A stretch of 64,000 nucleotides of DNA from Escherichia phage ECOP18: the sequence record NC_105825.1; one strand, written 5' to 3'. A model generated the notes under the pieces. That model was not told where the DNA came from, searched no databases, and saw only the letters and a list, made by a program, of their open reading frames with translations. Position numbers and translations under genes: made by a program. Positions 1 through 64,000 of this stretch are shown here, piece after piece (positions within the stretch are counted from its first letter, which is position 1; each line of letters begins with the position of its first letter).

Positions 1-57
1 GAAATGGTGAAAGGTATTGATATTTCTACTTTTACCACTAGCACCGAAATCGAGTAA
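1..57 (+). CDS. 3' end of an upstream ORF (partial)
   Basis: Open frame from the window edge to TAA at 55-57, followed by a GC hairpin gtgggga/tccccac at 66-88. Confidence 0.3.
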   Translation, partial: EMVKGIDISTFTTSTEIE

Positions 58-122
58 TAATATTTAGTGGGGATTATTTCCCCACTTTACTATTCCCTTG
101 TTAATTAATAGGAGGCTAACTA

Positions 123-617
123 ATGGCTGAGGAAAAATACGGCTTCTCGCTAGGAGAAGTGAGCACGGCTAAACATGATATGATCATTTTAGTCGATTGT
201 CATACTGGCTATTGCGGAGAAGGGAACACCGAAGAATACTTTGTTCCTGCTGGTACGGATCTGGACGCTTTCGCTCATGAAATGGCTATTGATAATGCTT
301 CTCGTTTTGGTAGCGATGGCTATGAAGACGAAGAAACTGGCGAATGGTATGAAAATGAAAACGTATATGCAAGCCTTTATCATTATCAGCTAAGTAAATC
401 CGGCACATATGTAAACGGCGGCGATCCTATTAATTCCGTCATGAAATTAATTATTAAATATGGTGGCGTCGAGATAATTGATAACAAAGCGGTAATATAC
501 GCAAACCGATTAAAACAGCTTGTTTATATTCCTGATAGTACCCGATGGGATGAATACGCTGTTTTGCATGACGAATTGAAACGATGTTTCAATATTGAAT
601 CCCTGCAAGTAGTCTAA
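123..617 (+). CDS. hypothetical protein (pre-early-like)
   Basis: ORF track 164 aa; RBS aggagg 8 nt upstream of ATG. Confidence 0.6.
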   Translation: MAEEKYGFSLGEVSTAKHDMIILVDCHTGYCGEGNTEEYFVPAGTDLDAFAHEMAIDNASRFGSDGYEDEETGEWYENENVYASLYHYQLSKSGTYVNGGDPINSVMKLIIKYGGVEIIDNKAVIYANRLKQLVYIPDSTRWDEYAVLHDELKRCFNIESLQVV

Positions 618-631
618 TGTAAAGTTTTGTA

Positions 632-660
632 AAGGTCGCCTTTTATGGTGGCCTTTTTTG
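632..660 (+). terminator. putative rho-independent terminator
   Basis: Hairpin aggtcgcc/ggtggcct with G-U pairs followed by tttttt. Confidence 0.4.
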
Positions 661-722
661 TTATAATGCTTTTACACCAAAACGGTGGATTGAAAATTTT
701 CCCAAAAATTTGGAGGCTTAAA

Positions 723-953
723 ATGGTTGCTTATTCTTCTGCTAGTCATCTGTTTACCGCGCAAGGCTGGGTATCTAATCGTGCTGTCATCTATGAAATG
801 GTGCAGGAGTTCGGCATTGCTAAAACTTATAATACCATTCAGGAACTATATAACGCCGATAAAATCGATCAGCAAACGGCTGGCTTTTTACTGGATACCC
901 TGAAAGCTGAACATTGCACTAAAAAACAAGCCGCTAAAATTGTTTTAATGTAA
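723..953 (+). CDS. hypothetical protein
   Basis: ORF track frame; start moved to the ATG preceded by RBS ggagg (MVAYSS...). Confidence 0.5.
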   Translation: MVAYSSASHLFTAQGWVSNRAVIYEMVQEFGIAKTYNTIQELYNADKIDQQTAGFLLDTLKAEHCTKKQAAKIVLM

Positions 954-1002
954 TTAATAACGGGGCGTTACTTTCGCCCCGATAACTAGGAGGCTATCAC
1001 AA

Positions 1003-1152
1003 ATGGTTATTTTTCGATCTATTTTAGCGGGTATCTTGGGCGCTATTTTATCGTTATTTGCGATAGCTTTCGGCGTTCACGCTGTTATTATTGGCGCTGG
1101 CATTGCTGCGTTTTCTTATCTGCTGGGCTGCATGACTAGTAAAGGAGAATAA
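1003..1152 (+). CDS. small hydrophobic membrane peptide (49 aa)
   Basis: Hand-translated; RBS aggagg upstream; one hydrophobic Gly/Ala/Ile-rich segment; below the ORF-track size cutoff. Confidence 0.35.
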   Translation: MVIFRSILAGILGAILSLFAIAFGVHAVIIGAGIAAFSYLLGCMTSKGE

Positions 1153-1154
1153 AA

Positions 1155-1367
1155 ATGATCCGCAACGTTTCCCTTGCACGTTCGAAAGGCTTTAAGCTGG
1201 TGGATGTTAACACGTTCGAGCGGGAAGATTGTAAAATCGAATATGTAGCACGTAACAAAAATGCCTTTCGTGTTACCGAGAAAAAATTTGATAAGCGCGG
1301 CAACGTGATAGCTGAAACAGTTAAACATTTTGCCACCTTTTACGCTGCTTTTCGTGGGGTATTATGA
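1155..1367 (+). CDS. hypothetical protein
   Basis: ORF track 70 aa; RBS aaggag upstream. Confidence 0.5.
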   Translation: MIRNVSLARSKGFKLVDVNTFEREDCKIEYVARNKNAFRVTEKKFDKRGNVIAETVKHFATFYAAFRGVL

Positions 1368-1467
1368 TTCAGCAAATTAAAACGGCTTTTCGTTTTTGGG
1401 GCGTCCTGCCTTCAATTGGTTTTATTCTGATAATTATTAGTCAGCTAATGATCATCGGCGGAACTAT

Positions 1468-1827
1468 TTGGGAGCTATGCAAATGATAATTTATGAAGGC
1501 AATCGCTTTGTTGCTAATTACCGTCCGGCATTATTAGCAAACTATTTAAACCAGCTTTCCCCAGCTTATAAGGGCGTTATTAATATTTATGAGGGAAAGG
1601 CGCATTATAAAATTAATGCGGTCGTTGCCCGTGAACTAGCATTTCAATTTTTGACCTTTGCATCTTGTGACGTTCAGGTTATGGGTGAGGCATTAATCGC
1701 GGAAAATGAAGAGGATTTTATTAATATTTTCCGTAAGGTATGCACTGAGCGCTTGATAATGAAAGGCGCGTATATTCAATCAACTGCGGAAAGTATTGAA
1801 ACAGCATTTCGAAAGGTGGCGCAATGA
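1468..1827 (+). CDS. hypothetical protein
   Basis: ORF track 119 aa; true start may be ATG at 1483. Confidence 0.5.
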   Translation: MGAMQMIIYEGNRFVANYRPALLANYLNQLSPAYKGVINIYEGKAHYKINAVVARELAFQFLTFASCDVQVMGEALIAENEEDFINIFRKVCTERLIMKGAYIQSTAESIETAFRKVAQ

Positions 1828-2050
1828 GATTATATATTTTCGTTGGTAATGTTAAGGCAGCTAATGATTCCGCTGGTGGCGACAACGTTCGCCACCATTG
1901 GCAAAAATATATTTACTAGGAGTTATTATGTCTGGTTTAATGTTTACCTTATTAGTAGTTTATAGCATAATTACGGCAGGAATAGTAACTTATGTTACTA
2001 GTAAAATTTGGCCGGGAATATATGGTAATTTTTAATAACGGAGCGTTATT

Positions 2051-2254
2051 ATGAGCAATAAAATTATTGTAACCAAAATCAGTACAATGGTTGATGTTTT
2101 TTACGTGCCAGATACGCCGGAGAATCGGCAAGCGGTCGAGCGGGGCGAATATGATAAAGTGATTTATGATCACGATGGTTATTATCAGTATTTGGTGGAT
2201 TCCTACGGGGAGGAGGAGAAGATCACGCATCGACTACCGGAGGAGGGTTTATGA
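2051..2254 (+). CDS. hypothetical protein
   Basis: ORF track 67 aa; RBS ggagcg upstream. Confidence 0.45.
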   Translation: MSNKIIVTKISTMVDVFYVPDTPENRQAVERGEYDKVIYDHDGYYQYLVDSYGEEEKITHRLPEEGL

Positions 2255-2404
2255 AACGATGGTTTAATCACTGGTACAAGCGGTTTTTAGTACGCCGTCG
2301 CAAGTCTAGGCATCAAGATGAGTGGCGGGAGTGGGCAAAGCGTAACGGTTGCCCGCTACTATAATAATCACGGGGCGCAACTATCGGGAAGTGCCCCCAA
2401 TTCT

Positions 2405-2427
2405 CAAATGAGAATGATTCTCATTTG
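2405..2427. repeat. perfect 23-bp palindrome caaatgagaatgattctcatttg
   Basis: Read directly; related aaatgagaatcattctcatt palindromes recur at 2790-2920. Confidence 0.7.
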
Positions 2428-2648
2428 ACCGCGCCCGCGATGGTTAGCCTGCTAATGATTAGGGTGTTACGTGTCGCCTTGTGTGATCGTTAGCGAGCTA
2501 ACTAATTTTCAAGCCTCCTCCAATTTTGCCCTTGTTTTAGTATCTCCACCAAAATTAAACGCGTTAGAATGCGATCTAGGACGTTTTAACGCTATATTAG
2601 AATTATTCACTGCGTAGGAATACTGTATATTTATACAGTAGGATAAGC

Positions 2649-2657
2649 TGTGGATAA
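2649..2657 (+). promoter_or_regulatory. DnaA-box-like 9-mer TGTGGATAA
   Basis: Reverse complement of the TTATCCACA consensus; lies next to a ctgttaataa motif. Confidence 0.45.
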
Positions 2658-2721
2658 GTCTGTTAATAACACCCCAAAATGGCTAGGATTCTGTCAAGTC
2701 AAATCGTGCTGTTAATAAGTC

Positions 2722-2730
2722 TGTGGATAA
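2722..2730 (+). promoter_or_regulatory. DnaA-box-like 9-mer TGTGGATAA (second copy)
   Basis: Same 9-mer, again next to ctgttaataa. Confidence 0.45.
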
Positions 2731-2789
2731 CTTAAATAATAGTGTTTCTCACTTCCGTTCTTAAATACGAATCACTATCATTTGCGTTC

Positions 2790-2958
2790 CACTTTCTAAA
2801 TGAGAATCATTCTGCTTTTTAAAGGAGAATCGTTTCACTTCCTGAATAATTCTCACTTCCATTCTTAAATGCGAATTATTATCATTCTCATTCCGCTTTT
2901 TAAATGAGAATCATTCTCATTATCATTCGCATTCAGGCGAGCAGGGCAATTGCCCTGC
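2790..2958. repeat. cluster of inverted repeats (aaatgagaatcattctcatt and gcagggcaattgccctgc)
   Basis: Read directly; non-coding. Confidence 0.6.
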
Positions 2959-2963
2959 GCTTT

Positions 2964-3633
2964 TGTGCAAATCCGACATTGCTCCACGGGTGTTACGTGC
3001 GGGCGTGTATGTGCGAATCCGACAATTTTTGGTAGTGTGCAAATCCGACCCGAAAAATTTTTATAGTGTGCAAATCCGACAATGAATTTTCCTAAAAACT
3101 CCAGCAATCACGAACTGCGTTCGAATCCTGTGGGGTATGTGCAAATCCGACACGGTTTTTCTAGGATTAAGATGTGCGAATCCGACAAGATTTTTGTGAC
3201 TTCGATTGGAGGGTGTGTGATTGTGTGAGTTTGGGGAGAAGTTGAGAGAGCGAGAAAAATTTGAGGGAACTGCGGGAGGGGCGCATGTTTGGTGCGGAGC
3301 ACCTGATTTGCGGGGATTTTGGGGAAGAGTTGAGAAGATTTGGGTTAATTTGAGATTAGTGCAGAAAAAGTAAAATTTTATTAGCTAAATGGAGCAAAAT
3401 AGCTTGACAAGTGAAAATTCTTGTGGCTCTAAAAACTCAGGCAATCATGGGCCTTCGGCCCGAAATAATGCTGCCATTTTCAGGAGATTATGTGTCCATG
3501 AAAACTCAGGCAATCATGGGCCTTCGGCCCGAAATAATGCTGCCATTTTCAGGAGATTATGTGTCCATGAAAACTTAGGCAATTGTGCAAATCCGACCAG
3601 TTTTTAAACTTATGTCAGTGTGCAAATCCGACA
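2964..3633 (+). repeat. iteron-like array, 8 direct copies of TGTGC(A/G)AATCCGAC(A/C)
   Basis: Copies start near 2964, 3010, 3036, 3067, 3138, 3173, 3584 and 3619, each followed by a T-rich spacer; no coding frame. Confidence 0.7.
3432..3587 (+). repeat. 69-bp tandem direct repeat, 2 full copies plus a degenerate third
   Basis: aaaactcaggcaatcatgggccttcggcccgaaataatgctgccattttcaggagattatgtgtccatg repeated exactly at 3432-3500 and 3501-3569; contains hairpin gggcc-ttcg-ggccc. Confidence 0.8.
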
Positions 3634-4077
3634 GTAATTTCTGGAAATGTGTTTTGGAAAAATGCCCTCTAGAAATAACCGCCCTCCCAATAACCGCCCT
3701 GTATTAAACCGCCTAGTATATGTTCCTAGAAACTTAGGAGAACCGCCCTAGAAAGAGGGAGTATTTCGTGAGAACTCTGGAGTTTCTAGGAAAGTGTTGT
3801 GCCATCCTAGCAGAAGAGCGGCAACCGGTGTATCATCTTGAACACAAATATTGCCTTTAAATATTTTTAGTTATTTAAAAGTAAATATACCCCCATTTCA
3901 TGTGAGATTCCTCGTGGGGCGCGTGAGTATTACGGAAGAACTCTAATATTGGCCCGCGCTAAGACTAGCCGCTATAGCACAGACGCAAATAGAGTTGTAA
4001 TAATCATCGCCCCTAGAGTTCACAATAAGAGTTATTGTTAATCTATGAGATTATTATAACATACATTTTTAATAACG

Positions 4078-4833
4078 TCAAGAAGATTTTACTAATGTTT
4101 TTGGATTCTTCTTGGCTTTGAGATATATCCCTTTAGATGCTAGATAGATATATGTTGCTAGAAATGAAGATTCTGATCCCGATTCCTCATAGGTTAACGT
4201 ACCTCTAGGGTATTTATTTGTTTTAGGAGCATAGTTAAGCACAGCCGCAGTTAATGACCCTAATCCTAGAACATCTGCAAGACGTCTAAAGGTATTCTCT
4301 TCATCATGGATAGCATAAAGAATGTTATCTTCAATATCCGTTAATGGAATTTTACGGGTATGAGATACTGCAATCCGTGCTATCATAGCTCCAATTGTTT
4401 TATTAATATCCTCGAAAGAAACACTCTCCATATATTTTAGAGGGGGAAGATGGTCATATTTACATTTCTTAGGTGGAATAAGAAGTTGTTCAGGATAAGC
4501 CTCTAGTGCCTGACGAACGTTTGCTTCTGGATATGTTGGTAAAGGTTCATCTATAATAACATGTAAGAAATTAGCTCTGTGCCCCTTAGCAGTTGGATCT
4601 AAAGACTTCAATATTTTGTTCATATCCACGTATGAATACGCTAGATCTGCTTGAGGAGCATTAATATCAAACTTAATCTTCTTACCTTCCCATTTAGCAG
4701 GGAACATCTCACAAACAAACATTACTGCATGTTTAACATCTGGCTCTAGCTCTGATAGACATTTGTGATCTGCTGTTACTGCTAAAGCGAGTATATTCTT
4801 AAATTTATTAGCTTCTTCAATCATATATCCCAT
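4078..4833 (-). CDS. hypothetical protein
   Basis: ORF track 251 aa; first gene of the minus-strand block. Confidence 0.55.
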   Translation of the reverse strand: MGYMIEEANKFKNILALAVTADHKCLSELEPDVKHAVMFVCEMFPAKWEGKKIKFDINAPQADLAYSYVDMNKILKSLDPTAKGHRANFLHVIIDEPLPTYPEANVRQALEAYPEQLLIPPKKCKYDHLPPLKYMESVSFEDINKTIGAMIARIAVSHTRKIPLTDIEDNILYAIHDEENTFRRLADVLGLGSLTAAVLNYAPKTNKYPRGTLTYEESGSESSFLATYIYLASKGIYLKAKKNPKTLVKSS

Positions 4834-5162
4834 GCCTGCTGACTATTATCACTAACTTGTGTCTTTTTCTTTCTTTGTGGTTTAAAAGCTCCTTTAGTAT
4901 TGCTTCTATTAGGCTCTAATTTATACCACAGCATTCCTAGCTGGTTAACCATATGAGCAACATTTCTAGGAGTCAATGGTGGTAGAAATTCGCAGTTTGA
5001 TATTTCCACTAATATATTAAGTAACTCTGTCTCTTTAGCTTTACTGTTTACTACCACCACGTATTCTAATGTTTCTACCTCGGAATCCTCGTCTTTATAG
5101 TAGAGGCTAAGAGTAATTAAATTGTCACCAGCAGGAGTTATTTTTGTTTTACCAAATATCAT
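4821..5162 (-). CDS. hypothetical protein
   Basis: ORF track 113 aa; tightly packed with neighbours. Confidence 0.5.
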   Translation of the reverse strand: MIFGKTKITPAGDNLITLSLYYKDEDSEVETLEYVVVVNSKAKETELLNILVEISNCEFLPPLTPRNVAHMVNQLGMLWYKLEPNRSNTKGAFKPQRKKKTQVSDNSQQAWDI

Positions 5163-5755
5163 TAATTACCTCTCTTATCTTCATTAATAGCAGCTCCCAA
5201 CGCCTCCATAATAGCATCCTCTAAACTTCCATGTTTACCAGGATTATTAAAATGAATAGTACAAACAGAACTCCTAGAAACTCCAGCATCCACAGGTGCT
5301 ACGCTTCGCATATCAGATTCAAAAGCTTCTTGAGTATGTTTCAACTGCACAGAAGGGCCGTAATCTTCACCAACTCGATAAGATTGATTAGACGACAGCG
5401 TACCACCGCATGGAACATTGTGTAAATCCGATGATTTATTTAACAGTGCAATACCGCCTTTTGACCACGGGTCACTAACAGTGGTACTGGGACGATTTAC
5501 CTCAGTCTTCACGAGTTTATAACCAGCGTCTATTAGTGCATTAATCAGGTTATCAGCTGGGATGCGAGCCGTGCCAAAAATCTTACGAGCATCTTCAAGC
5601 TTACCTTCAAAATCTTTACACGCTCTAAGGTCGGTGTGTGCAAATGTTAGCTTCATAGATTTGAATTGTACAGTAGCAGTTAAATCTTTAAAGCTATAAT
5701 CCCATGTGTTCAGTTCATGGTCTAGTACTAATTGAATAGGTTGTTGTGTAAACAT
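5162..5755 (-). CDS. hypothetical protein
   Basis: ORF track 197 aa. Confidence 0.55.
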   Translation of the reverse strand: MFTQQPIQLVLDHELNTWDYSFKDLTATVQFKSMKLTFAHTDLRACKDFEGKLEDARKIFGTARIPADNLINALIDAGYKLVKTEVNRPSTTVSDPWSKGGIALLNKSSDLHNVPCGGTLSSNQSYRVGEDYGPSVQLKHTQEAFESDMRSVAPVDAGVSRSSVCTIHFNNPGKHGSLEDAIMEALGAAINEDKRGN

Positions 5756-5940
5756 TATTTATTCTCCAGTTTGTCTAACAGTTTATGGGCTGCTAGATTA
5801 TATTGTTTGAGTTCACGATTAAGGATTTGGTTCTCACACTTTAGCTCTAGATTCTTGTTGTTAAGAATGTTGCAGATTAGTAGAAGTGCTAGTATTAGTA
5901 ACAGAGAACCTACGAGCATTAAAAGAAAAAGAGTTTCCAT
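5755..5940 (-). CDS. small membrane protein
   Basis: 61 aa, one hydrophobic helix followed by a coiled-coil-like tail. Confidence 0.45.
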   Translation of the reverse strand: METLFLLMLVGSLLLILALLLICNILNNKNLELKCENQILNRELKQYNLAAHKLLDKLENK

Positions 5941-6173
5941 TATTTAATTCCCATGTAACGTTTGAGATATATGATGAAGTCTTCTGCTGTATGCTCTACG
6001 CTACCTTGAGCTACGAATAGCTTGAGAGCTTCACGTTGTAACTTAAGAGCAGCCAACTCACCCCGTAATTTTACCAGATCTTCTGCTAGTTCTCTAGCTC
6101 TACGCATAATAGCAAAAGATACAAGTACTACGATGAATAACATAACTACTAAAATAATTGCTATGATTTCCAT
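5940..6173 (-). CDS. small membrane protein
   Basis: 77 aa, N-terminal hydrophobic helix. Confidence 0.45.
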   Translation of the reverse strand: MEIIAIILVVMLFIVVLVSFAIMRRARELAEDLVKLRGELAALKLQREALKLFVAQGSVEHTAEDFIIYLKRYMGIK

Positions 6174-6451
6174 ATTAACATCCAGCTTTTATCACACATT
6201 TGGGCATGATCTATCAGTTCATTCATTGATGTGTTGTTATCATAAATGCACTCTAGTATATACTTTCTGTCAAATTCGTCAACCAAATATTCTACATTAT
6301 TTATTACTACTTTATACAGATCTGGGACTAGAGAGCATGTATTTGGTACGGGGCGACTGCTTAAGTCTATTTCATTATAGCCCCATGTTGTTTTAAATAG
6401 TTTGTTACTAAGTGCTGCTAATGGATTTGACCATATAATATAGCTACTCAC
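6161..6451 (-). CDS. hypothetical protein
   Basis: ORF track 96 aa. Confidence 0.45.
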   Translation of the reverse strand: MSSYIIWSNPLAALSNKLFKTTWGYNEIDLSSRPVPNTCSLVPDLYKVVINNVEYLVDEFDRKYILECIYDNNTSMNELIDHAQMCDKSWMLIWKS

Positions 6452-6890
6452 TATTTATCTCCATTCTTAACTTTGAAAACTTATTATACCAAACTATATG
6501 ATTATCGTCAATTACAAATTTATGATAACATGCTGGTACGGTATAAGTTCCATAATCCGTGACACGCTGCACAACCTTGTGTGCACACAGTCGACAACCG
6601 TGCCCTTCTAAATGAGATCTAGCCGTTTGCCAGTAATAACCATCATGATCCGGACAATAGATCTCGACTTGCTGTTGCATTGTTTTATAATTTACACGCT
6701 CATACCCAAAGAAAGCTCCATGAGCTGCAACAGCTTTCTTGATAAATATAAGGTTTAGTGCTTCTTGCTGAAAGTCGGGATGTAGCTGCTTAATCTTATT
6801 TCTATTAATAGATCCATCAGATTTGATAAACCTATTTATTGGGAAGTTGTTAGCTTCCTCGATTAATAATTCATTTACTTTTTCTCTCAT
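6444..6890 (-). CDS. hypothetical Cys/His-rich protein
   Basis: ORF track frame; start moved to internal Met (MREKV) to avoid overlap with the upstream gene; CPDHDGYYW...HGCRLCAH segment. Confidence 0.4.
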   Translation of the reverse strand: MREKVNELLIEEANNFPINRFIKSDGSINRNKIKQLHPDFQQEALNLIFIKKAVAAHGAFFGYERVNYKTMQQQVEIYCPDHDGYYWQTARSHLEGHGCRLCAHKVVQRVTDYGTYTVPACYHKFVIDDNHIVWYNKFSKLRMEINSE

Positions 6891-6891
6891 A

Positions 6892-7116
6892 TTAGATATT
6901 CTCACAGCTAAGGTAGAAGCATTCGTAAGCATCACCAGTAAACTCTTTATCTTGTAGTATACACTTAGCCTGGTCTTGTGGTACTCCGGCATCTAATAAT
7001 TGTTGTTTACTTGGCTTTTCAGCGAATACTTTTACAAAATATTCGCCATCCTGATTATACTCATTTATATCTCTAGTAAGGACATATACTTGCATTTGAA
7101 GTTCCTTGAAACACAA
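6892..7116 (-). CDS. hypothetical protein
   Basis: ORF track 74 aa. Confidence 0.45.
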   Translation of the reverse strand: MCFKELQMQVYVLTRDINEYNQDGEYFVKVFAEKPSKQQLLDAGVPQDQAKCILQDKEFTGDAYECFYLSCENI

Positions 7117-7120
7117 AAGG

Positions 7121-7150
7121 CCAGAACAATTAAGTCCTGGCCTCTAGAAT
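7121..7150 (-). terminator. putative rho-independent terminator
   Basis: Hairpin ggccag/ctggcc followed by a U-rich run on the minus-strand transcript. Confidence 0.45.
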
Positions 7151-7521
7151 TAATGAAGTTGTTTACCACTTCTTAAAATAGTGGCCGTTTCCATAAGATT
7201 TAACGTTGTATCACGCTTTTTGATTTGTTTGTCCAGTTCATCGGTACGTTTGCCAATGTAAGCGTTAATAGCCATATTCATAGCTGAGGCAAGATCTTCT
7301 TTGGTTATCTCTTCATTATCTAAAGCTAATTTAGCTAAAGAATCGAAAGTACTAGAAAGGCCTATAAGATCTGAGGTTTCACTGGCCAAAATAGGGTTAA
7401 TATTATCTATTGTTACTTCTAACATAGAGTTAACAATATCTTCTCCGTCTACTAGACCAGATTCAATATTACTCTCCCATTCCTTCATCTGCTCCAGCAA
7501 GGGATTTTTCTTTTCTGTCAT
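7150..7521 (-). CDS. hypothetical protein
   Basis: ORF track frame; start uncertain (internal Met chosen). Confidence 0.4.
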   Translation of the reverse strand: MTEKKNPLLEQMKEWESNIESGLVDGEDIVNSMLEVTIDNINPILASETSDLIGLSSTFDSLAKLALDNEEITKEDLASAMNMAINAYIGKRTDELDKQIKKRDTTLNLMETATILRSGKQLH

Positions 7522-7930
7522 GGTAGAGATTTCCTGTGTCAGTTGGTAAGAAGGATGATTGCGTTTTAGGTGGATGTTGTTTAGCAATCCAGTTAAGAAT
7601 CAGCACACGACTAGGAACAATATCAGTGTTGTACCAGAAATCGTGAACCCATTGACGAGCATCCTCAAACTTACCAAATTTATACGCTTTCTTAAACAAT
7701 TCAAACCCAAAACAATCTGGTGTAAAGTCTACTTCACGATACTGAATTACTTTAGAACCAGTTAGGTCTTGGATCGCTGCATTAATTTCTGTATGCGAGA
7801 ATTTTGTTTCGTGAAACTTGTTAAAGAATCGGTAGTTGAAGCGTCCGTTCGTTTCGACAAACAACTGGATGAAGAGATCGTTAAATTGGTTATCAAACCA
7901 GTAATTCTGTAGTTGTTGTAGTGCTGTCAT
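7469..7930 (-). CDS. hypothetical protein
   Basis: ORF track 153 aa. Confidence 0.5.
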   Translation of the reverse strand: MTALQQLQNYWFDNQFNDLFIQLFVETNGRFNYRFFNKFHETKFSHTEINAAIQDLTGSKVIQYREVDFTPDCFGFELFKKAYKFGKFEDARQWVHDFWYNTDIVPSRVLILNWIAKQHPPKTQSSFLPTDTGNLYHDRKEKSLAGADEGMGE

Positions 7931-8127
7931 TTACGAACTCCGTTAATCGCCATAATGATGCCTTCGTACATAAAAGGAAGTAACCCAGAAGTATAGAATA
8001 TATTTTCCGTTATTCCTAAATGTCTAAAAAGTATATTAAATAATGCTGTTAGAAACACAACCTGAGGCAGTAGTACAAAATACTCAGTTACGATCTTTGG
8101 TGCCTGATAAACAAGACGTTTTATCAT
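7927..8127 (-). CDS. small membrane protein
   Basis: 66 aa, hydrophobic. Confidence 0.4.
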   Translation of the reverse strand: MIKRLVYQAPKIVTEYFVLLPQVVFLTALFNILFRHLGITENIFYTSGLLPFMYEGIIMAINGVRK

Positions 8128-8226
8128 TGTTTTTAAGTCTCCTTATTACTTTGGCCTGCTCCACAATAATGAAAACTGCGAGCACTAATAGTGCTATTAG
8201 CCCCGCAGTAACTGGTACTAAATCAA

Positions 8227-8553
8227 TCATGGGAGACGCCATACGTAATTAGCTGTCTGTAGGATCTTAGGTGTGTCATTATGATACATTACTACAGACT
8301 TTGGTGAGTAGCTATCAGCTAGTTCTTTACGAATCATTTCACACTCTTCACCAGTATCAATATTTTTAACTATCACTTTCATATTAAGTGGTGTTAATAC
8401 AGAAAGTGGTTTCCAAGAGTCCTCAATTTCAATTCCTACCTTTTTCTCAATTATCCTGATAACTTCTAATGTATCATCCGGAATACTTATATTATTATTC
8501 ACAAACTGTAATATCTCATGTAAGGTATTTAATTCATTAAAATTAAGCTTCAT
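8227..8553 (-). CDS. hypothetical protein
   Basis: ORF track 108 aa. Confidence 0.5.
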   Translation of the reverse strand: MKLNFNELNTLHEILQFVNNNISIPDDTLEVIRIIEKKVGIEIEDSWKPLSVLTPLNMKVIVKNIDTGEECEMIRKELADSYSPKSVVMYHNDTPKILQTANYVWRLP

Positions 8554-8788
8554 CTTTAAGAATGTCCTCTACCATATCACAAGACTGTTGCAATTCATCA
8601 GCAATACGTTTAATATCGGTTTTTGTTACTTTACCAACTAACATCACCAGTAGCATAGAAAAGATAATAAGTGGAACTGGAATAACAAATAAAGCTACCT
8701 TAACAACATTCTTTGGTGCCCATGTGTGGTACTTGGTAACCAGTACACCAACCACAATCAAATAAAACGCTAGAATAAACATTATCAT
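8543..8788 (-). CDS. membrane protein
   Basis: 81 aa, two hydrophobic helices. Confidence 0.45.
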   Translation of the reverse strand: MIMFILAFYLIVVGVLVTKYHTWAPKNVVKVALFVIPVPLIIFSMLLVMLVGKVTKTDIKRIADELQQSCDMVEDILKDEA

Positions 8789-9066
8789 TTTTTAATCTCC
8801 GTAATTATCTGAGCACGCATCACTTTATTAGGTAATTTTGTATTCCCAGCTATTGCTTCAATATTGTTTAGTTTTTCTTTTAGAATATCTGAGCGTCTCT
8901 GTGCTAGTTCAATATCTTGTTCTTGCTCTAGCAAACGGTGGTGTAGTCCATCATTAGTAATAAGCATACTTTCCATGTTTTTTCGTGCGTTTACAACGCC
9001 AATAATTCCACCAATCGCTACTAGCGTAGTAAGAACCAGTAACCCAATAAGAATTTCTGTAATCAT
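8785..9066 (-). CDS. membrane protein with coiled-coil tail
   Basis: 93 aa, N-terminal TM helix. Confidence 0.45.
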   Translation of the reverse strand: MITEILIGLLVLTTLVAIGGIIGVVNARKNMESMLITNDGLHHRLLEQEQDIELAQRRSDILKEKLNNIEAIAGNTKLPNKVMRAQIITEIKK

Positions 9067-9184
9067 TTATTTAATTCCTCTAAAGTAGGTAAGGGTTTTG
9101 TATGATCAAAAGTTTCTATAACAGCGTTAGACCCATGTAGTTCTAAACGTAGTTCATTAGCTCTTTGAACTGCCAACTCTAAAT

Positions 9185-9598
9185 CTAAATACCTAAAGTA
9201 GCCTCCGTGTATTGTAATACTTTCGGCGCTTCTGACCTGGACTCTCCATTGTTGTCGATCTTTTTCCAGGTAACTCCTAAGTACCCCGAATTAGATTGAG
9301 CGATTTTGCTGCGATTATTTTCTTGGGACGTACAATCTTTTAAATTACACCATCTATTATCGTTTCTTATATTATTTAAGTGGTGTACTAGATTTGGAAT
9401 ATATCCCTCCATGTACAAAAAGGCTAATCTATGGGCTGCATATCTTTTTCTACTTATCCCAATAAATATATAGCCATCCTTATCAGGACTACCGGCAATA
9501 CTACCTGCTTTACCCCGCCCTCTACTGACTTTCCTTATAAACACGCCCGTTTCCGGGTGGTATTCAAATAGCTCTTTTAATTTTTCTTGTGTTAGCAT
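9185..9598 (-). mobile_element. HNH homing endonuclease (free-standing)
   Basis: 137 aa; AHRLAF...HHLNNIRNDNRWCNL resembles the HNH His-Asn-His signature. Confidence 0.6.
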
Positions 9599-9870
9599 TT
9601 TTTCTTTAATTGCTTGACTTCACGCTCAAAGCTAGCTGCTCGGCGTTCTGCCACTGCTTGATGCTCCTTAGCAAAGCGTGCCTCTTGTTTTGCTAAGTTA
9701 AAGGCCATAGCGTTCTTGTTAAGAGAATCGTACATCTTCTTCATCGCCGGAATAGACATTTTCATCAGTTGCCCCTCAAATCCTTGCATGTCGAGAAGAA
9801 TTGCTAATACATTGGCCATTTCAGTCTTGGTAAGGTTAGAGGCGTCGAAGTCTTTAGTCATGTTTTCCAT
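9592..9870 (-). CDS. hypothetical protein
   Basis: ORF track frame; start moved to MENMTK downstream of the conserved promoter leader. Confidence 0.5.
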   Translation of the reverse strand: MENMTKDFDASNLTKTEMANVLAILLDMQGFEGQLMKMSIPAMKKMYDSLNKNAMAFNLAKQEARFAKEHQAVAERRAASFEREVKQLKKKC

Positions 9871-9902
9871 TAGAATTTCCTCTCTCATTAATTTATGAAC
9901 TT

Positions 9903-9931
9903 ATTATACAGAATTTTAAGGCTTAAAGCAA
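9903..9931 (-). promoter_or_regulatory. early sigma70-type promoter (TTGCTT-17-TATAAT)
   Basis: Minus-strand -35 TTGCTT and -10 TATAAT, 17-bp spacer, AT-rich upstream, conserved leader. Confidence 0.6.
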
Positions 9932-9948
9932 CTGAATTTTTTAATTAC

Positions 9949-10380
9949 TTACCAATCGTTAACAACGCCGGAGAACTCAGAAGCAAAAACTTTTTCAAAT
10001 TTCTCTGCAATTTCAGGATGATCTTTGCAGATCAGCTCAATACAGGCTTCTGGAGTCATTCCTTCATCTTCAGGATCACCGTAATACTTGTCCCAAAGAT
10101 CATCAGGGATGATGTGCTCTGCCAAATCTTGGAAAGAGATTAGCTGATAACGTTCTGCTTCCTCAGGGAGGAGGATTTCACAAAGATCTTTATCTATGTC
10201 ACTACGGTAATCAGCAATTAGCAGGGCATTGCAAGCATGACACTCCCAAACCATCAAGCGCTCAGAAATAGGATTAGACTTATCCTGAACGTAGGACTGA
10301 AACAGGGTTCGGAAAGTAGCTTTAACTTGTTCAAACTTATCTGCTGCTGCAAAAACTAGAGCTTTATCAACTTTGTTCAT
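9949..10380 (-). CDS. hypothetical protein
   Basis: ORF track 143 aa; RBS in the conserved leader. Confidence 0.55.
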   Translation of the reverse strand: MNKVDKALVFAAADKFEQVKATFRTLFQSYVQDKSNPISERLMVWECHACNALLIADYRSDIDKDLCEILLPEEAERYQLISFQDLAEHIIPDDLWDKYYGDPEDEGMTPEACIELICKDHPEIAEKFEKVFASEFSGVVNDW

Positions 10381-10410
10381 TTTTATTCCTTCTCATCAAT
10401 TTATAAAGTA

Positions 10411-10439
10411 ATTATACAGAAACTTAGGCATTTTAGCAA
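10411..10439 (-). promoter_or_regulatory. early sigma70-type promoter (TTGCTA-17-TATAAT)
   Basis: Same architecture as 9903-9931. Confidence 0.6.
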
Positions 10440-10539
10440 ATAAAACTTTTAATTAAAATGCCTAGTCCTGTGCCAATAGCAATACAAATGATTATAAGTA
10501 TTGCTACTGTTTGTATTACTCGTTTAATAATACCCATGA

Positions 10540-11061
10540 TTAGACATTTAACATCCAACTAGTTTTATCATGAGAAGTATATGTACCACTCATTATGTCT
10601 TCCAGCCGTACTGGTGATTTTGCATACTCAACGCAAACGTTAATATAACGAGGGTCTCCCATTAACTCAAAGTGAGTATGCCCGTGTAAGTTCTTCTTGC
10701 CCCTTAACTCTTCTGGATGTACTGGAGCATGGGAAAGCCAAAAGTTTTTATACTTAACTAGGGATTGTACATTATCTACTACTCCTACTAAGTCTTTGAA
10801 AGATAATCCTTCTCGCTCTAAGTCGTGGTTCCCCAAAACTAATGTAGTTCTAACATTGCTAAAGAGTTTTTCGAACTTCTCCAAACCATTTCTAGATACA
10901 AATGCATCTCCTAAAATATAAAATACTGTACGCTTATCTTTCATGGATGTAATAGTATCCATAATAAATTCATCATGCTCTTCCATAGTAGAGAAGATTG
11001 GTCTGAATTTAGTAATATTTGCATGTCCTAAGTGGAGATCACTCCAAAAGCAAACTTTCAT
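10540..11061 (-). CDS. calcineurin-like metallophosphoesterase
   Basis: 173 aa; motifs SDLHLGH, GD, GNHD, GHTH. Confidence 0.6.
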   Translation of the reverse strand: MKVCFWSDLHLGHANITKFRPIFSTMEEHDEFIMDTITSMKDKRTVFYILGDAFVSRNGLEKFEKLFSNVRTTLVLGNHDLEREGLSFKDLVGVVDNVQSLVKYKNFWLSHAPVHPEELRGKKNLHGHTHFELMGDPRYINVCVEYAKSPVRLEDIMSGTYTSHDKTSWMLNV

Positions 11062-11936
11062 TAAAGAATCCTCTGTATGCCACAGCTATCTTCTCGAAGC
11101 GTGGTAAATGTTGTGATTTTCCCCGTTTCATCATTAACTTGCGCAACTGTCAACTGCCCGTTGAAAACACCGCCAGTATCAAGATAAACACGATTCTGGT
11201 ATAAAATAGGGTAAGGTACTCCAGTATGCCCGTGAAACACAAAGTCTACCCCACTAACTGGAGGTACTTCTATCCTGTATTTTTCTTTAAATCCTGCATA
11301 ACGCTGGAAATACGAGTGTTCCTCACCCTTTTTGGACAAATGGAAGCCTATTTCTTGGATTACATCTCGATCCCATAAGTATGGTTCAACATGGTATCCA
11401 GGATGGTCGTGTGGGTCTTCCTTAGCTGCTTCTACTTGTGCAATAAGATTATCCCATACTGGGGTTTCTACTTCATTACCACATTCTTTGTACGTAAAAG
11501 GTACACCACCATGAACAACACCAAACTTCTTACCACGATGTCTAACAGTTAGGAATACTGGCATTTTTTCAGCCATATCTTCGGCAATATTTTTAATGGT
11601 ATCCTCGTCTAGCTCATTCATAGCCCACATACCGCCATTATACATCCAGTTAGCCCAATCTCCTACAATCATAAATTGGTCATGATTACCACGAACGCTA
11701 CAGAAACGTGGATTATATAGGAATTTGGCTAGAACTTGTAGGTTCTGCGTGCCCCGATCAATTAAATCCCCCACGCATACAACGCAATCTTTCTTGCCGT
11801 TATAGCCAGCTAACTGTAGTGCATCTTCTAGTAAATCGTTGCATCCATGAATATCACCAACAAAGAATAAGTTAACATCATCAGGTACTACTAGTGTTTT
11901 ATGCACATTAAATTCTTTTTTCATAATTATTCCCAA
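11061..11936 (-). CDS. Ser/Thr protein phosphatase (PPP family)
   Basis: 291 aa; GDIHG, GDLIDRG, GNHD motifs. Confidence 0.7.
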   Translation of the reverse strand: MGIIMKKEFNVHKTLVVPDDVNLFFVGDIHGCNDLLEDALQLAGYNGKKDCVVCVGDLIDRGTQNLQVLAKFLYNPRFCSVRGNHDQFMIVGDWANWMYNGGMWAMNELDEDTIKNIAEDMAEKMPVFLTVRHRGKKFGVVHGGVPFTYKECGNEVETPVWDNLIAQVEAAKEDPHDHPGYHVEPYLWDRDVIQEIGFHLSKKGEEHSYFQRYAGFKEKYRIEVPPVSGVDFVFHGHTGVPYPILYQNRVYLDTGGVFNGQLTVAQVNDETGKITTFTTLREDSCGIQRIL

Positions 11937-12172
11937 ATAACATTTAAAATAGTTGTACCATAATTATTTGATAGTTTTAGAGTATAACCATCTTTATAGA
12001 GGGCTTTTATAGCTTCATAACTAATTTCATCACGATTAAATTGTATAAAAGAACCCCCAGCCTCTACAGAAGCTAGAATCCGTCTTTTAACGTATCTATA
12101 CGGCTTCTTTCTGCTCTTGAGAAGAGCAGCTCTATTAACTCTAGCTAAACGTTTTGCTTGCTCTGCTAACAT
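11927..12172 (-). CDS. hypothetical protein
   Basis: ORF track 81 aa; RBS aggagg in the leader. Confidence 0.5.
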   Translation of the reverse strand: MLAEQAKRLARVNRAALLKSRKKPYRYVKRRILASVEAGGSFIQFNRDEISYEAIKALYKDGYTLKLSNNYGTTILNVIWE

Positions 12173-12199
12173 TTAATCCTCCTATCAATCTATATAAAT

Positions 12200-12228
12200 A
12201 TTATACCAAAATTTTTAGCAAAAAGCAA
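12200..12228 (-). promoter_or_regulatory. early sigma70-type promoter (TTGCTT-17-TATAAT)
   Basis: Same architecture. Confidence 0.55.
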
Positions 12229-12269
12229 GTAAAATAAAAGCCTGATCAGCTAAGATCATGCTTTGTTTA

Positions 12270-12560
12270 TTAGTCCTCTGGATTATCATCCAGGAAATTT
12301 TTAATAGCTTCGTGCATAGTTTCTTTACGAAGCTGACGTCCAATCAGAATATGATTAGCTTCTACTCGACCATTAGGTAAGCGATCCGCCAGAACTACTA
12401 CAGGAACTTGGCGTACTCCAAATTTCTGCATTAATTCTGTATTATCAGTCTCTTTATGGACTTCCAAATTATATTCATTGACTACTTTATCAAATACTGG
12501 CTCAAACATTTTGCAAGGATTGCAAGTAGAACCTTTCAATAGATATACTAATTTACTCAT
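12270..12560 (-). CDS. thioredoxin/glutaredoxin-like protein
   Basis: 96 aa; CNPC active-site-like CxxC near the N-terminus. Confidence 0.55.
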   Translation of the reverse strand: MSKLVYLLKGSTCNPCKMFEPVFDKVVNEYNLEVHKETDNTELMQKFGVRQVPVVVLADRLPNGRVEANHILIGRQLRKETMHEAIKNFLDDNPED

Positions 12561-12984
12561 AGTTATTAATGGCCTCTAAGAAGTTTTTCATAGTTTTTAC
12601 GGTTGCGGTGCTCAGATCAAGACTTACACCCAAACACTCGGTTAGTGCTTCCTGATAAGGAGCCTTTAATCTGCCTTCTGGGACTTCTACCTTCTTATAT
12701 TCTTTATTTTTGACCTTTTTAATCATAGTCTCTAGTACAAGAAGCGGTAATTTAGCACCTTCAATATCAGTACCCAAAAGTTCAGTTAAAATTTTATTAA
12801 GATCAAGACGAGTTAACTTTTTGCCCTTAGACATAGATGCACCTACCTTTGTATCAATAGATTTTTCCGCTTTCTTTTCGAGCTTTTTGTACTCAGGAGA
12901 GTCATGATTACGGAGTGCAATGTTTAGCTCGTAATGTGGTATACGAAAATGTTCCGCCATTTGAGTATAGAAACGATCAGACAT
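12553..12984 (-). CDS. hypothetical protein
   Basis: ORF track 143 aa. Confidence 0.5.
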   Translation of the reverse strand: MSDRFYTQMAEHFRIPHYELNIALRNHDSPEYKKLEKKAEKSIDTKVGASMSKGKKLTRLDLNKILTELLGTDIEGAKLPLLVLETMIKKVKNKEYKKVEVPEGRLKAPYQEALTECLGVSLDLSTATVKTMKNFLEAINNYE

Positions 12985-13059
12985 AATATATACCTCTCTT
13001 AACTAATTTATGTATATATTATATAATAACTAGGGCTAAAAGTCAACTACTTTTTTATC

Positions 13060-13476
13060 TTAATTTACTGCATGTATAAATCTTTTCCTAACTAGATACA
13101 TAGTTATTGGGTAAATTGAGTACATAAGTATCGGGGAGAAAAGGGTGAAATACGCTGTAACTCCCCCAGCTAACATCAAAGGTATTAATGCTAGAGTAAG
13201 GGCCATAAGAATCATACCGAATGAAACAGCCAAAGCTATGGATATAGGATTCTCTAGTTCCATCCATAACCAACAATATTTCGTATCTCTATGGCAATTG
13301 CATTTACAAACGCCGAATGAACCCATAATTATATACTCTAGTCCGTGAATAACCTTTATTAATAAGCTATTTCGGGTAGTTAATGCAATGATAGTAAAGA
13401 CTATCATTAAAACGAATACTACTAGACTTATTTTCCAGATACCTAGCAGCATCATAGTGAATAGTTCTGCAAACAT
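13060..13476 (-). CDS. multi-pass membrane protein
   Basis: 138 aa, at least 3 hydrophobic segments. Confidence 0.5.
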   Translation of the reverse strand: MFAELFTMMLLGIWKISLVVFVLMIVFTIIALTTRNSLLIKVIHGLEYIIMGSFGVCKCNCHRDTKYCWLWMELENPISIALAVSFGMILMALTLALIPLMLAGGVTAYFTLFSPILMYSIYPITMYLVRKRFIHAVN

Positions 13477-13553
13477 GGCTTTCTCCTATCTTCAAAAATT
13501 ATTAAAGCCCCCTTTGCCTAAAAAGGCGGGAATATTCCCGCCTCAGTTATTAA

Positions 13554-13967
13554 TTAAACTAGTTCGACATGACCGCCATCATAGGTACCACGTTTTATTT
13601 CATCGTGATAATCTCCTGAAGCATTCCAATCGGCACCAAAACGAAGTTTAATGCCTAGTTCTTTACCAGCTTGTTCAAAAGCCTTTTTAACTGCCCAAAA
13701 TGCTTCTAGGTCATTCCAATCAATCTTGCCATTAATGTATGGAGCAAAATCAAGAGCATCTCCAGTAATATGCTTGCTTTTACTAGGATCTTTTAAAAAT
13801 GAAGTACCATTAGCAATATTCTGGGCACTTTGTGCTACTGTACGAATACCCTGTACGATCGTGAAATCATATGGAGATAATTCTAAAGCTCTACGAGCTA
13901 CTTTTTGTAGCTCTGGCTTAACGGTAGCTAATTGTTTTTCGCTATTTTTACCAAATTTAAAACTCAT
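13554..13967 (-). CDS. lys: endolysin (L-alanyl-D-glutamate peptidase-like)
   Basis: 137 aa, the size I recall for T5 endolysin; sits immediately downstream of the putative holin; assignment from memory, not a search. Confidence 0.55.
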   Translation of the reverse strand: MSFKFGKNSEKQLATVKPELQKVARRALELSPYDFTIVQGIRTVAQSAQNIANGTSFLKDPSKSKHITGDALDFAPYINGKIDWNDLEAFWAVKKAFEQAGKELGIKLRFGADWNASGDYHDEIKRGTYDGGHVELV

Positions 13968-14620
13968 ATTGATCTACCTAAAGATCTCTGTTGTGGGGAA
14001 CAGAGCTTTGTTAAATACTCGTTAAATTTCTCAGAATCGGCTGCATCTACAGGATTATCTTTCCAAGCAATACCAATATATCCAGCATAGATATTGTTTA
14101 GATTGAAATACGGACAAGTGTATATGTAATTAAAAGTAACGTTCTTAAACGCAGGTATATTTAACCCCATGTATTTATTTACTTTTACACTTAAATCCGA
14201 CGCGTAGTTAAAGCCGTCTAAGTGACGTCTATATAGCTCAGACGTCTTATTTACCGCTTTATCGGCCAAGTCAGCCCTATCTAATTGCGCATTGCTTTCC
14301 CATGCAATAATGTTAGAATAATCATTAATGGCATCGGGTTTATACTTGACTACAAAAACAGCATCCGCACCCGTTTGGGAAAAAAGCACCATGCTCTTTT
14401 CTCTAGCTACGTTAGGAAAATTACTTATCCTTTGAGTTTGAACATCCTGTAGAACCGCAGACGTGGAGAAAGTCTTTAAGAATGACATCACCTCACTAGT
14501 ATTACTAACAAATAAGAAAATAATGACAGCAACTAAGATAGTTAGCAGACGTTTAAGAAGCGATGCTGGATCTTTCGCTTCTTGGAGCAGTACCGTTAAT
14601 AATTGTAAGAACTTTTCCAA
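13964..14620 (-). CDS. hol: putative holin
   Basis: 218 aa; N-terminal TM helix; TTG start with GGAGG RBS; 4-nt overlap with the endolysin gene. Confidence 0.45.
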   Translation of the reverse strand: MEKFLQLLTVLLQEAKDPASLLKRLLTILVAVIIFLFVSNTSEVMSFLKTFSTSAVLQDVQTQRISNFPNVAREKSMVLFSQTGADAVFVVKYKPDAINDYSNIIAWESNAQLDRADLADKAVNKTSELYRRHLDGFNYASDLSVKVNKYMGLNIPAFKNVTFNYIYTCPYFNLNNIYAGYIGIAWKDNPVDAADSEKFNEYLTKLCSPQQRSLGRSI

Positions 14621-14737
14621 TTGTAACCTCCTCTAACCAGTACCATTATACTAATTTTGGAGGAAAATTACAATGTGTTTTTAAAGATTTTCTTTGGAGC
14701 ACAAAATTTTGTCGTTGTCAAGAAGAATTTTAGATAA

Positions 14738-14770
14738 AAGAAAAGCCAGGGTCGTTAAACCCTGGCTTAA
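14738..14770 (-). terminator. rho-independent terminator
   Basis: Hairpin ccagggt/accctgg followed by a U-run on the minus transcript, just after the ClpP-like gene. Confidence 0.55.
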
Positions 14771-14776
14771 AACTAC

Positions 14777-15376
14777 TTACTCTTCTTTATGCTCCTCTGA
14801 TTGAGGTAACTGGGCTTTATTATACTGCTCAGATCGATATTTTGCCAAGATTTCAATACGCTTATGGATTTCTTTGCTATCTAGATAGATATTTTTGTTG
14901 TATTTTACCATCTCGTCGATTTCGTCTATTGAGAAGAACGGATAGTAGACATCTAGCATCATATCTTCTACTAACTTGTTGTAAGATTCATAGGCTTTCT
15001 TGATTTCTTGACCCTTCTCACAGAATCCGCCAGAGAACGTGTGTCCCATTAGCGTAGCATGTGGATGTACTACCCATCCATGACAGGATAGGAAAATTGT
15101 ACAGTAAGCAGAAGCACTAGGACCAACCAGATGCCCTATAACTGTTCCACGGCAATTAGCAATTAAGTTAGATAACTGTGCAGCAGTATCAACATAACCA
15201 CCTGGGCCATTAATCATCAGATTAATTTCGTCGTCCTCATTTGCCTGCATAAGTACCATTGATAAATCACGGTATTCATCCGGCGGGCCTAATTCTTCAT
15301 CAAAGAAAAAGGTATACTCATTAGATTGGCGAATGGAGTGAAACAGGTTAGTCTTTTCTTCTTTTTTATTAGTCAT
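14777..15376 (-). CDS. ClpP-like serine protease
   Basis: 199 aa; NGPGG and S14-like core residues. Confidence 0.5.
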   Translation of the reverse strand: MTNKKEEKTNLFHSIRQSNEYTFFFDEELGPPDEYRDLSMVLMQANEDDEINLMINGPGGYVDTAAQLSNLIANCRGTVIGHLVGPSASAYCTIFLSCHGWVVHPHATLMGHTFSGGFCEKGQEIKKAYESYNKLVEDMMLDVYYPFFSIDEIDEMVKYNKNIYLDSKEIHKRIEILAKYRSEQYNKAQLPQSEEHKEE

Positions 15377-15388
15377 AGCGATCCTTGA

Positions 15389-16141
15389 TTATCCAACTAG
15401 TGGTTCTAGCTCTAAGTCACAGAAGTTATAAACTTCTAGTTTAAGGTTATTGATACCATCGAATTTATTAACTAATTCGTGAGTAATATATTTTGCAGGA
15501 ATACCACTTTCAGATGGATGATCTGATTTAATAGTGAACTTCTGCTCAGCGGGTACTACATTTACTATCAAAGAATCCATATCTAAATGGTTTGTTTCTC
15601 TGAGTAACTCTCCTTCATTGGGGAATCTAACATCTGTTATTACGGCGACATCTGGGTCGTCTTTAAAGATGGATTGCTCCAGAATTATGAGCCAAATGCG
15701 TTCATGCACCAGCTGCCTTCCTAGCTCTGTCCCTACGAGCTGTAACATTTTTCTCGGAGAAATAAATAAACTATAAAGTCCGTCTTCTTTATTCTCTGAG
15801 ATAAGTTGTTGAGGATTAAGATATTTTTCCTCAAAAATAGGCCAAACGTACGAGAAGTCTTCAAACTTATCGATACCGTACTTAAACCACACATCTCTGG
15901 CTCGCTCCAATTGAGATTGTGTGACCGTAAACCATTGGTCAATCTCTTTTCCTCTGCGCTCTCCTAGAAACTCTGGAGTTACACCGAGGATTACGGATGC
16001 AAGTTCATAAACAGGCTTAGCAAAACTATAACGACGGGATAAACACGTTGGATACGTGTCATTACACCAATCGATAATTAATTTTGCAACGGTATCTTTT
16101 CCCGAACCAGCTTCACCATGTAAACCAACTAATACTGACAT
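15389..16141 (-). CDS. P-loop kinase (dNMP-kinase-like)
   Basis: 250 aa; Walker A GEAGSGKDT at the N-terminus. Confidence 0.55.
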   Translation of the reverse strand: MSVLVGLHGEAGSGKDTVAKLIIDWCNDTYPTCLSRRYSFAKPVYELASVILGVTPEFLGERRGKEIDQWFTVTQSQLERARDVWFKYGIDKFEDFSYVWPIFEEKYLNPQQLISENKEDGLYSLFISPRKMLQLVGTELGRQLVHERIWLIILEQSIFKDDPDVAVITDVRFPNEGELLRETNHLDMDSLIVNVVPAEQKFTIKSDHPSESGIPAKYITHELVNKFDGINNLKLEVYNFCDLELEPLVG

Positions 16142-16494
16142 TAATCTTTCCTATTGTTAATTGGTGGATAGTAAACTAAGCAACGTTTTTCTTGTAAATC
16201 TTGGCGATAGAAGCAAACCATACCAGTCAGTCGTGAGATATATGAATATTCTGCCTCGCGGCATTTTGCCAACATATTCCAATCTTTATATGGTACAACA
16301 ACTACTACGCCATCTTCGCCATTTGTAGCTAATTTCTTTTCGAATTTGAAATCAAAGCTACAAGGCTGAAGTCCTTTAGGCCAGTCTACATGAGCTTGCT
16401 TTAACTCATGAGATGACTCTGGTTTTATTTCTTCTGCACAGCCTGTGATTGTGATTGCGGCTGCGAGCAGTATTCCAAGTTTCCAGTTAAACAC
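16141..16494 (-). CDS. lipoprotein (possible o-spanin)
   Basis: 117 aa; lipobox LAAAITITGC; 70-nt out-of-frame overlap with the upstream TM/coiled-coil gene. Confidence 0.4.
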   Translation of the reverse strand: MFNWKLGILLAAAITITGCAEEIKPESSHELKQAHVDWPKGLQPCSFDFKFEKKLATNGEDGVVVVVPYKDWNMLAKCREAEYSYISRLTGMVCFYRQDLQEKRCLVYYPPINNRKD

Positions 16495-16874
16495 GCTAAT
16501 CTTTCCTCGAACTCTTTACTCTGCTTTTTAGCAATTAATGTTACCAATCCAGGCTTTGCAGCTATAATATCTTGGCGACTAAGAGCTTTATCTAACTGCT
16601 TAATCTTTTTGTCTAGATCTGCTTGCGAAATATTATTCATTGTGAAATACTGATTCATTCTAGTCTCACGAAGTTCACTTTCAGCTTTCACCTTATTAAG
16701 GGAAGCCTCTAGAGAAGAAATCTTTTTAGTAGCTACCGCAAGATCTCCCGCTAAAGTCTCCACTTTATCTACTAAGTGATAAGCACCGAATCCGATGCCT
16801 ATCGCTAGACCTGCTCCCAGGATATACCACTTACCGTGCCATATTCCTGAAAGAAGTTTTTGTATCAAATCCAT
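16425..16874 (-). CDS. TM plus coiled-coil protein (possible i-spanin)
   Basis: 149 aa; N-terminal TM helix then a long predicted coiled coil. Confidence 0.4.
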   Translation of the reverse strand: MDLIQKLLSGIWHGKWYILGAGLAIGIGFGAYHLVDKVETLAGDLAVATKKISSLEASLNKVKAESELRETRMNQYFTMNNISQADLDKKIKQLDKALSRQDIIAAKPGLVTLIAKKQSKEFEERLACLTGNLEYCSQPQSQSQAVQKK

Positions 16875-17529
16875 GCGCTGCTAACCTGTCTTTATCTGAT
16901 ACTTTAATCATATCAGGCTCACCAGTTCCTAGTACACCGAAGATATACTGTTCGAGAACTTGGTGTAAACGGTATAAGTTACTTTCAATTTCCTGCCACG
17001 GAATACCGGACTGATGGAAACGAATGTTAGTCTGAATTACGAAGTTACGAACATCATCGTTATCGTTCTTCTTAATACCTTTCACATATGCAATTGGTAC
17101 ACGCAGTTCGGATAAGATGCGTTCTGCTTTAGGTTTTGCTTCAGCGAGCAAATCACGCATTGTTTCACGAACATCTCCGAGACTCTTATCCATTAAGTAA
17201 GAGCGAGCATGTAATCCCATCTCTTCCATTTTATCGAACATAGAGTCGAGGTTGAACGTTTTGAAGCTAAATGCTGGATGCCAGCAGTATAGCTCGTGTA
17301 ACCAGTAAACTTCACCTGCAACAAATAGTGGGTTTACAAAATATTCGAAATCACCACGGAAAGATAGCGAACCATCACGAAATACCTGGCGACTATGCAC
17401 GATGTTCTTTTCTGCATCATCAGTTACTTTAACCAGTAACTCTTCAGTTTTACGCTCCCAAACACGATCTGGGTCGAACAAACTGTTCTGCAAATCATAC
17501 ACATCGGCGAACTTAGAAATAATCCTCAT
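16831..17529 (-). CDS. hypothetical protein
   Basis: ORF track 232 aa; RBS in the leader. Confidence 0.55.
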   Translation of the reverse strand: MRIISKFADVYDLQNSLFDPDRVWERKTEELLVKVTDDAEKNIVHSRQVFRDGSLSFRGDFEYFVNPLFVAGEVYWLHELYCWHPAFSFKTFNLDSMFDKMEEMGLHARSYLMDKSLGDVRETMRDLLAEAKPKAERILSELRVPIAYVKGIKKNDNDDVRNFVIQTNIRFHQSGIPWQEIESNLYRLHQVLEQYIFGVLGTGEPDMIKVSDKDRLAAHGFDTKTSFRNMAR

Positions 17530-17560
17530 ATTTAATCCTCTTGCCTCAATCTATAAACAT

Positions 17561-17589
17561 ATTATACAAAAGTTTGGGCATCTAAGCAA
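17561..17589 (-). promoter_or_regulatory. early sigma70-type promoter (TTGCTT-17-TATAAT)
   Basis: Same architecture. Confidence 0.6.
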
Positions 17590-17611
17590 CTAAAATTTTA
17601 TTATAAAAATA

Positions 17612-17645
17612 GCCCAGTCGCAAAAGTGCAGGCTGGGCTTTGTCA
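17612..17645 (-). terminator. rho-independent terminator (hairpin could act on both strands)
   Basis: agcccag...ctgggct hairpin with T/U runs on both sides. Confidence 0.5.
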
Positions 17646-17683
17646 TTATTTGCTTTTGCTAGTAAGCTGACTTAGTGTCAATC

Positions 17684-18064
17684 TTATGTAATATTAGTTT
17701 TTCTAGCTTTGTGCAGTACCCCTGCATTTCTCCATAACTTAATATCATCTACTGTTTCTTTATAAGGAGCTATGGTAAAACCTAGTGGGCCAGCACTAAA
17801 TAATCCTAAGAATCCTATTGCACGCATATAGAATAAGCATTCTTCGCCTGTCATTCCTTCAACTGCTTTTCTTTGTTTTTCGTTTTCAAACTCGTGCTCC
17901 TTGTTGTCTATACGAAGGTGTTTAATGAACCATTCAGCAGAATATTCATCTAAGTGTCTAAGTATAGCTACTGCATACCCAGCGCCGATTAAAAACCAAG
18001 TGGTAACAAGAATTAGTACTATAGTCATATAATCTCCAGTTAAGGTCAGCGACCAACTCACCAC
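17684..18064 (-). CDS. membrane protein
   Basis: 126 aa, two TM helices. Confidence 0.5.
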   Translation of the reverse strand: MVSWSLTLTGDYMTIVLILVTTWFLIGAGYAVAILRHLDEYSAEWFIKHLRIDNKEHEFENEKQRKAVEGMTGEECLFYMRAIGFLGLFSAGPLGFTIAPYKETVDDIKLWRNAGVLHKARKTNIT

Positions 18065-18138
18065 TTACCGCACTAAGGGGCACGACTCCCTTATCCGTAA
18101 CAGTTGCAGGTGACGCAACTCGGTCCTACGCGAGTTCT

Positions 18139-18423
18139 TTAGGTATTCTGCATTTCAGCTTTAAATTTTTTCATATTACGAGTCTTTCTATAAAAGAAAA
18201 ACACATATGTTGGGCCTAGAAGAATATCCACAATAAATATCATAGATCTAGCACATCTGAGTAATGTTTTATCATCAAGAGGAGGCAGATCTAACGGTCG
18301 AGTTTTATGTATAACGTATAATATTACATCTTTATTCTTAGAAATATACAGATCATCAACCAAGCTGTAAATAGCTACTATAGACCCAATGACGAACCAA
18401 AGAGCAAATGGAGAAATAATCAT
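18139..18423 (-). CDS. membrane protein
   Basis: 94 aa, hydrophobic. Confidence 0.45.
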   Translation of the reverse strand: MIISPFALWFVIGSIVAIYSLVDDLYISKNKDVILYVIHKTRPLDLPPLDDKTLLRCARSMIFIVDILLGPTYVFFFYRKTRNMKKFKAEMQNT

Positions 18424-18716
18424 TTCAGATCCTTTTCATTAATTAGAATATTAGTAAACAGTGGAGTAACCCCTAGACTCATAGTAGGTCCAAACGTATT
18501 CATGGCTACCCACAATTGCATAGTGATCATCCCATCTTTAATCTCCGGATCTTTATATTCTTCGATACGTTTTTTGGCAAAGGCAACTACATCTGGAATA
18601 CTACCGTTCTTTACAACATGATCATGCCAAAACTGAGCGTTTTCACTTCGTAGGAATGTTAAAACATCCTTAGTTGCTGGAATCTGCACTGTGCTATTGA
18701 TGTTTAGTCTTTTCAC
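18420..18716 (-). CDS. hypothetical protein
   Basis: ORF track 98 aa. Confidence 0.5.
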   Translation of the reverse strand: MKRLNINSTVQIPATKDVLTFLRSENAQFWHDHVVKNGSIPDVVAFAKKRIEEYKDPEIKDGMITMQLWVAMNTFGPTMSLGVTPLFTNILINEKDLK

Positions 18717-19113
18717 GTTCTTCTCTCCGACGTTTAGATTCTTTCATCATATGAGCTGCTACAACTTCGTGGTAGTAGTCATTAATGTTATCTTCTGGCA
18801 AGAAATGCTTAATAGTCTCTAGCTGACAAATAACTCGATGAAGATGGCTATTTGGTAGACATAATTTCATCCCCGCAACAAATCCAGAGAAGCCTGGAAC
18901 ACTGAACATAGGTTGGGCTTCTACTCTACCTTCAGAGTTGATATTAAGCTCAATTGAGATACCCATTTTCATGCTGTAAAGCTGGCAGTACTCCCCATTA
19001 CCAGACCTTGACCAAATAGTGAAGTCCTCATCAATTTGATCTTGGATTTCTGTAATTGCAAATTTAATTCTAGGGTCTAAATTATTCATCTTCACCTTCA
19101 AAGTCGCAATCAT
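18694..19113 (-). CDS. hypothetical protein
   Basis: ORF track 139 aa. Confidence 0.5.
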   Translation of the reverse strand: MIATLKVKMNNLDPRIKFAITEIQDQIDEDFTIWSRSGNGEYCQLYSMKMGISIELNINSEGRVEAQPMFSVPGFSGFVAGMKLCLPNSHLHRVICQLETIKHFLPEDNINDYYHEVVAAHMMKESKRRREEREKTKHQ

Positions 19114-19387
19114 AACGACAAGTAAAAGAATCAGAACTATTAGTACGTTGAGTGGTTATTTCACCGCGTTTGCTAATAGTAACGGCTGGAGTAGAGAAGT
19201 TTTTATTAGTATATATTTCTACTTTACCATTACGTTCCTTAACATCACGAACTTTACCATACTCGGTAATAATGCCGTTCTGTTGGACTTTAACATTACC
19301 ATTTTTCATAGAAACTTTGGTAGATGCCAGAGAACCGAAACTAACTGCGGAGATCATCAGTGCAATAATAAACTTATTCATCTTCAT
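19082..19387 (-). CDS. secreted protein (signal peptide)
   Basis: ORF track frame; start moved to MKMNKFIIALMISAVSFGSLAS. Confidence 0.4.
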   Translation of the reverse strand: MKMNKFIIALMISAVSFGSLASTKVSMKNGNVKVQQNGIITEYGKVRDVKERNGKVEIYTNKNFSTPAVTISKRGEITTQRTNSSDSFTCRYDCDFEGEDE

Positions 19388-19655
19388 CCTCCCCACTACA
19401 ATCACGACATACATCATAATCGTTGAAAGAACGTTCGTGAGCTTCACACCACCAAGAACAAGAATCGCAGAGAAACATTTCGGTTTTCTCCAGTGCTTGA
19501 CCTAAAAGATCATCAGCTTCCTCAGCAGTAATCTTCAATCCGCACACATCTGCCACACGTTCTTTAATTAAACGACCTGCTTCATGGTAGGACATACAGG
19601 TTCCCGCAACATCATGTTCAAGAACATGAATGGCACAGTCTAGGCGATTTTTCAT
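19374..19655 (-). CDS. Cys-rich acidic protein
   Basis: 93 aa; several CxxC-like pairs; RBS in the leader. Confidence 0.5.
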   Translation of the reverse strand: MKNRLDCAIHVLEHDVAGTCMSYHEAGRLIKERVADVCGLKITAEEADDLLGQALEKTEMFLCDSCSWWCEAHERSFNDYDVCRDCSGEDEDE

Positions 19656-19695
19656 TTCAAACCTCTCTCATCAATTTATAAACATATTATAGCAA

Positions 19696-19724
19696 GAAAA
19701 GAGAGGTTTAGCAAATGAATTATT
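19696..19724 (-). promoter_or_regulatory. early sigma70-type promoter (TTGCTA-17-TATAAT)
   Basis: Same architecture. Confidence 0.6.
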
Positions 19725-19731
19725 TCAGAAT

Positions 19732-20079
19732 TTAGTCATAGCACCACCATAACCCACGCTTACGCATGTCATGATCGCGATTATAATCATAATTTTCTGG
19801 ATCTTTCATCACGCGGTGGAGTTCTTGACGATTCCCTTGACGAACCATTTTATTAGAATGCCACTTAACATTCTTACTAATAGAATTCCAGTTATAACCA
19901 TCCTTTTTCTCATTACGAATGGTTGCTTCCTTCATTTCTTTCTTGATGTCGTCCCAGGATTTGGCATAAATAACACGAATCCAGTAGCCATTTTCTTTGA
20001 AGAAAGAATATTCTTGAGAAAAGTGTTCTTTAGACTTCCACCACTGATCACCAGATTGTTTACGATAAGTACGGCTCAT
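19732..20079 (-). CDS. hypothetical protein
   Basis: ORF track 115 aa. Confidence 0.5.
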   Translation of the reverse strand: MSRTYRKQSGDQWWKSKEHFSQEYSFFKENGYWIRVIYAKSWDDIKKEMKEATIRNEKKDGYNWNSISKNVKWHSNKMVRQGNRQELHRVMKDPENYDYNRDHDMRKRGLWWCYD

Positions 20080-20200
20080 ATTACCTCCATTAAGTCTTTT
20101 AAATTAACCTAATGTGGATGAATTTTATTATACATAGATTATTTACCTATATACAGAAAAACCCCAGACTACTTATTCAATAGCTGGGGTTTGTTATTAA

Positions 20201-20515
20201 TTACAGATCGGGGCGTTCATCTTCGAAACAGCCTGAGCTGATTCCTTCTCCGAATCCTACAAAGCCATCAAATTCATCATTTGAGATGCCCATAATCATC
20301 GCTTCCATTTTCCTGATCTCCGAGGTTTTCATGCCTGCTTTACTATTCTTATAGTACTTGCGAGGGTTCCCGCACATCCAACAAGAACAGATGCAAGGAG
20401 TAGTAGTGATAATACCTAACCGCTTAGGGCTTTCTTCATGTGGAAAGACTGTCCAGTACTTCTTGCGGTTGTTCTTCACACGTTGCCGGTGATGGCGTCT
20501 TAATGCTCGATCCAC
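20201..20515 (-). CDS. basic Cys-rich protein
   Basis: 104 aa; CICSCWMCGNP cluster. Confidence 0.45.
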   Translation of the reverse strand: MDRALRRHHRQRVKNNRKKYWTVFPHEESPKRLGIITTTPCICSCWMCGNPRKYYKNSKAGMKTSEIRKMEAMIMGISNDEFDGFVGFGEGISSGCFEDERPDL

Positions 20516-20596
20516 ACATTTCTCCTAAAACTTGGGAGATAAACGGAGTTTGCTCGACTACCTTACGTAGTTCGTAGAAACCGTACCCAAACCCCA

Positions 20597-20965
20597 TTAC
20601 ATCGCCTGAGTAAATGTACGACTAATAACATCGTTCTGCTGTTCACGCGTCAGTGCGTTAAAACGTACAGCATAGCCAGAGACACGGATGGTCAACTGAG
20701 GATATTTTTCAGGATGTTTCTGCGCATCCAAAAGCTGATCACAGCTTAACACATTGACATTTAGGTGCTGACCACCTTCGATTTGAGGGGCGACTTCCAC
20801 TTTGACTTCACGGAAGGCTTCGGGATCGAATTGTGGTGTGATACCTTCTAGATCTTCAACTAGAACTTTCTGTTTAAGTTCACCGTTGTCGGAGTATAGC
20901 TGAATAATCTGATTTTCATGAACAAGGTTAATTACGCCAGATTTAAGATTTTGATATGCTTTCAT
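20597..20965 (-). CDS. grcA: autonomous glycyl-radical cofactor (GrcA/YfiD-like)
   Basis: 122 aa; C-terminus [11 protein letters not shown]...[39 protein letters not shown] closely matches the GrcA / pyruvate formate-lyase C-terminal glycyl-radical domain, including RVSGY. Confidence 0.7.
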
Positions 20966-21007
20966 TAGATCTCCCCGATGTTAGAATTTGGCTCAGCTAT
21001 TTATTCT

Positions 21008-21202
21008 TTATACTTTTCCATAGTATACGGAAACTGTCTTACCAGTTTGGTTCATGACATATGCTACTTCATCTTCTTTTAAAAAGATGGCTTGGTCTAC
21101 TCCAACTATAGCCAATCTTTTATTTCTAGGATTAAAGCTTACACTTTTGCCTGTATGAATCTGTTCCCCATTCTTGGCTGACATTATTTTAATTGTTAAC
21201 AT
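21008..21202 (-). CDS. hypothetical protein
   Basis: ORF track 64 aa. Confidence 0.4.
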   Translation of the reverse strand: MLTIKIMSAKNGEQIHTGKSVSFNPRNKRLAIVGVDQAIFLKEDEVAYVMNQTGKTVSVYYGKV

Positions 21203-21239
21203 AGCTGCTCCTAAAGTTAGCTATCTCTAGCTCTTTTAA

Positions 21240-21316
21240 TGGTAGTTAGTAGTGGATTTGAACCACTGTAGTCGCTCCGTATGAAGGAGGTGCATAACCA
21301 CTCTGCCAACTAACTA
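21240..21316 (-). tRNA. tRNA with CAT anticodon (Met or Ile2)
   Basis: Cloverleaf read by eye: acceptor TAGTTAG/CTAACTA, T-loop TTCAAAT, anticodon loop TTCATAC, CCA encoded. Confidence 0.55.
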
Positions 21317-21482
21317 GTTAATTCTTTATAGGTTAGATCTAGAAGATCTTTCTTACTGATAAGTCCTTCTCTATATTGGTCAATAAACATATCTATTCTA
21401 GAGTTCTCTGAGACTTCTATATCAGAAAGTTCAGCAAATATTTTTGCAAGTTTATCAATATCTTCCATACATAACCTTAATT

Positions 21483-21559
21483 TGGTACTCCGGGAGGGAT
21501 TTAAACCCCCGATCTCTCGGTTATCAGCCGAGTGCTTTAGATCGCTAAGCTACCGAAGC
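21483..21559 (-). tRNA. tRNA-Ile (GAT)
   Basis: Acceptor GCTTCGG/CCGGAGT, D-stem GCTT/AAGC, anticodon stem CTCGG/CCGAG, loop CTGATAA, CCA encoded. Confidence 0.6.
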
Positions 21560-21560
21560 A

Positions 21561-21740
21561 TTAACATTTTACAGCAGAACGTTTGCCATTTCTAGGTGCA
21601 CCTGGAAGTCGTGCACGTTCTGCCATTCTTCTCTTAATCTTTGAGATATTTTCTAGTGTTTGTTCCTCCGGCTTAATACCTGAAACACTACACCACTGAT
21701 TACCATCCCATGCGGTAATGATCATAACACCATTACTCAT
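21561..21740 (-). CDS. hypothetical protein
   Basis: ORF track frame; start uncertain (internal Met). Confidence 0.3.
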   Translation of the reverse strand: MSNGVMIITAWDGNQWCSVSGIKPEEQTLENISKIKRRMAERARLPGAPRNGKRSAVKC

Positions 21741-21766
21741 GATCTTTTCTGTAAAAGTAATCCTCA

Positions 21767-22060
21767 TTATAGCAACTCGTCTAAGCAAGAGGTATATTTA
21801 AGTTTACCATCTTTATCTACTTTGATTTCGACTTCCGCTCGTGGTACTTGATGAACTACACCATGAATCATCTTATAGCGAATGCCTTTAGCTGGTTCAT
21901 GCTCTTTTGGAAATACTTGCTTAACCGTTACTACCTTAAAACCCTCACGCGGTGTTAACACTACTACTTGATCACCTTCTTTGATCTTCCAAGAGCCAGG
22001 AAATTCATAGGTATAGCGTTGACCACCAGTTTGGAACACAACAGAAAGATAACGTTTCAT
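21767..22060 (-). CDS. hypothetical protein
   Basis: ORF track 97 aa; RBS in the leader. Confidence 0.5.
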   Translation of the reverse strand: MKRYLSVVFQTGGQRYTYEFPGSWKIKEGDQVVVLTPREGFKVVTVKQVFPKEHEPAKGIRYKMIHGVVHQVPRAEVEIKVDKDGKLKYTSCLDELL

Positions 22061-22090
22061 TTGGCTTCCCTCTCATTAATTTATATAAAT

Positions 22091-22119
22091 ATTATAACAA
22101 TAAATAAGAGAGAAAGCAA
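22091..22119 (-). promoter_or_regulatory. early sigma70-type promoter (TTGCTT-17-TATAAT)
   Basis: Same architecture. Confidence 0.6.
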
Positions 22120-22127
22120 ATGAATTT

Positions 22128-22295
22128 TTAATAAAGTTTAGTCACTTCATAAACTATACTACGAGATTCTTTATTACGTTCTATTAAATTAGAATATGCT
22201 TTTTCAGCTTCATTTTTAGTATTAAAGTCTATAACGTGGGAGGTATTCGCTCTATTTGATTGACTATACCAGATAACTACTAATAATTTAAACAT
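22128..22295 (-). CDS. hypothetical protein
   Basis: ORF track frame; start moved so it does not overlap the tRNA at 22310. Confidence 0.35.
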   Translation of the reverse strand: MFKLLVVIWYSQSNRANTSHVIDFNTKNEAEKAYSNLIERNKESRSIVYEVTKLY

Positions 22296-22309
22296 AATAG
22301 TCCTTAAGT

Positions 22310-22396
22310 TGGTGCTGGGCACAGGATTCGAACCTGTAACGGGATTACTCCTCCTGATTACAAATCAGGTGCATTCAACCATTCTGCCGACCCAGC
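22310..22396 (-). tRNA. tRNA, 87 nt with long variable arm, isotype unresolved
   Basis: Acceptor GCTGGGT/GCCCAGC, T-arm ACAGG-TTCGAAT-CCTGT, CCA encoded; anticodon loop reads TTTGTAA (UGU), which does not fit a type II scaffold. Confidence 0.45.
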
Positions 22397-22561
22397 AGAA
22401 CCCGTTATTTCAACGGGATTTCTTTTTCAATAATAGGAGACTTATCAGTCATAACCGCCATTGCCATTTGTTGTAGAAATTCAAAGGTGAAGGCTACACG
22501 TTCTTCACCAATCTCTACTTCTACACGTTTCTTTTGTTTATCGATCTTGACTTTTAGGTTA

Positions 22562-22813
22562 TCAGCCATTAGAGAGTACAGTACTGGTAGTTGGCAATAC
22601 TACAGATGAAGCAACAGTGTTTAAATGCTTTCTCCAGTCTAGGTTAAATTGTTTTCGAAACTCTTCATAAGGTTCTTCTGGATAAAAGCTAAAACCTCCT
22701 TTCTCATCATTCAGGATAACAGAGCCGTCAGTTTGTTCGTATGCTCGGTATGTTTCTCCAATAACAATAACTCGTTTTTCGGTACTTTTATTACGAAACT
22801 CAAAAACGTGCAT
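22562..22813 (-). CDS. hypothetical protein
   Basis: ORF track 83 aa. Confidence 0.45.
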   Translation of the reverse strand: MHVFEFRNKSTEKRVIVIGETYRAYEQTDGSVILNDEKGGFSFYPEEPYEEFRKQFNLDWRKHLNTVASSVVLPTTSTVLSNG

Positions 22814-22829
22814 AATGTTTCCTTAAAGT

Positions 22830-22906
22830 TGGAGCGGCTAGAGGGAATCGAACCCTACTCAGCGAGGCTTGGAAGGCCTGCGGCACAACCCGTGTGCTTA
22901 ACCGCT
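22830..22906 (-). tRNA. tRNA-Gly (TCC), tentative
   Basis: T-loop TTCGATT, anticodon loop CTTCCAA; acceptor register ambiguous by 1 nt. Confidence 0.45.
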
Positions 22907-22913
22907 TATTGTT

Positions 22914-22989
22914 TGGCTGGAGAAGGAGGAATCGAACCTACCATTAACGGAGTCAAAGGCCGTTGTGCTAACCGTTACACTACTCTCCA
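22914..22989 (-). tRNA. tRNA-Gln (TTG)
   Basis: 76 nt, standard numbering fits: acceptor TGGAGAG/TTCTCCA, D-stem GTGT/GCAC, loop CTTTGAC, T-loop TTCGATT, CCA. Confidence 0.6.
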
Positions 22990-22995
22990 ATTATT

Positions 22996-23071
22996 TGGCT
23001 GGGATGCCACGGATCGAACGTGGAACCTTCGGAGTCAGAGGCCGACGATCTGCCAATTGATCTACATCCCA
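22996..23071 (-). tRNA. tRNA-Gln (CTG)
   Basis: 76 nt: acceptor TGGGATG/CATCCCA, D-stem GATC/GATC, loop CTCTGAC, T-stem CCACG/CGTGG, CCA. Confidence 0.6.
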
Positions 23072-23083
23072 ATAATTTTTATT

Positions 23084-23278
23084 CTACGGAAAAATTGTTG
23101 TTGGCTCAGATTCTTCCAAACGTTTGCCTTCATGATCAACACGAATAACGCCGCATCCTTCGCAAATCACAACTGCACCATAACCTTCTTTGACCTCAGC
23201 TTCTGTAATCAAACCAGAAAGATCACCAGTATCTTTACCCCACATATCAATGGAGCATTGTTTGCAGAAATCAGCCAT
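23084..23278 (-). CDS. small Cys-containing protein
   Basis: ORF track 64 aa; CxxC...CxxC. Confidence 0.4.
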   Translation of the reverse strand: MADFCKQCSIDMWGKDTGDLSGLITEAEVKEGYGAVVICEGCGVIRVDHEGKRLEESEPTTIFP

Positions 23279-23303
23279 ATTTTATTTCCTATTTAAGTTA
23301 ATT

Positions 23304-23380
23304 TGGGGTGGCTAGTGAAATTCGAATCCACATAGGCCTGATTCACAATCAGGATCATTAACCAATTATGATATAGCCAC
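23304..23380 (-). tRNA. tRNA-His (GTG)
   Basis: Acceptor GTGGCTA/TAGCCAC, anticodon stem CCTGA/TCAGG, loop TTGTGAA, T-loop TTCGAAT, discriminator C, CCA; no encoded G-1. Confidence 0.6.
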
Positions 23381-23611
23381 AATTGAAAACTCGCAGGGTT
23401 AGCGAAACCTTCCTCAATTAGCATGTTCTAGAATACTAATCAAGTTATCTCCTATTGCACGCAGCTCAAGACGAGTACGAATTTTCAATTGTGGCGGCTC
23501 TCAGAAACTCTTCTACTCTAGTCTTAGCAGCTTACTCCCGAACGCATGTCGGGGAAGTCTTACTAAGCGCATCAAATAGCACCGTTACACTTTGAGCCAT
23601 TGGTGTATTAA

Positions 23612-23700
23612 GAAGCAGAAGGACTTGAACCTTCACGAGATAGACCATTTATCTCAGCCGCTTTATGAGGTATGTTGCAGGGAGTGGATGTTCCCTATAA
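23612..23700 (-). ncRNA. tRNA-like element (T-arm GAAGG-TTCAAGT-CCTTC), no clean cloverleaf found
   Basis: Strong T-arm motif but I could not pair an acceptor stem by eye. Confidence 0.25.
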
Positions 23701-23746
23701 ACCTTTTAGGCAGCCCCGTCTACCGATTCCGGCATACTTCAGGATT

Positions 23747-23841
23747 TGGAGGTAGGTAAGGGGATCGAACCCTTACACCGTATCACTACGATCAACCGAT
23801 TTCAAGTCGGAGTCCAGCGCCAGCCATTGGATTGACCTACC
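23747..23841 (-). tRNA. tRNA-Ser (TGA), type II
   Basis: About 95 nt; acceptor GGTAGGT/ACCTACC, anticodon stem CCGA/TCGG, loop CTTGAAA, long variable arm, CCA. Confidence 0.5.
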
Positions 23842-23853
23842 ATATAAATTGTT

Positions 23854-23944
23854 TGGCGGAAGAGGAGAGATTTGAACTCTCAAGCCGTTTTACCAGTCAG
23901 CCACTTTCCAAGCGGTTTTCGTCACCAATTCGATTTGCTCTTCC
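23854..23944 (-). tRNA. tRNA-Ser (GGA), type II
   Basis: 91 nt; acceptor GGAAGAG/CTCTTCC perfect, T-arm GAGAG-TTCAAAT-CTCTC, anticodon loop TTGGAAA, CCA. Confidence 0.5.
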
Positions 23945-23964
23945 AATAACAAGATGATGCCTCT

Positions 23965-24045
23965 ATCACACCAGGCAGTTACGCCTCGCTGGGATTCGAA
24001 CCCATTAAAACAGCTCAACCGAGATAGTAGGTTTAATTTACTCTG
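23965..24045 (-). ncRNA. tRNA-like fragment (T-arm TGGG-TTCGAAT-CCCA) without a pairable acceptor
   Basis: T-arm motif only. Confidence 0.25.
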
Positions 24046-24056
24046 ACCATCAAATT

Positions 24057-24133
24057 TGGTGCGTGACAAGGGATTCGAACCCTCAAAACCCGACTTCTAA
24101 GGACGGTATGTATGCCAATTCCATCAATCACGC
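24057..24133 (-). tRNA. tRNA, type I length, anticodon loop reads CTTAGAA (UAG)
   Basis: Acceptor GCGTGAT/GTCACGC, T-arm GAGGG-TTCGAAT-CCCTT, CCA; D-arm weak; a Leu-type anticodon in a short-variable-arm scaffold. Confidence 0.45.
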
Positions 24134-24138
24134 GTATT

Positions 24139-24217
24139 TGGTGGAGAATAACGGAATCGAACCGTTCTGATGTCCTCGGTGCAAGCGAGGTGTCCACTCC
24201 ATGCAGACCCATTCCCC
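24139..24217 (-). tRNA. tRNA-Ala (TGC)
   Basis: Acceptor GGGGAAT/ATTCTCC with a G3-U70 wobble, anticodon stem CCTCG/CGAGG, loop CTTGCAC, CCA. Confidence 0.6.
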
Positions 24218-24455
24218 AAATTATTTAGTTTACTAAGGCTATTAGCTCGGCGTAACTACAGCACCTTCGCTTCGAGCGGAAGGAACCGCGTCATCTCGCA
24301 AACCCGATACACTATTCAGTTGCCACTGAATCTAGTGGACTAATCTAGAACTTCTCCCGAATCGTAGGGATCGTGCTTTTTGGCAGCCAGTCCTAGGTCG
24401 AACTAATACCTTAGTGAACTATGATGAGGATTTCTCCTCATCAATTTATATAAAT

Positions 24456-24484
24456 ATTATAACAAGAAATTAAGCATTAAGCAA
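24456..24484 (-). promoter_or_regulatory. early sigma70-type promoter (TTGCTT-17-TATAAT) driving a non-coding leader and tRNAs
   Basis: Same architecture; no CDS for about 240 nt downstream on the minus strand. Confidence 0.55.
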
Positions 24485-24502
24485 CTGCGTTTTTCTTGAA
24501 AT

Positions 24503-24581
24503 TGGTAGATCGCCTGGGACTCGAACCCAGAACCTTCCGATTAAAAGTCGGATGCTACTAAACCTATTGAGCTAGCGATCT
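24503..24581 (-). tRNA. tRNA-Lys (TTT)
   Basis: Acceptor AGATCGC/GCGATCT, anticodon stem TCCGA/TCGGA, loop CTTTTAA, T-arm CTGGG-TTCGAGT-CCCAG, CCA. Confidence 0.6.
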
Positions 24582-24586
24582 ATTAG

Positions 24587-24750
24587 TAACCATTATACAC
24601 TTCTTTAATAGAGTGGACTTTTAAGTAAGGGTGATTAGTACTAAACTCTACCATTACTTCATCCCAATTTTTACCATAATGAGCGAGTAAGGATTTTGAT
24701 GTATTCTTACCTAACCGTTTGTCACTTACTACTAATCGAAATACTTTCAT
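24587..24750 (-). CDS. small hypothetical protein (54 aa)
   Basis: Hand-translated MKVFRLVVSDKRLGK...; below the ORF-track cutoff. Confidence 0.3.
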
Positions 24751-24770
24751 TTCGAAATCCTCTATTAAAA

Positions 24771-24848
24771 TGGAAGCGGGTGCAGGAATCGAACCTACCT
24801 CTTTCTAGCTTATGAGACTAGCGATCTCTACCAGAGATCTAACCCGCA
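24771..24848 (-). tRNA. tRNA with CAT anticodon (Met/fMet/Ile2)
   Basis: D-stem GATC/GATC, anticodon stem CTAGT/GCTAG, loop CTCATAA, T-loop TTCGATT, CCA; U1-U72 unpaired. Confidence 0.55.
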
Positions 24849-24854
24849 ATTGTT

Positions 24855-24930
24855 TGGTCAGTGCGGCAGGACTCGAACCTGCGACCCGAAGCATCCAAGG
24901 CTCCCACGCTACCAACTGCGCTACGCACTG
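24855..24930 (-). tRNA. tRNA-Pro (TGG)
   Basis: Acceptor CAGTGCG/CGCACTG, D-stem GCGC, anticodon stem GGAGC/GCTTC, loop CTTGGAT, CCA. Confidence 0.6.
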
Positions 24931-24939
24931 TTAATTCTT

Positions 24940-25137
24940 TTATTGTGGAGGAATATTAATAATTCGTCCGTCTACACAATAAACGGTACTAGGAATTGTA
25001 CTATATATGTAGAAATTCTTTATATTACTCTCTCCGCCACAGAAATTTTTAGCAAATTCATACTCTTTATTAATGGTTGAGTCAAGTTTAAAACAACCAG
25101 TAAGTAGGAATACAGACAGCAGTAAAACTTTTTTCAT
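24940..25137 (-). CDS. small lipoprotein
   Basis: 65 aa; signal peptide with lipobox LLTGC; RBS in the leader. Confidence 0.5.
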   Translation of the reverse strand: MKKVLLLSVFLLTGCFKLDSTINKEYEFAKNFCGGESNIKNFYIYSTIPSTVYCVDGRIINIPPQ

Positions 25138-25169
25138 TTTGCTTTCCTTCTCAACACTTTATAAGGTAT

Positions 25170-25198
25170 ATTATACAGAGAATTAAGCATAATAGCAA
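25170..25198 (-). promoter_or_regulatory. early sigma70-type promoter (TTGCTA-17-TATAAT)
   Basis: Same architecture. Confidence 0.6.
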
Positions 25199-25337
25199 AT
25201 GAATTTTTAATAAATTTACTTATTGTGTAGGCCACCTGGAGGCTACCAACCCCACGGCTGACAAAGAAGTTTGCGAGACCTCTCTTAAGTGCCAGAATAG
25301 ACCCGCCGATCTATCGGAACCTACATAATAAGTAAAC

Positions 25338-25470
25338 TTTATAGTGTCATTCTAGACAGGACTCGAACCTGTTATCACTTGTGCGGACTTACGAGAACCA
25401 TTCTTTCACTCGAATCGAACGAGCTTCTGCCCTCGCCAAGCTGGTTTCCCCATCAACCACGCTAGAATGT
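25338..25470 (-). ncRNA. roughly 130-nt tRNA-like structured RNA, unresolved
   Basis: Ends ATTCTAG...CTAGAAT pair perfectly; two T-arm-like motifs (TTCGATT and TTCGAGT) inside; no CDS. Confidence 0.3.
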
Positions 25471-25632
25471 TTGATTGTTTTCAGTGCAAGAGTCCGAGTC
25501 TTGGACACGACCGCTTCGCAAGTACATAGGCAGCTTATCATGAGTCAGCACTTCCGAATTGCTAGCTCCGTGTTCTGCACTGAAATTTTATTAGTTTAAC
25601 CGTAAAGTATTATCTACTTCACCATTAATTGT

Positions 25633-25938
25633 TCAGCATTCTTCTGGGATTGCTGGTGTAGCCTTATATTCCCACCATTCAGAACCGTCGTATTCACCAC
25701 GTTCTAACCAAGTTCCATCAGTAAACCACACGTTACCATAAAGCAATTGCCCACCGAAACCAGAATCATATTTAAAGTCTAGATTATTTAGAAAATCTTC
25801 AATATCTTTTTCTGTATAACCTACGGGTAACACCCAAACTTCTTTGTCCCCATAATAACCGAATTCTATCTTAATACACTTAACTTCAGAATTAATATTC
25901 TTTAAGGCAAGTAACAATTCTTCTTTAGCATTAATCAT
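25633..25938 (-). CDS. hypothetical protein
   Basis: ORF track 101 aa. Confidence 0.5.
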   Translation of the reverse strand: MINAKEELLLALKNINSEVKCIKIEFGYYGDKEVWVLPVGYTEKDIEDFLNNLDFKYDSGFGGQLLYGNVWFTDGTWLERGEYDGSEWWEYKATPAIPEEC

Positions 25939-25963
25939 AGCATATTTCTCGTACTAGTTTAAT

Positions 25964-26040
25964 TTGGCGCGACCGATGGGATTTGAACCCACATTCTCTC
26001 CCGTGACAGGGGAGTACCATTACCAAGCCAGCCCCGGTCG
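25964..26040 (-). tRNA. tRNA-Asp (GTC)
   Basis: Acceptor GCGACCG/CGGTCGC, anticodon stem CTCCC/GGGAG, loop CTGTCAC, T-loop TTCAAAT, CCA. Confidence 0.6.
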
Positions 26041-26050
26041 CATAATTCAT

Positions 26051-26236
26051 TTACTCAGCTTTGAGTTTTTCAATAGCTGCATTAAGTTCTTTAAGAAACT
26101 TTTTTCGTACATTAAGACGGTTGAGACTTACTAGTATATCATGTTTAAGTTCTTCGATGTATTTCTTCTCAACTTCAATATTGTTGATAGTGCTATCACG
26201 ATGAACTTCTAGCTGTGCAATTACATTCTTGGACAT
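26051..26236 (-). CDS. hypothetical coiled-coil protein
   Basis: ORF track 61 aa. Confidence 0.4.
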   Translation of the reverse strand: MSKNVIAQLEVHRDSTINNIEVEKKYIEELKHDILVSLNRLNVRKKFLKELNAAIEKLKAE

Positions 26237-26338
26237 GCTTGTTTCCTCAGTTATTAATGAAAATGGTATCTGTGACTGAATTCGATGTCAGCAATGATAG
26301 CTGGTTGGCTACCGGTTTACTTAACTCTACACAGAATT

Positions 26339-26421
26339 TGGCGGGCCGTGTAGGATTCGAACCTACGTTGTCTTTCGACATGGATTAACAGTCCACCGCC
26401 AAACCGCTTGGCTAACGACCC
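26339..26421 (-). tRNA. tRNA, type-II-like (83 nt), anticodon loop CTGTTAA (GUU)
   Basis: Acceptor GGGTCGT/ACGGCCC, 3-bp D-stem, variable-arm hairpin GTC-GAAA-GAC, T-arm GTAGG-TTCGAAT-CCTAC, CCA; Tyr-like scaffold with an Asn anticodon. Confidence 0.45.
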
Positions 26422-26573
26422 TAAATTTATATTGCTGACTAGGATTTTCACCTAGACGGAGTTAGCACCGTAGCGTGTAGCGGCATACCTCTCCAAACCG
26501 TGCCTCATCTTTCAATTACGGAGACAGTGTTCCTACGCGTGCCTGAATTGATTTAACAACTCTTTCAGCAAAT

Positions 26574-26649
26574 TGGACGACCGCATGAGATTTGAACTCA
26601 CATAAAAAGGATTTGCAATCCTTCGCCTAAGCCATTCAGCCAACGGTCG
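26574..26649 (-). tRNA. tRNA-Cys (GCA)
   Basis: Acceptor CGACCGT/GCGGTCG, anticodon stem AAGGA/TCCTT, loop TTGCAAA, T-loop TTCAAAT, CCA. Confidence 0.6.
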
Positions 26650-26697
26650 ATTTATCTTGTTCTGTCATGTTGCTTCTCCAGTTCAATTTATGTAATT

Positions 26698-26726
26698 ATT
26701 ATACAGAACTTTTGGAAACTAAGCAA
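26698..26726 (-). promoter_or_regulatory. early sigma70-type promoter (TTGCTT-17-TATAAT)
   Basis: Same architecture; precedes tRNA-Cys on the minus strand. Confidence 0.55.
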
Positions 26727-27006
26727 CTACATTTTTTAAAAATTTGATGCCTTTCTTTTTCTTCTTATATTTCCACGTTAAGGGATTCTGTCGATTATGA
26801 ACGCTTGAGATCTTTGTCTCGTCAAAGTTCTTCAATATCATGTAATCACAGGATAATTGTTCTAATGGAATGTGATCACCGTCAAAAGCGTATACATAAG
26901 GCTGTTGACTAGCACGATAATGATAGACTTTGTTAATTCTACGTTTCAGCAACTTATCCGCGCAGTAAATAAAGAAGTTTTCAGGATGCATCAGCAGCTC
27001 CCTCAA
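26719..27006 (-). CDS. hypothetical protein
   Basis: ORF track 95 aa; its 3' end overlaps the promoter footprint, so boundaries are uncertain. Confidence 0.4.
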   Translation of the reverse strand: MRELLMHPENFFIYCADKLLKRRINKVYHYRASQQPYVYAFDGDHIPLEQLSCDYMILKNFDETKISSVHNRQNPLTWKYKKKKKGIKFLKNVVA

Positions 27007-27099
27007 TTTGGTGCACCCTGTTCGTATCGAACGAACCTCTCAAGCTCTTCAGGCAAGCGCTAATCCATCTCAGCTAAAGGTGCAAATTTTGGCAAACCT

Positions 27100-27170
27100 A
27101 CTAGGACTTGAACCTAGACCGTACGGTTTTGGAGACCGACATGCTGTCCAGTAACACTCTAGGAATGCAG
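27100..27170 (-). ncRNA. tRNA-like element (T-arm CTAGG-TTCAAGT-CCTAG), acceptor not pairable
   Basis: T-arm motif and an encoded CCA but no matching 5' acceptor strand. Confidence 0.25.
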
Positions 27171-27173
27171 GAT

Positions 27174-27250
27174 TGGCGTCCTGTGCGGGGATCGAACCCA
27201 CAAATCCTACCTTGAAAGGGTAGTGACTTTACCAGTTTGTCTAACAGGAC
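27174..27250 (-). tRNA. tRNA-Glu (TTC)
   Basis: Acceptor GTCCTGT/ACAGGAC, anticodon stem CTACC/GGTAG, loop CTTTCAA, T-loop TTCGATC, CCA. Confidence 0.6.
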
Positions 27251-27257
27251 TTAAATT

Positions 27258-27348
27258 TGGTGTTGGATGATGGAGTCGAACCACCCGAGACCCTTCCGAG
27301 TCGGCAGATTTACAGTCTGCTTCGCTACCTCTACGATACTAATCCAAC
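27258..27348 (-). tRNA. tRNA-Tyr (GTA), type II
   Basis: 91 nt; anticodon arm AGCAGACTGTAAATCTGC identical to the E. coli tRNA-Tyr arm as I recall it; acceptor GTTGGAT/ATCCAAC, CCA. Confidence 0.7.
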
Positions 27349-27476
27349 ATATTTAAAAGTATTCAAATACTAGTTTAAACACTTTTAGATATGTTTCCAA
27401 ATTAGATAACTATTATATCAAGTTTTATGGCACTGAGCAAGTCAAATTTTAAAGAACTTGCTCAGTGCTGTATTAG

Positions 27477-27752
27477 TTAGTCGAACTTAGGAGCGACAGT
27501 TAAGGAGAATGGAAGTTCGAAAACTTCTTCGCCCTCATCACTAACAGTAATTACACGACCTTTAAGTTCAGACATTGAAATATCAATATCAGCTTTTGCA
27601 TCTGGAGCCATGCCAGCTTCAATACATTTAGCTTTAACTTCCGGCAGAAGTTCTACATCGTAGAAATAAAGCCATTCAATCTCACCTTCCCAGCCTTCCC
27701 AGGATTTACAGATTGCACTTTCAATACCAGTTGCTATAACACGATTTTGCAT
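27477..27752 (-). CDS. hypothetical protein
   Basis: ORF track 91 aa; RBS aaggag in the leader. Confidence 0.5.
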   Translation of the reverse strand: MQNRVIATGIESAICKSWEGWEGEIEWLYFYDVELLPEVKAKCIEAGMAPDAKADIDISMSELKGRVITVSDEGEEVFELPFSLTVAPKFD

Positions 27753-27782
27753 TCGTTAACTCCTTCATCAATTTATATAACT

Positions 27783-27812
27783 ATTATACCAGAAATTTAA
27801 AGCAAAAGGCAA
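27783..27812 (-). promoter_or_regulatory. early sigma70-type promoter (TTGCCT-18-TATAAT)
   Basis: Variant -35 and 18-bp spacer. Confidence 0.5.
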
Positions 27813-27842
27813 GTACATTTTTAAAAATTCTGTTTGGAGGAG

Positions 27843-28049
27843 CTAAACTCCAGATTCTTCAGCTAAGTCTAGGCTAATAAGAGATATAGCCATAATTGCT
27901 GCTCCGTGTTCTCTTTCTCCTGTCTCTTTAGCTAGGGTTATAATATCAAGAAATTGCTTATGAAAGTCTGCAACCTCTTGAGTCATACCTGCCTCAGCAA
28001 TCATGCCTTTAAGCATGAAACGTTGTGCGGTAATTTCGGGATTAGCCAT
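27843..28049 (-). CDS. hypothetical protein
   Basis: ORF track 68 aa. Confidence 0.45.
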   Translation of the reverse strand: MANPEITAQRFMLKGMIAEAGMTQEVADFHKQFLDIITLAKETGEREHGAAIMAISLISLDLAEESGV

Positions 28050-28224
28050 GTTGTTTCTCCAGTTTCATGTTTAATAGTCTACAAATAAAATCAATGTCTT
28101 CATCTGTGCCTAGATCTCTATCTTCAAGAGTTGCCTTGAAGTTTTTCGTCAATTCCATGAGGATAACTTCTATAGAACGACGTGTTGGCGGAGGTGGATG
28201 TCTATACATCTTATTTCCTTAAGT

Positions 28225-28301
28225 TGGTAGGGGTGGTGGGATTCGAACCCACAAAACCTGAATTTTAAGTCCAGTACCTATGCCAATTCGATTACACCCC
28301 C
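28225..28301 (-). tRNA. tRNA, type I length, anticodon loop CTTAAAA (UAA)
   Basis: 77 nt; acceptor GGGGGTG/CACCCCT, anticodon stem CTGGA/TTCAG, T-arm GTGGG-TTCGAAT-CCCAC, CCA; Leu-type anticodon in a short-variable-arm scaffold. Confidence 0.45.
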
Positions 28302-28402
28302 ATGTAATCAGTTTATTAGTTGATACATATTATAGCCTAGTGAAAATCCTACTACTAGTCCCACAAACCAACCAATATAATAATCTTTTAGTTTCACAGG
28401 TA

Positions 28403-28588
28403 TTATCCTCGTTCAATATCTAGGGAAACACCGCAGTTAGGATTAATACCTGTACCGTTGCAATTTGAACAAATCCAGATATTGCAAAAAGTATCTCCTG
28501 CTTCTGCATCAGAACTTTCACCAATTCCCCTACACTCAGGGCAGGCACATTCTTCTAGCTCTTGCTTGAGTTCTTGAAACTTGGACAT
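28403..28588 (-). CDS. zinc-ribbon-like small protein
   Basis: 61 aa; CPECRG...CSNCNG. Confidence 0.45.
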   Translation of the reverse strand: MSKFQELKQELEECACPECRGIGESSDAEAGDTFCNIWICSNCNGTGINPNCGVSLDIERG

Positions 28589-28597
28589 ATAGTCTCC

Positions 28598-28786
28598 TTA
28601 GTCAATTACTTTTGAGGCTTCAAGGGAGTCGATATAGTATACGTTTTCTACCATAATCATATAATCTGCCACTTTATCCATAGCTTGGGCCTCAGAGGTA
28701 GCTCTGGCTAACCTATATCCTTTTTTATATTCATCCGGGTATTCTCTATCTTGAATAAATACAACATAAACTATGTATAATTCCAC
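28598..28786 (-). CDS. hypothetical protein
   Basis: ORF track frame truncated to a GTG start with RBS so it does not run into the tRNA at 28806. Confidence 0.35.
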   Translation of the reverse strand: MELYIVYVVFIQDREYPDEYKKGYRLARATSEAQAMDKVADYMIMVENVYYIDSLEASKVID

Positions 28787-28805
28787 TTGTAATCCCCTAA
28801 TTAAG

Positions 28806-28884
28806 TTGGTGGCTCCCCGAGGATTCGAACCTACGTACCTTCCGGTTATGAGCCGGGTGCTCATACCATATGAGCTTGAGAACC
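28806..28884 (-). tRNA. tRNA with CAT anticodon (third CAT tRNA)
   Basis: Acceptor GGTTCTC/GGGAGCC with G-U pairs, D-stem GCTC/GAGC, anticodon loop CTCATAA, T-loop TTCGAAT, CCA; T-stem weak. Confidence 0.45.
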
Positions 28885-28890
28885 AGAATT

Positions 28891-28979
28891 TGGCGGAAGA
28901 AGTGGGAATCGAACCCACAAGGCTATATTTCAAACCGACAGATTAGCAATCTGCTGCAATACCGTTATGCTATTCTTCC
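28891..28979 (-). tRNA. tRNA-Ser (GCT), type II
   Basis: 89 nt; acceptor GGAAGAA/TTCTTCC, anticodon stem GCAGA/TCTGT, loop TTGCTAA, CCA. Confidence 0.55.
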
Positions 28980-28994
28980 GAATTTATAAGATAT

Positions 28995-29023
28995 ATTATA
29001 TTAGAAATTTAGCTTCATAGCAA
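28995..29023 (-). promoter_or_regulatory. early sigma70-type promoter (TTGCTA-17-TATAAT) for a tRNA transcript
   Basis: Same architecture. Confidence 0.55.
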
Positions 29024-29522
29024 GAAAATTTTTCAAGTTTTCGGTAGACATCTCATCCACATCTACGGGAGAAACAAAGCCGTTTAATTTTCTAGCAAAT
29101 TTTTCACCCGCAGGATCGTTGTCTCCGACAGCTACCAATTTAAAAGGTAATAATTTCAGTTGCTTTAATAACGCTTTTCCTGGAGAAGAACCTAACATTG
29201 CCAGGGCTGGATAACCAGCGTTATGTAGCGCAACTGCCTTAAATACAGATTCAGCGATCAATACTACTTTTTCATCTCCATTGAGAGTTTCTAGTCCCCA
29301 TACACACTGGGTAGTAGAATAAGTAAAATATTTAGCTTCAAAGGGACACTTACTATGACCTTTTGGAGCAGAAGGATTATACGTCTGATAGCCTCGCAAC
29401 ATCCCGGAGAAGTCATACAACGGGACTGTTAGCCATCCTTCCGGACTTAACCAGCAATGATATTTATCTGTATCAAATCCTCTGGATAAGAGGTGCTGTG
29501 TTAGCTCATCAACATTCATATT
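29001..29522 (-). CDS. TOPRIM-domain-like protein
   Basis: ORF track frame; start moved to MNVDELTQ with RBS gagagg; LIAES...VGDNDPAG resembles the TOPRIM E...DxD motif. Confidence 0.4.
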   Translation of the reverse strand, partial: NMNVDELTQHLLSRGFDTDKYHCWLSPEGWLTVPLYDFSGMLRGYQTYNPSAPKGHSKCPFEAKYFTYSTTQCVWGLETLNGDEKVVLIAESVFKAVALHNAGYPALAMLGSSPGKALLKQLKLLPFKLVAVGDNDPAGEKFARKLNGFVSPVDVDEMSTENLKNFLAMKLNF

Positions 29523-29549
29523 TGGTTCCTCTCTCAAATTTATAGATAT

Positions 29550-29578
29550 ATTATACAGAGAATTTAGCATTCAAGCAA
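29550..29578 (-). promoter_or_regulatory. early sigma70-type promoter (TTGCTT-17-TATAAT)
   Basis: Same architecture. Confidence 0.6.
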
Positions 29579-29694
29579 TCAAATTTTTTAACTTTTTAGA
29601 GGAAAATCATAGGGCACTTAAGGGTAGCAGATAAGTGGGGAGGACCAAAATTTGTGACCCCACTAAAAATCCGGGGGCAATTTTTAAAGACCCC

Positions 29695-29723
29695 TTGACA
29701 TTTTCGCTGGGGTAGTGTAAAGT
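29695..29723 (+). promoter_or_regulatory. sigma70-like promoter TTGACA-17-TAAAGT (not the early-family type)
   Basis: Consensus -35, 17-bp spacer, weaker -10; about 60 nt upstream of the plus-strand island. Confidence 0.45.
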
Positions 29724-29785
29724 ATATGTTATGGATGAGTGATCAAAGAGACACACATTTTCTATATACTAGGAGGTGTCAAAAT

Positions 29786-30775
29786 ATGACAGAAGAAGTA
29801 GCTAAGAGTCCTGAGACCGTCGCTAGCGTTGCAGCAGAACTGCACCGTCACGAGGAATCAGATAAGAAAAAGTGGGAGAAGGTCAGAGTCTACGAAGAAA
29901 AACATCGTGAACACGATGATGAAGAAGAAGATGACGATGATGAACATTGTCATAAATATGGAAAACATAAAATGCAAGAACCAGTAAACGTATTCACTAG
30001 TGGCTTCCCTGGCCTACTGGGTGGTTACCCAGCAAACGCAGGTGCTTTCGGTGGTGAAGGTATGGGACTATTCGGAGCTATCCTAATCGGTGCTCTATTA
30101 ACCGGCGGATTCGGTGGTTTCGGTGGATTCGGTGGACGTGGTGTAGTTGGTGAAGGTACCGCAGTTGATGCAGTACTTCAGAACCAAGATACCGCTAGTA
30201 TTCTAGCAGCTATCAACACTACTCGTACAGAGGCTAACCAGGGTACTGGAGCTGTTTTAAGCGCAGTTAACAATGGTTTTAGCCAGACAACCCAAAACCA
30301 GAGCCGTGATACTCAGTCTGTACTAACTACGATCTACGGTACAGGTGCTAATCTGTCTAATCAGATCTGCCAGGAAACTCGCAACGTTATTCAGGGTCAG
30401 TTCGATCTTTCTCGCCAGATTGATCAATCTTTCGCAGCTAACCAGATAGCTCGTGCACAAGATAAGTTTGATTCTGCACAGATCGCTTTCCAGCAGACTT
30501 TACAAACTAATAACCAGTTTGCCGCTGTTCAGGCTCAGATGTGTGCTAACCAGAACTCTCTGGAACGTCAGATCGCTGAATGTTGCTGTGAACTTCAGAC
30601 TGCGATCGCTGGTGTAACTACTGCGCGTATCCAGGATGAGTTAGACGCATGTCGCCTACGTGAAGCAATCGCTGCGGGTAGCGGTGCTAACGGTCAGGTA
30701 ATTAATCAAATCGCTTTAAGTCTTGGTGCTATCACTCAGACTCTGGCTGGTCTGCAGGCTAAACTGCCGGCTTAA
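29786..30775 (+). CDS. low-complexity protein: acidic N-terminus, Gly-rich hydrophobic segment, Gln/Asn/Thr-rich C-terminal region
   Basis: ORF track frame; start at ATG preceded by RBS aggagg; GMGLFGAILIGALLTGGFGGFGGFGG glycine-zipper-like segment; no recognisable family. Confidence 0.55.
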   Translation: MTEEVAKSPETVASVAAELHRHEESDKKKWEKVRVYEEKHREHDDEEEDDDDEHCHKYGKHKMQEPVNVFTSGFPGLLGGYPANAGAFGGEGMGLFGAILIGALLTGGFGGFGGFGGRGVVGEGTAVDAVLQNQDTASILAAINTTRTEANQGTGAVLSAVNNGFSQTTQNQSRDTQSVLTTIYGTGANLSNQICQETRNVIQGQFDLSRQIDQSFAANQIARAQDKFDSAQIAFQQTLQTNNQFAAVQAQMCANQNSLERQIAECCCELQTAIAGVTTARIQDELDACRLREAIAAGSGANGQVINQIALSLGAITQTLAGLQAKLPA

Positions 30776-30796
30776 TATTAAGGGGAGGAGCCCCTT

Positions 30797-31213
30797 ATGA
30801 GTAAATATGGTTTTGTAAATAACGGACTTAATCAAAGTATGGGCTCCCAGCAGCCCATTCCGGGTCTGGATAACCCCTACTTACAACAGTTGCAACAGCG
30901 TTTAGCAGAAGCGCAACAGATGCAGCAACAACTCCAGCAAAACCCTGGAAGTGTGAGTCCTATGCAAATGATGCAGCAAATGAGCGGGCAGTCGCAAATG
31001 CCTCAACAAATGCAGCAACAGGTGCCTCAGCAGCAAGTTCAGCAACAAACCCAACAACCGCAGGTTTCTGCGGAAGGACAGGCAGTACTAGCCCTTTTCG
31101 AAGACTTCGCAAAGACAGAGGATGGGAAACAGCTTGTATCACTTATGGGTAAGTTTAATAGCTTCTGCCAAAGCCAAGTTGCAAAAGCTCAAAATGGGGG
31201 TAGTAACTCCTAA
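30797..31213 (+). CDS. Gln-rich low-complexity protein
   Basis: 138 aa; RBS ggggagg upstream; QQ tracts throughout. Confidence 0.5.
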   Translation: MSKYGFVNNGLNQSMGSQQPIPGLDNPYLQQLQQRLAEAQQMQQQLQQNPGSVSPMQMMQQMSGQSQMPQQMQQQVPQQQVQQQTQQPQVSAEGQAVLALFEDFAKTEDGKQLVSLMGKFNSFCQSQVAKAQNGGSNS

Positions 31214-31222
31214 GGAGGAAAT

Positions 31223-31417
31223 ATGTGTTGCAGAAAATCTGTTTCGTGCTGCCCAGTGCCTGTAGCACGTTGTTGCTCTCCAGCAATGTTTACGCAAATA
31301 CCGGCGTTCAATCCCTTTGCCTTTAAACCTACTCTTATCCTGCCCCCTAGAGTAGATTTTCAGTCAAGATTGGCCTCCCGTATGGGTGGTTGCTGTACAC
31401 CGAGAGTATGGTTCTAA
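31223..31417 (+). CDS. Cys-rich small protein with four CC doublets
   Basis: 64 aa; RBS aggagg; MCCRK...SCCPV...RCCSP...GCCTP. Confidence 0.45.
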   Translation: MCCRKSVSCCPVPVARCCSPAMFTQIPAFNPFAFKPTLILPPRVDFQSRLASRMGGCCTPRVWF

Positions 31418-31431
31418 ACCAAAAACAAAAG

Positions 31432-31466
31432 CCCCTGCCGAAAGGTAAGGGGCTTTTTCTTTTGCC
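31432..31466 (+). terminator. rho-independent terminator
   Basis: agcccct-gccgaaaggta-aggggct hairpin followed by ttttctttt. Confidence 0.65.
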
Positions 31467-31479
31467 TTAAATACAGAAA

Positions 31480-31510
31480 AGCCCGCGCTCTCGTAGGAAA
31501 CGCGGGCTTG
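31480..31510 (-). terminator. rho-independent terminator (convergent)
   Basis: cccgcg...cgcggg hairpin followed by a U-run on the minus transcript after the SPFH gene. Confidence 0.55.
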
Positions 31511-31532
31511 GTTCGAAGATTACGTGTAACTA

Positions 31533-32480
31533 TTACTTGTTACGCATATCCATGATCATTTGACCATCGTAGCCAGTACCTACCACAGTCTGAGGTACAC
31601 CACCTTGATACTTCTGAGCACGGATCATTTCAACTTCCAGTTGTTTCCAACGAATCATTTCAGGAGTAATGGTACGTTGCAATGCGGCGTTAGCTTCAGC
31701 TTCTTTCTTAGCTGCGTACAGTTTAGCATCTGCGTCACGTTCATTAGCAATAGCTTGGTTGTTACGAGCTTCACGATCTGCTTCTGCTTGTTTAACTTTT
31801 TGCTGTGCTTCCTGTTCAACGCGAGCAAGTTCAGCTTTCGCAGCATTAACTTGCTCTTCACGAACTTTGGTATTCTGTACCTGTTCCATGATTACTGGCG
31901 GCAAGGTAATATCCTGAAGGAATACCTGCTTAACTGTGTAACCATATGGGCGCGCATACTCTTCAACTTCCTGTTGAATTGCAGTTTGCAATTGAGCCTG
32001 AATTTTAGCATCAAATAAATCTTGTGCTTTAGGTACAGACTTACCAAACTCACGAATAGTAGACAGTAATTTTTCAGTTACATACTTGTCTAGTGCCTGA
32101 TCCTGAGTACCTGCGTTAATACGGTTAATCGGTGCTTTAGAACCATCAAACTGCAACATAACAGTCAGGTCAACAGTGGATTTAAACTTATCCTGGCTAG
32201 GAACCTGAAGTTTATCTAATTTTACAGCAATATCTTTTGTACTAAAAGTATCGAAAGATGCAAACGGGTTTACAAGATGGAAGCCCGGCAATACTGGATT
32301 AGGGTCTACTTTACCCAGGAATGTTTGGGTTTTAACCGTACCATCAGAAACAATAGTATATGAATTAAAAGCTAGGATTAAACCTGCTAAACCAACTACA
32401 GCACCAATACCCCAACGTTTAATAGTACGAATTACTTTCTGCTCAGAAGTCAGTTCTTTCATATTTTTAGTAGCAAACAT
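31533..32480 (-). CDS. SPFH/band-7 (stomatin/prohibitin/HflKC-like) membrane protein
   Basis: 315 aa; N-terminal TM helix, then an Ala/Gln/Glu-rich coiled-coil region typical of SPFH proteins; assigned by overall architecture. Confidence 0.5.
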   Translation of the reverse strand: MFATKNMKELTSEQKVIRTIKRWGIGAVVGLAGLILAFNSYTIVSDGTVKTQTFLGKVDPNPVLPGFHLVNPFASFDTFSTKDIAVKLDKLQVPSQDKFKSTVDLTVMLQFDGSKAPINRINAGTQDQALDKYVTEKLLSTIREFGKSVPKAQDLFDAKIQAQLQTAIQQEVEEYARPYGYTVKQVFLQDITLPPVIMEQVQNTKVREEQVNAAKAELARVEQEAQQKVKQAEADREARNNQAIANERDADAKLYAAKKEAEANAALQRTITPEMIRWKQLEVEMIRAQKYQGGVPQTVVGTGYDGQMIMDMRNK

Positions 32481-32513
32481 ATATTTCCTTTGTTTTAGTT
32501 ACAGTTAATAAAA

Positions 32514-32589
32514 TTGGCCGAGGTGACAGGATTCGAACCTGCATAAAGGAATTTAGAAGACTCCTGCCTCTCCCTTAGACTACACCCCG
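32514..32589 (-). tRNA. tRNA-Arg (TCT)
   Basis: 76 nt; acceptor CGGGGTG/CACCTCG, anticodon stem GGAGT/ATTCC, loop CTTCTAA, T-loop TTCGAAT, CCA. Confidence 0.5.
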
Positions 32590-33084
32590 TTTAAGTATTT
32601 TTAAGAACTCTCGTAAAAACTCTTAAAAATACAGACGATACCGGGAGAGTCATAAGTCTCACTCATTAAGTATTTCAAGACAAAATACAGTAACGTCTAT
32701 TATTTTCCAGTTTAAGTCAGGGTGACTTAGTGGTTATGTCCTGCGGTATATTGAGGACTCGGTTAGGCTTGGGGTCATGACTTCCCACCTTTTGCTGCTA
32801 CTCAACAGGAGTTATCGCGAATTACCTGTGCTATTGTGCACCATTAGTGACATCTCTCATGTCAGCATTTCCCACTTTGTGGATAGCTTGAAAAACTACT
32901 CCGATATGGAGAAAGAACTTCACTATCCTAGAATACCTTCTAAAGTTCTTCTTTAGCCTGGACATAGTTAAATCGTAATAAAACTATTCAGCAGACTGGT
33001 TGGTTAGTCTGGAACCAACTACCGCGTGGTTTAGGCAGTGCGCAACTAACCTCGGAAGCTTTTATGTTAAAAGCATCAGTTATC

Positions 33085-33170
33085 CAGTTCTTACCGACCG
33101 TAGGATTCGAACCTACATCTTCCACCAGTTACGGCTTGATAATACCAATTATACTAGGACGGCAGTGTTA
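33085..33170 (-). ncRNA. tRNA-like element (T-arm GTAGG-TTCGAAT-CCTAC), no clean cloverleaf
   Basis: T-arm motif inside an 830-bp ORF-free stretch that is transcribed from the promoter at 33387. Confidence 0.25.
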
Positions 33171-33386
33171 CTACATAAGTGATTTCCACACCCCACTATT
33201 TATAAATCAGAGAAGAGTTTAGGGGAGAGGTTTCAGACGCCTCATTTTACACGTTCTAGCCACTAACCGGGATTGCCGCCCCCTGTGTACTAGTTTTACA
33301 ACTAACCCACCGACTCTATTCAATGCGCTCCGGTTGGGATTCTGCACTCAGCGTAATCGGCTCGCTGTTCCCTAATTTATGAATAT

Positions 33387-33415
33387 ATTATACAGAATTT
33401 ATAAGCATTTAGCAA
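33387..33415 (-). promoter_or_regulatory. early sigma70-type promoter (TTGCTA-17-TATAAT) driving a non-coding region
   Basis: Same architecture; nothing coding downstream until tRNA-Arg. Confidence 0.55.
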
Positions 33416-33423
33416 ATGAATTT

Positions 33424-33858
33424 TTAGAAAAATTCACTAGCAATCAAAGCAGTTGTTTTACCGTCATAACGTCCGGGAAATTCTGCCTTAATAGTTTTCA
33501 TTAATAGAGCTTTGGTAATACCTGGGTTTAATTTAACCAGTTCTGCAAAATACTCACGAATCTGAACCTCAGTCAGTTGACTTGGCTGATACTCTTGCAG
33601 CATGGAATAAAGCAGTTGCTCATAGTCTACATCAGTAGGAACTTCCATACCAACTTTAATAGCGCGTTGTTTTGCATTTTCTAGAGCCTTAATCTGAGCT
33701 TTCAGATAGGCTACGAACTCGGTTCGAGTAACAATGTCTTTATCAATACGTTGCAGATCACCAATCATGGTCTGAAGATTAAGTGCCCGTTCCTTATCAC
33801 CGTGAGTACGTGCTAGACTAAGTAGTGCACGAAGGGTCATTAGAATATTTTCACCCAT
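33424..33858 (-). CDS. hypothetical protein
   Basis: ORF track 144 aa. Confidence 0.5.
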   Translation of the reverse strand: MGENILMTLRALLSLARTHGDKERALNLQTMIGDLQRIDKDIVTRTEFVAYLKAQIKALENAKQRAIKVGMEVPTDVDYEQLLYSMLQEYQPSQLTEVQIREYFAELVKLNPGITKALLMKTIKAEFPGRYDGKTTALIASEFF

Positions 33859-34029
33859 TATTTCATCCCCAATGCTTGGTTAAAAGATTGTTCTGTCATA
33901 ACTGCTGAGACTTTGGCGAAATCAAACTTTTTAGGGTTCGTAGTTATTTCAGCAACGTTAGAAGTTTTAACAGTTTTCGTAGTACGAATACCGCGAGTGT
34001 TAACACCAATAATTACAACTGATTTCATA
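33859..34029 (-). CDS. small hypothetical protein (56 aa)
   Basis: Hand-translated MKSVVIIGVNTRG...; RBS in the leader. Confidence 0.35.
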
Positions 34030-34060
34030 TTTCGCTTCCTCTCATTAATTTATGAAAGTA

Positions 34061-34090
34061 TTATACAGAAATTTAAGTAGCTAAGCAAGT
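34061..34090 (-). promoter_or_regulatory. early sigma70-type promoter (TTGCTT-18-TATAAT)
   Basis: Same family, 18-bp spacer. Confidence 0.5.
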
Positions 34091-34096
34091 AAATTT

Positions 34097-34564
34097 TTAA
34101 GTTTTAGTGACAACAGGTTTATAGAATGTATGTCCCTTAATCTTAGTTGTTTTCTTAAACTTCTTTGTCCAGTAAGGTTTATCTTTACCACTATGGAAGT
34201 ATAGTGCTCCATATGTAGGATCTTGTGGTAAATCAACGTAGTATATCACTCTAGCTAAATTCTTAGCGGTTTGCCAAGCCTCATCAGTTTTATCAACTTT
34301 TGGTCTCTTAGATACCCAAGAGAACTGGTTAGACTGATATACTACTTTACAGTAGGAATCTGGGAATTTACCGGAGTTTACACGGTTTTTAGTAACATGT
34401 GCAATCGCCGTCATTCCCTTTATGCCCTCACCACGACTTTCGAAATAGATATTTTTAGCAATGCAATCTATTTCTTTTGCATCGTGCGATGCCTGACTAC
34501 TAAAGCTGAAGGTAAGGGCAGCTACTAAAAGCAAAGCTGCCTTCATTCTTTTTACTCCTGCCAA
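34097..34564 (-). CDS. secreted cell-wall-hydrolase-like protein (SleB-like)
   Basis: 155 aa; signal peptide; NIYFESRGEG...HVTKNRV...YFHSG resembles the SleB-type hydrolase domain. Confidence 0.45.
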   Translation of the reverse strand: MAGVKRMKAALLLVAALTFSFSSQASHDAKEIDCIAKNIYFESRGEGIKGMTAIAHVTKNRVNSGKFPDSYCKVVYQSNQFSWVSKRPKVDKTDEAWQTAKNLARVIYYVDLPQDPTYGALYFHSGKDKPYWTKKFKKTTKIKGHTFYKPVVTKT

Positions 34565-34869
34565 TCATATTCAACACGATTGGGATTTTCTTTATACCCT
34601 AAGTCAAGCAAATCATTACGCATATTTTGCTTAGCTACTGGGTTCGAGGTTACTAGTACCACTTTCTTTGGTCTCTGCCCAAATTCTAAGAGTAAACGAA
34701 GAATTTGATAACCTTCCATACCATCTACAGCCAAGTCATTATCCATATAAACGAAATGGCCGGTGGTATCAGTTTTATTCAGAAACTCTACAGCGGCTTC
34801 TGGGGTTCGAATGATAATGTCCATTCCGTGAAGATTACGCACATCATCAATCAAAATATGAAAAGTCAT
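34552..34869 (-). CDS. hypothetical protein
   Basis: ORF track 105 aa. Confidence 0.5.
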   Translation of the reverse strand: MTFHILIDDVRNLHGMDIIIRTPEAAVEFLNKTDTTGHFVYMDNDLAVDGMEGYQILRLLLEFGQRPKKVVLVTSNPVAKQNMRNDLLDLGYKENPNRVEYDWQE

Positions 34870-34899
34870 AATAGCCTCGTTTCATCAATTTAAAAATGT

Positions 34900-34929
34900 A
34901 TTATACAGATAACTTAGTAAATTAGCAAA
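34900..34929 (-). promoter_or_regulatory. early sigma70-type promoter (TTGCTA-18-TATAAT)
   Basis: Same family. Confidence 0.5.
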
Positions 34930-35311
34930 TACATTTTTAAATTGTGAAACTAGTAAACCGATAAACAGCCTAGAGGCGCCACAGGCCATATCTTATGAGC
35001 CATGTACCTTTGATCTAGGGTTTGAATCATCAACGAATACTTTGCATCTTTTAGCTTTAGAAGTTTAGAAGTTTGAGTTCTTTAAACTTTTCAGCTTTCA
35101 TACTTAAATGTTGATCTTTGAAGTTGTGTCGGTAATATCAACGACGCTTTGTTCTTACGTGTCAGCTTAAAAGGCTGGTGTAATAAACATAATCTCCAAT
35201 AGATTATACTTTATAGTATGGTCAGCGGTCCTATTTAACCTCGTATTTCAACCGCTGCTGCGAGGTAAGATGCTTGGGCTTTCGTCTACCGATTTACTAG
35301 CTTTTAAATTA

Positions 35312-35950
35312 TTACTCTACTTCAATGAAGGTAGAGGCGTTAGACTCGGACAGAACAAAGTCAACATTTGTTGCAAAGTCCTGATATTCCTCGTCATGCT
35401 GCTTAATCAGCTTTTCCAGTTCCAGCGGATCAATCAAGAATGGAGTATTCTTGAGTTCCAGCAGGTTGAGCTGCATTTTAACTTCATCTTCGGAAGTTTT
35501 CTTATCGCGGGTAGCCATGCTATCCTGCAAACGCTCATATTTAGCATCAAACTGTGCTTTCTGCGTATTAAACTTAACCGTAGCGGCATGGAACTGCTTA
35601 CGCATGTTAGCCAGCAGTTGGGCTTTAAGTTCCATAGAACGCTTAGCTTCAATTGCTTCCGCAACAGTCATCTTACGAGAGCCAATCTCAACGATTGTTT
35701 CCGCATTGCTTTTAATCAGAGCAGCTTTGATACGATCACGCTGGGACATCATATCCAGCAGAGACTGGAAATCAGTCTTAATACGAGTAGACAGATCAGC
35801 TACTTCGATTGCAGCGCCAACTACAACTTGGTTTTTATCCTTACCTTCACCAACAGCGATCAGAAGCTGCTGTTCAGTAGCTTTACGGATTTTAGCTTCC
35901 AGAGATTTGATAGTTGCCAGAGCGCGAGTTTTAGAAATACGAGTAGTCAT
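35312..35950 (-). CDS. hypothetical coiled-coil protein
   Basis: ORF track 212 aa; on the strand of its neighbours; the two plus-strand ORFs here are antisense shadows. Confidence 0.5.
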   Translation of the reverse strand: MTTRISKTRALATIKSLEAKIRKATEQQLLIAVGEGKDKNQVVVGAAIEVADLSTRIKTDFQSLLDMMSQRDRIKAALIKSNAETIVEIGSRKMTVAEAIEAKRSMELKAQLLANMRKQFHAATVKFNTQKAQFDAKYERLQDSMATRDKKTSEDEVKMQLNLLELKNTPFLIDPLELEKLIKQHDEEYQDFATNVDFVLSESNASTFIEVE

Positions 35951-36003
35951 TATTTGCTTCCTTATATGAAGTTTGAGATTTGAATTTGTTTAAAGTTGGT
36001 CTA

Positions 36004-36186
36004 TTACAGACCAATTGCCAGCAGAGTGCGTAGAACAGTATCATTACTGTTATCAATTTTAGGATTAGCACGATTTAGCAGATCAAAGATTTTCTGGGTA
36101 CCTGATTGACGTTCAGCCATACGACGGATACCCAGATTACGAGTAGCTTTCTTACCATTTTTACGAACATTTTTAGATACTGGCAT
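36004..36186 (-). CDS. small basic protein
   Basis: ORF track 60 aa; Lys/Arg-rich. Confidence 0.45.
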   Translation of the reverse strand: MPVSKNVRKNGKKATRNLGIRRMAERQSGTQKIFDLLNRANPKIDNSNDTVLRTLLAIGL

Positions 36187-36226
36187 ATATGTTTTCCTTT
36201 TATTGTTTTCTCAAATTTATGAATAT

Positions 36227-36255
36227 ATTATACAGAATTTTGAGGCCGGAAGCAA
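36227..36255 (-). promoter_or_regulatory. early sigma70-type promoter (TTGCTT-17-TATAAT)
   Basis: Same architecture. Confidence 0.6.
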
Positions 36256-36256
36256 A

Positions 36257-36958
36257 TCAAATTTTCATTTTTTCGATCATAGCTGCAACACAATAGCTTT
36301 CAACTAAGGCATCAAATGCAGGATCATGCTTAACCGGATAGATCCCATAACGAATAGTGTCCATCTTCTCCATTTTAGCTATTGCCCAGCTAATACCTTC
36401 GGTCTCTAGAGCTTTATAACTGTATCCAGCTTGCATCCAGAGATTACGAAGAGATCGAACATTACCCAAATTCCAGAATTTCCACGGAACTACCTCTTCA
36501 TTAGTTCCAGAATGGAACGTGTTTGCAGAGTAGATAGTCATATCAAACTCTGGGCCATTGCCATAATACAAAGCATTTTCACCTAGAGCCAACTCCATAA
36601 TATTTTGAGCCATAGAGAAGGCAGCATAGTTTGAGCCTAATTTATTAGTGCAATGATGTTTACCATTTTGGAAGGCAATCAGTTTTGGATTACGTTCCTT
36701 CATGGCTTCCATAATGTGGATAGCAGACGGGCTATTTTTAGCTTGATCCATCCAGAATGCTAGAGTAGATGCTGTAACTTTGGCACCAGAATTAAGCTGA
36801 TCCTGCACATCCAAAGTAACAAATACTAGATCAGGGTCTTTATCAATTCCATGCATAGCCACAAAAGCGAAAGAAGGCATTGCGATATGAGTAGTACCAC
36901 AATCTCCTGGAGTTCCCAGAGATTCAATATCTAGCATACCAAATGGTTTTACTTTCAT
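36257..36958 (-). CDS. DEDD-type 3'-5' exonuclease-like protein
   Basis: 233 aa; N-terminal DIESLG resembles the Exo I motif of DnaQ-like exonucleases. Confidence 0.45.
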   Translation of the reverse strand: MKVKPFGMLDIESLGTPGDCGTTHIAMPSFAFVAMHGIDKDPDLVFVTLDVQDQLNSGAKVTASTLAFWMDQAKNSPSAIHIMEAMKERNPKLIAFQNGKHHCTNKLGSNYAAFSMAQNIMELALGENALYYGNGPEFDMTIYSANTFHSGTNEEVVPWKFWNLGNVRSLRNLWMQAGYSYKALETEGISWAIAKMEKMDTIRYGIYPVKHDPAFDALVESYCVAAMIEKMKI

Positions 36959-36986
36959 AACTTATCCTTTATTGTGTAGAAAACTA

Positions 36987-37223
36987 TTAAAGAGCTGTCT
37001 CTTTAATAGACTCCCACTTCTTGGGGTCTTTAAAACCAGGAAGCATATCCTCACCGACATCCCAGTTTTCTTCCATAGAAAAATCGGGCCATTCATCCCA
37101 GCTACCTTCCAATTCTTCGTAACAGGTATCCATTACCTCATGACTAGAAAGTCGTGTATAATCTCTAGCGGACTTATGAGTGCTAGCACGATTAAAGTCA
37201 TTCTTTGCTACAAAATTACGCAT
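36987..37223 (-). CDS. small acidic protein
   Basis: ORF track 78 aa. Confidence 0.4.
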   Translation of the reverse strand: MRNFVAKNDFNRASTHKSARDYTRLSSHEVMDTCYEELEGSWDEWPDFSMEENWDVGEDMLPGFKDPKKWESIKETAL

Positions 37224-37264
37224 AGTTTCTCCAAATAAGAGGGGCTTTCGCCCCCTGATTTAAA

Positions 37265-37480
37265 TTACTTGCCCAGCAGTTTAAGAATATTTTCCATAAT
37301 AGTTTGGGCAGACTTTTCACTCTTGTTGGTTTCAGCCAACTTTAAAGCGAGTTCTTCCTGCTGTTTCTGAATATCAGCAGCGATTTTTTGATCAGCCTCA
37401 ATACGAGCTTGAAGCTCATCAGTGATAGTGGTAAAGGAAGCAATGATTTCAGTAACGGAACGTGGTTTCTTAGAGAACAT
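37265..37480 (-). CDS. hypothetical coiled-coil protein
   Basis: ORF track 71 aa. Confidence 0.45.
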   Translation of the reverse strand: MFSKKPRSVTEIIASFTTITDELQARIEADQKIAADIQKQQEELALKLAETNKSEKSAQTIMENILKLLGK

Positions 37481-37543
37481 AAAAATATCCTTGATTAGTT
37501 AGAGAATCGGTAGATTGTAGGGGCAGAAGCCCCTACTTATCTA

Positions 37544-38059
37544 TTACTTCGCTTTACGCTTGCGAGCTGGTTTAGCAGATTTACGAGCGGAATCACCAGT
37601 GAACTTAATGCCTACACCGTAACACAGAGCGCGAACATTATCTTTACTATACTCTACGCCAAAGATATTTGGCTTAACAGAACCAAACTGTCCACGAGTA
37701 TCACGCAATACATCTGCTGTTGGTTTACGCTTCTGGTTAACTGCCTTCTCATAGTCTTTCATAGACATACCATTACGAGAGAACAATTCAGCCCCAGCGT
37801 TGAAGCTCAGGGAAACTGGGACAGATTTGTGGCCGTAATTTTCTACATACATAACCATTTTGTAAGATTTACGGGTGGTATTTTTAGCTTTAGGCTTTTG
37901 ACGAATCGGAGCCGGATTATTCAGTGCTTGCGCAGCCTGAGCATCGGTAGGATGCTTACGCAGGTGACGTTCCAGACGAGCTTTGCGATTAGCCTCGGTC
38001 TGTGGGAAAGTTTTAACTGCCGGAGCTGCTTGAGTTTTTGCGTTTTTCTGCTTAGCCAT
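37544..38059 (-). CDS. basic, probably nucleic-acid-binding protein
   Basis: 171 aa; Lys/Arg-rich at both termini. Confidence 0.45.
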   Translation of the reverse strand: MAKQKNAKTQAAPAVKTFPQTEANRKARLERHLRKHPTDAQAAQALNNPAPIRQKPKAKNTTRKSYKMVMYVENYGHKSVPVSLSFNAGAELFSRNGMSMKDYEKAVNQKRKPTADVLRDTRGQFGSVKPNIFGVEYSKDNVRALCYGVGIKFTGDSARKSAKPARKRKAK

Positions 38060-38097
38060 TATTTGTTTTCCTTTTTGTTTATCAATTTATGAAGTAT

Positions 38098-38126
38098 ATT
38101 ATACGAGAATTTGAAGCGTTTAGCAA
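38098..38126 (-). promoter_or_regulatory. early sigma70-type promoter (TTGCTA-17-TATAAT)
   Basis: Same architecture. Confidence 0.6.
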
Positions 38127-38142
38127 ATGAATTTTTTAAAAA

Positions 38143-38421
38143 TTATCTACCAACCATCTTAGCTTGTTCGGCATCTGAGACATATTGATACGCTCCTTTA
38201 TTATACGCTGGAGCAGTACACATTTTCTTACGCTCAATCTCTTCTTGAGCTTTTCTTTCGCGTTCAGCTAATTCTTCATCCAGATAAACTAAACGTTGCT
38301 CTGGAGGAGGTGGGAGACGTGTTTCTGGCTCACCAATATTAGCCTTTCTTATTTGACGAGGTGATTGTGCACGTTTTCTCAATGGCTTAAATCCTAATGA
38401 ATTTGAGTTATAAATCCGCAT
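38143..38421 (-). CDS. hypothetical protein
   Basis: ORF track 92 aa. Confidence 0.5.
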   Translation of the reverse strand: MRIYNSNSLGFKPLRKRAQSPRQIRKANIGEPETRLPPPPEQRLVYLDEELAERERKAQEEIERKKMCTAPAYNKGAYQYVSDAEQAKMVGR

Positions 38422-38448
38422 AAAGCCCTCCTCACTTTCAATACGAAT

Positions 38449-38477
38449 ATTATACTAAATTAGAGGGCTTTAAGCAA
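38449..38477 (-). promoter_or_regulatory. early sigma70-type promoter (TTGCTT-17-TATAAT)
   Basis: Same architecture. Confidence 0.55.
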
Positions 38478-38497
38478 GAAAATTTTTAATTTATTTA

Positions 38498-38974
38498 TTA
38501 CATCTCGGCAAGTTCTTGCTCGGTAATAACTGTGTTACACAATGCATCTACAGCCTCATTACCACTAATACCAGAATGCCCTTTAACCTTAATAAAGGTA
38601 GGATTAGTATTATGAAAGTTGATATACTGCTGTGTTAATCTAAATGCTTCCTGCCAAAGTTCTAGATTAAGAGGGACTTCACCATCTGCTTTCTTCCAAC
38701 CTTTCCTTTGCCAAGAAAACATCCAACTTTCCATACCATTTTTGCAATAAGCAGAGTCAGTATAGATAGCAATTGGTCTATTATCTTTTCTAACAGACCA
38801 ACGTAGAGCTTCTACAATAGCTGTGAGTTCCATCTCATTATTTGTAGTTTTAGGATTATAACCAGATTTAGAACCTAAACGATCGTCGTTATCATCATAG
38901 ACAATAAAACCCCAAGCACCTGGACCTGGATTAGACTTACAAGCACCATCTGTGTAAATGTGGAAAACCGACAT
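38498..38974 (-). CDS. rnh: ribonuclease H
   Basis: 158 aa; DGACKSNPGPGAWGF N-terminal motif and conserved acidic residues of RNase HI. Confidence 0.7.
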   Translation of the reverse strand: MSVFHIYTDGACKSNPGPGAWGFIVYDDNDDRLGSKSGYNPKTTNNEMELTAIVEALRWSVRKDNRPIAIYTDSAYCKNGMESWMFSWQRKGWKKADGEVPLNLELWQEAFRLTQQYINFHNTNPTFIKVKGHSGISGNEAVDALCNTVITEQELAEM

Positions 38975-39237
38975 TATTTTTCACCTTCTGTTACAACTCT
39001 AGTTTTTGGCGGAGTAGGAGGCATTGGTGGAACTCTTTGGTACTCTCTTTGTGGACCATTTGATGCTAAACACGGCTCAGGAGGCTTAGGTTTTATAACC
39101 TCTAATTCCCTATCCAAGAATTCCTCTATTGCTCTATCTACAAAGTAGTCATAAGGTAAATGATAGTATTCTGATAGAGTAAGAAGTTTATGTTCTTGCC
39201 TTTCTGTTAAATAAATTTTCTTTCTAAAGAGTCCCAT
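38974..39237 (-). CDS. hypothetical protein
   Basis: ORF track 87 aa. Confidence 0.5.
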   Translation of the reverse strand: MGLFRKKIYLTERQEHKLLTLSEYYHLPYDYFVDRAIEEFLDRELEVIKPKPPEPCLASNGPQREYQRVPPMPPTPPKTRVVTEGEK

Positions 39238-39263
39238 ATGTGTACCTCCAATTTATAAAATAT

Positions 39264-39293
39264 ATTATATTTAAATTTCACTAAATAAGCAAA
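39264..39293 (-). promoter_or_regulatory. early sigma70-type promoter (TTGCTT-18-TATAAT)
   Basis: Same family. Confidence 0.5.
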
Positions 39294-39331
39294 TGAAATT
39301 TAAATATAATAGCCCCGAAGGGCTATTTAAA

Positions 39332-40171
39332 TTAAGAAGACATTTTAGCTTTAAGAGCTGGATGCGGATCATATCCTTCAAGCTGGAAGGACCAAGCCGC
39401 AGTATTATTCTCTAATAAATCATAAAGGTCTACAAATTCTGGCATTACTAGAGTTGGCAGAGGACGTGGTTTACGTTTCAGTTGCTCCTCTACTTGCTCT
39501 ATATGATCACTGTAAATGTGTGTATCTCCACCACTAAAGATGAGATAACGAGGTTTTAGCCCAGTCAGTTTTGCCAGGATATGTGTTAATAAAGCATAAC
39601 TAGCAATATTGAAAGGTAGGCCTAGAAAACAGTCTACAGAACGTTGTGTCCATTTAAGATCTAAGTATCCATCATTACTTACGTAACACTGGAAACCATA
39701 GTGACATGGTGGTAGTGCCATCTTATCTAGTTCGGCAACGTTCCATGCAGATACTAGGTGTCTACGACCATGTGGATTATTCTTGAGACCCTCAATGAGT
39801 TCTGTGATCTGATCTCGTCCACCAAAGTTGCGCCATTGTTTACCATATACTGGTCCCAGATTACCTCTGTCATAACCCATGCTTATGGCTTGGTCTTCAT
39901 AATTTGGAGTCCAGATAGTCCACTGTCCTTCGTCACGCCCAAATGTGGATACTCGCAAATCATGGAGATTTGTAGATCCAGATAAAAACCATAAGAGTTC
40001 TCCAACTACCGATTTCCAAGCTAGACGTTTAGTGGTTACGGCAGGGAACCCCTCACGTAGGTCGAACTTAGCATAGGAATCAAAAATTGAAACTGTGCCT
40101 GTTCCTGTACGATCGTTACGTGGTTCGCCTAGTAGAATTACATCTGTTAGAATTTTTAAATATTGTTGCAT
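39332..40171 (-). CDS. thyA: thymidylate synthase
   Basis: 279 aa; GEPRNDRTGTGT, LAWKSVVGELLWFLSG, PPCH motifs. Confidence 0.85.
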   Translation of the reverse strand: MQQYLKILTDVILLGEPRNDRTGTGTVSIFDSYAKFDLREGFPAVTTKRLAWKSVVGELLWFLSGSTNLHDLRVSTFGRDEGQWTIWTPNYEDQAISMGYDRGNLGPVYGKQWRNFGGRDQITELIEGLKNNPHGRRHLVSAWNVAELDKMALPPCHYGFQCYVSNDGYLDLKWTQRSVDCFLGLPFNIASYALLTHILAKLTGLKPRYLIFSGGDTHIYSDHIEQVEEQLKRKPRPLPTLVMPEFVDLYDLLENNTAAWSFQLEGYDPHPALKAKMSS

Positions 40172-40704
40172 TAATAAGTAACCAATTCCTGTACAAATCG
40201 CAGGCTGTTATCACTGTTTGCGCCAGTTGCGTAAACTAAACGAGTAGATTCATAGTTGTAATCTAGAATCGTATTATCCAGATGTACATCTGCCTCTAGT
40301 TTTTGATCACTAAAGATTGTGGATACGAAAGCACTTTCAATATGACCGTGAATATACATTTCGTACAGTAATGTTGCGCCACCTAAAACCACTGTCTGTT
40401 GATCTTTTAAGAACGTAGGCAATGTATCCCCAATCTTAGAAATTGGGGTGTAAATATCATGTGTAATATCGTCTGGCAGTGGACGATCAGCACGAATAAA
40501 TAGATCAGAAGCTCCAATCATACGTTCCCTAACGGCGTATGGAAGAGCTAAATAAGTACCAGCACCAATGATGATGTTATCTGGATTCAACACGTCCAGT
40601 TGAGAATAGAAAGCATCTAGTTCTTCTTTGAAGGAAGCCCACGGAAGTTTACCGCGGAGGCCGAACTCCCCATTCGGCCCAACTGCATACATTGCTGTAA
40701 TCAT
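40171..40704 (-). CDS. dihydrofolate reductase
   Basis: 177 aa; DHFR-like N-terminus (MITAMYAVGPNGEFGLRGKLPW); adjacent to thyA. Confidence 0.65.
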   Translation of the reverse strand: MITAMYAVGPNGEFGLRGKLPWASFKEELDAFYSQLDVLNPDNIIIGAGTYLALPYAVRERMIGASDLFIRADRPLPDDITHDIYTPISKIGDTLPTFLKDQQTVVLGGATLLYEMYIHGHIESAFVSTIFSDQKLEADVHLDNTILDYNYESTRLVYATGANSDNSLRFVQELVTY

Positions 40705-41846
40705 AAGAAATCTCCAAATTCATTACCCAGATCTTTCAGAGTATCAGTAGAGGTTTCGGTGACTTGACCTACACGATATGCTGCACCAATCTGGATTTCT
40801 TGTGGAGCAGGCTGTAAAGAAGTGGTATCCAGCCAGTTCATGATCCACGGAATGGGGTTCTTGGTGATTACTGGTAAATGACTAGGCCATTCTACACCAA
40901 TGTGCATAAATGCATTACGCCCCACAAAGTACAGATATTCTTCTAGAAGTTCTGCATTCAAGCCAATCAGACTACGACCTTTGAAAATGAAATGACCCCA
41001 TTCAATTTCAGTTTTCAAAGTTTTCAGGAGCTGTGCTGGTGCTTTAGCCACTGCTTCATCTACCAGATCTTTGTCAAACTGCTGGAACATAATCTGGATG
41101 ATTGCTTTGGACATCTGAGTGTGCAGAGCTTCATCTTTAGCGATTAATTGCAGATTTTTAGCAATACCTTGCAGAATATCGTTCTCTGCTAATGCAAAGG
41201 TACATGCAAAGGATGCGTAAAACTGCATTGCTTCCAGACCATAGATCGCAAAGTAAGCGTCTAATAGTTTAGCCTGAGTTTCACGTTTAACTTCAGGGAA
41301 CTCAGTTTCTGGATATGTATTGTCGCCACGATGATCGCGTACTGCGATGAAATACTGACCTAACTGATATAGCTCATCAAATAGCTCAACAGAATCAGCG
41401 ATTCGTGCGAATGCTTCCTGGTTTTTGGTTACAGAATCAATAAATTCTGCTGGGTCAGTCAGCACATTACGAATAATATTACTATAAGCACGACTATGCA
41501 GATCTTCGAAGTAGCTCCACTGCTTGAGCATACCTTCCAATTCTGGACGGCTTACAAGCGGCATAATAGCTGCTTCAGGGGCACGACTGATAAAGGAGTC
41601 GGTTTGGGTTTGCCATGCTAAGTTCAGGAGTGTAATTTCCTGAATTTCACGTGGGAGATTAGGCCATTGTTTCTTATCTGCTTCCAGACTGATTTCAGTT
41701 TCAGTCCAAAATTGAGAGCGTTGCAGTAGTGCCAGACGTTCTAGTTCTGAATGTGCTACACGTACATAATCTGCGATACCGAGAGAATCTCCCAGGAAAA
41801 GGTCAGCGTTAGTATGATCCCAATTCAGGTTTAGTAAAGTAGTCAT
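40701..41846 (-). CDS. nrdB: ribonucleotide reductase class Ia beta subunit
   Basis: 381 aa ferritin-like protein with conserved E/H iron ligands; directly downstream of nrdA. Confidence 0.75.
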   Translation of the reverse strand: MTTLLNLNWDHTNADLFLGDSLGIADYVRVAHSELERLALLQRSQFWTETEISLEADKKQWPNLPREIQEITLLNLAWQTQTDSFISRAPEAAIMPLVSRPELEGMLKQWSYFEDLHSRAYSNIIRNVLTDPAEFIDSVTKNQEAFARIADSVELFDELYQLGQYFIAVRDHRGDNTYPETEFPEVKRETQAKLLDAYFAIYGLEAMQFYASFACTFALAENDILQGIAKNLQLIAKDEALHTQMSKAIIQIMFQQFDKDLVDEAVAKAPAQLLKTLKTEIEWGHFIFKGRSLIGLNAELLEEYLYFVGRNAFMHIGVEWPSHLPVITKNPIPWIMNWLDTTSLQPAPQEIQIGAAYRVGQVTETSTDTLKDLGNEFGDFL

Positions 41847-41877
41847 TGATTTTCCTCTTTCTCACTATTTCAGGAAT

Positions 41878-41906
41878 ATTATAGCAAATCTGGTAGCGAT
41901 TAGCAA
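41878..41906 (-). promoter_or_regulatory. early sigma70-type promoter (TTGCTA-17-TATAAT) upstream of nrdB
   Basis: Same architecture. Confidence 0.55.
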
Positions 41907-41952
41907 GTAAAATTTCAAAGAAAAAGGAGACCCGAAGATCTCCTTGTTTTTA

Positions 41953-44283
41953 TTAAATAGTACAACCACCGGATGCACAACCTGCTGCTTCTTCTCCAGC
42001 ACCTCCACCATTTGCGGTATTGAAGTTAGCATAATACCAAGTTTTCCACCCATACTTAACAGCAGTCATGAAATCACGAACTACTACTGGGCCAGGAATA
42101 ATTTCATTCTCAAACTTGGTGTAGTCATAGTACATATTCGTACTGATAGACTGACTGAAGAATTTCTGCATAGTTGCTACCCATTTGATCCACTCGATAC
42201 GATCTACATCATAAGCCAGTTTATAGCTCATTAACGTTTCCCAATCGGTTGCACCCGGGGCAATTGCAATTACTTTATTCACTGCACTACCTTTGATAGA
42301 TACAATCTTACGAGGCGGTTCAATAGAGTTAGTAACACCTAACAGAACAGAAGAACTTTCTCCCGGCATCTGAGCAGTCAGAACAGAGTTACGCATACCG
42401 TATTTCAGAATATCTGCACGTAGAGACTCCCAATCCATTTCTAGACCTACGGATACCAGTTCATCAACAGTTTTCTTATACGTGTCGATTACTAGAATTC
42501 CTTTAGATGGTTTAGTACGATCAAACCACTCACATGCACCCTGTTCTTTAGCCAGGCGTACAGAGGCTTTATGCAGGAAGTAAGACAGTTTTTCAGCCTC
42601 ACGGTGAATCCAGTTACGGGCTTCAATACCTTCGTAAGCCAGACCTTCTGCTGCCATTGCACCCGCTGCATTCATCAGGCCAATACCAACATTACGACGT
42701 TTCTTAGCCGTATATTCCATAGTTGGGAACGGATAATCCTGAATTTCAATAATTGTATCAACGAATTTCAGAAGGATGTAGCAAGTTTTTTCCCACTCAG
42801 CCAGAGATTCCATGCGTCCAAGTACAACACCACCTAAGTTACACAGGGATACTTCACCAATATCCTCCGGCTTCATTTGATCAAGCTGCTCTTTTGTCTT
42901 ATACAGCTCTGTAATATGATGGAACGGGCGTGTAGGCTGAGTAATTTCAACACAAAGGTTTGTCATGCGGATCGGATCAAGGAAGTTACCGTGACGATTG
43001 GATTCCCCAATGTGGTGAGCATACATACGTCCTGTTTCCATTCGGATACGTAGCCAAGTATCTAGGATTTCTTTTGCAGAGACCTTAGGAGCTGCTGGAA
43101 CTGTCTTTCCTTCGTGGTCGATCTTTGTAAGAGATGCCACACGTTTCTCCGCTGCCACATAGATTTCTTCAAATTTAGCCTCGTCATCACTATAAAACGC
43201 CTCATGAACTTCTGGAGCATAGAAGTATGACATTAGCGTAATATCTTCGTTTTTCAGATAACGTTTTAACAAAAGATTGTTGAAGCTCAGAGAATAATCC
43301 ATCTTATCGATTTTATTCTCATCTGTAGCACGTTGTTGCTTAACCTGCATCAATTGAATGATTTCAGGATCGAAATATGGATAAGACACTGTAGCAGAAC
43401 CACCACGAGTTTGCTGAGTATTGGCCTTTACTGAGCGGTCAATGTGTCGATAATATGGCAGTTTTCCGGAATGCGGGAATGCCCCATTTCGCACCGGATC
43501 AGCAATTGATCGGCTTTCAAGATGATACCCGATTCCCGCTCTGGCTGCGACCATTTTGAAGACGATGTGCTCGGCGGTGTCGATTGAATCCAACGTGTCA
43601 GTGGAATCCACGAGACAGCAACTAGCAAATCCACGGTCACTAGAGCGCAAGCCAACCAATGGCGGCGTAGGAATGTTGATTTTGTGTAGCGACATTGCGT
43701 TGTAGAGGTCGATTGCATCTAGAATTGTCCAATTAGGTTGAGATAACATCGCCATTGCCATACCCATATAGGCAAATTGCGGAGTTTCGTAAATTTCGCC
43801 AGTTGCGATATTACGACGGGAATACTTATCAAAGAATTGTTTCAATCCTCCGCTAGTGAAAAGACGGTCACGATCATGGTCAATAACCTGATTCAAAGCC
43901 TCAAACTGCTCATCGGTAATCCATGCACTCATGTCTTCCCATGCACCTACACTAACCATATGATCGTGGAAGAAGCGTAGAGAAGGTGGTTCGAAGGAAT
44001 CATAAAGGCGTTTACGCATCTGCGCAAGACGTAATTCCTTTGCTGGCACGTCGTATGCTGGGTTATCTTTAATAAGACTTTCAGCAGCCTTAATTAAAGC
44101 ATCCATCAGAGTGTCGGAATCCACAACCCCTTTAGGCAGAGTTTTTTGGGCAGCCATAGTAATGGCAGACCAACTTACATCAACTGTTTTACAACCATAC
44201 TCTGCCCAACCATTGAGTTTTTCAGGAGCAAAGTCTTCTACAGTACCGTCACGTTTAATTACTTTTTCAATGCGATGGCTCAT
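41953..44283 (-). CDS. nrdA: ribonucleotide reductase class Ia alpha subunit
   Basis: ORF track frame, start moved to MSHRIEKVIKRDG (ATP-cone-like N-terminus) with RBS; C-terminal Cys-containing tail; about 776 aa. Confidence 0.8.
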   Translation of the reverse strand: MSHRIEKVIKRDGTVEDFAPEKLNGWAEYGCKTVDVSWSAITMAAQKTLPKGVVDSDTLMDALIKAAESLIKDNPAYDVPAKELRLAQMRKRLYDSFEPPSLRFFHDHMVSVGAWEDMSAWITDEQFEALNQVIDHDRDRLFTSGGLKQFFDKYSRRNIATGEIYETPQFAYMGMAMAMLSQPNWTILDAIDLYNAMSLHKINIPTPPLVGLRSSDRGFASCCLVDSTDTLDSIDTAEHIVFKMVAARAGIGYHLESRSIADPVRNGAFPHSGKLPYYRHIDRSVKANTQQTRGGSATVSYPYFDPEIIQLMQVKQQRATDENKIDKMDYSLSFNNLLLKRYLKNEDITLMSYFYAPEVHEAFYSDDEAKFEEIYVAAEKRVASLTKIDHEGKTVPAAPKVSAKEILDTWLRIRMETGRMYAHHIGESNRHGNFLDPIRMTNLCVEITQPTRPFHHITELYKTKEQLDQMKPEDIGEVSLCNLGGVVLGRMESLAEWEKTCYILLKFVDTIIEIQDYPFPTMEYTAKKRRNVGIGLMNAAGAMAAEGLAYEGIEARNWIHREAEKLSYFLHKASVRLAKEQGACEWFDRTKPSKGILVIDTYKKTVDELVSVGLEMDWESLRADILKYGMRNSVLTAQMPGESSSVLLGVTNSIEPPRKIVSIKGSAVNKVIAIAPGATDWETLMSYKLAYDVDRIEWIKWVATMQKFFSQSISTNMYYDYTKFENEIIPGPVVVRDFMTAVKYGWKTWYYANFNTANGGGAGEEAAGCASGGCTI

Positions 44284-44626
44284 TTGGTTTTCCTTTTTAT
44301 AGTTATCAGGATTTAGGAAATAGTTTACTTTATTCTCAGTCATTTGGCAAATAAAATTTTCTGATAGAAAAGGCCCGAGTATTTTCATACCCAGGCCTTC
44401 TGTGTTGTCAGTCTAGTTTTTGGCCACTTAAGTTCTCAGCAGAATATCTATCGAGGTACTTAGTTCATTATAATTGAAGGGCCGATTTGGATTTGAGGTT
44501 ACAATTTTCCACGCTAGGGTAGTCTTAGGACTTTCTTCCCCTTCCTTACGTGTAATCATATTAGCAGCACTCAGTGAAGTACGATGTATTTTAGTTTTAC
44601 GGTGTAGATGTACAACGTCTCCCATA

Positions 44627-45388
44627 TTACACCTTCCCCATGTCTTTAAAAATATCGTAGAATGCTTTAGACTCAGCAGAACGAACGTTATCAATCAATT
44701 CGATCATTGAGAATGGGGCATTTTCGTATTTCTCATAGACTTCCATAAGTAGTGCTAGACCTGAGTCACATTTAATGTCTTTCTGAGCTATATCTCCGCA
44801 GATAATTAAACGGCAGTCTTGTCCTACACGAGTTAGGAGACAAATCATTGCCTCAACGGAAATATTCTGAGCTTCATCGACAATTACATAGGAGTTGTTG
44901 AAAGTTCTGCCACGAGCATGTTCTACAGCCAAAAATTTAATTTTCTGACGTTCGACATATCCCTTATAGGCATGATCACCGATGGCCCATTTCATACCAT
45001 CAGCTATTGGCTCTAACCAAGGCTCTAGCTTTTCCGCTAGATCACCAGGAAGCATACCAAGAGACTTACCTAGAGGTTCATTAGGACGTACGAGGATCAC
45101 TTGCTCAATATCTGAGTGAATGTCTACGAGTTCCTGAGCTGCAAGAACAGACGGGATAAAGGTTTTACCAGTACCTGGCTCACCGATACCCACAGTCACT
45201 GTGTTGTTCTTGATCATATTGATATATGATTTTTGCTCGCGGTTTTTACCTACTAGGGATTTAGCAACTGGGTTAGCGTAATCATTAGAAAAATCAGCCT
45301 GAATTACGTTATTCTCATATTTGTTGCCACGCTTTCTTGAACCATTGCGGTTCTCTCTTTTTTGACGTGCTTTTCCCATAAATAACAC
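44627..45388 (-). CDS. phoH: PhoH-like ATPase
   Basis: 253 aa; Walker A GEPGTGKT and PhoH-like Walker B region. Confidence 0.75.
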   Translation of the reverse strand: MLFMGKARQKRENRNGSRKRGNKYENNVIQADFSNDYANPVAKSLVGKNREQKSYINMIKNNTVTVGIGEPGTGKTFIPSVLAAQELVDIHSDIEQVILVRPNEPLGKSLGMLPGDLAEKLEPWLEPIADGMKWAIGDHAYKGYVERQKIKFLAVEHARGRTFNNSYVIVDEAQNISVEAMICLLTRVGQDCRLIICGDIAQKDIKCDSGLALLMEVYEKYENAPFSMIELIDNVRSAESKAFYDIFKDMGKV

Positions 45389-45452
45389 TCCTATAGTGTA
45401 CTTCGCTAACAGAGGATCAACAAAAAGATCTTGTTTATCAACTTACAAATAT

Positions 45453-45481
45453 ATTATACCAATATATACAGTAAAAAGCAA
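45453..45481 (-). promoter_or_regulatory. early sigma70-type promoter (TTGCTT-17-TATAAT) for phoH
   Basis: Same architecture. Confidence 0.6.
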
Positions 45482-45673
45482 CTACAATTTTAAATAAGCC
45501 TATGATATTGCATTTAAATAAAAAATTTGCTTGCTTTTAACGTGAGATGTGTGATACTAGATAATCATTTTATATCGCGTGCACGAGTGCGTGATTATAC
45601 AATTTTTAATAGAGATTGGCAAATAAAATTTTTTGACTCAGATCATGTTACAGAACTTTATAGTAAAATATTG

Positions 45674-45702
45674 TTGACATCCGCCCTCGAATGAGTTATA
45701 AT
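45674..45702 (+). promoter_or_regulatory. sigma70 promoter TTGACA-17-TATAAT for nrdD
   Basis: Perfect consensus hexamers, 17-bp spacer, about 30 nt upstream of the nrdD ATG. Confidence 0.65.
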
Positions 45703-45731
45703 AGTAGTCTTAGTTAGAGAAGGAGAGTATA

Positions 45732-47606
45732 ATGAATCGCAATGAAGAACTAAAGTATAAAGAAATGCAGGCGTTAATTAGAAACTGCAAAGAGATTATC
45801 GAAGGGTCAGCAGATGAAGAGCTGCTGTTTAATAATGCCAATAAACCCTCAGAACGTTTCCCTACACAAAGGGATATGCTTGCAGGTGAATTGAGTAAGT
45901 ATCTGATTCTAGAAGAAATGCCCATTCAGATTCGAAATGCTCATATGATTGGAGATATTCATTTCCATGATGCTGACTATGCTGCATTAGGTATGACTAA
46001 CTGTTGTCTGGTAGCTCTGGAAGATATGTTGAAGAATGGTATGAAGGTTGGTAATGCTGAAATTAGCACTCCAAACTCTATCACTACTGCGGCAGCTATT
46101 ACAGCTCAGATTATCACTCAGGTTAGCTCCCATCAGTATGGTGGTACTTCTGTAGATCGCCTTGATGAAGTATTAGCCCCTTATGTTCGTAAATCCTATG
46201 ACAAAAATCATGCGTTTGCAAAACGTTGGACTAAGGATGAAGCCAAAGCATCCGTAATGGCTACGGAGATGACTGAAAAAGAAGTCTATGATGCTTGTCA
46301 GGGTCTAGAGTATGAAATCAATACGATGTTCAACTCTAATGGTCAGAGTCCATTTATTACCTTTGGTTTTGGTCTAGGGACTTCTTGGGAAGCACGTCTA
46401 GTACAGAAAGCAATACTGAAAGTACGTATGGATGGCTTAGGCATCAATAAACGTACAGCTATCTTTCCGAAACTGGTGTTTGTTCTGCGTGATGGCGTAA
46501 ATATGAAGCCAGGAGATGTTAATTATGACGTCAAGAAGTTAGCTATGAAATGTACTGCTGAACGTATGTATCCAGATTATATCAGCTATGATAAGGTTGT
46601 AGAAGTTACTGGGGACTATAAAGTTTCTATGGGCTGCCGTTCATTCCTAGCTGCTACAGAAGATGGTGAAACTGCCGGTCGTAATAACTTAGGTGTTGTT
46701 TCTGTAAACTTGCCTAGAATTGCTATCGAAGCTGAAGGAAATATTGACCTATTCTTTGATTTGCTTGAGCTACGTGTAGATACAGCATTAAAAGCGTTGG
46801 AGTGGAGAGTTGATCGCTTAAAATACATTCAAGCTAAAGCTGCACCCATCCTCTATATGTCAGGAGCCTTTGGGTTACGTTTGGGGCCTGATGAATATGT
46901 ATTCGATCATTTCTATAACCGTGCTTCTGTATCTCTAGGGTATATTGGTTGCCATGAAATGCTACAGTTCATGTTTGGCAAAGATGTAGACACAATGTCC
47001 GAGACCTGCATCAAGTTTGTTCAGCGTGTATTGCAGTACATGCGGGATAGAGTCGATCAGAAGAAGGAAGAAACTAAGTTAGGTTATAGCCTGTATGCTA
47101 CACCATCAGAATCCCTATGTGACCGTTTTTGTCGTCTAGACCGTGAATACTTCCCGGAGCATGAAGATATTCTGTCCAAAGGATACTACACTAACTCTCA
47201 CCACCTTGATGTAGAACGTAAAGTTGCTCCCAATGTGAAATTTGATTATGAATCTAACTTTACGCCGATTGCTTCTGGTGGATGTATTTCCTATGTAGAA
47301 CTACCGGATATGAAACGATTCCCAGATGCACTGGAATGGGTTATTAATTATGCTGCTAGTAAGGTTCATTACTTCGGTATTAATACTCCAGTGGATTCTT
47401 GTGGTAAATGTGGATTCTTAGGTGAAACAATAGCATCCGAAGATGGGTTTAAGTGCCCTATCTGTGGTAATCATGACCCTGAAACTCTTGAAGTAACTCG
47501 TCGAGTTTGTGGGTATCTTGGAAATCCGGGTGCTCGTCCATTTAACCCCGGCAAACAGCACGAGGTTATGGGCAGAGTGAAACATCAGGATATTCGAGCT
47601 AAATAA
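45732..47606 (+). CDS. nrdD: anaerobic ribonucleotide reductase (class III)
   Basis: 624 aa; C-terminal Zn-ribbon cysteines (CGKCGF...CPICG) and glycyl-radical motif RRVCGYLG. Confidence 0.8.
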   Translation: MNRNEELKYKEMQALIRNCKEIIEGSADEELLFNNANKPSERFPTQRDMLAGELSKYLILEEMPIQIRNAHMIGDIHFHDADYAALGMTNCCLVALEDMLKNGMKVGNAEISTPNSITTAAAITAQIITQVSSHQYGGTSVDRLDEVLAPYVRKSYDKNHAFAKRWTKDEAKASVMATEMTEKEVYDACQGLEYEINTMFNSNGQSPFITFGFGLGTSWEARLVQKAILKVRMDGLGINKRTAIFPKLVFVLRDGVNMKPGDVNYDVKKLAMKCTAERMYPDYISYDKVVEVTGDYKVSMGCRSFLAATEDGETAGRNNLGVVSVNLPRIAIEAEGNIDLFFDLLELRVDTALKALEWRVDRLKYIQAKAAPILYMSGAFGLRLGPDEYVFDHFYNRASVSLGYIGCHEMLQFMFGKDVDTMSETCIKFVQRVLQYMRDRVDQKKEETKLGYSLYATPSESLCDRFCRLDREYFPEHEDILSKGYYTNSHHLDVERKVAPNVKFDYESNFTPIASGGCISYVELPDMKRFPDALEWVINYAASKVHYFGINTPVDSCGKCGFLGETIASEDGFKCPICGNHDPETLEVTRRVCGYLGNPGARPFNPGKQHEVMGRVKHQDIRAK

Positions 47607-47614
47607 GCTAATCA

Positions 47615-47647
47615 GCCGGGTTGCTAGTCGACCTGGCTTTTATTTTA
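47615..47647 (+). terminator. putative terminator after nrdD
   Basis: agccgggt...acctggct imperfect hairpin followed by ttttatttt. Confidence 0.4.
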
Positions 47648-47648
47648 T

Positions 47649-47677
47649 TTGCTTTCAGCCAAAAATTTATATATAAT
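47649..47677 (+). promoter_or_regulatory. early-family promoter (TTGCTT-17-TATAAT), plus strand
   Basis: Same hexamers and conserved leader ATAGATTTATAAATTTGAGAGGAG. Confidence 0.6.
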
Positions 47678-47705
47678 AGATTTATAAATTTGAGAGGAGA
47701 AAGCT

Positions 47706-47987
47706 ATGAGCGAGTTGCTTCCTAAAGTAGATGTCTCCCATCTTGGAGAGCCTAGTGAAGAACGTAAGGCTCTAGATTGGTTGGGTGGATTTGATTATCG
47801 TCGTGTTGTTGCAACATGGAATGATAAGAAAGTTAAGAAGTTTCGGGTACATTATGTAGGTAAAGACAAGTGGCTCTGGATTGATTATGAAGAATCGAAG
47901 GGATCTACTAAGGCTGTGAAAATTTATCGTATGTATGGGTATTATTATGCCCACTGTGATAAGAATGAATTTACAGTACAGAACTAA
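47706..47987 (+). CDS. hypothetical protein
   Basis: ORF track 93 aa. Confidence 0.55.
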   Translation: MSELLPKVDVSHLGEPSEERKALDWLGGFDYRRVVATWNDKKVKKFRVHYVGKDKWLWIDYEESKGSTKAVKIYRMYGYYYAHCDKNEFTVQN

Positions 47988-47996
47988 GGAACAAGA

Positions 47997-48200
47997 ATGA
48001 AAAACGTAAAACATCTTAAATATCGCTTAATTTACAACGGACGTATGGAAACAGAAGACCTGGCCCAGTTAGCTATTAATTCTAATGAGGTTACAGTGCG
48101 TGCGCTGGCAATTGAAAAGTTGCGTGCCTCTTATGAAAATCGTGTTATGGAATTGGAGGAGAAACTTTATGGCATTCTCGAAGCCGATGCTACCAGATAA
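47997..48200 (+). CDS. hypothetical protein
   Basis: ORF track 67 aa. Confidence 0.45.
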   Translation: MKNVKHLKYRLIYNGRMETEDLAQLAINSNEVTVRALAIEKLRASYENRVMELEEKLYGILEADATR

Positions 48201-48390
48201 GGGTTTAAACGCCGCTTTGGAAAACGCATTAATGCAGCACTGGGAAACTGGTTATAAGGATGGTGTTGAATCCTGCGCTACTATGTTAGAAGTTATTGCT
48301 AATACCTTAATGGAGAAAGGCAATAAAGAATTAGCTGAGCTATTAGACAGTATTGGGCAAAACTTCAGAGAACAGGTGAAAAATGCGTAG
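48169..48390 (+). CDS. hypothetical protein
   Basis: ORF track frame; start moved to MAFSKP with RBS ggaggag. Confidence 0.4.
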   Translation: MAFSKPMLPDKGLNAALENALMQHWETGYKDGVESCATMLEVIANTLMEKGNKELAELLDSIGQNFREQVKNA

Positions 48391-49210
48391 ATTAATTATT
48401 ATTAGCGGTGCAGGTTTGAGTGTTGAAAGTGGTGTACGAGCTTTTCGTACTGATACTGCTAGTGGTAAAGCACTGTGGGATGATTATGATCTAGAAGAAG
48501 TATGTAATATTCATGCCTTTCGTGGTAATTTTTATCATAAAACCCATATGTTTTACAACAAGCGTCGTGAAGAGCTAAAAACTGTTGAACCCAATCTTGC
48601 ACATTTGCGTATTGGTGAATGGTATAAACAATATCCAGGTCAAGTAGTAAACTTGACTACCAATGTTGATGACCTTATTGAACGTGCAGGCGTTCCACAT
48701 AGCGACATTCTGCACATTCACGGATATTTAAAAGAGGTTGTTGTAGCTGACAGCTACAATAGTAGTAATAAACGAATTATTGATGTTGGGTATAACTCTA
48801 TTGACCCAGATGATTATAAATGGGTTAAACCTAATGTAATCTTCTTTGGTGAGCATGCTCCAGCATATACAGAAATGTACAATGTTTTTGATGGTATTAC
48901 CAGTCAAGATATGATCATTGTGGTTGGTTGCTCTAACCAAGTAATTAACTTCTACTGGGAATTATTTCCTGTTCTTAATTTGACTGCTGCCAAATTAATG
49001 GTAGTTAACTACTATGATAGTGCCCTAGCGACAGAGCCAGGCTATCAAGGTATGACTCGTAGTGAGATGTACCAGTTGGAAGAACGCGGTGTCCCTTACT
49101 GGAGTAAAGGTGCGGTAGATGCTTTCAGTGATCCTGATTTTATTGCTCGTGTGGAAGCTCATTTAGAGGGTAGACCTTATATGCTGGGGAACAGACATGT
49201 CCATAGTTAA
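48383..49210 (+). CDS. Sir2-family (NAD-dependent) protein
   Basis: 275 aa; N-terminal IIISGAGLSVESGVRAFR matches the Sir2 GAG(I/L)S.ESG(I/V).(T/A)FR NAD-binding motif. Confidence 0.6.
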   Translation: MRRLIIISGAGLSVESGVRAFRTDTASGKALWDDYDLEEVCNIHAFRGNFYHKTHMFYNKRREELKTVEPNLAHLRIGEWYKQYPGQVVNLTTNVDDLIERAGVPHSDILHIHGYLKEVVVADSYNSSNKRIIDVGYNSIDPDDYKWVKPNVIFFGEHAPAYTEMYNVFDGITSQDMIIVVGCSNQVINFYWELFPVLNLTAAKLMVVNYYDSALATEPGYQGMTRSEMYQLEERGVPYWSKGAVDAFSDPDFIARVEAHLEGRPYMLGNRHVHS

Positions 49211-49379
49211 ATCTGTGTATACACATCCTGATGATATATTTGTATGGGCGGACGGTAGTTGGTGCTATCGCTGTGAGCTGTGGGAAATGGACTATAAATC
49301 CGATGACTATGGTGTTATATATGTTGATACGGTTGAGTATGATACGTTCTTAGAAAGGAACAAAGATGGAAATAAGTAA
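49197..49379 (+). CDS. hypothetical protein
   Basis: ORF track 60 aa. Confidence 0.4.
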   Translation: MSIVKSVYTHPDDIFVWADGSWCYRCELWEMDYKSDDYGVIYVDTVEYDTFLERNKDGNK

Positions 49380-49872
49380 TACTCCAATTATTTTTCTAGA
49401 CATTGATGGGGTGCTCAATTCGAGCATCTCCCACCATCATGCACCTGATGATGAAAAGATTTTCTTTGGAAGTGATTGGGTTTTCAAACCGCTTCTCAAG
49501 GCTTTTCAAGACTTTATTCGTTCTTCTCCAATAATGATTGTTGGGGTATCTTCATGGTTCTCTGTCAGGAATGAGATGGAGAACGTTCAGATTATGACCG
49601 GATTAGATCTTATCAATCGTTTTATTGGTACAACGGATTTTACTGGTGGTGGGCTATCTAGGGGTAATTCTGTTCTTCGCTTCGTTGAAAAGCATAAGCT
49701 CAAACATTGGTGTGTGCTGGATGATGCTGGTGCTATGATGTATCAGTACCCAACGGTTATAGTCAATGGTAGAACTGGAATAAACCTTCAAGATTTAAGA
49801 GCTGTTAGCTATATGTTAGAATTTAGTCCAGATCTTGAAATGTGTAAAGCTCTACAACAACTTAAGGTGTAA
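49366..49872 (+). CDS. HAD-superfamily phosphatase-like protein
   Basis: 168 aa; N-terminal FLDIDGVLN (DxDGV motif I). Confidence 0.5.
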   Translation: MEISNTPIIFLDIDGVLNSSISHHHAPDDEKIFFGSDWVFKPLLKAFQDFIRSSPIMIVGVSSWFSVRNEMENVQIMTGLDLINRFIGTTDFTGGGLSRGNSVLRFVEKHKLKHWCVLDDAGAMMYQYPTVIVNGRTGINLQDLRAVSYMLEFSPDLEMCKALQQLKV

Positions 49873-49874
49873 AT

Positions 49875-50300
49875 ATGTTCAATAATGTATTTTCTAAAGC
49901 TAACCCAATTTTGGTTAATTTTTGGCGTACTCTTCCAGCCAACCTGTATAATGAGGCTATTAACTCTTTGAAAATATGGTGTGAGAATAACGAAATCTCC
50001 TTTGCTTTTAAAGATGATATTGATGAGGCCCCTTGTATTGGTTTAATTGTTCAGGTAGAGGAGGGTCTTGAAGAGATTGTGGGCTGGAAAGAGTTAGACG
50101 AAATGGGCTTAGTTTTTGCGTTAAATTATAAGCTGTTTATGCCTGCTAAGCATCGCCTTGTTGTTAACTATAAAACTAGTGAATCTCCTGGTTTTCAGGT
50201 TAATGAACGTTATGGTTGGTCTTACTCACCGGAAGAAGTAAATGAGGGGATTCAGAAACTTCGACGTTTCGGGTATATGATCCCAGGTTTAACTGCTTAA
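49875..50300 (+). CDS. hypothetical protein, paralog A
   Basis: 141 aa; shares P/CIG, MGL(I/V)xALN(F/Y) and (I/M)PGL(N/T) segments with the next ORF. Confidence 0.55.
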   Translation: MFNNVFSKANPILVNFWRTLPANLYNEAINSLKIWCENNEISFAFKDDIDEAPCIGLIVQVEEGLEEIVGWKELDEMGLVFALNYKLFMPAKHRLVVNYKTSESPGFQVNERYGWSYSPEEVNEGIQKLRRFGYMIPGLTA

Positions 50301-50309
50301 GGAGGCAGA

Positions 50310-50702
50310 ATGGAACAAGTATATTGGCGTCAGATTGATCCTAGTTTGGTGAAGCGTGCGGAGAAGCTGCTACAACGTTGGTTGGGGGTAAGACAAGCCT
50401 CCTTCACTTTTCCGGAGCAGCAAATAGACGATCCCTGTATTGGTGTTTTCCTATCAGGCTACGCTAGGGAATGGGAATTGGATTGGAATGAGTTGTCTGC
50501 TATGGGTTTAATTGTTGCCCTAAATTTCTCTTTGTTACACCCACGTGGTTTGGCTATATGTCGTGTGCCCGATGATGGTTGTTCGCCCCATCTTTTACAG
50601 GTGGAAGATGATATTTTGGAGTACACTCCAGATATTCTCAAAGAAGCTAAAGAACAATTAAACCGTGTTGGGATCTATGTTCCAGGCCTGAATGATGAAT
50701 GA
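50310..50702 (+). CDS. hypothetical protein, paralog B
   Basis: 130 aa; tandem paralog of 49875-50300. Confidence 0.55.
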   Translation: MEQVYWRQIDPSLVKRAEKLLQRWLGVRQASFTFPEQQIDDPCIGVFLSGYAREWELDWNELSAMGLIVALNFSLLHPRGLAICRVPDDGCSPHLLQVEDDILEYTPDILKEAKEQLNRVGIYVPGLNDE

Positions 50703-50793
50703 TTTTTATTAGCTGAACTTTGTAATCCGGGCTATTAGTGCTCGGATTATTACATAATCTTTTCAGTCGATTGACAGTCAAAATAAATTGTCG

Positions 50794-50822
50794 TTGACAA
50801 TTTGGATGGATTATGTAATAAT
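50794..50822 (+). promoter_or_regulatory. sigma70-like promoter (TTGACA with an AT-rich -10 region)
   Basis: TTGACA at 50794 and also at 50771; -10 register ambiguous (TGTAATAAT). Confidence 0.4.
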
Positions 50823-50841
50823 ATATGTATTGGAGGTGAGG

Positions 50842-51294
50842 ATGTCATTCACACAGCAAGAACTTTTAGATAACTTCCGATATGAAGATGGTAAGTTATT
50901 TAGAACTACAGGAAGAAATGCAGGGAAAGAATGTTGTGTTTCTACGGGTAACGGATATTACCGTATATCTCTAGGGAATAGGACTATGCTTCGGCATAGA
51001 GCAATATTTTTAATGCACCATGGATACTTACCTGATTTAGTAGATCATGTGAACACTATAAAAGGTGATGATCGTATTGAAAATCTTAGAGAGCAGACGG
51101 TATCCGGTAATCTAAGAAATATCAAATACAAGAAAGGAATGCATGTTTACCCTTCTGGTAGTAAGAACTGGCAAGTAGTATTTACTATTAACCGTAAACG
51201 GATAGTTAAAGGAACATATGACAACTATGAGGTTGCATGTTCTATGGCCAAGATGTTTAGAGGTCAATTATACGGTAGGGAATCAATCCAGTAA
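50842..51294 (+). mobile_element. HNH homing endonuclease (free-standing)
   Basis: ORF track frame, start moved to MSFTQQ with RBS ggaggtgagg; HRAIFLMHHGYLPDLVDHVNTIKGDDRIENL is the same motif family as 9185-9598. Confidence 0.6.
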
Positions 51295-51299
51295 AATTT

Positions 51300-51828
51300 C
51301 ATTTGCAAGGGAGTATTATTTTATAGTATAATATTCCCATAAATGAGAGACATTAGTAAAAATTGATTTTGCTAATTTTTCTTGTTTACAATCCGCGATA
51401 CGGAACAGTTAGGCTGCCCCATTAAGGGTTGTTTTAACTGTTACGTGTTAGTTTTTAAACAAATAATTAATAGAATACTTAGCGATCTACATCCCGTAGG
51501 AACCCTGGTAAGGCCTCGAAGCAACCTAGTGTGAGGTGGTTGTGAAGTGAGACGGGAAGAGTGAAAAACTCTGAGAAGTGATGACGTAAGGTATACTGCA
51601 TCTAGTATGAGCTAGTACATGAAGCATTAGGTGAGCAAATCTGGCTTAGCGGCCATCCTCAAGGATTTGTGCGGTATAGTGAAGCGGCAGTGTAGCGTGA
51701 AAGGGGAAGTTGCCACCCCCCTTCAGTATTTGCGATTAATTGTTGAGAAATTGACAGTAACAGTTGTTCTATTCTTTCTGAATAGTCCTAAAGAAAACTT
51801 ATTTCATATCCAACACAGGAGTATTGTT
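51300..51828. other. 530-bp ORF-poor region, GC-richer than its surroundings
   Basis: No RBS-preceded ORF; several GC hairpins; sits between the HNH gene and the large helicase gene. Confidence 0.4.
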
Positions 51829-54618
51829 GTGTTCTCAATCCTACAAGGTCATGCAGGATTTCATCGTGATTTAGCCACAGGCAATTGGCGAGAAGTTAAA
51901 GCAGAAGACTATCTTTTTGCTAAAAGATTTTCCTCAAAGCATCCTGAAGGTAAACCAGCTTCAATGCCCTTCAAGTTTGATGTAATTGATGAAGTTGATC
52001 CTCAAACCCTAGTAGAAATGCTTCCTCTTATGAGACGTTTAACGTCTGACCCTCATATCGTTGCGGTACGAGGTCGATGTCTTGCACCTAAAAATAATGT
52101 GCGACGTAAGAAGGGCAACTTTAATGTATCTAACCCAAGTCATATAATCGCAATGGATGTGGATGGTATTGTAGATACAGGTGGTTGTAACAAGTTTGAT
52201 CTTGTTGGCATGGCTCGACATATTATTAGAATGTTAAATAGTATTAGTGAGGATATGTTCCCTCTTGATGCAGGGTTTATCGCTCATGCATCGTCTTCGG
52301 CTGGGCTAAAACCAGGTATCCGAATGCACTTAATACTAGAATCTAATGTTAAAGTAACTCAGGGTCAAATCAAATTCTTATTTACATCTATCAACGAAAG
52401 TAGTAGACAAAAGTATGGCTTTGATATTGCCGACTTAGCTTATTACTCTTCCGTACAGCTTCATTATTTTGCAGATCCGTTATTTATCGATGGTATAGTA
52501 GATCCGTTTAAAGCGGAGGGTGCTTCACGTCTGGTATTTGTTAAGGGTTCTAAAGTAAATTTACCCAATAATCTGGTTGACTATGAAACAACTAGAGGAG
52601 AGTTTAAAGAGGAGTTCTACTCCTTACTCGATCAAATTAAAGGTAAAAAGGCTGCCTCTGATAAAGTAGAAGAAACCATCAGCGAGTTAGAAGAAGCCGA
52701 GGATGGAGTGTATCTACGTATTATTCCTAAACTCTATCACAGAGCTTTAGAGGATGGTGTTGATTTTGCATGGCTAGAAAAAGAAATCCGCCCAGCCTTA
52801 TCAGAATATATTGCAACTAAAGATAATAGTCGTAATATTCAAGACTACTTTAATAACGGTCGTAAACAGGCTCTGAAAGCGTTTGTTAATAATTCTAAAC
52901 GCGATATACCTGATGTTTTAAAAGGTATTCCACTTAAAAAGCTAGAAACTAATTCTCTAGAAACTGATAACTTCTTGAAATTAAACACTGTACCACCAGA
53001 AGGTTATATGACTTTTGTAAAAGCAAGTCTAGGTACAGGTAAAACTACGGCGGTTGTGCGTTGGTTGGATTCAGGAGTTATTAAAGGTAATTTCTTAGCA
53101 ATTACCAATACTCGAGCACTGGTATCTTCAAATGCTAAGAAATTTAGTGCAGGACAATATGATAAGTCTGTAGATATGCTTAATTTTAAGCGTGGTGCTA
53201 TTGACCGTATGTCCACAACTATTCACTCTTTGCATAAATTCAAGAGTTTTATTGGTCAAATTGACGCAATCTTTATCGATGAATGTGATGCAGTAATGAA
53301 TGACCTATTATTCGCCCCGGTTGTTAAGCAACGTCGCGAGTGTATTCAGGTTCTTAGGGATATTCTTGCAACTGCAAAAATCATTATATTATCCGATGGT
53401 GATATTAGTGCGGAAACAATTGAAGCATATGGTTCTTTGATTGAGTTCGATAAACCAGTTGCATTCTATAATCATCACCGTAAGATGCTGTCAAAAGCTC
53501 ATGCTTATGAGTTCCCTGATGAATCCAGTATTTGGGTTGCACTTCAGACTTCTCTAGAGATGGGTGAGAAATCTATTCTAGTATCTGATTGTGGTCCTGA
53601 TGAGCTGAATGAGAAGGGTATGGCACTACGTCGTAATACTGGTGCGTTAGTTAAGGAAATCCATTCAAACTCCACCTCAGATGTGGATATTCGACGTATT
53701 CTGGATTATACAACTAATGAGCTAATTGATCAACAAATTGATTGCTTATTATGTAGTCCATCCGTAACGAGTGGCGTTGACTTCAACTATTTCGATAATG
53801 TATTTGTTATTACTAGAACCAGTAATCAAGCGCCAAACATGCGTTTTCAAGCAATCAGGCGCGACCGTGGTGCTCAGAACATCTATTATTTTATTGATAA
53901 ATCCACAAGTGGATTCTCCGCAGGTTCTGAACAATATAACATTGATGAGGGTTGGCTGGAGTTAGCACAGCAATTATACGCACGTCGTAGGGAGCTGGAA
54001 TCTAGGAACTATACTAGTACTTTACGTTATTACTTGCTTGATCAGGGTGCAACTATTGATATTTTCAGCGAAAGCTGGGGAACTATTGAAGGTGCTGGTA
54101 AAGAGTACACAGAAGAGCGAATCAAAGCTATTCTGCACTCAACTCCTGATTATTGTGCTCCACGTCATGCGGATGCGTATGAGGCTAAACTACTTCTTGT
54201 TCGCTATTATCATCTTGGGTCTATTAAAGATGTAACAGTTGAGCATGTTGAACAATATATCAAAGATAAACCGAATGATCGAGCTGCATTCTTCCATAAG
54301 ATGCACGAGATGTTCTGGGAAGATATTAAGAAGTGTTCAAATGTTACTATCAAACCATTCATAGAAGCTCTGAAAGGTAAGAAGAAAGATTTCTTCCTTA
54401 AAACAGGTCAGAGTGCTAACCCAAAATATGCTAGAATGTATCTTGGTATGATGGGTATTGGTAAGGATATGAACACTGAAAATATTGTAGACTGGTACAG
54501 AACCTATTGTAAAATCGAGTGTATGCCAATTCCTTATAAGTTCATGACTGACGAGGAAAAACATATGCATGATGAAGCAATGTCAGAGCTAGGTGCTAGA
54601 AATGACAGTGAAGAATAA
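51829..54618 (+). CDS. SF2-type helicase / putative replication-origin-binding protein
   Basis: ORF track frame, start moved to GTG after RBS aggag; Walker A SLGTGKTT and DECD box (IFIDECDAV); about 929 aa. Confidence 0.6.
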   Translation: MFSILQGHAGFHRDLATGNWREVKAEDYLFAKRFSSKHPEGKPASMPFKFDVIDEVDPQTLVEMLPLMRRLTSDPHIVAVRGRCLAPKNNVRRKKGNFNVSNPSHIIAMDVDGIVDTGGCNKFDLVGMARHIIRMLNSISEDMFPLDAGFIAHASSSAGLKPGIRMHLILESNVKVTQGQIKFLFTSINESSRQKYGFDIADLAYYSSVQLHYFADPLFIDGIVDPFKAEGASRLVFVKGSKVNLPNNLVDYETTRGEFKEEFYSLLDQIKGKKAASDKVEETISELEEAEDGVYLRIIPKLYHRALEDGVDFAWLEKEIRPALSEYIATKDNSRNIQDYFNNGRKQALKAFVNNSKRDIPDVLKGIPLKKLETNSLETDNFLKLNTVPPEGYMTFVKASLGTGKTTAVVRWLDSGVIKGNFLAITNTRALVSSNAKKFSAGQYDKSVDMLNFKRGAIDRMSTTIHSLHKFKSFIGQIDAIFIDECDAVMNDLLFAPVVKQRRECIQVLRDILATAKIIILSDGDISAETIEAYGSLIEFDKPVAFYNHHRKMLSKAHAYEFPDESSIWVALQTSLEMGEKSILVSDCGPDELNEKGMALRRNTGALVKEIHSNSTSDVDIRRILDYTTNELIDQQIDCLLCSPSVTSGVDFNYFDNVFVITRTSNQAPNMRFQAIRRDRGAQNIYYFIDKSTSGFSAGSEQYNIDEGWLELAQQLYARRRELESRNYTSTLRYYLLDQGATIDIFSESWGTIEGAGKEYTEERIKAILHSTPDYCAPRHADAYEAKLLLVRYYHLGSIKDVTVEHVEQYIKDKPNDRAAFFHKMHEMFWEDIKKCSNVTIKPFIEALKGKKKDFFLKTGQSANPKYARMYLGMMGIGKDMNTENIVDWYRTYCKIECMPIPYKFMTDEEKHMHDEAMSELGARNDSEE

Positions 54619-54621
54619 AAA

Positions 54622-54835
54622 ATGGGAAACAAGGAAGTTTCCAGTAAAAGAACGTAAAGTTCCTATTTATGATACTTCGGAAAAGCTATGTAGGGTGGTA
54701 CCGCACAGATTAGCTGGCATCCCTAACATATCCGAATGGTTACTTAAACAACGGAGGACTAACGTATCCCTTCGCATAGGGTTTGAGTTAGATAAAGTAT
54801 ACGCTGAACTTTCTTCTTTGCTCAAAGAATCATAA
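54622..54835 (+). CDS. hypothetical protein
   Basis: ORF track frame, start moved to MGNKEV. Confidence 0.35.
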
Positions 54836-54844
54836 AAAATTTAT

Positions 54845-54873
54845 TTGCTTTCAGGAAAATTTTTCTGTATAAT
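54845..54873 (+). promoter_or_regulatory. early-family promoter (TTGCTT-17-TATAAT), plus strand
   Basis: Consensus hexamers and conserved leader. Confidence 0.6.
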
Positions 54874-54904
54874 AGATTCATAAATTTGAGAGAGGAGTTT
54901 AAAT

Positions 54905-55609
54905 ATGGCTGGTTCTCGCAGGAAGAAACATATCCATGAAATCCCGGATGAAGTCTTTAAAAAAGTTATAGAGCATCTGGAGAACGGTGGTACTAAGAAA
55001 GCAGCATGTGAAATGCTCGGCGTATCCTCCAATCCGACTATGGAAAGGATGATAGAAGAGTGGCAAGATCGCCAAATTCAAGTTGCCGAGATGAAGAAAA
55101 AGAAACGTGGTACACTCATTGAAGGTATTGAGTTGGCCAACGTTATTGAACAGTATCTATCTGGTGATTCCTTTGAGGAGATTGCCGATCGTAATTATCG
55201 TTCTGTAGCAATGGTTAAATCTGTTCTGGAACGCTATGGTGCTCTGCTTCGTTTGAATGATATTGTAGACCCATTGAATCCGCCAATTATTCCTGATGAT
55301 GCTGTAGCAGAAGAATTTGAGATAGGCGAGCTTGTTTGGGTTCCTGGATACCAGTGTATTGGTGAAATCAAAAAAGCAATGGATAACCCCGTTGGTTGCT
55401 ACCGTGTATGGCTTCTATCGGAAGGCAAACAACAGAATGTTCATTATATGAATTATGAATTAGCTTCTGTAAAGCATTTGGAAAAGCTGGGGGTAGATGT
55501 AAAATCTCTGGGATATAAATGGACTCGGGAAGAAGTCATTACATTGATTAACGAAGCTGTTAAGGCTGCCCTGAAACTTGATAAAGAAAAAGGAAAACGC
55601 CGTGAGTAA
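54905..55609 (+). CDS. putative HTH DNA-binding protein
   Basis: 234 aa; GGTKKAACEMLGVSSNPTMERM resembles a helix-turn-helix. Confidence 0.45.
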   Translation: MAGSRRKKHIHEIPDEVFKKVIEHLENGGTKKAACEMLGVSSNPTMERMIEEWQDRQIQVAEMKKKKRGTLIEGIELANVIEQYLSGDSFEEIADRNYRSVAMVKSVLERYGALLRLNDIVDPLNPPIIPDDAVAEEFEIGELVWVPGYQCIGEIKKAMDNPVGCYRVWLLSEGKQQNVHYMNYELASVKHLEKLGVDVKSLGYKWTREEVITLINEAVKAALKLDKEKGKRRE

Positions 55610-55838
55610 ACTAACTGATTTACTTAAAGATGGAGATGTAAAATATCTCCAGCGGGATAGCTGGGAAAATAGTAAAGAATATACTGTACTATTGAAATTT
55701 GACGTAGACAGCAATACTGTACGCCAATACGTGTGGATGCCTTCAGACACTACGCTGCTGCCTAGTGATGAAGAGGTTGAATTAACACTAGACGAAGCTC
55801 TAGCGGATGATTGGGAGATTGTTGAGCTAGATGTGTAG
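55578..55838 (+). CDS. hypothetical acidic protein
   Basis: ORF track 86 aa. Confidence 0.45.
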   Translation: MIKKKENAVSKLTDLLKDGDVKYLQRDSWENSKEYTVLLKFDVDSNTVRQYVWMPSDTTLLPSDEEVELTLDEALADDWEIVELDV

Positions 55839-55858
55839 CAATTACCGAAAAATTTCAG

Positions 55859-55887
55859 TTGCTTAATCCTACAATTCTTGATATAAT
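55859..55887 (+). promoter_or_regulatory. early-family promoter (TTGCTT-17-TATAAT), plus strand
   Basis: Consensus hexamers. Confidence 0.6.
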
Positions 55888-55944
55888 ATTCTCATAGTTT
55901 GAAAGAACTATTCTGTTTAATTCTTAATTAAGGAAATATAAAAT

Positions 55945-56355
55945 ATGACTACTCCAACTCAGTGGACTGATGAACTGTTTGAAAAAATGTCTTCCGAATA
56001 CGTTGCTCGTATGGAGCAATTCCCAGAGGATGAACGTCCGGGTGTTAGCATGGAAATTGTTAGCGAAATCGCCCAGGAAAATGGTGTAACTCCGAACGGT
56101 TTTCGTATGAAGCTGACTAAAGCAGGTTTGTATATCAAGAAAGCTGCTGGCTCTGCTTCTAAATCTAGCGCATCTACTGGAGAAAAAGCTTCCGGTGGTT
56201 CTCGTACCTCCAAAGCCCAAGCTCATGCTGATCTTCGTTCAGCATTCTCTGATGCTGGCTTAGCACCAGATTTTCTGGATGATGCAATTATCGACAAACT
56301 GACCGGTAAAGCGGCTGCTCATATGGCAGAAGCAATCCGAGCTATCACTAAGTAA
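55945..56355 (+). CDS. hypothetical protein
   Basis: ORF track 136 aa; RBS aaggaaa. Confidence 0.55.
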   Translation: MTTPTQWTDELFEKMSSEYVARMEQFPEDERPGVSMEIVSEIAQENGVTPNGFRMKLTKAGLYIKKAAGSASKSSASTGEKASGGSRTSKAQAHADLRSAFSDAGLAPDFLDDAIIDKLTGKAAAHMAEAIRAITK

Positions 56356-56391
56356 TTTTTAGATAAATCCACCAACAAAAGGAACACAGTT

Positions 56392-56688
56392 ATGACCAAA
56401 GCTGAAATTATTGCACAATGTGAAAAATTTGGTGAGTTTTATCTTCATTACGAGAAACTTCGTCAGAAAGGAACCACGTACCTTCAGGGTACGATGGAAT
56501 TTGATCCAGCCCAGGATAAATATCTGGCTGAGCGTATTAAACGTGAACGTATTCGTAAAGCGAAAGATGATGAGATCCTTGTCTTCTCTCGTACTAATGA
56601 TAGCTTCCGTTTTATTCCTGTCGAGAAAGTCCGTCGTGTGACTAGCCTCCAGTCAGAGTTAGATCGTGCTTCTCCAGTAGGCCGATAA
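56392..56688 (+). CDS. hypothetical protein
   Basis: ORF track 98 aa; RBS aaaggaa. Confidence 0.55.
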   Translation: MTKAEIIAQCEKFGEFYLHYEKLRQKGTTYLQGTMEFDPAQDKYLAERIKRERIRKAKDDEILVFSRTNDSFRFIPVEKVRRVTSLQSELDRASPVGR

Positions 56689-56703
56689 GAAACCAATTAG
56701 CCC

Positions 56704-56731
56704 CTATATGGGGCTTTTTGTGTATTTGGGA
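56704..56731 (+). terminator. rho-independent terminator
   Basis: agcccctatatggggct hairpin followed by ttttgtgtattt. Confidence 0.6.
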
Positions 56732-56738
56732 TATGTAA

Positions 56739-57044
56739 ATGAGCGAACAGGTAAATCAAAACTATGATGGACACGTTGATGACCAGTCCATCATACTTTG
56801 GGAGAAGGAGGGAGAACAAGTAAGATTAACAGTATCTGAATTTCGTGGGAATCTATACATGGGTATTCGTTACTGGCTTCTTGATATTAATGATGAATGG
56901 TTTCCAACGAAATCTGGCTTCTCTTTTCCTTACACCCTAGAAACAACATCACAGCTTTTCTATGCGTTTACACAGATTCTTAGCGAATCTGAGGTTTTAC
57001 ATGAAGTACAGAAACGAGCTGAAGAACTCAAAGCCAAGAACTAG
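56739..57044 (+). CDS. hypothetical protein
   Basis: ORF track 101 aa. Confidence 0.5.
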   Translation: MSEQVNQNYDGHVDDQSIILWEKEGEQVRLTVSEFRGNLYMGIRYWLLDINDEWFPTKSGFSFPYTLETTSQLFYAFTQILSESEVLHEVQKRAEELKAKN

Positions 57045-57074
57045 GCATTCTTGGCTTTTTCTTTATAAATGTAT

Positions 57075-57103
57075 TTGCTTTCAACTCAGTTTTGTTATAT
57101 AAT
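57075..57103 (+). promoter_or_regulatory. early-family promoter (TTGCTT-17-TATAAT), plus strand
   Basis: Consensus hexamers and leader ATTTATATAAATTAATGAGAGGA. Confidence 0.6.
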
Positions 57104-57117
57104 ATTTATATAAATTA

Positions 57118-57333
57118 ATGAGAGGATTAATCATGGCAATGACAGTAACACTTCCCAAGATTCAAGCAAAACTTAATCTACTTTCCACAGCACGCATTAA
57201 TTATCAGGATAACATAGGCACAGTAAATCAAAAGGTGTACAAAGATGCGTTTCTGAAAGAATCTGCTGATTTGATGGATATGGTTACACAATATAATAAA
57301 GAACTCAAGATGGAAATCGCCGATGATGAATAA
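57118..57333 (+). CDS. hypothetical protein
   Basis: ORF track 71 aa. Confidence 0.5.
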   Translation: MRGLIMAMTVTLPKIQAKLNLLSTARINYQDNIGTVNQKVYKDAFLKESADLMDMVTQYNKELKMEIADDE

Positions 57334-58297
57334 TGTAAAAGACTTTATTAAGCGTTGTCAAGAAGCATATTATCAAGGCATGTCTTTAATCTCTGACGAA
57401 GAATATGATCGTCTGATTAAAAGATTTCCACTAGAAGAAGAGATCGGGCCTAAGGGTGATATTCCACACCTGTATCGTATGTATTCTTTACAGAAAGTTT
57501 ATTATAATCGTGGAGATAAACCTCCGTTTAACCCATTAGGTCAGGTGGAAACTGATAAGTTAGATGGTTGTGCGATTTCTCTGCTATATATTAATGGCGA
57601 TTTTGTTCAAGCACTAACTCGTGGTAACGGTATTTTAGGAAATGATGTCACAAGCAACGTAAGATTGCTGAACATCCCCAAAAAGATTTCCCAAAAAGTA
57701 CCTACTCAAATCACTGGTGAAGTTCTAATTACAAAAGAAGTAGAAAATAAACGTAACTTTGCCTCTGGTGCTATTAACCTCAAAGATAGCGATGATTTCG
57801 TACAACGTATCGGGGAAGGTGGTTTAATCTTCGTTGCATATGGTATCCAGTGTTCTGCTGAATCTGTAGGTATTACAGAAGCATATTTAAAAGATATGCT
57901 TTGGCTAGAGAATGAGAACTTCTTAACAGTTGTTAATGTGCGTTCCTTCTTTAAATGGATTCCGACGGACGGTAAAGTTGTCCGTATTAATGATAACAAC
58001 AAATTCTTCCGAGAAGGCTGGACTAATAAATTCCCTCGTGGAGCATTCGCTATTAAAGAGGATGAAGAAGGCGAGATTACAACCCTTACTAAAGTTGAAT
58101 GGCAGGTAGGGGCTTCTGGTAAAGTAACTCCAGTTGGTTATTTCGAACCGGTAATTATTGATGATGCTACAATTGTTAAAGCGACTCTTAATAACGTTGA
58201 TTATATTAACTCTCTTGATTTAGAGATCGGTTGCCAGATTCGAGTGATTCGTGCTGGTGGTGTAATCCCGTGCATAGTAGAGCGAGTATACGATTAA
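57323..58297 (+). CDS. NAD-dependent DNA ligase, N-terminal adenylation part
   Basis: 324 aa; KLDG lysine-adenylation motif in LigA-like context (ETDKLDGCAISLLY). Confidence 0.65.
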   Translation: MMNNVKDFIKRCQEAYYQGMSLISDEEYDRLIKRFPLEEEIGPKGDIPHLYRMYSLQKVYYNRGDKPPFNPLGQVETDKLDGCAISLLYINGDFVQALTRGNGILGNDVTSNVRLLNIPKKISQKVPTQITGEVLITKEVENKRNFASGAINLKDSDDFVQRIGEGGLIFVAYGIQCSAESVGITEAYLKDMLWLENENFLTVVNVRSFFKWIPTDGKVVRINDNNKFFREGWTNKFPRGAFAIKEDEEGEITTLTKVEWQVGASGKVTPVGYFEPVIIDDATIVKATLNNVDYINSLDLEIGCQIRVIRAGGVIPCIVERVYD

Positions 58298-58440
58298 TAC
58301 ATAACCCTTTGCTACCCATCTACCATATCGGAATTATAAAGTGGTTATTGACATTTTCGCCGCTTAGGTATATACTATTATCATTCAGTTGAGGGATAGA
58401 AAGTTATGGCGAGGGTAAGCAAAGTTAGTTAAAATTGTAG

Positions 58441-58469
58441 TTGCTAAATGCTTAAATACTTGCTATAAT
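58441..58469 (+). promoter_or_regulatory. early-family promoter (TTGCTA-17-TATAAT) between the two ligase ORFs
   Basis: Consensus hexamers. Confidence 0.6.
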
Positions 58470-58496
58470 ATTTATATAAATTGATAAGGAAGAAAT

Positions 58497-59270
58497 TTGA
58501 TGAAAATCGAAATTCCAACACAATGTCCCTCTTGTGGTTCTAAGCTAGATCTTGTCAACGGACAATTATTCTGTCGGAATAAGTCCAACTGTCCAGCGCA
58601 ATCAAGTAAGTTAATTGAGAACTTCTGTTCAAAAATGAAGTTAAAGGGCTTTGGCCCGAAAACTATTGAGAAGCTGGAGCTGACGAAGATTTCAGAACTC
58701 TTTTACCTAACCGAAGAAGATTTGGTTAGAGCCGTGGGTAGTAAGGTTGCCGCTAAGTTAATTAGCGAATTAAATACTAAAGTTCGCGGAGACATTGACT
58801 TTGGTTCAGTTCTCGGTTCTTTAGGAATCCCTCTAATTGGAGAGGTTGCAGCAAAGAAATTATCCCAAAATTGCACTAGCTTCCATGATGTGAAGGCTGA
58901 CGGCAAGGCTGGAGAAAATTATAAAGCCTGGCTAAATTCCCCACAAGGCAAGGATGTTATCGAATTACCGTGGAAATTCTCAACTGGTGCTAAAGCTAAA
59001 ACCGTCGTTACTGATGATTTAGTTGCCCAGCCAAATGGAATCGCGGTATGTATTACCGGATCTTTGCAAGATTTTGCAAATCGAACGGATGCAACAAACT
59101 ACTTAGAAGGTCTAGGATACACGGTTAAGAAATCCGTTACCAAAGACGTCAAATACCTAATCTGTGAGGATGAATCAAAACGTTCTTCCTCATCTTATAA
59201 GAAAGCCGAAACGAATGGGATAGAAATCCTGTCGATTAAAGAACTATTGGAGAAAAATAATAATGTCTAA
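58497..59270 (+). CDS. NAD-dependent DNA ligase, C-terminal part (Zn-finger/HhH/BRCT-like)
   Basis: 257 aa; Cys4 cluster CPSCGSKLDLVNGQLFCRNKSNCPAQ, then HhH-like and BRCT-like segments. Confidence 0.6.
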   Translation: MMKIEIPTQCPSCGSKLDLVNGQLFCRNKSNCPAQSSKLIENFCSKMKLKGFGPKTIEKLELTKISELFYLTEEDLVRAVGSKVAAKLISELNTKVRGDIDFGSVLGSLGIPLIGEVAAKKLSQNCTSFHDVKADGKAGENYKAWLNSPQGKDVIELPWKFSTGAKAKTVVTDDLVAQPNGIAVCITGSLQDFANRTDATNYLEGLGYTVKKSVTKDVKYLICEDESKRSSSSYKKAETNGIEILSIKELLEKNNNV

Positions 59271-60030
59271 ACTGAACTGGAACGTAGAAGGTGTAACCGA
59301 GTCTCTGAAAGCAAAAGCCACTGCTCTGGGTGTTGCTGTAATCTCTCAAGAACAAGTAGCTGCTATCGCTGCTGAACTGGCCGCTGAAACTGGCAAAGAT
59401 GTTACCGCTCGCTCTGTTGGCTCTAAACTGCGTAAAGAAGGTTTTGAAGTACAGAAAGCTAACGAAGTACAGAAATCCCCGTGGACTCCTGAGCAGGAAG
59501 CTGAACTGGTTGATTTCCTGAACGCTCATGCTGGTCAGTATACCTATGCTGAAATCGCTGCTGCTGTGGCTGGTGGTCAGTTCGGTGCTAAGCAGGTACA
59601 GGGTAAGATTCTGAGTCTGGAAATGACCGCTTCTGTTAAGCCAACCGAAAAAGCTGCTGCTGTTCGTTCCTTCACTCCAGATGAAGAAACTGATTTTGTT
59701 AATCAGGTTGTTGCTGGTGCTACTATTGAAGCTATCGCTGCTCACTTCGGTCGTAATATTAAGCAGATCCGCGGTAAAGCTCTGAGCCTGCTTCGTGAAG
59801 GTCGTATCGCTGCTATGCCGGTACAGGAAACCTCAAGTGCTAAAACTAGTGAAGATCTGTTAGAAGGTCTGGATCTGGTTAACATGACTGTTGCTGAGAT
59901 CGCTGAGAAAACTGGTAAGTCTGAGCGCGGTGTTAAATCTATGCTGTCTCGTCGTGGTCTGGTTGCTAAGGACTATGATGGTGCCGCTAAGCGTGCTAAA
60001 CTGGATGCAAAAGCTGCGGCTGCTGAATAA
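59263..60030 (+). CDS. protein with four internal HTH-like repeats (possible DNA-binding protein)
   Basis: 255 aa; repeated about 33-aa units (AAIAAELAAETGKDVTARSVGSKLRKEGFEV; AEIAAAVAGGQFGAKQVQGKILSLE; EAIAAHFGRNIKQIRGKALSLLREG; AEIAEKTGKSERGVKSMLSRRG). Confidence 0.5.
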   Translation: MSKLNWNVEGVTESLKAKATALGVAVISQEQVAAIAAELAAETGKDVTARSVGSKLRKEGFEVQKANEVQKSPWTPEQEAELVDFLNAHAGQYTYAEIAAAVAGGQFGAKQVQGKILSLEMTASVKPTEKAAAVRSFTPDEETDFVNQVVAGATIEAIAAHFGRNIKQIRGKALSLLREGRIAAMPVQETSSAKTSEDLLEGLDLVNMTVAEIAEKTGKSERGVKSMLSRRGLVAKDYDGAAKRAKLDAKAAAAE

Positions 60031-60042
60031 TCTGGTAAATTA

Positions 60043-60076
60043 AACCTAAGGGGAGGGGGCTATGCTCCTTCCCCTT
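60043..60076 (+). terminator. rho-independent terminator / attenuator
   Basis: ggggaggg...ccttcccc hairpin followed by ttttt. Confidence 0.5.
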
Positions 60077-60112
60077 TTTGCATTTAGAAGGCACGAAAGC
60101 GTGCAAAGGAGA

Positions 60113-61585
60113 ATGACCTTGTTTAACGTGCAAGCTGTAGTGTTGAAGATGCTTCTAGCTTCCGAACAGAAGCAAATAGCATTGGAAACATTCTCAAAAC
60201 TGCATAAAGATCATTTTAATGACGCTTTCTCCTCAATTTACCAAGCCGTCCAGAATTATTATAAAAAATATAACACAATGCCGTCCATTGACGCACTTAT
60301 GCTTGAAGCTAATAGGAACGCCCGCCTTTCTCAAGCTCTAGTCGTCTTAGCTAACACTCAAATTCCAGAAGTGAGCATGGAACAGGCACTTGAAGTCCTA
60401 GAGGCTGAATATACACAGGATTTATTCCTGAAGCTTCTAGAAACAGACGTGCTTCAAGATTTAACAATGCTGGATCAGGGAGAAATTCTCAACCGAGTTG
60501 CCTCCCTTCACTTAAAATTAGAAGAGAAAGTAACGAATACTGGAAAAGTATTCAACGCAGATAACATGCGTATTTTCCAGAGAGAAGAAGATACCAAACT
60601 GAACTTAATCGCTCTTGGTATTTGTAATGAGTTCGACGCTCAAATTGGTTTAGCTCGCACAGAAACGTTACTGCTTGGTGGTTGGCGTGGTACTGGTAAA
60701 TCCATTATCTGTTCAAACATACAGGTTCAGCAATATTTGAATGGAGATATTGCTCCATACTTCTCAATTGAGATGAAAGAACATGAAGTATTTAGACGTA
60801 ATCTAGCCATGTTAGCCGGGGTATCAGCACTAGCAATGCGTAATAATACTCTAGAAGGTGCAGCTCTATTGAGATTAGCCAGAACTAGAGCTAGAATGTT
60901 CAACGGTGGTGAAGAGCTTTTCGATAACTTCGTTAAACAGTATACAATGGCTAAGATGAGTGATTTCTACGATATGGAGAGTAAGCTAATAGAAGGGTAT
61001 GAACTACATACTCCTATGATTATCGTTTATGACCCTGAACTGTCCATTACAACAGTTGACGTAGAATTAAATAAATTAGTTGCTAGATATGGTGATAAAG
61101 TTACAGTAGCTTTACTGGACTATATTAACCAAACCCGACTTCCAGATTCTAAAACCATTGATATGTATGACTGGAAAGAACAGATGGTTGTTAGCTCGTC
61201 TTTCAAATCCATCTGCCAGAAACATAACGTGGCTGGCGTAGCTCCTTACCAGATCGATCAAGATGGTAGAACACGTATGTCAAAGGGGATTCTTGATTCC
61301 GCAGACATGGCTGCTAATCTTAATGCTGCAAAAGCTGATAATGGTCAAGGTGCTATTATGTTTGACTTCGTTAAGACTCGTTCTTCTGATAGCGTGAAGT
61401 TTATGCCTAAAATGAACTGGGAAACCCTGCGGATGGATAACACTACCAATCTAGCAATGGAAGATATATCTCAAATGGAAGCTGAGTTCGTTATCCCTAT
61501 TGAGAAGGATAAGCCGGCTCAACCTAAACGTGCTAAGAAAGACAAAACTGAAAATTCAACAGGTGAACAGGCCAGCGATATATGA
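60113..61585 (+). CDS. DnaB-like replicative helicase
   Basis: ORF track frame, start moved to MTLFNV with RBS aaggag; Walker A GGWRGTGKS; about 490 aa. Confidence 0.6.
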   Translation: MTLFNVQAVVLKMLLASEQKQIALETFSKLHKDHFNDAFSSIYQAVQNYYKKYNTMPSIDALMLEANRNARLSQALVVLANTQIPEVSMEQALEVLEAEYTQDLFLKLLETDVLQDLTMLDQGEILNRVASLHLKLEEKVTNTGKVFNADNMRIFQREEDTKLNLIALGICNEFDAQIGLARTETLLLGGWRGTGKSIICSNIQVQQYLNGDIAPYFSIEMKEHEVFRRNLAMLAGVSALAMRNNTLEGAALLRLARTRARMFNGGEELFDNFVKQYTMAKMSDFYDMESKLIEGYELHTPMIIVYDPELSITTVDVELNKLVARYGDKVTVALLDYINQTRLPDSKTIDMYDWKEQMVVSSSFKSICQKHNVAGVAPYQIDQDGRTRMSKGILDSADMAANLNAAKADNGQGAIMFDFVKTRSSDSVKFMPKMNWETLRMDNTTNLAMEDISQMEAEFVIPIEKDKPAQPKRAKKDKTENSTGEQASDI

Positions 61586-62472
61586 GTAGAATAACAGAAC
61601 TACTTGATCTGAAAGGCATTGAATATAAAGACACAGGTGGGGACATCCTCATCTGTTGTCTCAATCCAGATCATGACGATAAACACCCAAGTTTGCGTAT
61701 TGATCCTGAAACAGGTATTATGCACTGCTTGAGTTGTGGCTTCGGTAAAGGTATACCGAGCATTTACCATTATTTTAATGAGACTCAGTACCGACAGTCT
61801 CCAAGACTATCGCAGGTACGTAAAAAGATTTCAGAGATTAGGAATGGATCTACAAATCTTGCAATTCCTGAATCTGCTTACCTTTTCGAAGGTGATTTCC
61901 GAGGTATAAGTTCTAAGACCTTGAAGAAATATTTTGCTTTCCAACACCAAGCAGACTGGGAAGGCAGAATTGTATTCCCAATCACAGATGCTGTTGGACG
62001 CAATATCCTATTTTTGGGTCGTTCTATAAACAGTTCTGCCCCTCCTAAATACTTAGTAAAACCAAAACAAGTTTCACCACCGATTTTCCCTGTACGATAT
62101 AATACTCCAGTTCTTATTCTAGTTGAAGGTATCTTTGATATGCTGAACCTAGAGGATAATGGTATAGACTATGCTTCTTGTTGCTTTGGTACACATCAGT
62201 TTACCTCGGATAATATTGCAGATAAGTTCAGCCCTTATATTATTGCTGGTGTAAAAGTTGTTGTTATCTTACTAGATAATGATGCTTCTGGTAATAAGGC
62301 TGCACAAGCATTGGCCAAGTTAATTCGTACAAAAACGCGTTTAACACCTGTAGTTGCTAACTTTCTTCTACCCGAAGGTAAAGACCCCGGTGACTTAAAT
62401 AAAGAAGAAATTGATATGTTAGCAAAACGTATTGAAATTTTAGTTGCTGAATCGCTTAAAGATTTGGTATAA
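61582..62472 (+). CDS. DNA primase (zinc-finger plus TOPRIM)
   Basis: 296 aa; CHC2-type zinc finger (CCLNPDHDDKHPS...HCLSCG), TOPRIM E (LVEGIFD) and DxD (LLDNDASG). Confidence 0.7.
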   Translation: MSRITELLDLKGIEYKDTGGDILICCLNPDHDDKHPSLRIDPETGIMHCLSCGFGKGIPSIYHYFNETQYRQSPRLSQVRKKISEIRNGSTNLAIPESAYLFEGDFRGISSKTLKKYFAFQHQADWEGRIVFPITDAVGRNILFLGRSINSSAPPKYLVKPKQVSPPIFPVRYNTPVLILVEGIFDMLNLEDNGIDYASCCFGTHQFTSDNIADKFSPYIIAGVKVVVILLDNDASGNKAAQALAKLIRTKTRLTPVVANFLLPEGKDPGDLNKEEIDMLAKRIEILVAESLKDLV

Positions 62473-62477
62473 TATAT

Positions 62478-62520
62478 TGGTAAGTTAGAGAAGAAACACT
62501 GAAGTTATACTTACTTACCA
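62478..62520 (+). promoter_or_regulatory. inverted repeat tggtaagt...acttacca in the polymerase leader
   Basis: 8-bp arms about 27 nt apart, immediately 5' of the polymerase RBS. Confidence 0.3.
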
Positions 62521-62534
62521 AGAGGAGATTAAAT

Positions 62535-64000
62535 TTGAAAATCGCAGTAGTTGATAAAGCCCTAAACAACACTCGTTACGATAAACATTTCCAGCTATAC
62601 GGCGAGGAAGTTGATGTATTCCATATGTGTAATGAGAAGTTATCTGGTCGTTTGCTTAAAAAGCACATTACTATTGGAACACCAGAAAACCCATTTGATC
62701 CGAATGATTACGATTTTGTTATACTAGTAGGTGCTGAACCTTTCCTGTATTTCGCAGGTAAGAAAGGCATTGGTGACTATACTGGTAAACGTGTAGAGTA
62801 TAATGGATATGCTAACTGGATTGCGAGTATCAGCCCAGCCCAGTTACACTTTAAACCTGAAATGAAACCAGTTTTCGATGCAACAGTAGAAAATATCCAC
62901 GATATTATCAATGGTCGTGAGAAGGTTGCAAAAGCTGGTGATTACCGTCCTATTACTGACCCTGACGAGGCGGAAGAATATATCAAGATGGTGTATAATA
63001 TGGTTATCGGACCTGTCGCATTCGACTCCGAAACCTCAGCACTATACTGTCGAGATGGTTATCTGCTTGGTGTTTCTATGTCTCACCAAGAGTATCAGGG
63101 TGTATATATCGATTCTGATTGTCTCACAGAGGTTGCAGTATATTATCTCCAGAAAATTCTGGATAGTGAAAACCACACTATTGTTTTTCACAACCTGAAG
63201 TTTGATATGCACTTTTATAAGTACCATCTGGGACTTACTTTTGATAAAGCGCATAAAGAACGCAGGCTCCATGATACTATGTTGCAGCATTATGTTCTAG
63301 ATGAACGTCGTGGTACTCATGGCTTGAAATCTCTAGCAATGAAGTATACCGATATGGGTGACTATGACTTCGAACTAGATAAGTTCAAAGAGGATTACTG
63401 CAAAGCACATAAAATCAAGAAAGAAGATTTCACCTATGATTTAATTCCGTTTGATATTATGTGGCCTTACGCTGCGAAAGATACCGATGCTACCATACGT
63501 TTGCACAACTTCTTCTTACCAAAAATTGAGAAGAATGAAAAACTTTGTAGTCTGTATTATGATGTCCTAATGCCTGGTTGTGTATTTCTCCAGCGTGTTG
63601 AGGATCGTGGTGTACCTATTTCTATTGATCGTTTAAAAGAAGCTCAGTACCAGTTAACCCATAATCTGAATAAAGCTCGTGAAAAACTGTATACTTATCC
63701 AGAAGTCGTTCAGCTAGAGAAAGATCATAACGAAGCGTTTAACCCAAACTCTGTTAAACAACTCCGTGTTCTTCTGTTTGATTATGTTGGCTTAACTCCA
63801 ACAGGTAAATTGACGGATACTGGAGCAGATTCTACAGATGCAGAAGCTCTGAACGAATTGTCTACGCAGCATCCAATTGCTAAGACTCTACTAGAGATTC
63901 GTAAGCTAACTAAGCTGATCTCTACTTATGTTGAGAAGATTCTTCTGAGTATTGATGCAGATGGTTGCATTCGTACTGGTTTCCACGAACATATGACTAC
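62535..64000 (+). CDS. DNA polymerase, family A (5' part; runs past the window end)
   Basis: Hand-translated from TTG start after RBS agaggag (LKIAVVDKALNN...); 3'-5' exonuclease-like FDSETSALY motif; frame stays open to 64000. Confidence 0.7.
   Translation, partial: MKIAVVDKALNNTRYDKHFQLYGEEVDVFHMCNEKLSGRLLKKHITIGTPENPFDPNDYDFVILVGAEPFLYFAGKKGIGDYTGKRVEYNGYANWIASISPAQLHFKPEMKPVFDATVENIHDIINGREKVAKAGDYRPITDPDEAEEYIKMVYNMVIGPVAFDSETSALYCRDGYLLGVSMSHQEYQGVYIDSDCLTEVAVYYLQKILDSENHTIVFHNLKFDMHFYKYHLGLTFDKAHKERRLHDTMLQHYVLDERRGTHGLKSLAMKYTDMGDYDFELDKFKEDYCKAHKIKKEDFTYDLIPFDIMWPYAAKDTDATIRLHNFFLPKIEKNEKLCSLYYDVLMPGCVFLQRVEDRGVPISIDRLKEAQYQLTHNLNKAREKLYTYPEVVQLEKDHNEAFNPNSVKQLRVLLFDYVGLTPTGKLTDTGADSTDAEALNELSTQHPIAKTLLEIRKLTKLISTYVEKILLSIDADGCIRTGFHEHMT

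What the first reader, a model, noticed from the sequence alone, without database searches (positions are those of the whole stretch)
31533..32480. SPFH/band-7-like membrane protein next to the plus-strand island
The product has an N-terminal TM helix and a long Ala/Gln/Glu coiled-coil region typical of HflK/C, stomatin and prohibitin proteins. Phage SPFH proteins are uncommon. Its position, convergent with the low-complexity island and sharing back-to-back terminators, suggests a membrane-associated functional unit.
Basis: inference. Interest (0 to 1): 0.45.

Follow-up and report, generated by a model that had tools for sequence, protein, structure and literature searches.

The report
T5-family phage SPFH membrane scaffold gene
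The ORF is a real, already catalogued T5-family phage gene (T5.080) for a membrane-anchored SPFH/band-7 scaffold protein; its function is untested, T5 can grow in the lab without it, and it is not tied to the neighbouring gene island.

Summary
The window is a T5-like phage (Tequintavirus, 99.9% to several records). ORF 31533..32480(-) is the homologue of T5.080 (99% aa). It is an SPFH/band-7 protein: Pfam PF01145 scores 64 bits against a cut-off of 23.6. The AlphaFold model has a TM helix, an alpha/beta SPFH domain, a 76-residue helix, a second helix and a C-terminal beta segment. It matches erlin, prohibitin, HflK/C, stomatin and QmcA cage subunits at probability 1.0.

The "lipoprotein" label in RefSeq and PHROG 200 is wrong for this copy, which has no cysteine. 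Flank charges, plus relatives with a true lipobox at the same position, place the SPFH domain in the periplasm, as in HflK/C.

The gene is found in about as many Escherichia/Salmonella T5-like records as a core replication gene. Copies of 60-80% identity occur in T4-like and Grimontviridae phages. dN/dS is 0.02-0.07. Even so, the viable T5 st0 deletion mutant lacks it.

The proposed functional unit with the plus-strand island is not supported. The island is in only 221 records, is replaced by NadR-PnuC in Epseptimavirus, and recurs without SPFH beside it in Pseudomonas phage KPP23.

No experimental study of function turned up. An HflK/C-like cage on the inner membrane is the best guess for mechanism. 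The gene itself is already known, so interest is modest.

The parts
33387..33415 (-). Sigma-70-type promoter-like site (TTGCTA-17-TATAAT). It corresponds to T5 promoter P16-17 and is the likely start of the transcript carrying the RNAX-like leader, tRNA-Arg and the SPFH gene.
   Evidence: Consensus scan, 10 of 12 matches. The T5 RefSeq record annotates 'promoter P 16-17' at the equivalent position upstream of RNAX. That it drives this transcript is inferred.
32590..33386 (-). Non-coding leader equivalent to T5 'RNAX' (stable RNA of unknown function). It contains a tRNA-like element at 33092-33163.
   Evidence: T5 annotation misc_RNA rnaX. Rfam tRNA model scores 35.5 bits against a cut-off of 29 at 33092-33163. 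ARAGORN did not call it.
32515..32589 (-). tRNA-Arg(UCU), ending 35 nt upstream of the SPFH start codon.
   Evidence: ARAGORN. Rfam 49.3 bits. Annotated in T5 and related records.
32486..32490 (-). Shine-Dalgarno AAGGA, 5 nt before the ATG.
   Evidence: Read directly from the sequence.
31533..32480 (-). SPFH/band-7 protein gene, 315 aa, homologue of T5.080.
   Evidence: ORF. Pfam PF01145 E = 2e-17. PHROG 200 E = 1.9e-86. 99% aa identity to T5.080. dN/dS 0.02-0.07.
32352..32414 (-). Residues 23-43: N-terminal uncleaved signal-anchor / TM helix, preceded by a K/R-rich cytoplasmic tail.
   Evidence: Hydropathy and flank charges across 25 homologues: N flank 83 K/R against 20 D/E, C flank 44 against 30. 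Helix in the AlphaFold model. Relatives carry a lipobox Cys at the same position.
31905..32351 (-). Residues 44-192: alpha/beta SPFH domain, including the invariant VPSQDK(F/L)K motif at residues 93-100.
   Evidence: Pfam match to residues 52-225. Model secondary structure. Invariant columns in the alignment. Foldseek matches.
31611..31898 (-). Residues 195-290: long Ala/Gln/Glu-rich helices (CC1 195-270, CC2 273-290), equivalent to the wall and roof helices of SPFH cages.
   Evidence: Model. Composition 46% A+Q+E. Full-length alignment to erlin, PHB, HflK/C and stomatin subunits.
31536..31610 (-). Residues 291-315: conserved C-terminal segment (KYxGGVPxTVVG...MDxR) with short beta strands. 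It is the probable cap or closure element of the oligomer.
   Evidence: Conservation. Strands at 300-302 and 308-310 in the model, at low pLDDT. The role in closure is inferred by analogy.
31479..31509 (-). Proximal terminator-like hairpin of the SPFH gene. It contains the GCGC consensus that T5 annotates as a major single-strand interruption (nick) site.
   Evidence: Scan: 12 pairs, 7 G-C. -20.7 kcal/mol, z = -3.4. T5 misc_feature at 39746-39747 maps here. GCGC and the stem are conserved, with compensatory changes, in T5 and S114.
31420..31462 (.). Bidirectional rho-independent terminator shared by the SPFH transcript and the plus-strand island.
   Evidence: Folds on both strands with flanking U-tracts. 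T5 annotates it as an 'efficient bidirectional rho-independent transcription terminator'. Conserved in S114.

Best explanation
This is the T5.080-family gene of T5-like phages.

Shown: it encodes a single-pass, membrane-anchored protein of the SPFH (stomatin/prohibitin/flotillin/HflK-C) superfamily. It has the full architecture of a cage-forming subunit: TM anchor, SPFH domain, long coiled-coil helices and a C-terminal closure segment.

Inferred with moderate support: the N-terminus stays in the cytoplasm and the SPFH domain faces the periplasm. This is the topology of HflK/C and of prohibitins.

Inferred from position: the gene is co-transcribed from an early sigma-70 promoter with the RNAX-like leader and tRNA-Arg.

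Inferred by analogy: it self-assembles into a homo-oligomeric ring or cage on the outer face of the host inner membrane. That cage fences off a membrane patch and controls which inner-membrane proteins can enter or leave it. The best precedent for a client is the FtsH protease, which pairs with both same-topology families. This step is speculative (my estimate about 0.25).

Shown: it is an accessory gene. T5 grows in the laboratory without it. In nature it is strongly conserved and has moved between unrelated virulent phage families.

It is an independent gene, not a unit with the T5.077-079 island.
For: Identity:
- Pfam PF01145, 64.2 bits, E = 2e-17.
- PDB sequence matches: QmcA 1.8e-6, PHB2 8.6e-5.
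- AlphaFold model, pLDDT 78.7, with TM / SPFH / 76-residue helix / second helix / C-terminal strands.
- Foldseek probability 1.0 over 266-320 alignment columns to erlin1/2, PHB1/2, HflK/C, stomatin, QmcA and flotillin cage subunits.

Topology:
- Flank charges across 25 homologues: N flank 83 K/R against 20 D/E; C flank 44 against 30.
- Eight or more subfamily members replace the anchor with a canonical lipobox (LGSC, LGAC, IGAC, FSGC, LTGC) directly before the first SPFH strand. That forces export of the domain.

Transcription context.

Dispensable in the lab:
- T5 st0 (AY692264, 8,512 bp shorter than wild type) joins remnants of the T5.068 and T5.081 equivalents. tblastn finds no SPFH gene across the junction.
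- Phage NG_S8 keeps only a 55-aa in-frame remnant.

Selected in nature:
- dN/dS 0.02 against T5 (dS 0.33) and 0.066 against S114.
- 439 records carry an SPFH copy at >=80% identity, and 439 records carry a core replication gene at >=80% identity.

Horizontal spread: 73-80% identity in T4-like RB43/Klebsiella phages and in Grimontviridae; about 60% in Aeromonas T4-likes.

Independence from the island.
Against: - No oligomer, localisation or partner was tested, or can be tested, with these tools.
- The protein is not an HflK or HflC orthologue: no NCBIfam model matches, and HflK/C are not among the sequence-level PDB hits.
- There is no FtsH-related or NfeD gene nearby, in the phage or next to the cellular homologues.
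- T5 st0 grows without the gene, so any effect on host proteostasis is not required for lytic growth on laboratory E. coli.
- Topology rests on the positive-inside rule and on lipobox-bearing relatives, not on an experiment.
- The C-terminal closure segment is modelled at low confidence (pLDDT below 50).
Confidence: 0.55

Rival explanations
1. Membrane-integrity or lysis-timing factor. The periplasm-facing SPFH lattice stabilises the inner membrane and proton-motive force after DNA injection and during infection, or restrains lateral aggregation of holin. This would prevent premature lysis.
For: - In T4-like phages the gene always sits beside the lysis-inhibition genes: tk - rI - rI.-1 - SPFH in RB43 and a Klebsiella phage, and tk - hyp - SPFH - gp192 - rI in Aeromonas AS-gz.
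- In the T5-like window and in Proteus phage J3S it lies within about 1-2 kb of a SleB-type (PF07486) cell-wall hydrolase. The window's copy starts with a hydrophobic, signal-peptide-like N-terminus (MAGVKRMKAALLLVAALTFSFSSQA; my reading, no predictor was run).
- Membrane stabilisation is a general SPFH role (established knowledge of flotillins and stomatins).
Against: - The tk-rI region of T4-like genomes is a known hyperplastic insertion zone, so adjacency may be incidental.
- The PF07486 hydrolase occurs in 1,282 phage records, and its distribution does not track the SPFH gene.
- More distant phage SPFH genes (Vibrio 268E42.1, Aeromonas LAh_8) have no annotated lysis neighbours.
- I know of no lysis defect reported for T5 st0 (own knowledge; not searched for specifically).
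Confidence: 0.2
2. Envelope-level competition factor. An early periplasm-exposed protein that blocks DNA entry by superinfecting phages (as T4 Imm/Sp or HK97 gp15 do), or blunts a membrane-acting host defence.
For: - The gene lies in the deletable tRNA region of T5. That region is known to carry counter-defence cargo, for example tRNA-Lys against PARIS (PMC11464382).
- It is dispensable in the lab yet under strong purifying selection, the usual signature of host-range or competition genes.
- It has been exchanged between unrelated virulent phages of the same hosts.
- It is inferred to be periplasm-facing and expressed early.
Against: - No SPFH protein is known to act this way.
- There is no PADLOC hit.
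- No paper linking phage SPFH proteins to exclusion or anti-defence was found.
- Stand-alone chromosomal homologues sit in housekeeping contexts in Morganella, Providencia and methylotrophs, which points to a general membrane role.
Confidence: 0.15
3. One reading: the SPFH protein and the convergent low-complexity island (T5.077-079 homologues) form one membrane-associated functional unit.
For: - Physical adjacency and a shared bidirectional terminator.
- The T5.077 homologue has a Gly-rich hydrophobic stretch that could be membrane-associated (sequence).
Against: - Opposite strands, with separate promoters P12 and P16-17.
- Island genes occur in 221 records, against about 439 T5-like records with SPFH.
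- The island is replaced by NadR-PnuC in Epseptimavirus while SPFH and the terminator stay in place.
- SPFH occurs without the island beside it in T4-like and Grimontviridae phages.
- The island occurs as a three-gene cassette in Pseudomonas phage KPP23 with no SPFH gene next to it.
- The island has a different GC content: 47% against 40% for the SPFH gene.
Confidence: 0.04
4. It is a lipoprotein, as T5 RefSeq and PHROG 200 label it.
For: - Annotation in NC_005859 and many derived records.
- Some family members do have a genuine lipobox.
Against: - The protein has no cysteine at all, so it cannot be lipid-modified at a lipobox.
- The hydrophobic segment has no signal-peptidase II motif (sequence).
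Confidence: 0.01

Closest known systems
T5.080 of Escherichia phage T5 (YP_006908.1) and PHROG 200
   Same: Same gene: 99% aa identity, same position between tRNA-Arg and the bidirectional terminator. PHROG 200 E = 1.9e-86. Some records already call it 'SPFH domain containing protein' or 'band 7 family protein'.
   Different: Nothing of substance. The widespread 'lipoprotein' product name does not fit, because there is no Cys.
E. coli HflK/HflC (FtsH-modulating SPFH cage; PDB 7vhq, 7wi3, 9cz2)
   Same: Type II membrane anchor with an inferred periplasm-facing SPFH domain. Same domain order (TM, SPFH, CC1, CC2, C-terminal segment). Full-length structural match at probability 1.0.
   Different: Only 16-19% identity. 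No match to HflK/HflC NCBIfam models. One gene rather than a paralogous pair, so any ring would be a homo-oligomer. No evidence of FtsH binding.
Prohibitin PHB1/PHB2 complex (PDB 8rrh, 9o9z)
   Same: N-terminal anchor, with the SPFH domain on the side of the membrane facing away from the matrix/cytoplasm. Sequence-level similarity is detectable (PHB2 E = 8.6e-5) and the structural match is strong.
   Different: Eukaryotic heterodimeric ring. Identity 16-19%. The phage protein has a longer, distinct C-terminal motif (KYxGGVPxTVVG) conserved only within its own small subfamily.
E. coli QmcA (stomatin-type; QmcA-YbbJ complex, PDB 8z5g)
   Same: Best sequence-level PDB match (E = 1.8e-6 for the single sequence, 1.6e-7 for the profile). 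Similar length. Homo-oligomeric.
   Different: QmcA works with an NfeD partner (YbbJ) encoded next to it, and its SPFH domain faces the cytoplasm (established knowledge). Here there is no NfeD neighbour and the opposite topology is inferred.
Stand-alone chromosomal SPFH genes of Morganella/Providencia and of Methylococcaceae/Methylophaga
   Same: Nearest cellular relatives: 57-59% and 33-41% identity, same length and architecture, single genes without NfeD or FtsH neighbours.
   Different: They sit in housekeeping neighbourhoods with no prophage context. They are uncharacterised, so they add no functional information. The direction of transfer between phage and cell is unknown.

Membership tests
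SPFH / band-7 superfamily (Pfam PF01145) | Profile match above the curated gathering score | tested here: met
   64.2 bits against a cut-off of 23.6, E = 2e-17, residues 52-225. All listed full-length homologues carry PF01145.
SPFH / band-7 superfamily (Pfam PF01145) | Alpha/beta SPFH fold followed by a long coiled-coil helix | tested here: met
   AlphaFold model, pLDDT 78.7. Foldseek probability 1.0 to erlin, PHB, HflK/C, stomatin, QmcA, flotillin and MVP.
SPFH / band-7 superfamily (Pfam PF01145) | Membrane attachment through an N-terminal hydrophobic segment | tested here: met
   Hydrophobic 19-mer at residues 25-43, conserved in 25 homologues. Helix in the model.
SPFH / band-7 superfamily (Pfam PF01145) | Assembly into a large ring or cage oligomer | not testable with these tools
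   Only monomer prediction is available. All structural elements used for assembly are present.
HflK/HflC (FtsH modulators) | Match to the HflK or HflC family models | tested here: not met
   No NCBIfam family at E <= 0.1. HflK/C are absent from sequence-level PDB hits at E <= 0.01.
HflK/HflC (FtsH modulators) | Two paralogous subunits encoded together | tested here: not met
   A single SPFH gene in the locus and in all related phage loci examined.
HflK/HflC (FtsH modulators) | N-in, periplasm-facing SPFH domain | tested here: inconclusive
   Supported by the positive-inside rule and by lipobox-bearing relatives. There is no experimental topology.
HflK/HflC (FtsH modulators) | Physical association with FtsH | not testable with these tools
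   Needs pull-down or cryo-EM from infected or expressing cells.
Stomatin/QmcA-NfeD operon pair | Adjacent NfeD-family partner gene | tested here: not met
   Neighbouring ORFs are Toprim, unknowns, YqeY-like, DUF7616, Hydrolase_2 and cREC_REC. None is NfeD.
Prohibitin family | Significant, specific sequence similarity to PHB1/PHB2 | tested here: inconclusive
   PHB2 E = 8.6e-5 and PHB1 about 6e-4 to 6e-3, weaker than QmcA. Subfamily assignment is unresolved.
Bacterial lipoprotein (current product name) | Lipobox with the invariant Cys at the signal-peptidase II site | tested here: not met
   Zero cysteines in the 315-aa product.
Known anti-phage defence proteins (PADLOC) | Match to any PADLOC-DB model | tested here: not met
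   No family at E <= 0.1 for the SPFH protein or the three island proteins.

The most novel reading that the evidence does not exclude
A virus-encoded, homo-oligomeric, periplasm-facing SPFH cage that virulent phages of three or more families (Demerecviridae, Straboviridae, Grimontviridae) exchange among themselves. Phages would deploy it early to re-partition the host inner membrane. It could corral FtsH or another inner-membrane machine, so as to protect phage membrane proteins, tune lysis, or shut out competitors and defences. That would make it the first functionally defined viral SPFH microdomain organiser.
Probability: 0.25. Interest if true: 0.6.

Novelty: already known. Interest (0 to 1): 0.3.

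Why it matters
No function has been established for any viral SPFH protein, as far as the paper searches here could find. Yet the family is spread from T5-like and T4-like phages to giant viruses.

This copy combines three useful properties. It is present in essentially every Escherichia/Salmonella T5-like genome in the collection. It is under very strong purifying selection. And it is cleanly dispensable in a standard laboratory mutant, T5 st0. Together these make T5 a convenient system for asking what a virus gains from building an SPFH scaffold on its host's membrane.

As a sequence finding it is ordinary. The gene has been catalogued since the 2005 T5 genome. The practical corrections are two: the 'lipoprotein' product name is wrong for this copy, and the gene is not coupled to the neighbouring island.

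Tried and rejected
1. NCBIfam and PADLOC scans of the protein returned nothing. It therefore has no equivalog name and no defence-system assignment.
2. The afdb50 fold library was not available. Nearest cellular relatives were found through genome contigs instead.
3. I looked for a conserved small partner ORF (an NfeD-like or membrane protein) next to the SPFH gene in S114, J3S, AS-gz and RB43. The flanking small ORFs are unrelated to each other.
4. I tested whether the NAD-salvage genes next to SPFH in Epseptimavirus (NadR-PnuC) and in T4-likes (NMNAT/'cytidyltransferase') are one co-transferred cassette. tblastn found no similarity, so they are not homologous.
5. I tested co-occurrence with the SleB-type hydrolase. 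The hydrolase is in 1,282 records with a different distribution, so there is no specific link.
6. I looked for conserved neighbours of the cellular homologues. They have only lineage-specific housekeeping synteny: trpA-accD-folC in the Methylophaga group, an NDH-2-like oxidoreductase in Methylococcaceae, and varied contexts in Morganella and Providencia.
7. Seven literature searches found no functional study of a T5-family or other phage SPFH protein.
8. The T5Mos deletion of the PARIS paper (delta 30661-38625) stops short of T5.080. That mutant therefore says nothing about this gene.
Full report
**What the window is.** The 4.5 kb around the finding is 99.9% identical to several Tequintavirus genomes: Escherichia phages SUT_E420, T5_ev212 and vB_EcoS_MM-1. 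The window carries the long minus-strand tRNA array typical of T5. The ORF at 31533..32480(-) is the homologue of T5.080 in the T5 reference genome. It is 99% identical at the protein level and sits in the same place, between tRNA-Arg and a bidirectional terminator.

**Checking the observation.** Every descriptive element holds.
- The ORF is 315 aa with an ATG start and an AAGGA ribosome-binding site 5 nt upstream.
- Residues 25-43 form the most hydrophobic 19-residue window. The AlphaFold model has a helix at 12-38.
- Residues 195-270 are modelled as one continuous helix, followed by a second at 273-290. This stretch is 46% Ala+Gln+Glu, against 26% for the whole protein.
- The gene is convergent with three plus-strand ORFs, the homologues of T5.077, T5.078 and T5.079.
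- Two stable hairpins lie between them. One is at 31479-31509 on the SPFH strand. The other, at about 31420-31462, has U-tracts on both strands. T5 annotates the second as an efficient bidirectional terminator. Both are conserved, with compensatory stem changes, in T5 and Salmonella phage S114.

**What the protein is.**
- Pfam PF01145 (SPFH/Band 7) matches at 64.2 bits against a gathering score of 23.6, E = 2e-17.
- Against PDB sequences the best matches are E. coli QmcA (1.8e-6) and human prohibitin-2 (8.6e-5). A profile of 25 homologues gives the same ranking.
- An AlphaFold model built on those homologues (mean pLDDT 78.7) has five elements in order: TM helix, alpha/beta domain (41-192), 76-residue helix, second helix, and short C-terminal strands.
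- Foldseek aligns the model over 266-320 alignment columns, at probability 1.0, to the cryo-EM subunits of the erlin1/2, prohibitin, HflK/C, stomatin, QmcA and flotillin cages. Identity is only 16-20%.
- Membership of the SPFH superfamily is therefore secure. Assignment to a named subfamily is not.
- No NCBIfam model matches, including those for HflK and HflC.
- An exhaustive HMMER search of 1.84 billion cluster representatives found only 957 relatives at E <= 1e-3 and 36 at E <= 1e-30. This is a small, divergent SPFH subfamily.

**The 'lipoprotein' label.** T5 RefSeq and PHROG 200 call the product a lipoprotein. Many records have inherited that name. This protein contains no cysteine, so it cannot be one. 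The name probably comes from relatives. At least eight members of the subfamily have a canonical lipobox (LGSC, LGAC, IGAC, FSGC, LTGC and others) exactly where the T5-type anchor ends, just before the first SPFH strand.

**Topology.** Those lipobox variants are informative, because a lipoprotein version must export its SPFH domain. Flank charges across 25 homologues point the same way: 83 K/R against 20 D/E on the N-terminal side of the anchor, and 44 against 30 on the C-terminal side. Together these support an N-in, C-out signal-anchor with the SPFH domain in the periplasm. That is the orientation of HflK/C and, equivalently, of mitochondrial prohibitins. It is the opposite of QmcA (established knowledge). 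This is an inference, not a measurement.

**Expression context.**
- The tRNA-Arg gene ends 35 nt upstream of the start codon.
- Further upstream lies the equivalent of T5 'RNAX', a stable RNA of unknown function, and then a good sigma-70 promoter match at 33415-33387. This coincides with T5 promoter P16-17.
- No promoter-like site was found between the tRNA and the ORF.
- I therefore infer that the mRNA is co-transcribed with RNAX and tRNA-Arg. Named early promoters such as P-D/E 33 and P-H 207 lie nearby, so this is the early region of the genome.

**Distribution and selection.**
- tblastn finds the protein in 724 of 50,697 phage records.
- 439 of those records carry it at >=80% identity. The same number, 439, carry a core replication protein of the window at >=80% identity. 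Essentially every Escherichia/Salmonella T5-like record in the collection appears to have the gene.
- Copies of 73-80% identity occur in T4-like phages (RB43 and Klebsiella, Enterobacter and Cronobacter phages of about 175 kb) and in about 90-kb Grimontviridae (Proteus J3S, Cronobacter vB_CsaP_009). Copies of about 60% identity occur in Aeromonas T4-likes. Identity this high across unrelated families implies horizontal exchange among virulent phages.
- The SPFH domain in the T4-like copies was already tabulated in 2006 (PMC1524935).
- Other SPFH proteins occur in Vibrio, Rhizobium and Streptomyces phages and in giant viruses. One is listed in the gene-product tables of a Vi01-like phage mass-spectrometry study (PMC10892097). 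'Uncommon' therefore overstates the case.
- Purifying selection is strong: dN/dS = 0.02 against T5 at dS = 0.33, and 0.066 against S114.
- The nearest cellular relatives are stand-alone chromosomal genes in Morganella and Providencia (57-59%) and in Methylococcaceae/Methylophaga (33-41%). They sit in housekeeping neighbourhoods with no prophage, NfeD or FtsH genes.

**Dispensability.**
- The GenBank record of the T5 st0 deletion mutant is 8,512 bp shorter than wild type. It joins remnants of the T5.068 and T5.081 equivalents at an annotated recombination site.
- tblastn with the SPFH protein finds nothing across that junction, while it finds T5.080 in wild type. A viable laboratory phage therefore lacks the gene, together with the island, nine tRNAs and RNAX.
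- A natural Epseptimavirus, NG_S8, retains only a 55-aa in-frame remnant that fuses residues 1-17 to the C-terminal 38.
- The T5Mos deletion used in the PARIS study ends before T5.080 and is uninformative here.
- Dispensable in the lab but tightly conserved in nature is the profile of an accessory fitness gene.

**Is it a unit with the plus-strand island? The evidence says no.**
- The two are transcribed from different promoters on opposite strands and are separately terminated.
- T5.077 and T5.078 homologues are each found in exactly 221 records, about half of the T5-likes that have the SPFH gene.
- In Epseptimavirus S114 the SPFH gene and the terminator are in place, but the island is replaced by co-directional NadR and PnuC genes.
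- T4-like and Grimontviridae phages have the SPFH gene without the island beside it.
- Pseudomonas phage KPP23 has the island as a complete three-gene cassette (ORF074-072; 320, 143 and 64 aa), next to its terminase and with no SPFH gene beside it.
- The island also differs in GC content: 47% against 40% for the SPFH gene and 39% for the window.

**How it most likely works.**
- Shown: it is a membrane-anchored SPFH protein with every structural element that cage-forming relatives use.
- Inferred: the domain is periplasmic, and the protein forms a homo-oligomeric ring or cage that isolates a patch of inner membrane.
- Speculative: the client is FtsH. Both SPFH families with this topology, HflK/C and prohibitins, partner with FtsH-type AAA proteases. 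Closed HflK/C cages restrict FtsH access to membrane substrates (PMC12048511 abstract, and established knowledge). A phage cage could protect phage membrane proteins or retune host membrane proteostasis.
- Against this: the protein is not an HflK/C orthologue, nothing in the neighbourhood points to FtsH, and T5 st0 does not need the gene.

**Rival mechanisms.**
- A membrane-integrity or lysis-timing role. The gene is adjacent to rI and rI.-1 in T4-likes and lies near a SleB-type hydrolase in the T5-like window and in J3S. However, the hydrolase is far more widely distributed than the SPFH gene, and the tk-rI region is an insertion hotspot.
- An envelope-level exclusion or counter-defence role. 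This fits the gene's location in the deletable, counter-defence-rich tRNA region and its selection profile. It has no precedent and no database support.

**Literature.** Seven full-text searches found no functional study of this or any other phage SPFH protein.

**Verdict.** The SPFH interpretation is correct. The rarity claim and the 'functional unit' claim are not supported. The gene is already known and annotated, although often misnamed. Its function is an open but modest question, and T5 st0 and simple expression assays make it easy to address.

Noticed in passing
window 29786-31417 (+); L070 3521-5132: The plus-strand island (T5.077/078/079 homologues; 329, 138 and 64 aa) is a mobile three-gene cassette. 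The products are Gly-rich/hydrophobic plus Q/N-rich, Q-rich, and CC-pair-rich respectively. GC is 47% against 39% for the window. It is in only 221 phage records, and it recurs with the same gene order and sizes in Pseudomonas phage KPP23 (ORF074-072). It has no Pfam or PADLOC match.
   Followed up: partly
window 31479-31509 (about 31488): The proximal terminator hairpin of the SPFH gene contains the GCGC consensus that the T5 RefSeq record marks as a 'major DNA single-chain interruption' (T5 39746-39747). The motif and the stem are conserved in T5 and S114, with compensatory changes.
   Followed up: partly
window 33092-33163 (-): A tRNA-like element (Rfam tRNA 35.5 bits, above the gathering score of 29) that ARAGORN did not call. 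It lies inside the equivalent of T5 'RNAX', a 719-nt stable RNA of unknown function. Some related records annotate it as 'tRNA-OTHER'.
   Followed up: partly
window 34097-34869 (-); L065 5194-6308: A cREC_REC (PF20274) protein and a SleB-type cell-wall hydrolase (PF07486) lie within about 1-2.5 kb of the SPFH gene, both in this T5-like phage and in the unrelated Proteus phage J3S (Grimontviridae). The window's hydrolase starts with a hydrophobic, signal-peptide-like N-terminus (my reading of the sequence). The hydrolase alone is too widespread (1,282 records) for a specific link.
   Followed up: partly
L067 4708-6442; L064 5061-6119; L073 4077-5138: NAD-salvage genes sit immediately downstream of the SPFH gene in two lineages: NadR + PnuC in Epseptimavirus S114, and an NMN adenylyltransferase/Nudix-like 'cytidyltransferase' in RB43 and a Klebsiella T4-like. 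The enzymes are not detectably homologous by tblastn.
   Followed up: partly
L068 3462-3629: Escherichia phage NG_S8 carries an in-frame deletion that leaves a 55-aa remnant of the SPFH gene. Residues 1-17 are fused to the last 38 at an 'IR' microhomology. It also lacks the NadR-PnuC genes of its relatives.
   Followed up: yes
L064 3971-4864: The RB43 copy (ORF139c) diverges completely over its last roughly 20 residues (…YKVVYLKLSWVLITLAK) from the otherwise invariant C-terminal motif. This suggests a frameshift or a sequencing error in that record.
   Followed up: no
L003 (NZ_JBHSCL010000010.1); phage records MG065642.1 and OR848287.1: A 178-kb contig in a 'Flagellimonas marina' genome assembly encodes a T4-like-phage-type SPFH copy at 74% identity, and is probably a contaminating enterobacterial phage genome. 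T5-like records labelled 'Campylobacter phage A148' and 'Listeria phage LM 4-14-1' look like host misattributions.
   Followed up: no
L015 5968-6939; L008 5992-6933: Morganella and Providencia chromosomes carry a stand-alone homologue (57-59% identity) in different housekeeping neighbourhoods. This is much closer to the phage clade than any other cellular sequence found, so there has been a phage-to-cell or cell-to-phage transfer in Morganellaceae.
   Followed up: partly

What the first reader, a model, noticed from the sequence alone, without database searches (positions are those of the whole stretch)
32590..33420. 830-bp ORF-free region transcribed from an early promoter
The promoter at 33387-33415 points into a region with no ORF of 60 aa or more on either strand until tRNA-Arg at 32514-32589. 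The region has higher GC than its surroundings, several hairpins and one tRNA-like T-arm, so it may encode one or more structured non-coding RNAs.
Basis: inference. Interest (0 to 1): 0.5.

Follow-up and report, generated by a model that had tools for sequence, protein, structure and literature searches.

The report
Phage T5 RNAX structured RNA gene
The ORF-free stretch is the already annotated but never explained "RNAX" gene of T5-like phages, a roughly 790-base non-coding RNA that comparison across related phages shows folds into several conserved domains, one carrying a degenerate tRNA.

Summary
A near-consensus sigma-70 promoter (33387-33415, minus strand) reads into about 790 nt without a conserved ORF, ending at tRNA-Arg (32515-32589). 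GenBank already annotates this locus as misc_RNA rnaX, "stable RNA with unknown functions", in T5, BF23, phage 5 and DT571/2. The feature is therefore already known. No Rfam family other than tRNA matches it, and I found no paper on it. Comparison with about 40 distinct relatives (Tequintavirus, Epseptimavirus, Sugarlandvirus, Erwinia phage KEY, Pectobacterium phage DU_PP_V) shows a modular RNA. It has a 5' hairpin, two domains each closed by a GUGG/CCAC helix, and a 17-bp 3' hairpin. Covariation is strong: domain 1 is 92% paired with 23 of 44 pairs changed on both sides; domain 2 is 91% paired with 17 of 25. Domain 1 carries a tRNA-like element (Rfam 35.5 bits) on a long covarying stem. That element looks like an intact tRNA-Pro in one relative and is replaced by a plain hairpin in others. 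Indels are not multiples of three and ORFs are not conserved, so the region is not coding. The T5 st0 deletion removes it, so it is dispensable in the laboratory. Function is inferred only: a stable scaffold RNA, possibly self-associating through palindromic loops, comparable to GOLLD and ROOL.

The parts
33387..33415 (-). Early sigma-70 promoter (P16-17 of T5): -35 TTGCTA at 33415-33410, 17-nt spacer, -10 TATAAT at 33392-33387. The transcription start is inferred near 33380.
   Evidence: Annotated as promoter P16-17 in AJ604531, AY543070 and NC_042564. Conserved in Erwinia and Pectobacterium phages.
32590..33380 (-). RNAX non-coding RNA, about 790 nt. Transferring the annotation from AJ604531 gives 32590-33374.
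   Evidence: 99-100% identical to records that annotate misc_RNA rnaX. No Rfam family other than tRNA matches.
33203..33380 (-). 5' hairpin P0: 13 bp between 33380-33368 and about 33215-33203. A roughly 150-nt accessory module (33367-33216) sits in its apical loop and is absent from T5 itself.
   Evidence: T5 has the plain hairpin AUAAAUUAGAGAG/CUUCUCUAAUUUAU. L020 shows compensatory changes (AGAUG/CAUCU).
33026..33196 (-). Domain 1. It is closed by P1, GUGG (33196-33193) paired with CCAC (33029-33026). It contains a long arm P2-P4, an invariant internal loop AACACU/NAAGA, an acceptor-like stem P5, hairpin P6, and hairpin P7 whose loop holds UGCGCA (33044-33039).
   Evidence: Alignment A3: 44 pairs, 92.4% of cells paired, 23 pairs changed on both sides (3-11 when partners are slid). 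P2-P4 are 99.8% paired. P1 covaries: AUGG/CCAU in bobsandoy and ACGG/CCGU in DU_PP_V.
33092..33163 (-). tRNA-like element embedded at the tip of the domain 1 arm. It has a 7-bp acceptor-like stem with a conserved U.U mismatch, a covarying T arm with GGUUCGAAUCC, a D arm, a degenerate anticodon arm (3 bp, 6-nt loop), and no CCA.
   Evidence: Rfam RF00005 at 35.5 bits. Not called by ARAGORN. In the relatives it varies: a 50-bit tRNA-Pro(UGG)-like element in Erwinia phage KEY, an extra long arm in Klebsiella phages, and a plain hairpin in EPS7, L029 and L046.
32876..33025 (-). Variable linker between the two domains. It is lineage-specific and contains local hairpins.
   Evidence: It is replaced by unrelated sequence of similar length in Epseptimavirus.
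32730..32875 (-). Domain 2. It is closed by GUGG (32875-32872) paired with CCAC (32733-32730) and holds four covarying hairpins, Ha to Hd.
   Evidence: Alignment A2: 25 pairs, 91% of cells paired, 17 pairs changed on both sides (3-8 when slid). Covariance model R1 scores 173.6 bits here and 74-172 bits in relatives, with no other match in the window.
32815..32820 (-). Self-complementary UCGCGA in the 15-nt apical loop of hairpin Hb.
   Evidence: The loop keeps a palindrome in most lineages, but with different sequences: UCGCGA, CGCGCG (T5), CUCGAG (bobsandoy, L029) and UCCGCGGA (Klebsiella). Only CGCG remains in KEY, Trudi and L027.
32774..32781 (-). Invariant self-complementary GUCAUGAC in the apical loop of hairpin Hc (GGAGUCAUGACC).
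   Evidence: Invariant in all 33 aligned sequences and in DU_PP_V. It occurs only once in the RNA.
32595..32632 (-). 3' terminal hairpin: 17 bp capped by a UACG tetraloop. It lies 5 nt upstream of tRNA-Arg.
   Evidence: It is the most conserved segment by BLAST, 92-100% identical from Pectobacterium to E. coli phages. In relatives that carry an inserted ORF it still ends the non-coding part.
32515..32589 (-). tRNA-Arg(UCU). It is co-transcribed downstream, and its 5' end is the annotated 3' boundary of RNAX.

Best explanation
The region is the rnaX gene of T5-like phages.

Shown:
- It lies between the early sigma-70 promoter P16-17 and tRNA-Arg, and it does not encode a conserved protein.
- It specifies a modular RNA whose helices are maintained by compensatory changes across three lineages of Demerecviridae.
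- The modules are a 5' hairpin, domain 1 (a GUGG/CCAC-closed junction bearing a long stem tipped by a tRNA-like element), a variable linker, domain 2 (a GUGG/CCAC-closed four-hairpin junction) and a 17-bp 3' hairpin.

Inferred biogenesis (about 0.6):
- Host RNA polymerase transcribes RNAX together with tRNA-Arg and the downstream SPFH gene.
- RNase P cleavage at the 5' end of tRNA-Arg releases RNAX.
- The terminal hairpins protect both ends, which would explain why it was recorded as a stable RNA.

Inferred function (about 0.3, the likeliest single option):
- It acts as an RNA scaffold in the manner of the large phage RNAs GOLLD and ROOL of tRNA islands.
- It may self-associate through the self-complementary apical loops of domain 2, with the embedded tRNA as a dispensable passenger.
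- It is an accessory function, not needed for growth on laboratory E. coli.
For: Identity:
- 99-100% identical over its full length to phages whose records annotate rnaX.
- T5 itself annotates rnaX at 40848..41566 between P16-17 and tRNA-Arg.

Structure:
- RNAalifold finds 26 pairs in the core, 11 of them with compensatory changes.
- Domain 1: 92.4% of cells paired, 23 of 44 pairs changed on both sides, covariation score 0.292 against 0.04-0.06 for slid controls.
- Domain 2: 91.0% paired, 17 of 25 pairs changed on both sides, score 0.361 against 0.03-0.08.
- The closing helices covary in bobsandoy and DU_PP_V.

Not coding:
- Core lengths of 128, 153, 154, 167 and 168 nt differ by non-multiples of three.
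- ORFs are not conserved in position or length.

Breadth and synteny:
- The same arrangement (cell-wall hydrolase, then promoter, then 0.7-1.8 kb of ORF-poor DNA with a pseudo-tRNA, then the AU hairpin, then tRNA-Arg) occurs in Klebsiella, Erwinia and Pectobacterium phages.

Stability features:
- 5' P0 hairpin and 3' 17-bp hairpin.

Resemblance to GOLLD and ROOL:
- Those RNAs are large phage RNAs near tRNA islands. tRNAs are sometimes embedded in the GOLLD linker, and the assemblies are held by kissing loops (PMC12286853).
- Here an invariant GUCAUGAC loop and a loop that keeps a palindrome under sequence change each occur once per RNA.

Dispensability:
- The st0 deletion mutant lacks the whole region.
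Against: - No direct transcript data could be found. 'Stable RNA' rests on a GenBank note, not on a paper I could read.
- Single-sequence folding is no more stable than shuffles (z = -0.79).
- Rfam GOLLD and ROOL models do not match, so any relation to them is by analogy only.
- Six-base palindromes are common by chance (about 12 expected in 790 nt). Three lineages keep only CGCG in the Hb loop, so the self-association idea is weakly supported.
- The covariation comes from only about 5-6 independent lineages, and the modules are exchanged by recombination.
- Long variable inserts and lineage-specific linkers fit a string of separate small RNAs as well as they fit one large fold.
Confidence: 0.6

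Rival explanations
1. RNAX is a precursor, not the final product. RNase P, RNase E or RNase III would cut it into several small stable RNAs: the tRNA-like element, and the domain 1 and domain 2 units of about 150-170 nt. These would resemble the 100-170-nt stable RNAs (RNAI, RNAIII, RNA1, RNA2 and others) encoded elsewhere in the T5 tRNA cluster.
For: - Each domain is separately closed by a short helix, and the linkers between them are variable.
- The domain sizes match the annotated T5 small stable RNAs, which also pair their ends.
- The tRNA-like element keeps an acceptor stem and T arm, the features RNase P recognises (established knowledge), and they covary.
- The 17-bp hairpin could be an RNase III site.
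Against: - GenBank annotators recorded one RNA of 719-785 nt.
- Leader and trailer of the tRNA-like element are held in a 13-bp covarying stem. That stem would keep the halves together after any cut.
- EPS7-type phages lack the tRNA-like body entirely but keep the platform.
Confidence: 0.22
2. RNAX is a tRNA mimic, acting as a decoy or sponge. It would titrate a host tRNA-targeting defence nuclease or a tRNA-binding enzyme, or be bound by the YqeY-like protein encoded just upstream, so protecting translation during infection.
For: - The tRNA-like element has a conserved elbow (GG in the D loop, UUCGAAU T loop), a covarying T stem and a conserved U.U in the acceptor stem.
- T5 tRNAs are known to counter the tRNA-cleaving defences PARIS and retron Eco7 (PMC11464382; PMC10644984).
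- The upstream ORF gives weak but repeated YqeY (GatB tail domain) matches.
Against: - The tRNA-like body is the least conserved part. It is replaced by a plain hairpin in EPS7, L029 and L046, and it scores below the Rfam threshold in Klebsiella phage FZ41 at 26.6 bits.
- The anticodon loop, the usual nuclease target, is degenerate.
- Klebsiella phages have no YqeY-like ORF at this position.
- The YqeY matches are all below Pfam's cut-off.
Confidence: 0.12
3. The region is a long 5' leader that controls processing or expression of the downstream tRNA-Arg and SPFH/band-7 gene in cis.
For: - It always lies upstream of tRNA-Arg in the same transcription unit.
- No terminator separates them; the next terminator is at 31479-31509.
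Against: - The downstream neighbour varies: a 169-aa ORF, or two small ORFs, are inserted between the 3' hairpin and tRNA-Arg in many relatives.
- About 790-1800 nt with multi-domain covariation is far beyond known bacterial leaders.
- The unit has its own conserved 3' hairpin.
Confidence: 0.07
4. The region encodes one or more small proteins, for example the 42-45-aa sense ORFs or the 59-60-aa antisense ORFs.
For: - ORFs of 42-60 aa exist on both strands.
- Some automated annotations 'hypothetical proteins' here.
Against: - ORFs differ in position, frame and length between relatives.
- Indels within the most conserved core are 1, 14, 15 and 25 nt.
- Substitutions follow base-pairing rather than codons.
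- The AUG inside the invariant loop opens a 14-codon frame here but only a 2-codon frame in Epseptimavirus (alignment).
Confidence: 0.03
5. The region is non-functional spacer DNA, a graveyard of decayed tRNA genes, similar among phages only through recent common ancestry.
For: - It contains a degenerate tRNA.
- It is mosaic with large indels.
- It is deletable.
- Its MFE z-score is not significant.
Against: - Pairing is kept at 91-92% with many double changes across lineages that are only 70-80% identical.
- Blocks remain invariant between subfamilies.
Confidence: 0.03

Closest known systems
rnaX ('RNAX, stable RNA with unknown functions') annotated in phage T5 (AY543070/NC_005859), BF23 (NC_042564), Salmonella phage 5 (AJ604531) and DT571/2 (NC_047749)
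   Same: - Same position between promoter P16-17 and tRNA-Arg, and the same strand.
- 99-100% identity to the phage 5 and BF23 type.
- 91-98% identity to T5 in the shared parts.
   Different: - The window carries the 785-nt form, with a module of about 150 nt inside the 5' hairpin loop. T5 (719 nt) lacks that module and has an extra insert of about 64 nt in its 3' tail.
- The records give no structure or function.
GOLLD RNA (large phage and prophage RNA of tRNA islands)
   Same: - Phage-encoded, 0.7-1.8 kb, multi-domain and covarying.
- Sits in a tRNA island.
- A tRNA is embedded in a variable part.
- There is a better conserved 3' portion.
- Function unknown (PMC12286853).
   Different: - No match to the Rfam model.
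- Different helices and sequence motifs, and different hosts (Enterobacterales phages).
- Oligomerisation is untested here.
ROOL RNA (large phage RNA near tRNA islands that forms a nanocage)
   Same: - Phage-encoded large structured RNA near tRNA genes.
- In ROOL, conserved loop-loop (kissing) contacts hold the assembly together. RNAX has conserved self-complementary apical loops.
   Different: - No Rfam match.
- No evidence for pseudoknots or for a cage.
- The palindromic loops are only a hint.
Small stable RNAs of the T5 tRNA cluster (RNAI, RNAIII, RNA1, RNA2, RNA2H, RNAIV). From my own knowledge, the species 1 and species 2 RNAs of T4 are comparable.
   Same: - Non-tRNA stable RNAs of unknown function, co-transcribed with phage tRNAs.
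- Their ends pair.
- Some are tRNA-like.
   Different: - They are 100-170 nt. RNAX is 4-7 times larger.
- The domain 2 model finds no paralogue among them.
tRNA (Rfam RF00005), specifically a tRNA pseudogene
   Same: The embedded element has an acceptor stem, D arm and T arm, and passes the Rfam threshold. The relative in Erwinia phage KEY looks like tRNA-Pro(UGG) at 50 bits.
   Different: - In the window the anticodon arm is 3 bp with a 6-nt loop.
- There is no CCA.
- The leader and trailer are locked in a conserved helix.
- ARAGORN rejects it.

Membership tests
T5 rnaX (RNAX stable RNA) | Lies between early promoter P16-17 and tRNA-Arg(UCU), on the same strand | tested here: met
   Promoter at 33415-33387. 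tRNA-Arg at 32515-32589. The layout is identical in the annotated records.
T5 rnaX (RNAX stable RNA) | Sequence homology to the annotated rnaX over its length | tested here: met
   99.3% identity over 831 of 831 nt to AJ604531. For T5, 91.5% and 98.6% in the shared blocks.
T5 rnaX (RNAX stable RNA) | Accumulates as a stable RNA in infected cells | not testable with these tools
   Only the GenBank note is available. No paper was found.
tRNA (RF00005), embedded element 33092-33163 | Covariance-model score at or above the gathering threshold | tested here: met
   35.5 bits against 29.
tRNA (RF00005), embedded element 33092-33163 | Canonical anticodon arm (5-bp stem, 7-nt loop) giving a readable anticodon | tested here: not met
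   The stem is 3 bp (GCC/GGU) with the 6-nt loop GUAACU. ARAGORN makes no call here. Annotators label it tRNA-OTHER or pseudo.
tRNA (RF00005), embedded element 33092-33163 | Free 5' and 3' ends with a 3' CCA | tested here: not met
   The 3' side continues as AAGAACUGG with no CCA. Both flanks are paired in the covarying helices P2-P4.
GOLLD RNA | Match to the family covariance model | tested here: not met
   cmscan reported no match to this family, at E up to 10 on the window locus and up to 1 on four long relatives.
GOLLD RNA | Large covarying phage RNA in a tRNA island, sometimes with a tRNA in a variable region | tested here: met
   The family description is from PMC12286853.
GOLLD and ROOL RNA | Forms a homo-oligomeric RNA-only assembly | not testable with these tools
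   The only hint is the self-complementary apical loops.
ROOL RNA | Match to the family covariance model | tested here: not met
   cmscan reported no match to this family.
Protein-coding gene (small ORF) | Reading frame conserved among relatives | tested here: not met
   Indels of 1, 14, 15 and 25 nt occur in the conserved core. ORFs are not conserved.

The most novel reading that the evidence does not exclude
RNAX would be the founding member of a third class of large, ornate phage RNAs of tRNA islands, after GOLLD and ROOL, specific to Demerecviridae. It would be built from GUGG/CCAC-closed domains around an embedded, decaying tRNA, and it would assemble into dimers or higher oligomers through its conserved self-complementary loops. 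It sits in T5, which is genetically tractable, so the unknown function of such RNAs could be tested directly.
Probability: 0.25. Interest if true: 0.8.

Novelty: already known. Interest (0 to 1): 0.55.

Why it matters
- T5 is a classic model phage, yet its largest non-coding RNA has no published structure, no Rfam family and no known function.
- This analysis shows that the RNA is conserved, with compensatory base changes, across at least three lineages of Demerecviridae.
- It shares its genomic setting, size class and embedded tRNA with GOLLD and ROOL, whose roles are also unknown.
- T5 infects E. coli K-12, and the locus is already known to be deletable. RNAX is therefore a convenient system for asking what large RNAs of phage tRNA islands do.
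- At the least, the locus deserves a curated RNA family, so that automated annotation stops calling spurious 'hypothetical proteins' and 'tRNA-OTHER' there.

Tried and rejected
- Rfam scans of the locus, the whole window and 12 relatives gave only tRNA matches.
- Single-sequence folding gave z = -0.79, so thermodynamics is uninformative here.
- Literature searches for RNAX, T5 stable RNAs and a T5 transcriptome found nothing on this RNA.
- A pattern scan of 185,579 bacterial and archaeal genomes for the domain 2 signature gave 0 hits. IMG/VR and metagenome scans returned only T5-like contigs.
- RNAalifold on the raw domain 2 alignment gave a poor consensus because divergent clades were misaligned. 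I replaced it with a manually derived structure and then tested that structure.
- RNAalifold proposed an alternative closing helix for domain 1, UGGG paired with the segment after P6. I rejected it in favour of GUGG/CCAC, because only the latter shows compensatory changes, in bobsandoy and DU_PP_V.
- I dropped a possible extra hairpin in domain 2 (GUGC/GCAC) because T5 does not keep it.
- The domain 2 covariance model found no paralogue in the window and nothing in non-T5-like phages that share the SPFH gene. It detects the DU_PP_V copy only weakly, at 10.8 bits.
- Small-ORF coding and 'junk spacer' readings were considered and rejected.
- A link to the upstream YqeY-like ORF was explored but stays sub-threshold and is not universal.

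Full report
**Observation**

The window is a T5-like phage. The query region is 100% identical to Escherichia phage T5_ev212 and has 394 megablast hits among Tequintavirus and Epseptimavirus records.

- A TTGCTA-17-TATAAT promoter lies at 33415-33387 on the minus strand.
- tRNA-Arg(tct) lies at 32515-32589 on the minus strand.
- Between them there is no ORF above 60 aa. One antisense TTG ORF of exactly 60 aa exists at 33000-33182.
- The stretch 32481-33423 is the second-longest stretch of the window free of ORFs of at least 61 aa.
- GC is 0.41 against 0.36-0.39 in the immediate flanks.
- Rfam finds a tRNA-like element at 33092-33163 on the minus strand, 35.5 bits against a threshold of 29. ARAGORN does not call it.

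**What it is**

GenBank already names this locus.

- AJ604531 (Salmonella phage 5) annotates misc_RNA rnaX, 'stable RNA with unknown functions', 785 nt, from promoter P16-17 to the first base of tRNA-Arg.
- The T5 reference AY543070 does the same, at 719 nt. So do BF23 record NC_042564 and DT571/2.
- A second T5 record marks only a pseudo-tRNA.
- Automated annotations give 'tRNA-OTHER' or several hypothetical proteins.
- The T5 st0 deletion mutant lacks the whole segment, from T5.068 into the ORF upstream of the promoter. RNAX is therefore dispensable for laboratory growth.
- I found no paper on RNAX in the searchable library.

**Comparative anatomy**

I collected relatives from IMG/VR, metagenomes and GenBank. 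The distance from promoter to tRNA-Arg ranges from 673 to about 1800 nt, and the locus is mosaic. The following blocks recur.

- The promoter and the first 35 nt or so of the transcript.
- A core around the tRNA-like element.
- A second core about 300 nt further on.
- An AU-rich hairpin at the 3' end.

The same layout occurs in Klebsiella Sugarlandvirus phages, Erwinia phage KEY and Pectobacterium phage DU_PP_V of the subfamily Mccorquodalevirinae. That layout is cell-wall hydrolase, small ORFs, promoter, a long ORF-poor stretch with a pseudo-tRNA, the hairpin, then tRNA-Arg.

**Domain 1 (33196-33026)**

RNAalifold on 37 distinct sequences predicted 26 pairs, 11 of them with compensatory double changes and almost none broken.

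I extended the alignment to include DU_PP_V (alignment A3) and counted a 44-pair model.

| Measure | Observed | Controls |
|---|---|---|
| Cells paired | 92.4% | 33-39% with partners slid |
| Pairs changed on both sides | 23 of 44 | 11.1 in shuffles; 3-11 slid |
| Covariation score | 0.292 | 0.04-0.06 slid |

The arm P2-P4 is 99.8% paired, and 7 of its 12 pairs covary. The domain is closed by GUGG/CCAC. That helix becomes AUGG/CCAU in bobsandoy and ACGG/CCGU in DU_PP_V.

Above an invariant internal loop (AACACU opposite NAAGA) sits a 7-bp acceptor-like stem with a conserved U.U mismatch. This stem carries the tRNA-like body.

- The T stem covaries: GUAGG/CCUAC, GCAGG/CCUGC, GUGGG/CCCAC and AUAGG/CCUAU.
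- In the window, the anticodon arm is only 3 bp with a 6-nt loop, and there is no CCA.
- In Erwinia phage KEY the body looks like an intact tRNA-Pro(UGG), at 50 bits.
- In Klebsiella phages it has an extra long arm.
- In EPS7, L029 and L046 it is replaced by an unrelated hairpin, while the platform is retained.

**Domain 2 (32875-32730)**

Domain 2 is also closed by GUGG/CCAC, which is ACGG/CCGU in DU_PP_V. It has four hairpins.

On alignment A2, a 25-pair model is 91.0% paired. Seventeen pairs changed on both sides, and the covariation score is 0.361 against 0.03-0.08 for slid controls. A covariance model built from it (R1) scores 173.6 bits here and 74-172 bits in relatives. It finds nothing else in the window and nothing in unrelated phages that share the SPFH gene.

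Two apical loops are self-complementary.

- GGAGUCAUGACC is invariant everywhere.
- The 15-nt Hb loop keeps a palindrome under sequence change: UCGCGA, CGCGCG, CUCGAG and UCCGCGGA. Only CGCG remains in three lineages.
- Each palindrome occurs once per RNA, so no partner is available within the same molecule.

**The two ends**

- The first 13 nt of the transcript pair with 33215-33203.
- In T5 this is a simple hairpin. In the window a roughly 150-nt module sits in its loop, and L020 shows compensatory changes.
- The 3' end is a 17-bp hairpin with a UACG loop (32632-32595), 5 nt before tRNA-Arg.
- That hairpin is 92-100% identical from Pectobacterium to E. coli phages. It still ends the non-coding part in relatives where an ORF follows it.

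**Not coding**

- Core lengths of 128, 153, 154, 167 and 168 nt differ by non-multiples of three.
- ORFs differ in frame and extent among relatives.

**Weak points**

- MFE is not better than shuffles (z = -0.79).
- The covariation derives from about 5-6 lineages that also exchange modules.
- Transcript stability rests on an annotation note alone.

**Mechanism**

*Shown:* this is a conserved, modular, structured RNA gene under a conserved early promoter.

*Inferred (about 0.6):* it is co-transcribed with tRNA-Arg, released by RNase P at the tRNA 5' end, and protected by its terminal hairpins.

*Function is unknown.* My preferred reading (about 0.3) is a scaffold RNA of the GOLLD/ROOL kind that may self-associate through the palindromic loops.

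- Those RNAs are large, phage-encoded and near tRNA islands.
- They sometimes carry tRNAs in a linker, and they are held together by kissing loops (PMC12286853).
- Rfam models for them do not match here, so this is a resemblance in kind, not membership.

*Rivals:*

- A precursor of several small stable RNAs, like the other T5 small RNAs, which are present in the window at 23382-25469.
- A tRNA-mimic decoy, possibly linked to the weakly YqeY-like ORF upstream.
- A cis-acting leader for the downstream genes.
- Small proteins.
- Junk spacer DNA.

**Verdict**

The feature itself is already annotated, so its novelty is 'already known'. Its conserved architecture, its breadth across Demerecviridae and its resemblance to the enigmatic large phage RNAs are not recorded in Rfam or in any paper I could find. 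Interest is moderate, at 0.55.

Noticed in passing
window 33424-33858 (-): The 144-aa ORF just upstream of the RNAX promoter gives weak, sub-threshold matches to the YqeY/GatB-tail family (PF09424). The E-value is 3e-3 here and 9e-6 to 5e-5 in three relatives; T5's own allele gives no match. The ORF exists as very divergent alleles (52-59% aa identity) in phages whose RNAX is over 95% identical.
   Followed up: partly
window 23382-25469 (-): Orthologues of six annotated T5 small stable RNAs (rnaIII, rnaI, rna1, rna2H, rnaIV, rna2; 86-99% identity) lie among the tRNA genes. The stretch 23297-24849 is the longest ORF-free stretch of the window. All six fold with paired ends, and rnaI ends in GCCA.
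   Followed up: partly
window 28810-28884 (-): Rfam reports a tRNA at 40.3 bits that ARAGORN does not list. It probably corresponds to the tRNA-Ile2(CAU) annotated next to tRNA-Ser3 in T5.
   Followed up: no
L053 2087-2596; L100 2301-2810; also L027, L029, L090: Several relatives carry a conserved 169-aa ORF of unknown function inserted between the RNAX 3' hairpin and tRNA-Arg. Klebsiella phages have two small ORFs there instead.
   Followed up: no
L105 1930-1933 with 2142-2145, and about 2268-2271 with about 2421-2424: In Pectobacterium phage DU_PP_V, both domain-closing helices changed in parallel from GUGG/CCAC to ACGG/CCGU. This suggests that a common factor or a shared constraint reads both helices.
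   Followed up: partly
window 33022-32990 (-): In the linker after domain 1, the loop CCAGACU of the hairpin GUUGGUU/AACCAAC is complementary to the following AGUCUG. This is a possible H-type pseudoknot. The stem covaries in bobsandoy, but the downstream partner is absent there.
   Followed up: no
window 33039-33044 (-): The 7-nt loop of hairpin P7 in domain 1 contains a third self-complementary hexamer, UGCGCA. It is UACGUA in UTK0009. It is not conserved in L027 or in the expanded P7 of other lineages.
   Followed up: partly
window 31479-31509: A strong terminator-like hairpin (12 bp, 7 GC) lies at the end of the SPFH/band-7 gene (31533-32480). It matches the 'bidirectional terminator ter1' annotated in T5, phage 5 and BF23, and it marks the end of the RNAX, tRNA-Arg and SPFH transcription unit.
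   Followed up: no

What the first reader, a model, noticed from the sequence alone, without database searches (positions are those of the whole stretch)
48383..50702. Sir2-like protein, HAD-like protein and a tandem paralog pair between nrdD and the HNH gene
A Sir2-family NAD-binding motif is followed by an ORF with a HAD DxDGV motif and then two adjacent paralogous ORFs (49875-50300 and 50310-50702) that share several segments. Sir2 domains are common in NAD-depleting defence systems, so a phage-encoded Sir2 next to other small-molecule enzymes is a candidate counter-defence or NAD-metabolism module.
Basis: partly seen in the sequence, partly recalled or inferred. Interest (0 to 1): 0.55.

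Follow-up and report, generated by a model that had tools for sequence, protein, structure and literature searches.

The report
T5 phage sirtuin–phosphatase accessory operon
This is the well-conserved, already annotated early-gene cluster of T5-like phages that encodes a zinc-less sirtuin, a cap-less HAD phosphatase and two small orphan proteins. It has been predicted, but never shown, to mend RNA cut by host defences, and some natural phages do without it.

Summary
The window is a Tequintavirus (T5-like) genome. Positions 48383-50702 carry the equivalents of T5.102-T5.107: a Sir2 protein, a 60-aa ORF, a HAD phosphatase, and two tandem paralogs (30% identical, E 5e-17).

- **Sir2:** it is not a defence-type NADase. 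It belongs to a phage-only clade nearest CobB/SIRT5 sirtuins. All NAD-binding and catalytic residues are kept, including the class-III Y-x-x-R motif. The four zinc cysteines are missing.
- **HAD:** it belongs to the cap-less "Swiss-army-knife RNA repair" family (HAD_SAK_2), not to a small-molecule type.
- **Prior work:** this exact neighbourhood, typified by phage SP15 (94% identical to the window), was described by Iyer et al. 2022. They predicted NAD-dependent RNA-end repair, with Sir2 acting like KptA/Tpt1.

My survey supports the RNA link. The same Sir2 clade sits in an Rnl1 ligase-cREC-kinase-Sir2 cluster in rV5-like phages. However, T5-like genomes have no RNA ligase, and four natural phages have lost Sir2, the 60-aa ORF and the catalytic end of HAD.

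The paralogs are DUF7415 proteins. They have no known fold relative and no catalytic signature, and their relatives occur in mixed genomic contexts. Their function is unknown.

Verdict: already known, function untested, modest interest.

The parts
45732..47606 (+). nrdD (anaerobic ribonucleotide reductase). It is an upstream neighbour with its own consensus promoter (45674-45702) and a terminator-like hairpin (47614-47638).
   Evidence: T5.099 with annotated promoter and terminator
47706..47987 (+). Small ORF (93 aa), first gene of the packed string. Function unknown (phrog_7953).
47997..48200 (+). Small ORF (67 aa). Function unknown (phrog_5236).
48169..48390 (+). Small ORF (about 73 aa from MAFSKP...; the mechanical ORF starts at 48085). 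Function unknown (phrog_5827). It overlaps the Sir2 start by 8 nt. Its N-terminus is the 5' partner of the natural deletion fusion.
48383..49210 (+). Zinc-less, class-III-like sirtuin (T5.102 equivalent). Key residues: G9-A-G-x-S13, S16-G17, F21-R22, Y58/R61/R62, N94, D96, H113-G114, F154-F155-x-E157, G182-x-S184, N209.
49197..49379 (+). Conserved 60-aa ORF (phrog_5116) with a W-x-D/N-G-S-W-C-Y-R motif. It overlaps both neighbours by 14 nt. A homolog follows Sir2 in Klebsiella phage Sugarland.
49366..49872 (+). Cap-less HAD phosphatase of the HAD_SAK_2 family (T5.105 equivalent). Motif I D12/D14, motif II S62/S63, motif III R99, motif IV D119/D120.
49875..50300 (+). DUF7415 paralog A (141 aa, T5.106 equivalent). 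This is the more diverged copy.
50310..50702 (+). DUF7415 paralog B (130 aa, T5.107 equivalent). It is closer to the family consensus (DWNELSxMGL...LHPxGLA).
50723..50749 (+). Imperfect hairpin (TAATCCGGGC-loop-GCTCGGATTA) just after paralog B. It lies at the position where T5 and Sugarland have an annotated terminator, so it is the likely end of the operon.
50842..51294 (+). HNH_3 homing endonuclease with its own promoter (50794-50822). It is absent from T5 proper and is not part of the module.

Best explanation
The region is the distal part of an eight-gene early operon of a T5-like phage (equivalents of T5.100-T5.107). The operon is accessory and dispensable.

Its two enzymes most likely form an NAD+-dependent module that heals RNA ends, aimed at RNA (for example tRNA) cut by host nucleases.
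- The cap-less HAD phosphatase would remove terminal 2'/3' phosphates from cut RNA.
- The zinc-less sirtuin would use NAD+ to remove a 2'-phosphate as Tpt1/KptA does. The phosphate oxygen attacks C1'' of NAD+, nicotinamide leaves, and the His113-activated ribose 2''-OH releases ADP-ribose-1'',2''-cyclic phosphate.
- Sealing would have to be done by a host ligase, because T5-like genomes have no RNA ligase.

The two DUF7415 paralogs are probably non-catalytic binding proteins of a phage-only fold. They are kept as an A/B pair and may form a heterodimer. Their link to the enzymes is loose.

Shown here: the identities, the intact catalytic motifs, the fold class, the gene contexts and the dispensability. 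Inferred: the substrates and the joint function.
For: - Published prediction: the same neighbourhood, with SP15 as prototype, was predicted to be RNA repair in PMC9503650. SP15 is 93.9% identical to the window.
- Sir2 competence: the NAD-binding and catalytic residues are invariant across a clade of 23 phage sequences.
- Sir2 context elsewhere: proteins 50-65% identical lie in a metallophosphatase-Rnl1 ligase-cREC-P-loop kinase-Sir2 cluster in rV5-like phages. In an IMG/VR sample of 51 loci, 13 were rV5-like and 11 of those had Rnl1. One jumbo contig had RnlA next to Sir2. That gene set mirrors the Trl1 + Tpt1 pathway, which is established knowledge.
- HAD-Sir2 linkage: the two genes stay adjacent after a change of gene order in Erwinia phage KEY.
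- HAD and RNA ligase: HAD_SAK-like genes lie two genes from RnlA in Aeromonas T4-like phages.
- Accessory role: four natural phages lose Sir2, orf60 and the catalytic part of HAD in one deletion.
- RNA theme: the phage carries 21 tRNA genes.
Against: - No experiment exists, and no sirtuin is known to act on RNA.
- A complete T5-like genome has no Rnl1 or cREC homolog and no annotated RNA ligase.
- The host ligase RtcB would not need 2'-phosphate removal (established knowledge).
- The Sir2 keeps features typical of protein deacylases: the FGE loop and the class-III Y-x-x-R motif.
- Outside Demerecviridae, 30 HAD_SAK-like loci have no Sir2 within 8 kb.
- Sugarland keeps Sir2 without an adjacent HAD.
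- Relatives of DUF7415 sit in unrelated contexts.
Confidence: 0.38

Rival explanations
1. A pair of enzymes that erase post-translational modifications. The sirtuin would be a CobB/SIRT5-like lysine deacylase, preferring acidic acyl groups such as succinyl. The cap-less HAD would be a protein phosphatase. Together they would reset the modification state of host or phage proteins early in infection, for example Acs, ligases or metabolic enzymes.
For: - The closest solved relatives are the CobB, Sir2Af1/2 and SIRT5 deacylases.
- NCBIfam's best hits are deacylase models.
- Y58/R61 align with the Y-x-x-R pair that reads succinyl or malonyl groups in CobB and SIRT5, and the peptide-binding FGE loop is invariant.
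- Skliros et al. 2016 proposed Acs deacetylation for zinc-less phage sirtuins (PMC5107563).
- In rV5-like phages, Sir2 is always directly followed by a DNA ligase, an enzyme that works through a lysine-adenylate.
Against: - All NCBIfam deacylase scores lie far below the family cutoffs (100 bits against 243-395).
- The zinc module that shapes the peptide cleft is missing.
- This reading does not explain the recurring placement next to RNA ligase, cREC and kinase genes.
- The host already has CobB.
Confidence: 0.27
2. One reading: an NAD-metabolism or anti-NADase counter-defence module. The Sir2 and HAD would act on NAD+, ADP-ribose or signalling nucleotides to blunt Thoeris, DSR or Sir2-HerA systems.
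For: - Sir2 binds NAD+, and phages are known to fight NAD+-depleting defences (PMC13464706).
- In rV5-like phage Ro1, a PRPP-synthetase-like gene and a NADAR gene lie within 6 kb of the Sir2 cluster.
Against: - A sirtuin consumes NAD+ rather than restoring it.
- There is no similarity to PADLOC defence Sir2 models.
- The known NARP pathways use other enzymes (Adps/Namat, Nampt/Nmnat, PnuC/NadR). None of these families appears among the Pfam hits for the nine ORFs from 47706 to 51294.
- The HAD lacks the cap domain that small-molecule HADs use to enclose their substrate.
Confidence: 0.07
3. No joint function. The genes are unrelated accessory cargo that happen to be inherited together in the variable stretch between nrdD and the replication genes of Demerecviridae.
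For: - The components come apart: KEY has HAD and Sir2 but no DUF7415 or nrdD.
- Sugarland has Sir2, orf60 and the A/B pair but no HAD.
- The four deletion phages (Shivani, SHSML-45 and two others) keep only the DUF7415 pair.
- Single-unit DUF7415 genes sit next to nrdD/nrdG, NudE, RnlA or P2 gpA.
- An HNH homing gene is inserted nearby in some genomes only.
Against: - Sir2 and HAD remain adjacent across about 40-60% protein divergence and a change of order.
- The genes overlap by 8-14 nt, which suggests translational coupling.
- Sir2 and the catalytic half of HAD are lost in a single event.
Confidence: 0.2

Closest known systems
Sirtuin + 'Swiss-army-knife' HAD neighbourhood of Escherichia phage SP15 / T5 genes T5.102-T5.107 (Iyer, Burroughs, Anantharaman & Aravind 2022, PMC9503650; T5 genome annotation)
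   Same: The genes, their order and their sequence are the same (93.9-95.5% nucleotide identity to SP15, MM-1 and other Tequintaviruses). The window is simply another member.
   Different: Nothing substantive differs. This genome has an HNH homing endonuclease after the operon that T5 proper lacks.
E. coli CobB / human SIRT5 (class III sirtuin deacylases)
   Same: Rossmann NAD-binding motifs, the catalytic Asn, Asp and His, the FGE loop, and the Y-x-x-R pair.
   Different: All four zinc-ribbon cysteines are absent across the clade. The TQNID Gln is replaced by an invariant Thr. Scores lie far below the CobB family cutoffs. The clade is phage-only, and no activity is known.
Tpt1/KptA RNA 2'-phosphotransferase with the Trl1-type heal-and-seal pathway
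   Same: The proposed chemistry matches: NAD+-dependent removal of a 2'-phosphate through ADP-ribosyl transfer. In rV5-like phages the gene company (RNA ligase, kinase, cyclic-phosphate enzyme) also matches.
   Different: The fold is unrelated (a sirtuin Rossmann fold, not an ART fold). No ligase or kinase partner is present in T5-like phages. The activity is hypothetical.
Cap-less (C0) HAD phosphatases: T4 Pnk phosphatase domain, MDP-1, Scp1/Fcp1
   Same: The four HAD motifs, the absence of a cap, and so an open active site suited to macromolecular ends.
Defence-associated Sir2 NADases (ThsA, DSR1/2, Sir2-HerA, SPARSA)
   Same: Only the Sir2 superfamily fold and NAD+ binding.
   Different: No PADLOC model hit. 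There is no sensor or partner domain. The gene is carried by a lytic phage in an early operon.

Membership tests
Sirtuin (Pfam SIR2, PF02146) | Profile match above the curated cutoff | tested here: met
   88.4 bits against a cutoff of 24, covering 178 of 180 profile positions
Sirtuin (Pfam SIR2, PF02146) | NAD-binding GAGxS...SGIxxFR loop, catalytic Asn/Asp (xNxD) and catalytic His (HG) | tested here: met
   G9-A-G-L-S13, S16-G17, F21-R22, N94, D96 and H113-G114 are invariant in 23 clade members. The Gln of TQNID is Thr.
Sirtuin (Pfam SIR2, PF02146) | Zinc-ribbon small domain with four Cys ligands | tested here: not met
   There is no Cys between H113 and K149 in the window protein, and no conserved Cys there in any clade member. 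The same was noted for Vibrio phage sirtuins (PMC5107563).
Class III sirtuins (CobB/SIRT5 deacylases) | Y-x-x-R pair that reads acidic acyl groups, and equivalog-level sequence similarity | tested here: inconclusive
   Y58 and R61 are invariant and align with the CobB FYNARR segment. All NCBIfam CobB models score far below their cutoffs.
Class III sirtuins (CobB/SIRT5 deacylases) | NAD+-dependent lysine deacylase activity | not testable with these tools
   This needs an enzyme assay.
Defence Sir2 NADases (Thoeris ThsA, DSR, Sir2-HerA, pAgo-Sir2) | Match to defence Sir2 profiles, and fusion to or pairing with a sensor or partner (SLOG, HerA, pAgo, large DSR domains) | tested here: not met
   No PADLOC hit at E 0.01 or better. 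The protein is a single 275-aa domain with no such neighbours.
HAD superfamily / HAD_SAK_2 (PF18143) | Profile match above cutoff and the four catalytic motifs (DxD; S/T; K/R; DD) | tested here: met
   76 bits against a cutoff of 27.5. D12, D14, S62/S63, R99, D119 and D120 are invariant in 15 sequences.
HAD superfamily / HAD_SAK_2 (PF18143) | Cap-less (C0) architecture | tested here: met
HAD superfamily / HAD_SAK_2 (PF18143) | Company of RNA-repair domains (ligase, kinase) in the same protein or locus | tested here: not met
   No Rnl1, cREC or kinase homolog was found in the window or in the complete genome of relative JLBYU40. An Rnl1-type ligase (RnlA) is nearby only in Aeromonas T4-like phages.
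Tpt1/KptA RNA 2'-phosphotransferase | ART-fold catalytic domain | tested here: not met
   The protein is a Rossmann-fold sirtuin. Only a functional analogy is proposed (PMC9503650).
DUF7415 (PF24187) | Profile match above cutoff | tested here: met
   Whole proteins score 121.5 and 106.9 bits. Each half alone scores 70.5, 55.1, 59.4 and 51.8 bits against a cutoff of 27. My own profile-profile test of N-terminal against C-terminal halves was negative, so the internal repeat is not independently confirmed.
Phage NAD+ reconstitution pathways (NARP1/2/3) | Adps+Namat, Nampt+Nmnat, or PnuC+NadR enzymes | tested here: not met
   None of these families is among the Pfam hits for the nine ORFs scanned between 47706 and 51294. 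The NARP3 components are as described in PMC13464706.

The most novel reading that the evidence does not exclude
The phage sirtuin clade may be the first sirtuin that acts on nucleic acid. It would be an NAD+-dependent RNA 2'-phosphotransferase that has replaced Tpt1/KptA, working with a cap-less HAD RNA-end phosphatase. The conserved DUF7415 A/B pair, an orphan phage-only fold, and the 60-aa ORF would be its RNA- or target-binding subunits. Together they would form a new kind of anti-defence RNA-repair complex that borrows a host ligase.
Probability: 0.25. Interest if true: 0.7.

Novelty: already known. Interest (0 to 1): 0.3.

Why it matters
If the published prediction is right, these genes would show sirtuin chemistry applied to RNA ends. 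They would also add a repair arm to the way T5-like phages cope with tRNA-cutting host defences, alongside their large tRNA sets. T5-like phages are common in therapeutic cocktails. One cocktail phage, Shivani, naturally lacks the enzymes, so knowing what the module protects against has practical value. As a finding in this scan, however, it is a re-sighting of a cluster present in hundreds of sequenced phages and already discussed in the literature.

Tried and rejected
- **DUF7415 and the anaerobic reductase.** I considered that the DUF7415 pair belongs with nrdD. It lies downstream of nrdD in T5-like phages and between nrdD and nrdG in Klebsiella and Morganella T4-like phages. I rejected this as a general rule. 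In 80 IMG/VR loci with single-unit relatives, only 2 are next to nrdD. Another 45 are next to P2-type gpA, 8 near NudE and 3 after RnlA.
- **An internal duplication in DUF7415.** The Pfam model hits both halves of each protein. My own single-unit HMM and hhalign do not link the halves, so I left this as inconclusive.
- **An RNA ligase in T5-like genomes.** tblastn with two Rnl1-type ligases, cREC and the kinase found nothing.
- **Other searches.** The Rfam search of the region found nothing. A literature search for DUF7415 found nothing. Searches for experimental work on phage sirtuins returned only predictions.
- **NARP3.** I checked whether NARP3 of T5-like phage Bas30 overlaps these genes. 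It does not; it consists of PnuC and NadR.
- **A wide DUF7415 alignment.** It was too diverse for the search for related loci, so I split it.
Full report
**What the window is.** Megablast of 48000-51300 finds 445 phage records. The best are 95.5% identical (Escherichia phage vB_EcoS_MM-1), and SP15 is 93.9% identical. All are Tequintavirus / Demerecviridae, that is, T5-like phages. The layout is the T5 early region:
- nrdA and phoH on the minus strand;
- then, on the plus strand, nrdD, a run of small genes, and the replication-origin-binding gene.

The window also carries 21 tRNA genes.

**Check of the observation.**
- **Sir2:** ORF 48383-49210 (275 aa) matches Pfam SIR2 (7e-25) and PHROG 2162 (2e-121).
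- **HAD:** ORF 49366-49872 (168 aa) has FLDIDGVLN and matches PF18143, described as 'HAD domain in Swiss Army Knife RNA repair proteins' (4e-21).
- **Paralogs:** ORFs 49875-50300 and 50310-50702 are paralogs (30% identity over 124 aa, E 5e-17). Both match DUF7415.
a conserved 60-aa ORF (49197-49379, phrog_5116) lies between Sir2 and HAD. Three small ORFs lie upstream (47706-48390).

The eight genes overlap or abut: overlaps of 8, 14 and 14 nt, and gaps of 2 and 9 nt. T5's own annotation places a terminator after nrdD, a promoter before T5.100 and a terminator after T5.107. The window has the matching hairpins at 47614-47638 and 50723-50749. The HNH gene (50842-51294) has its own near-consensus promoter and is absent from T5 proper.

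**The Sir2.**
- Its nearest solved relatives are E. coli CobB (1.4e-17), the Archaeoglobus Sir2 proteins and SIRT5. No defence-type Sir2 appears among the 60 matches listed.
- PADLOC gives nothing.
- The NCBIfam CobB models hit, but far below their cutoffs (100 bits against 243 or more).
- Homologs 50-98% identical come only from phages or phage contigs: T5-like, rV5-like/Mydovirus, Erwinia and Serratia phages.
- Across 23 diverse members the following are invariant: the NAD loop (GAGxSxxSG..FR), N94, D96, H113-G114, the FF-x-E substrate loop, G-x-S and N209.
- Y58/R61 are also invariant. They align with the CobB/SIRT5 Y-x-x-R pair, whose role in reading acidic acyl groups is established knowledge.
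- No member has the zinc-ribbon cysteines, and the TQNID Gln is Thr.

The enzyme looks catalytically competent but atypical. The lack of zinc in phage sirtuins was already noted by Skliros et al. 2016, who listed T5 and proposed protein (Acs) deacetylation (PMC5107563).

**The HAD.**
- All four HAD motifs are invariant in 15 homologs down to 35% identity.
- The AF2 model is confident (pLDDT 94, pTM 0.91). It shows a bare Rossmannoid core with the flap hairpin and no cap.
- There is no sequence-level PDB hit.

**What is already published.** Iyer, Burroughs, Anantharaman and Aravind (Viruses 2022, PMC9503650, section 3.7.3) describe a distinct phage sirtuin clade in three neighbourhood types:
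1. jumbo phages, with 2H, Nudix, cREC and PIN genes;
2. rV5/Mydo-type phages, with a T4-like RNA ligase, cREC, a kinase and MazG;
3. [quoted passage not shown]

They propose that the sirtuin removes RNA 2'-phosphates as KptA/Tpt1 does. The window belongs to type 3. I found no experimental test in the held library.

**Independent look at the contexts.**
- **Ro1 (rV5-like):** the order is metallophosphatase ... Rnl1 ligase - cREC - AAA_33 kinase - Sir2 - DNA ligase.
- **IMG/VR sample of 51 Sir2-clade loci**:
  - 23 are the T5 arrangement (PhoH | NrdD - Sir2 - orf60 - HAD - DUF7415 x2);
  - 3 are variants: My1 with one DUF7415, one locus without HAD, and one with HAD plus a metallophosphatase;
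  - 13 are rV5-like, of which 11 have Rnl1;
  - 1 jumbo contig has RnlA next to Sir2;
  - 11 have neighbours I could not name, namely DUFs and one nucleoside deoxyribosyltransferase-like gene.
- **Erwinia phage KEY:** the order is HAD - 118 aa - Sir2, with no nrdD and no DUF7415. The HAD-Sir2 adjacency therefore survives a rearrangement.
- **Klebsiella phage Sugarland:** the order is nrdD - 70 aa - Sir2 - orf60 homolog - DUF7415-A - DUF7415-B - terminator, with no HAD.
- **HAD_SAK-like genes in 30 other viral contigs:** none has a Sir2 within 8 kb.
- **Aeromonas T4-like phages:** a HAD_SAK-like gene, denA, RnlA and a single-unit DUF7415 lie in a row.
- **A complete T5-like genome (JLBYU40):** it has no annotated RNA ligase and no tblastn match to Rnl1-type ligases or cREC. 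It does have a split NAD-dependent DNA ligase.

**Dispensability.** One IMG/VR T5-like genome (L129, which is Shigella phage SHSML-45) lacks window positions 48244-49554. The deletion fuses the first 29 codons of the small ORF in frame to HAD residues 65-168. It removes Sir2, orf60 and HAD motifs I and II, and it keeps the DUF7415 pair. The same junction is present in Salmonella phages Shivani, vB_Sen_SG_WM_RUS_R2 and vB_SLGBLB0002. The enzymes are therefore accessory. The remnant ORF is labelled 'Sir2' in RefSeq, as is T5.105 (the HAD), and phrog_18062 carries the same label. This label is an annotation error: the phrog_18062 profile is covered end to end by the HAD C-terminus and has only a weak partial match to the real Sir2.

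**The DUF7415 pair.**
- **Rarity:** an exhaustive profile search of 1.84 billion representatives finds only 56 relatives.
- **Shape of the family:** many relatives are 60-110-aa single units built on the motif DWNELSxxGL..IN..ILHPxGLA..RDxxTGxS. A few are fused to other regions, for example a thymidylate-kinase-like domain.
- **No catalytic signature:** there is no invariant acidic or histidine constellation. Only W17, G56 and G78 are invariant across 21 sequences.
- **Age of the duplication:** the A/B duplication is old. Window A matches Sugarland's 133-aa protein (6e-23) better than it matches window B, and window B matches Sugarland's 131-aa protein (1e-20). The two copies are thus kept as a pair, which suggests a heterodimer; this is an inference.
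- **Contexts of single units:** they are mixed, namely between nrdD and nrdG, near NudE, after RnlA, and most often beside P2-type gpA.
- **Literature:** no paper mentions the family.

**Mechanism.**
- *Best-supported reading (confidence about 0.38):* the published one. The HAD and Sir2 heal phosphorylated RNA ends left by host nucleases, and Sir2 performs Tpt1-like chemistry. That chemistry is plausible for a sirtuin. Both reactions start with an oxygen nucleophile attacking C1'' of NAD+, and both then use the neighbouring ribose 2''-OH, which the sirtuin His activates (established mechanisms; the transfer to RNA is inference). The rV5-like gene set (ligase + kinase + cyclic-phosphate enzyme + Sir2) mirrors Trl1 + Tpt1.
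- *Weak points for T5-like phages:* they have no ligase, and the host ligase RtcB does not need 2'-phosphate removal.
- *Main rival (about 0.27):* a pair of protein-modification erasers, a deacylase plus a protein phosphatase. This fits the nearest structural relatives of both enzymes.
- *Simple co-inheritance without a joint function (about 0.2):* cannot be excluded.

**Verdict.** The feature is a known, widely sequenced and already discussed gene cluster whose function is still untested. Two things here were absent from the literature I could search: the characterisation of the DUF7415 A/B pair as a conserved orphan-fold pair, and the natural Sir2-HAD deletion. Neither changes the class of the finding.

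Noticed in passing
window 48244-49554 (absent in L129 = Shigella phage SHSML-45; also Salmonella phages Shivani, vB_Sen_SG_WM_RUS_R2, vB_SLGBLB0002): A natural in-frame deletion removes the 3' part of the small ORF that ends at 48390, all of Sir2 and orf60, and the first 63 codons of HAD (catalytic motifs I and II). It fuses the small ORF's first 29 codons to the HAD C-terminus, and the DUF7415 pair is retained. It shows that the enzymes are dispensable in viable phages, including one used in a therapeutic cocktail.
   Followed up: yes
window 49366-49872; T5.105 in NC_005859; phrog_18062: The HAD gene and its truncated remnant are labelled 'Sir2 (NAD-dependent deacetylase)' in RefSeq and PHROG-based annotations. 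This is why many records show 'Sir2 x2'. The phrog_18062 profile is covered end to end by HAD residues 77-168 (1.8e-56). It has only a weak partial match to the real Sir2 (2.2e-06), so the label is an error.
   Followed up: yes
L027 3995-4213 (Klebsiella phage KpV477); L029 2953-3348 (Morganella phage Rgz1): In two T4-like genera a DUF7415 gene sits exactly between nrdD and nrdG and overlaps nrdD. In T5-like phages the DUF7415 pair also lies downstream of nrdD. A wider sample (2 of 80 loci) shows this is not general, but a link to the anaerobic reductase in these lineages remains unexplained.
   Followed up: partly
L045-L114 (IMG/VR contigs of about 30-38 kb); L032 2992-3465 (Vibrio phage yong1): Most single-unit DUF7415 genes (45 of 80 loci) lie beside the P2-type replication initiator gpA in P2-like temperate phages. 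T5's own annotation notes similarity of T5.106 to an 'ORF91'. The domain is therefore shared between lytic and temperate phages.
   Followed up: partly
window 29726-31213 (+ strand): Two low-complexity ORFs, one Gly/Gln/Ala-rich (349 aa) and one Gln-rich (138 aa), lie on the opposite strand to their neighbours. They sit in a locally GC-rich stretch (0.47 against about 0.39) between the tRNA cluster and an SPFH/Band-7-like gene. Function unknown.
   Followed up: no
window 50794-51294: An HNH_3 homing endonuclease with its own near-consensus promoter (TTGACA-17-AATAAT with an upstream TG) is inserted after the operon. It is present in this phage, JLBYU40 and SP15 but absent from T5 proper, so it is an insertion polymorphism.
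   Followed up: partly
window 45594-45702: Promoter-like sites point in opposite directions between phoH and nrdD. One is a perfect 12/12 sigma-70 consensus match (45674-45702, + strand) and the other an 11/12 match on the minus strand (45622-45594).
   Followed up: no
window 21240-32589 (- strand): 21 tRNA genes are clustered here, including tRNA-Lys(UUU), two tRNA-Gln, two tRNA-Met and two tRNA-Leu. They are relevant background for any model based on tRNA cleavage or repair.
   Followed up: no
L003 1-209 and 12608-12777 (Raoultella phage Ro1): In the rV5-like relative, a PRPP-synthetase-like gene and a NADAR gene lie within about 6 kb of the Rnl1-cREC-kinase-Sir2 cluster. In that lineage, NAD/ADP-ribose metabolism genes are thus near the sirtuin.
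   Followed up: no
window 51631-54618: The mechanical ORF for the replication-origin-binding protein (995 aa, GTG start) is longer at its N-terminus than the annotated homologs (928-954 aa). The true start is probably downstream.
   Followed up: no
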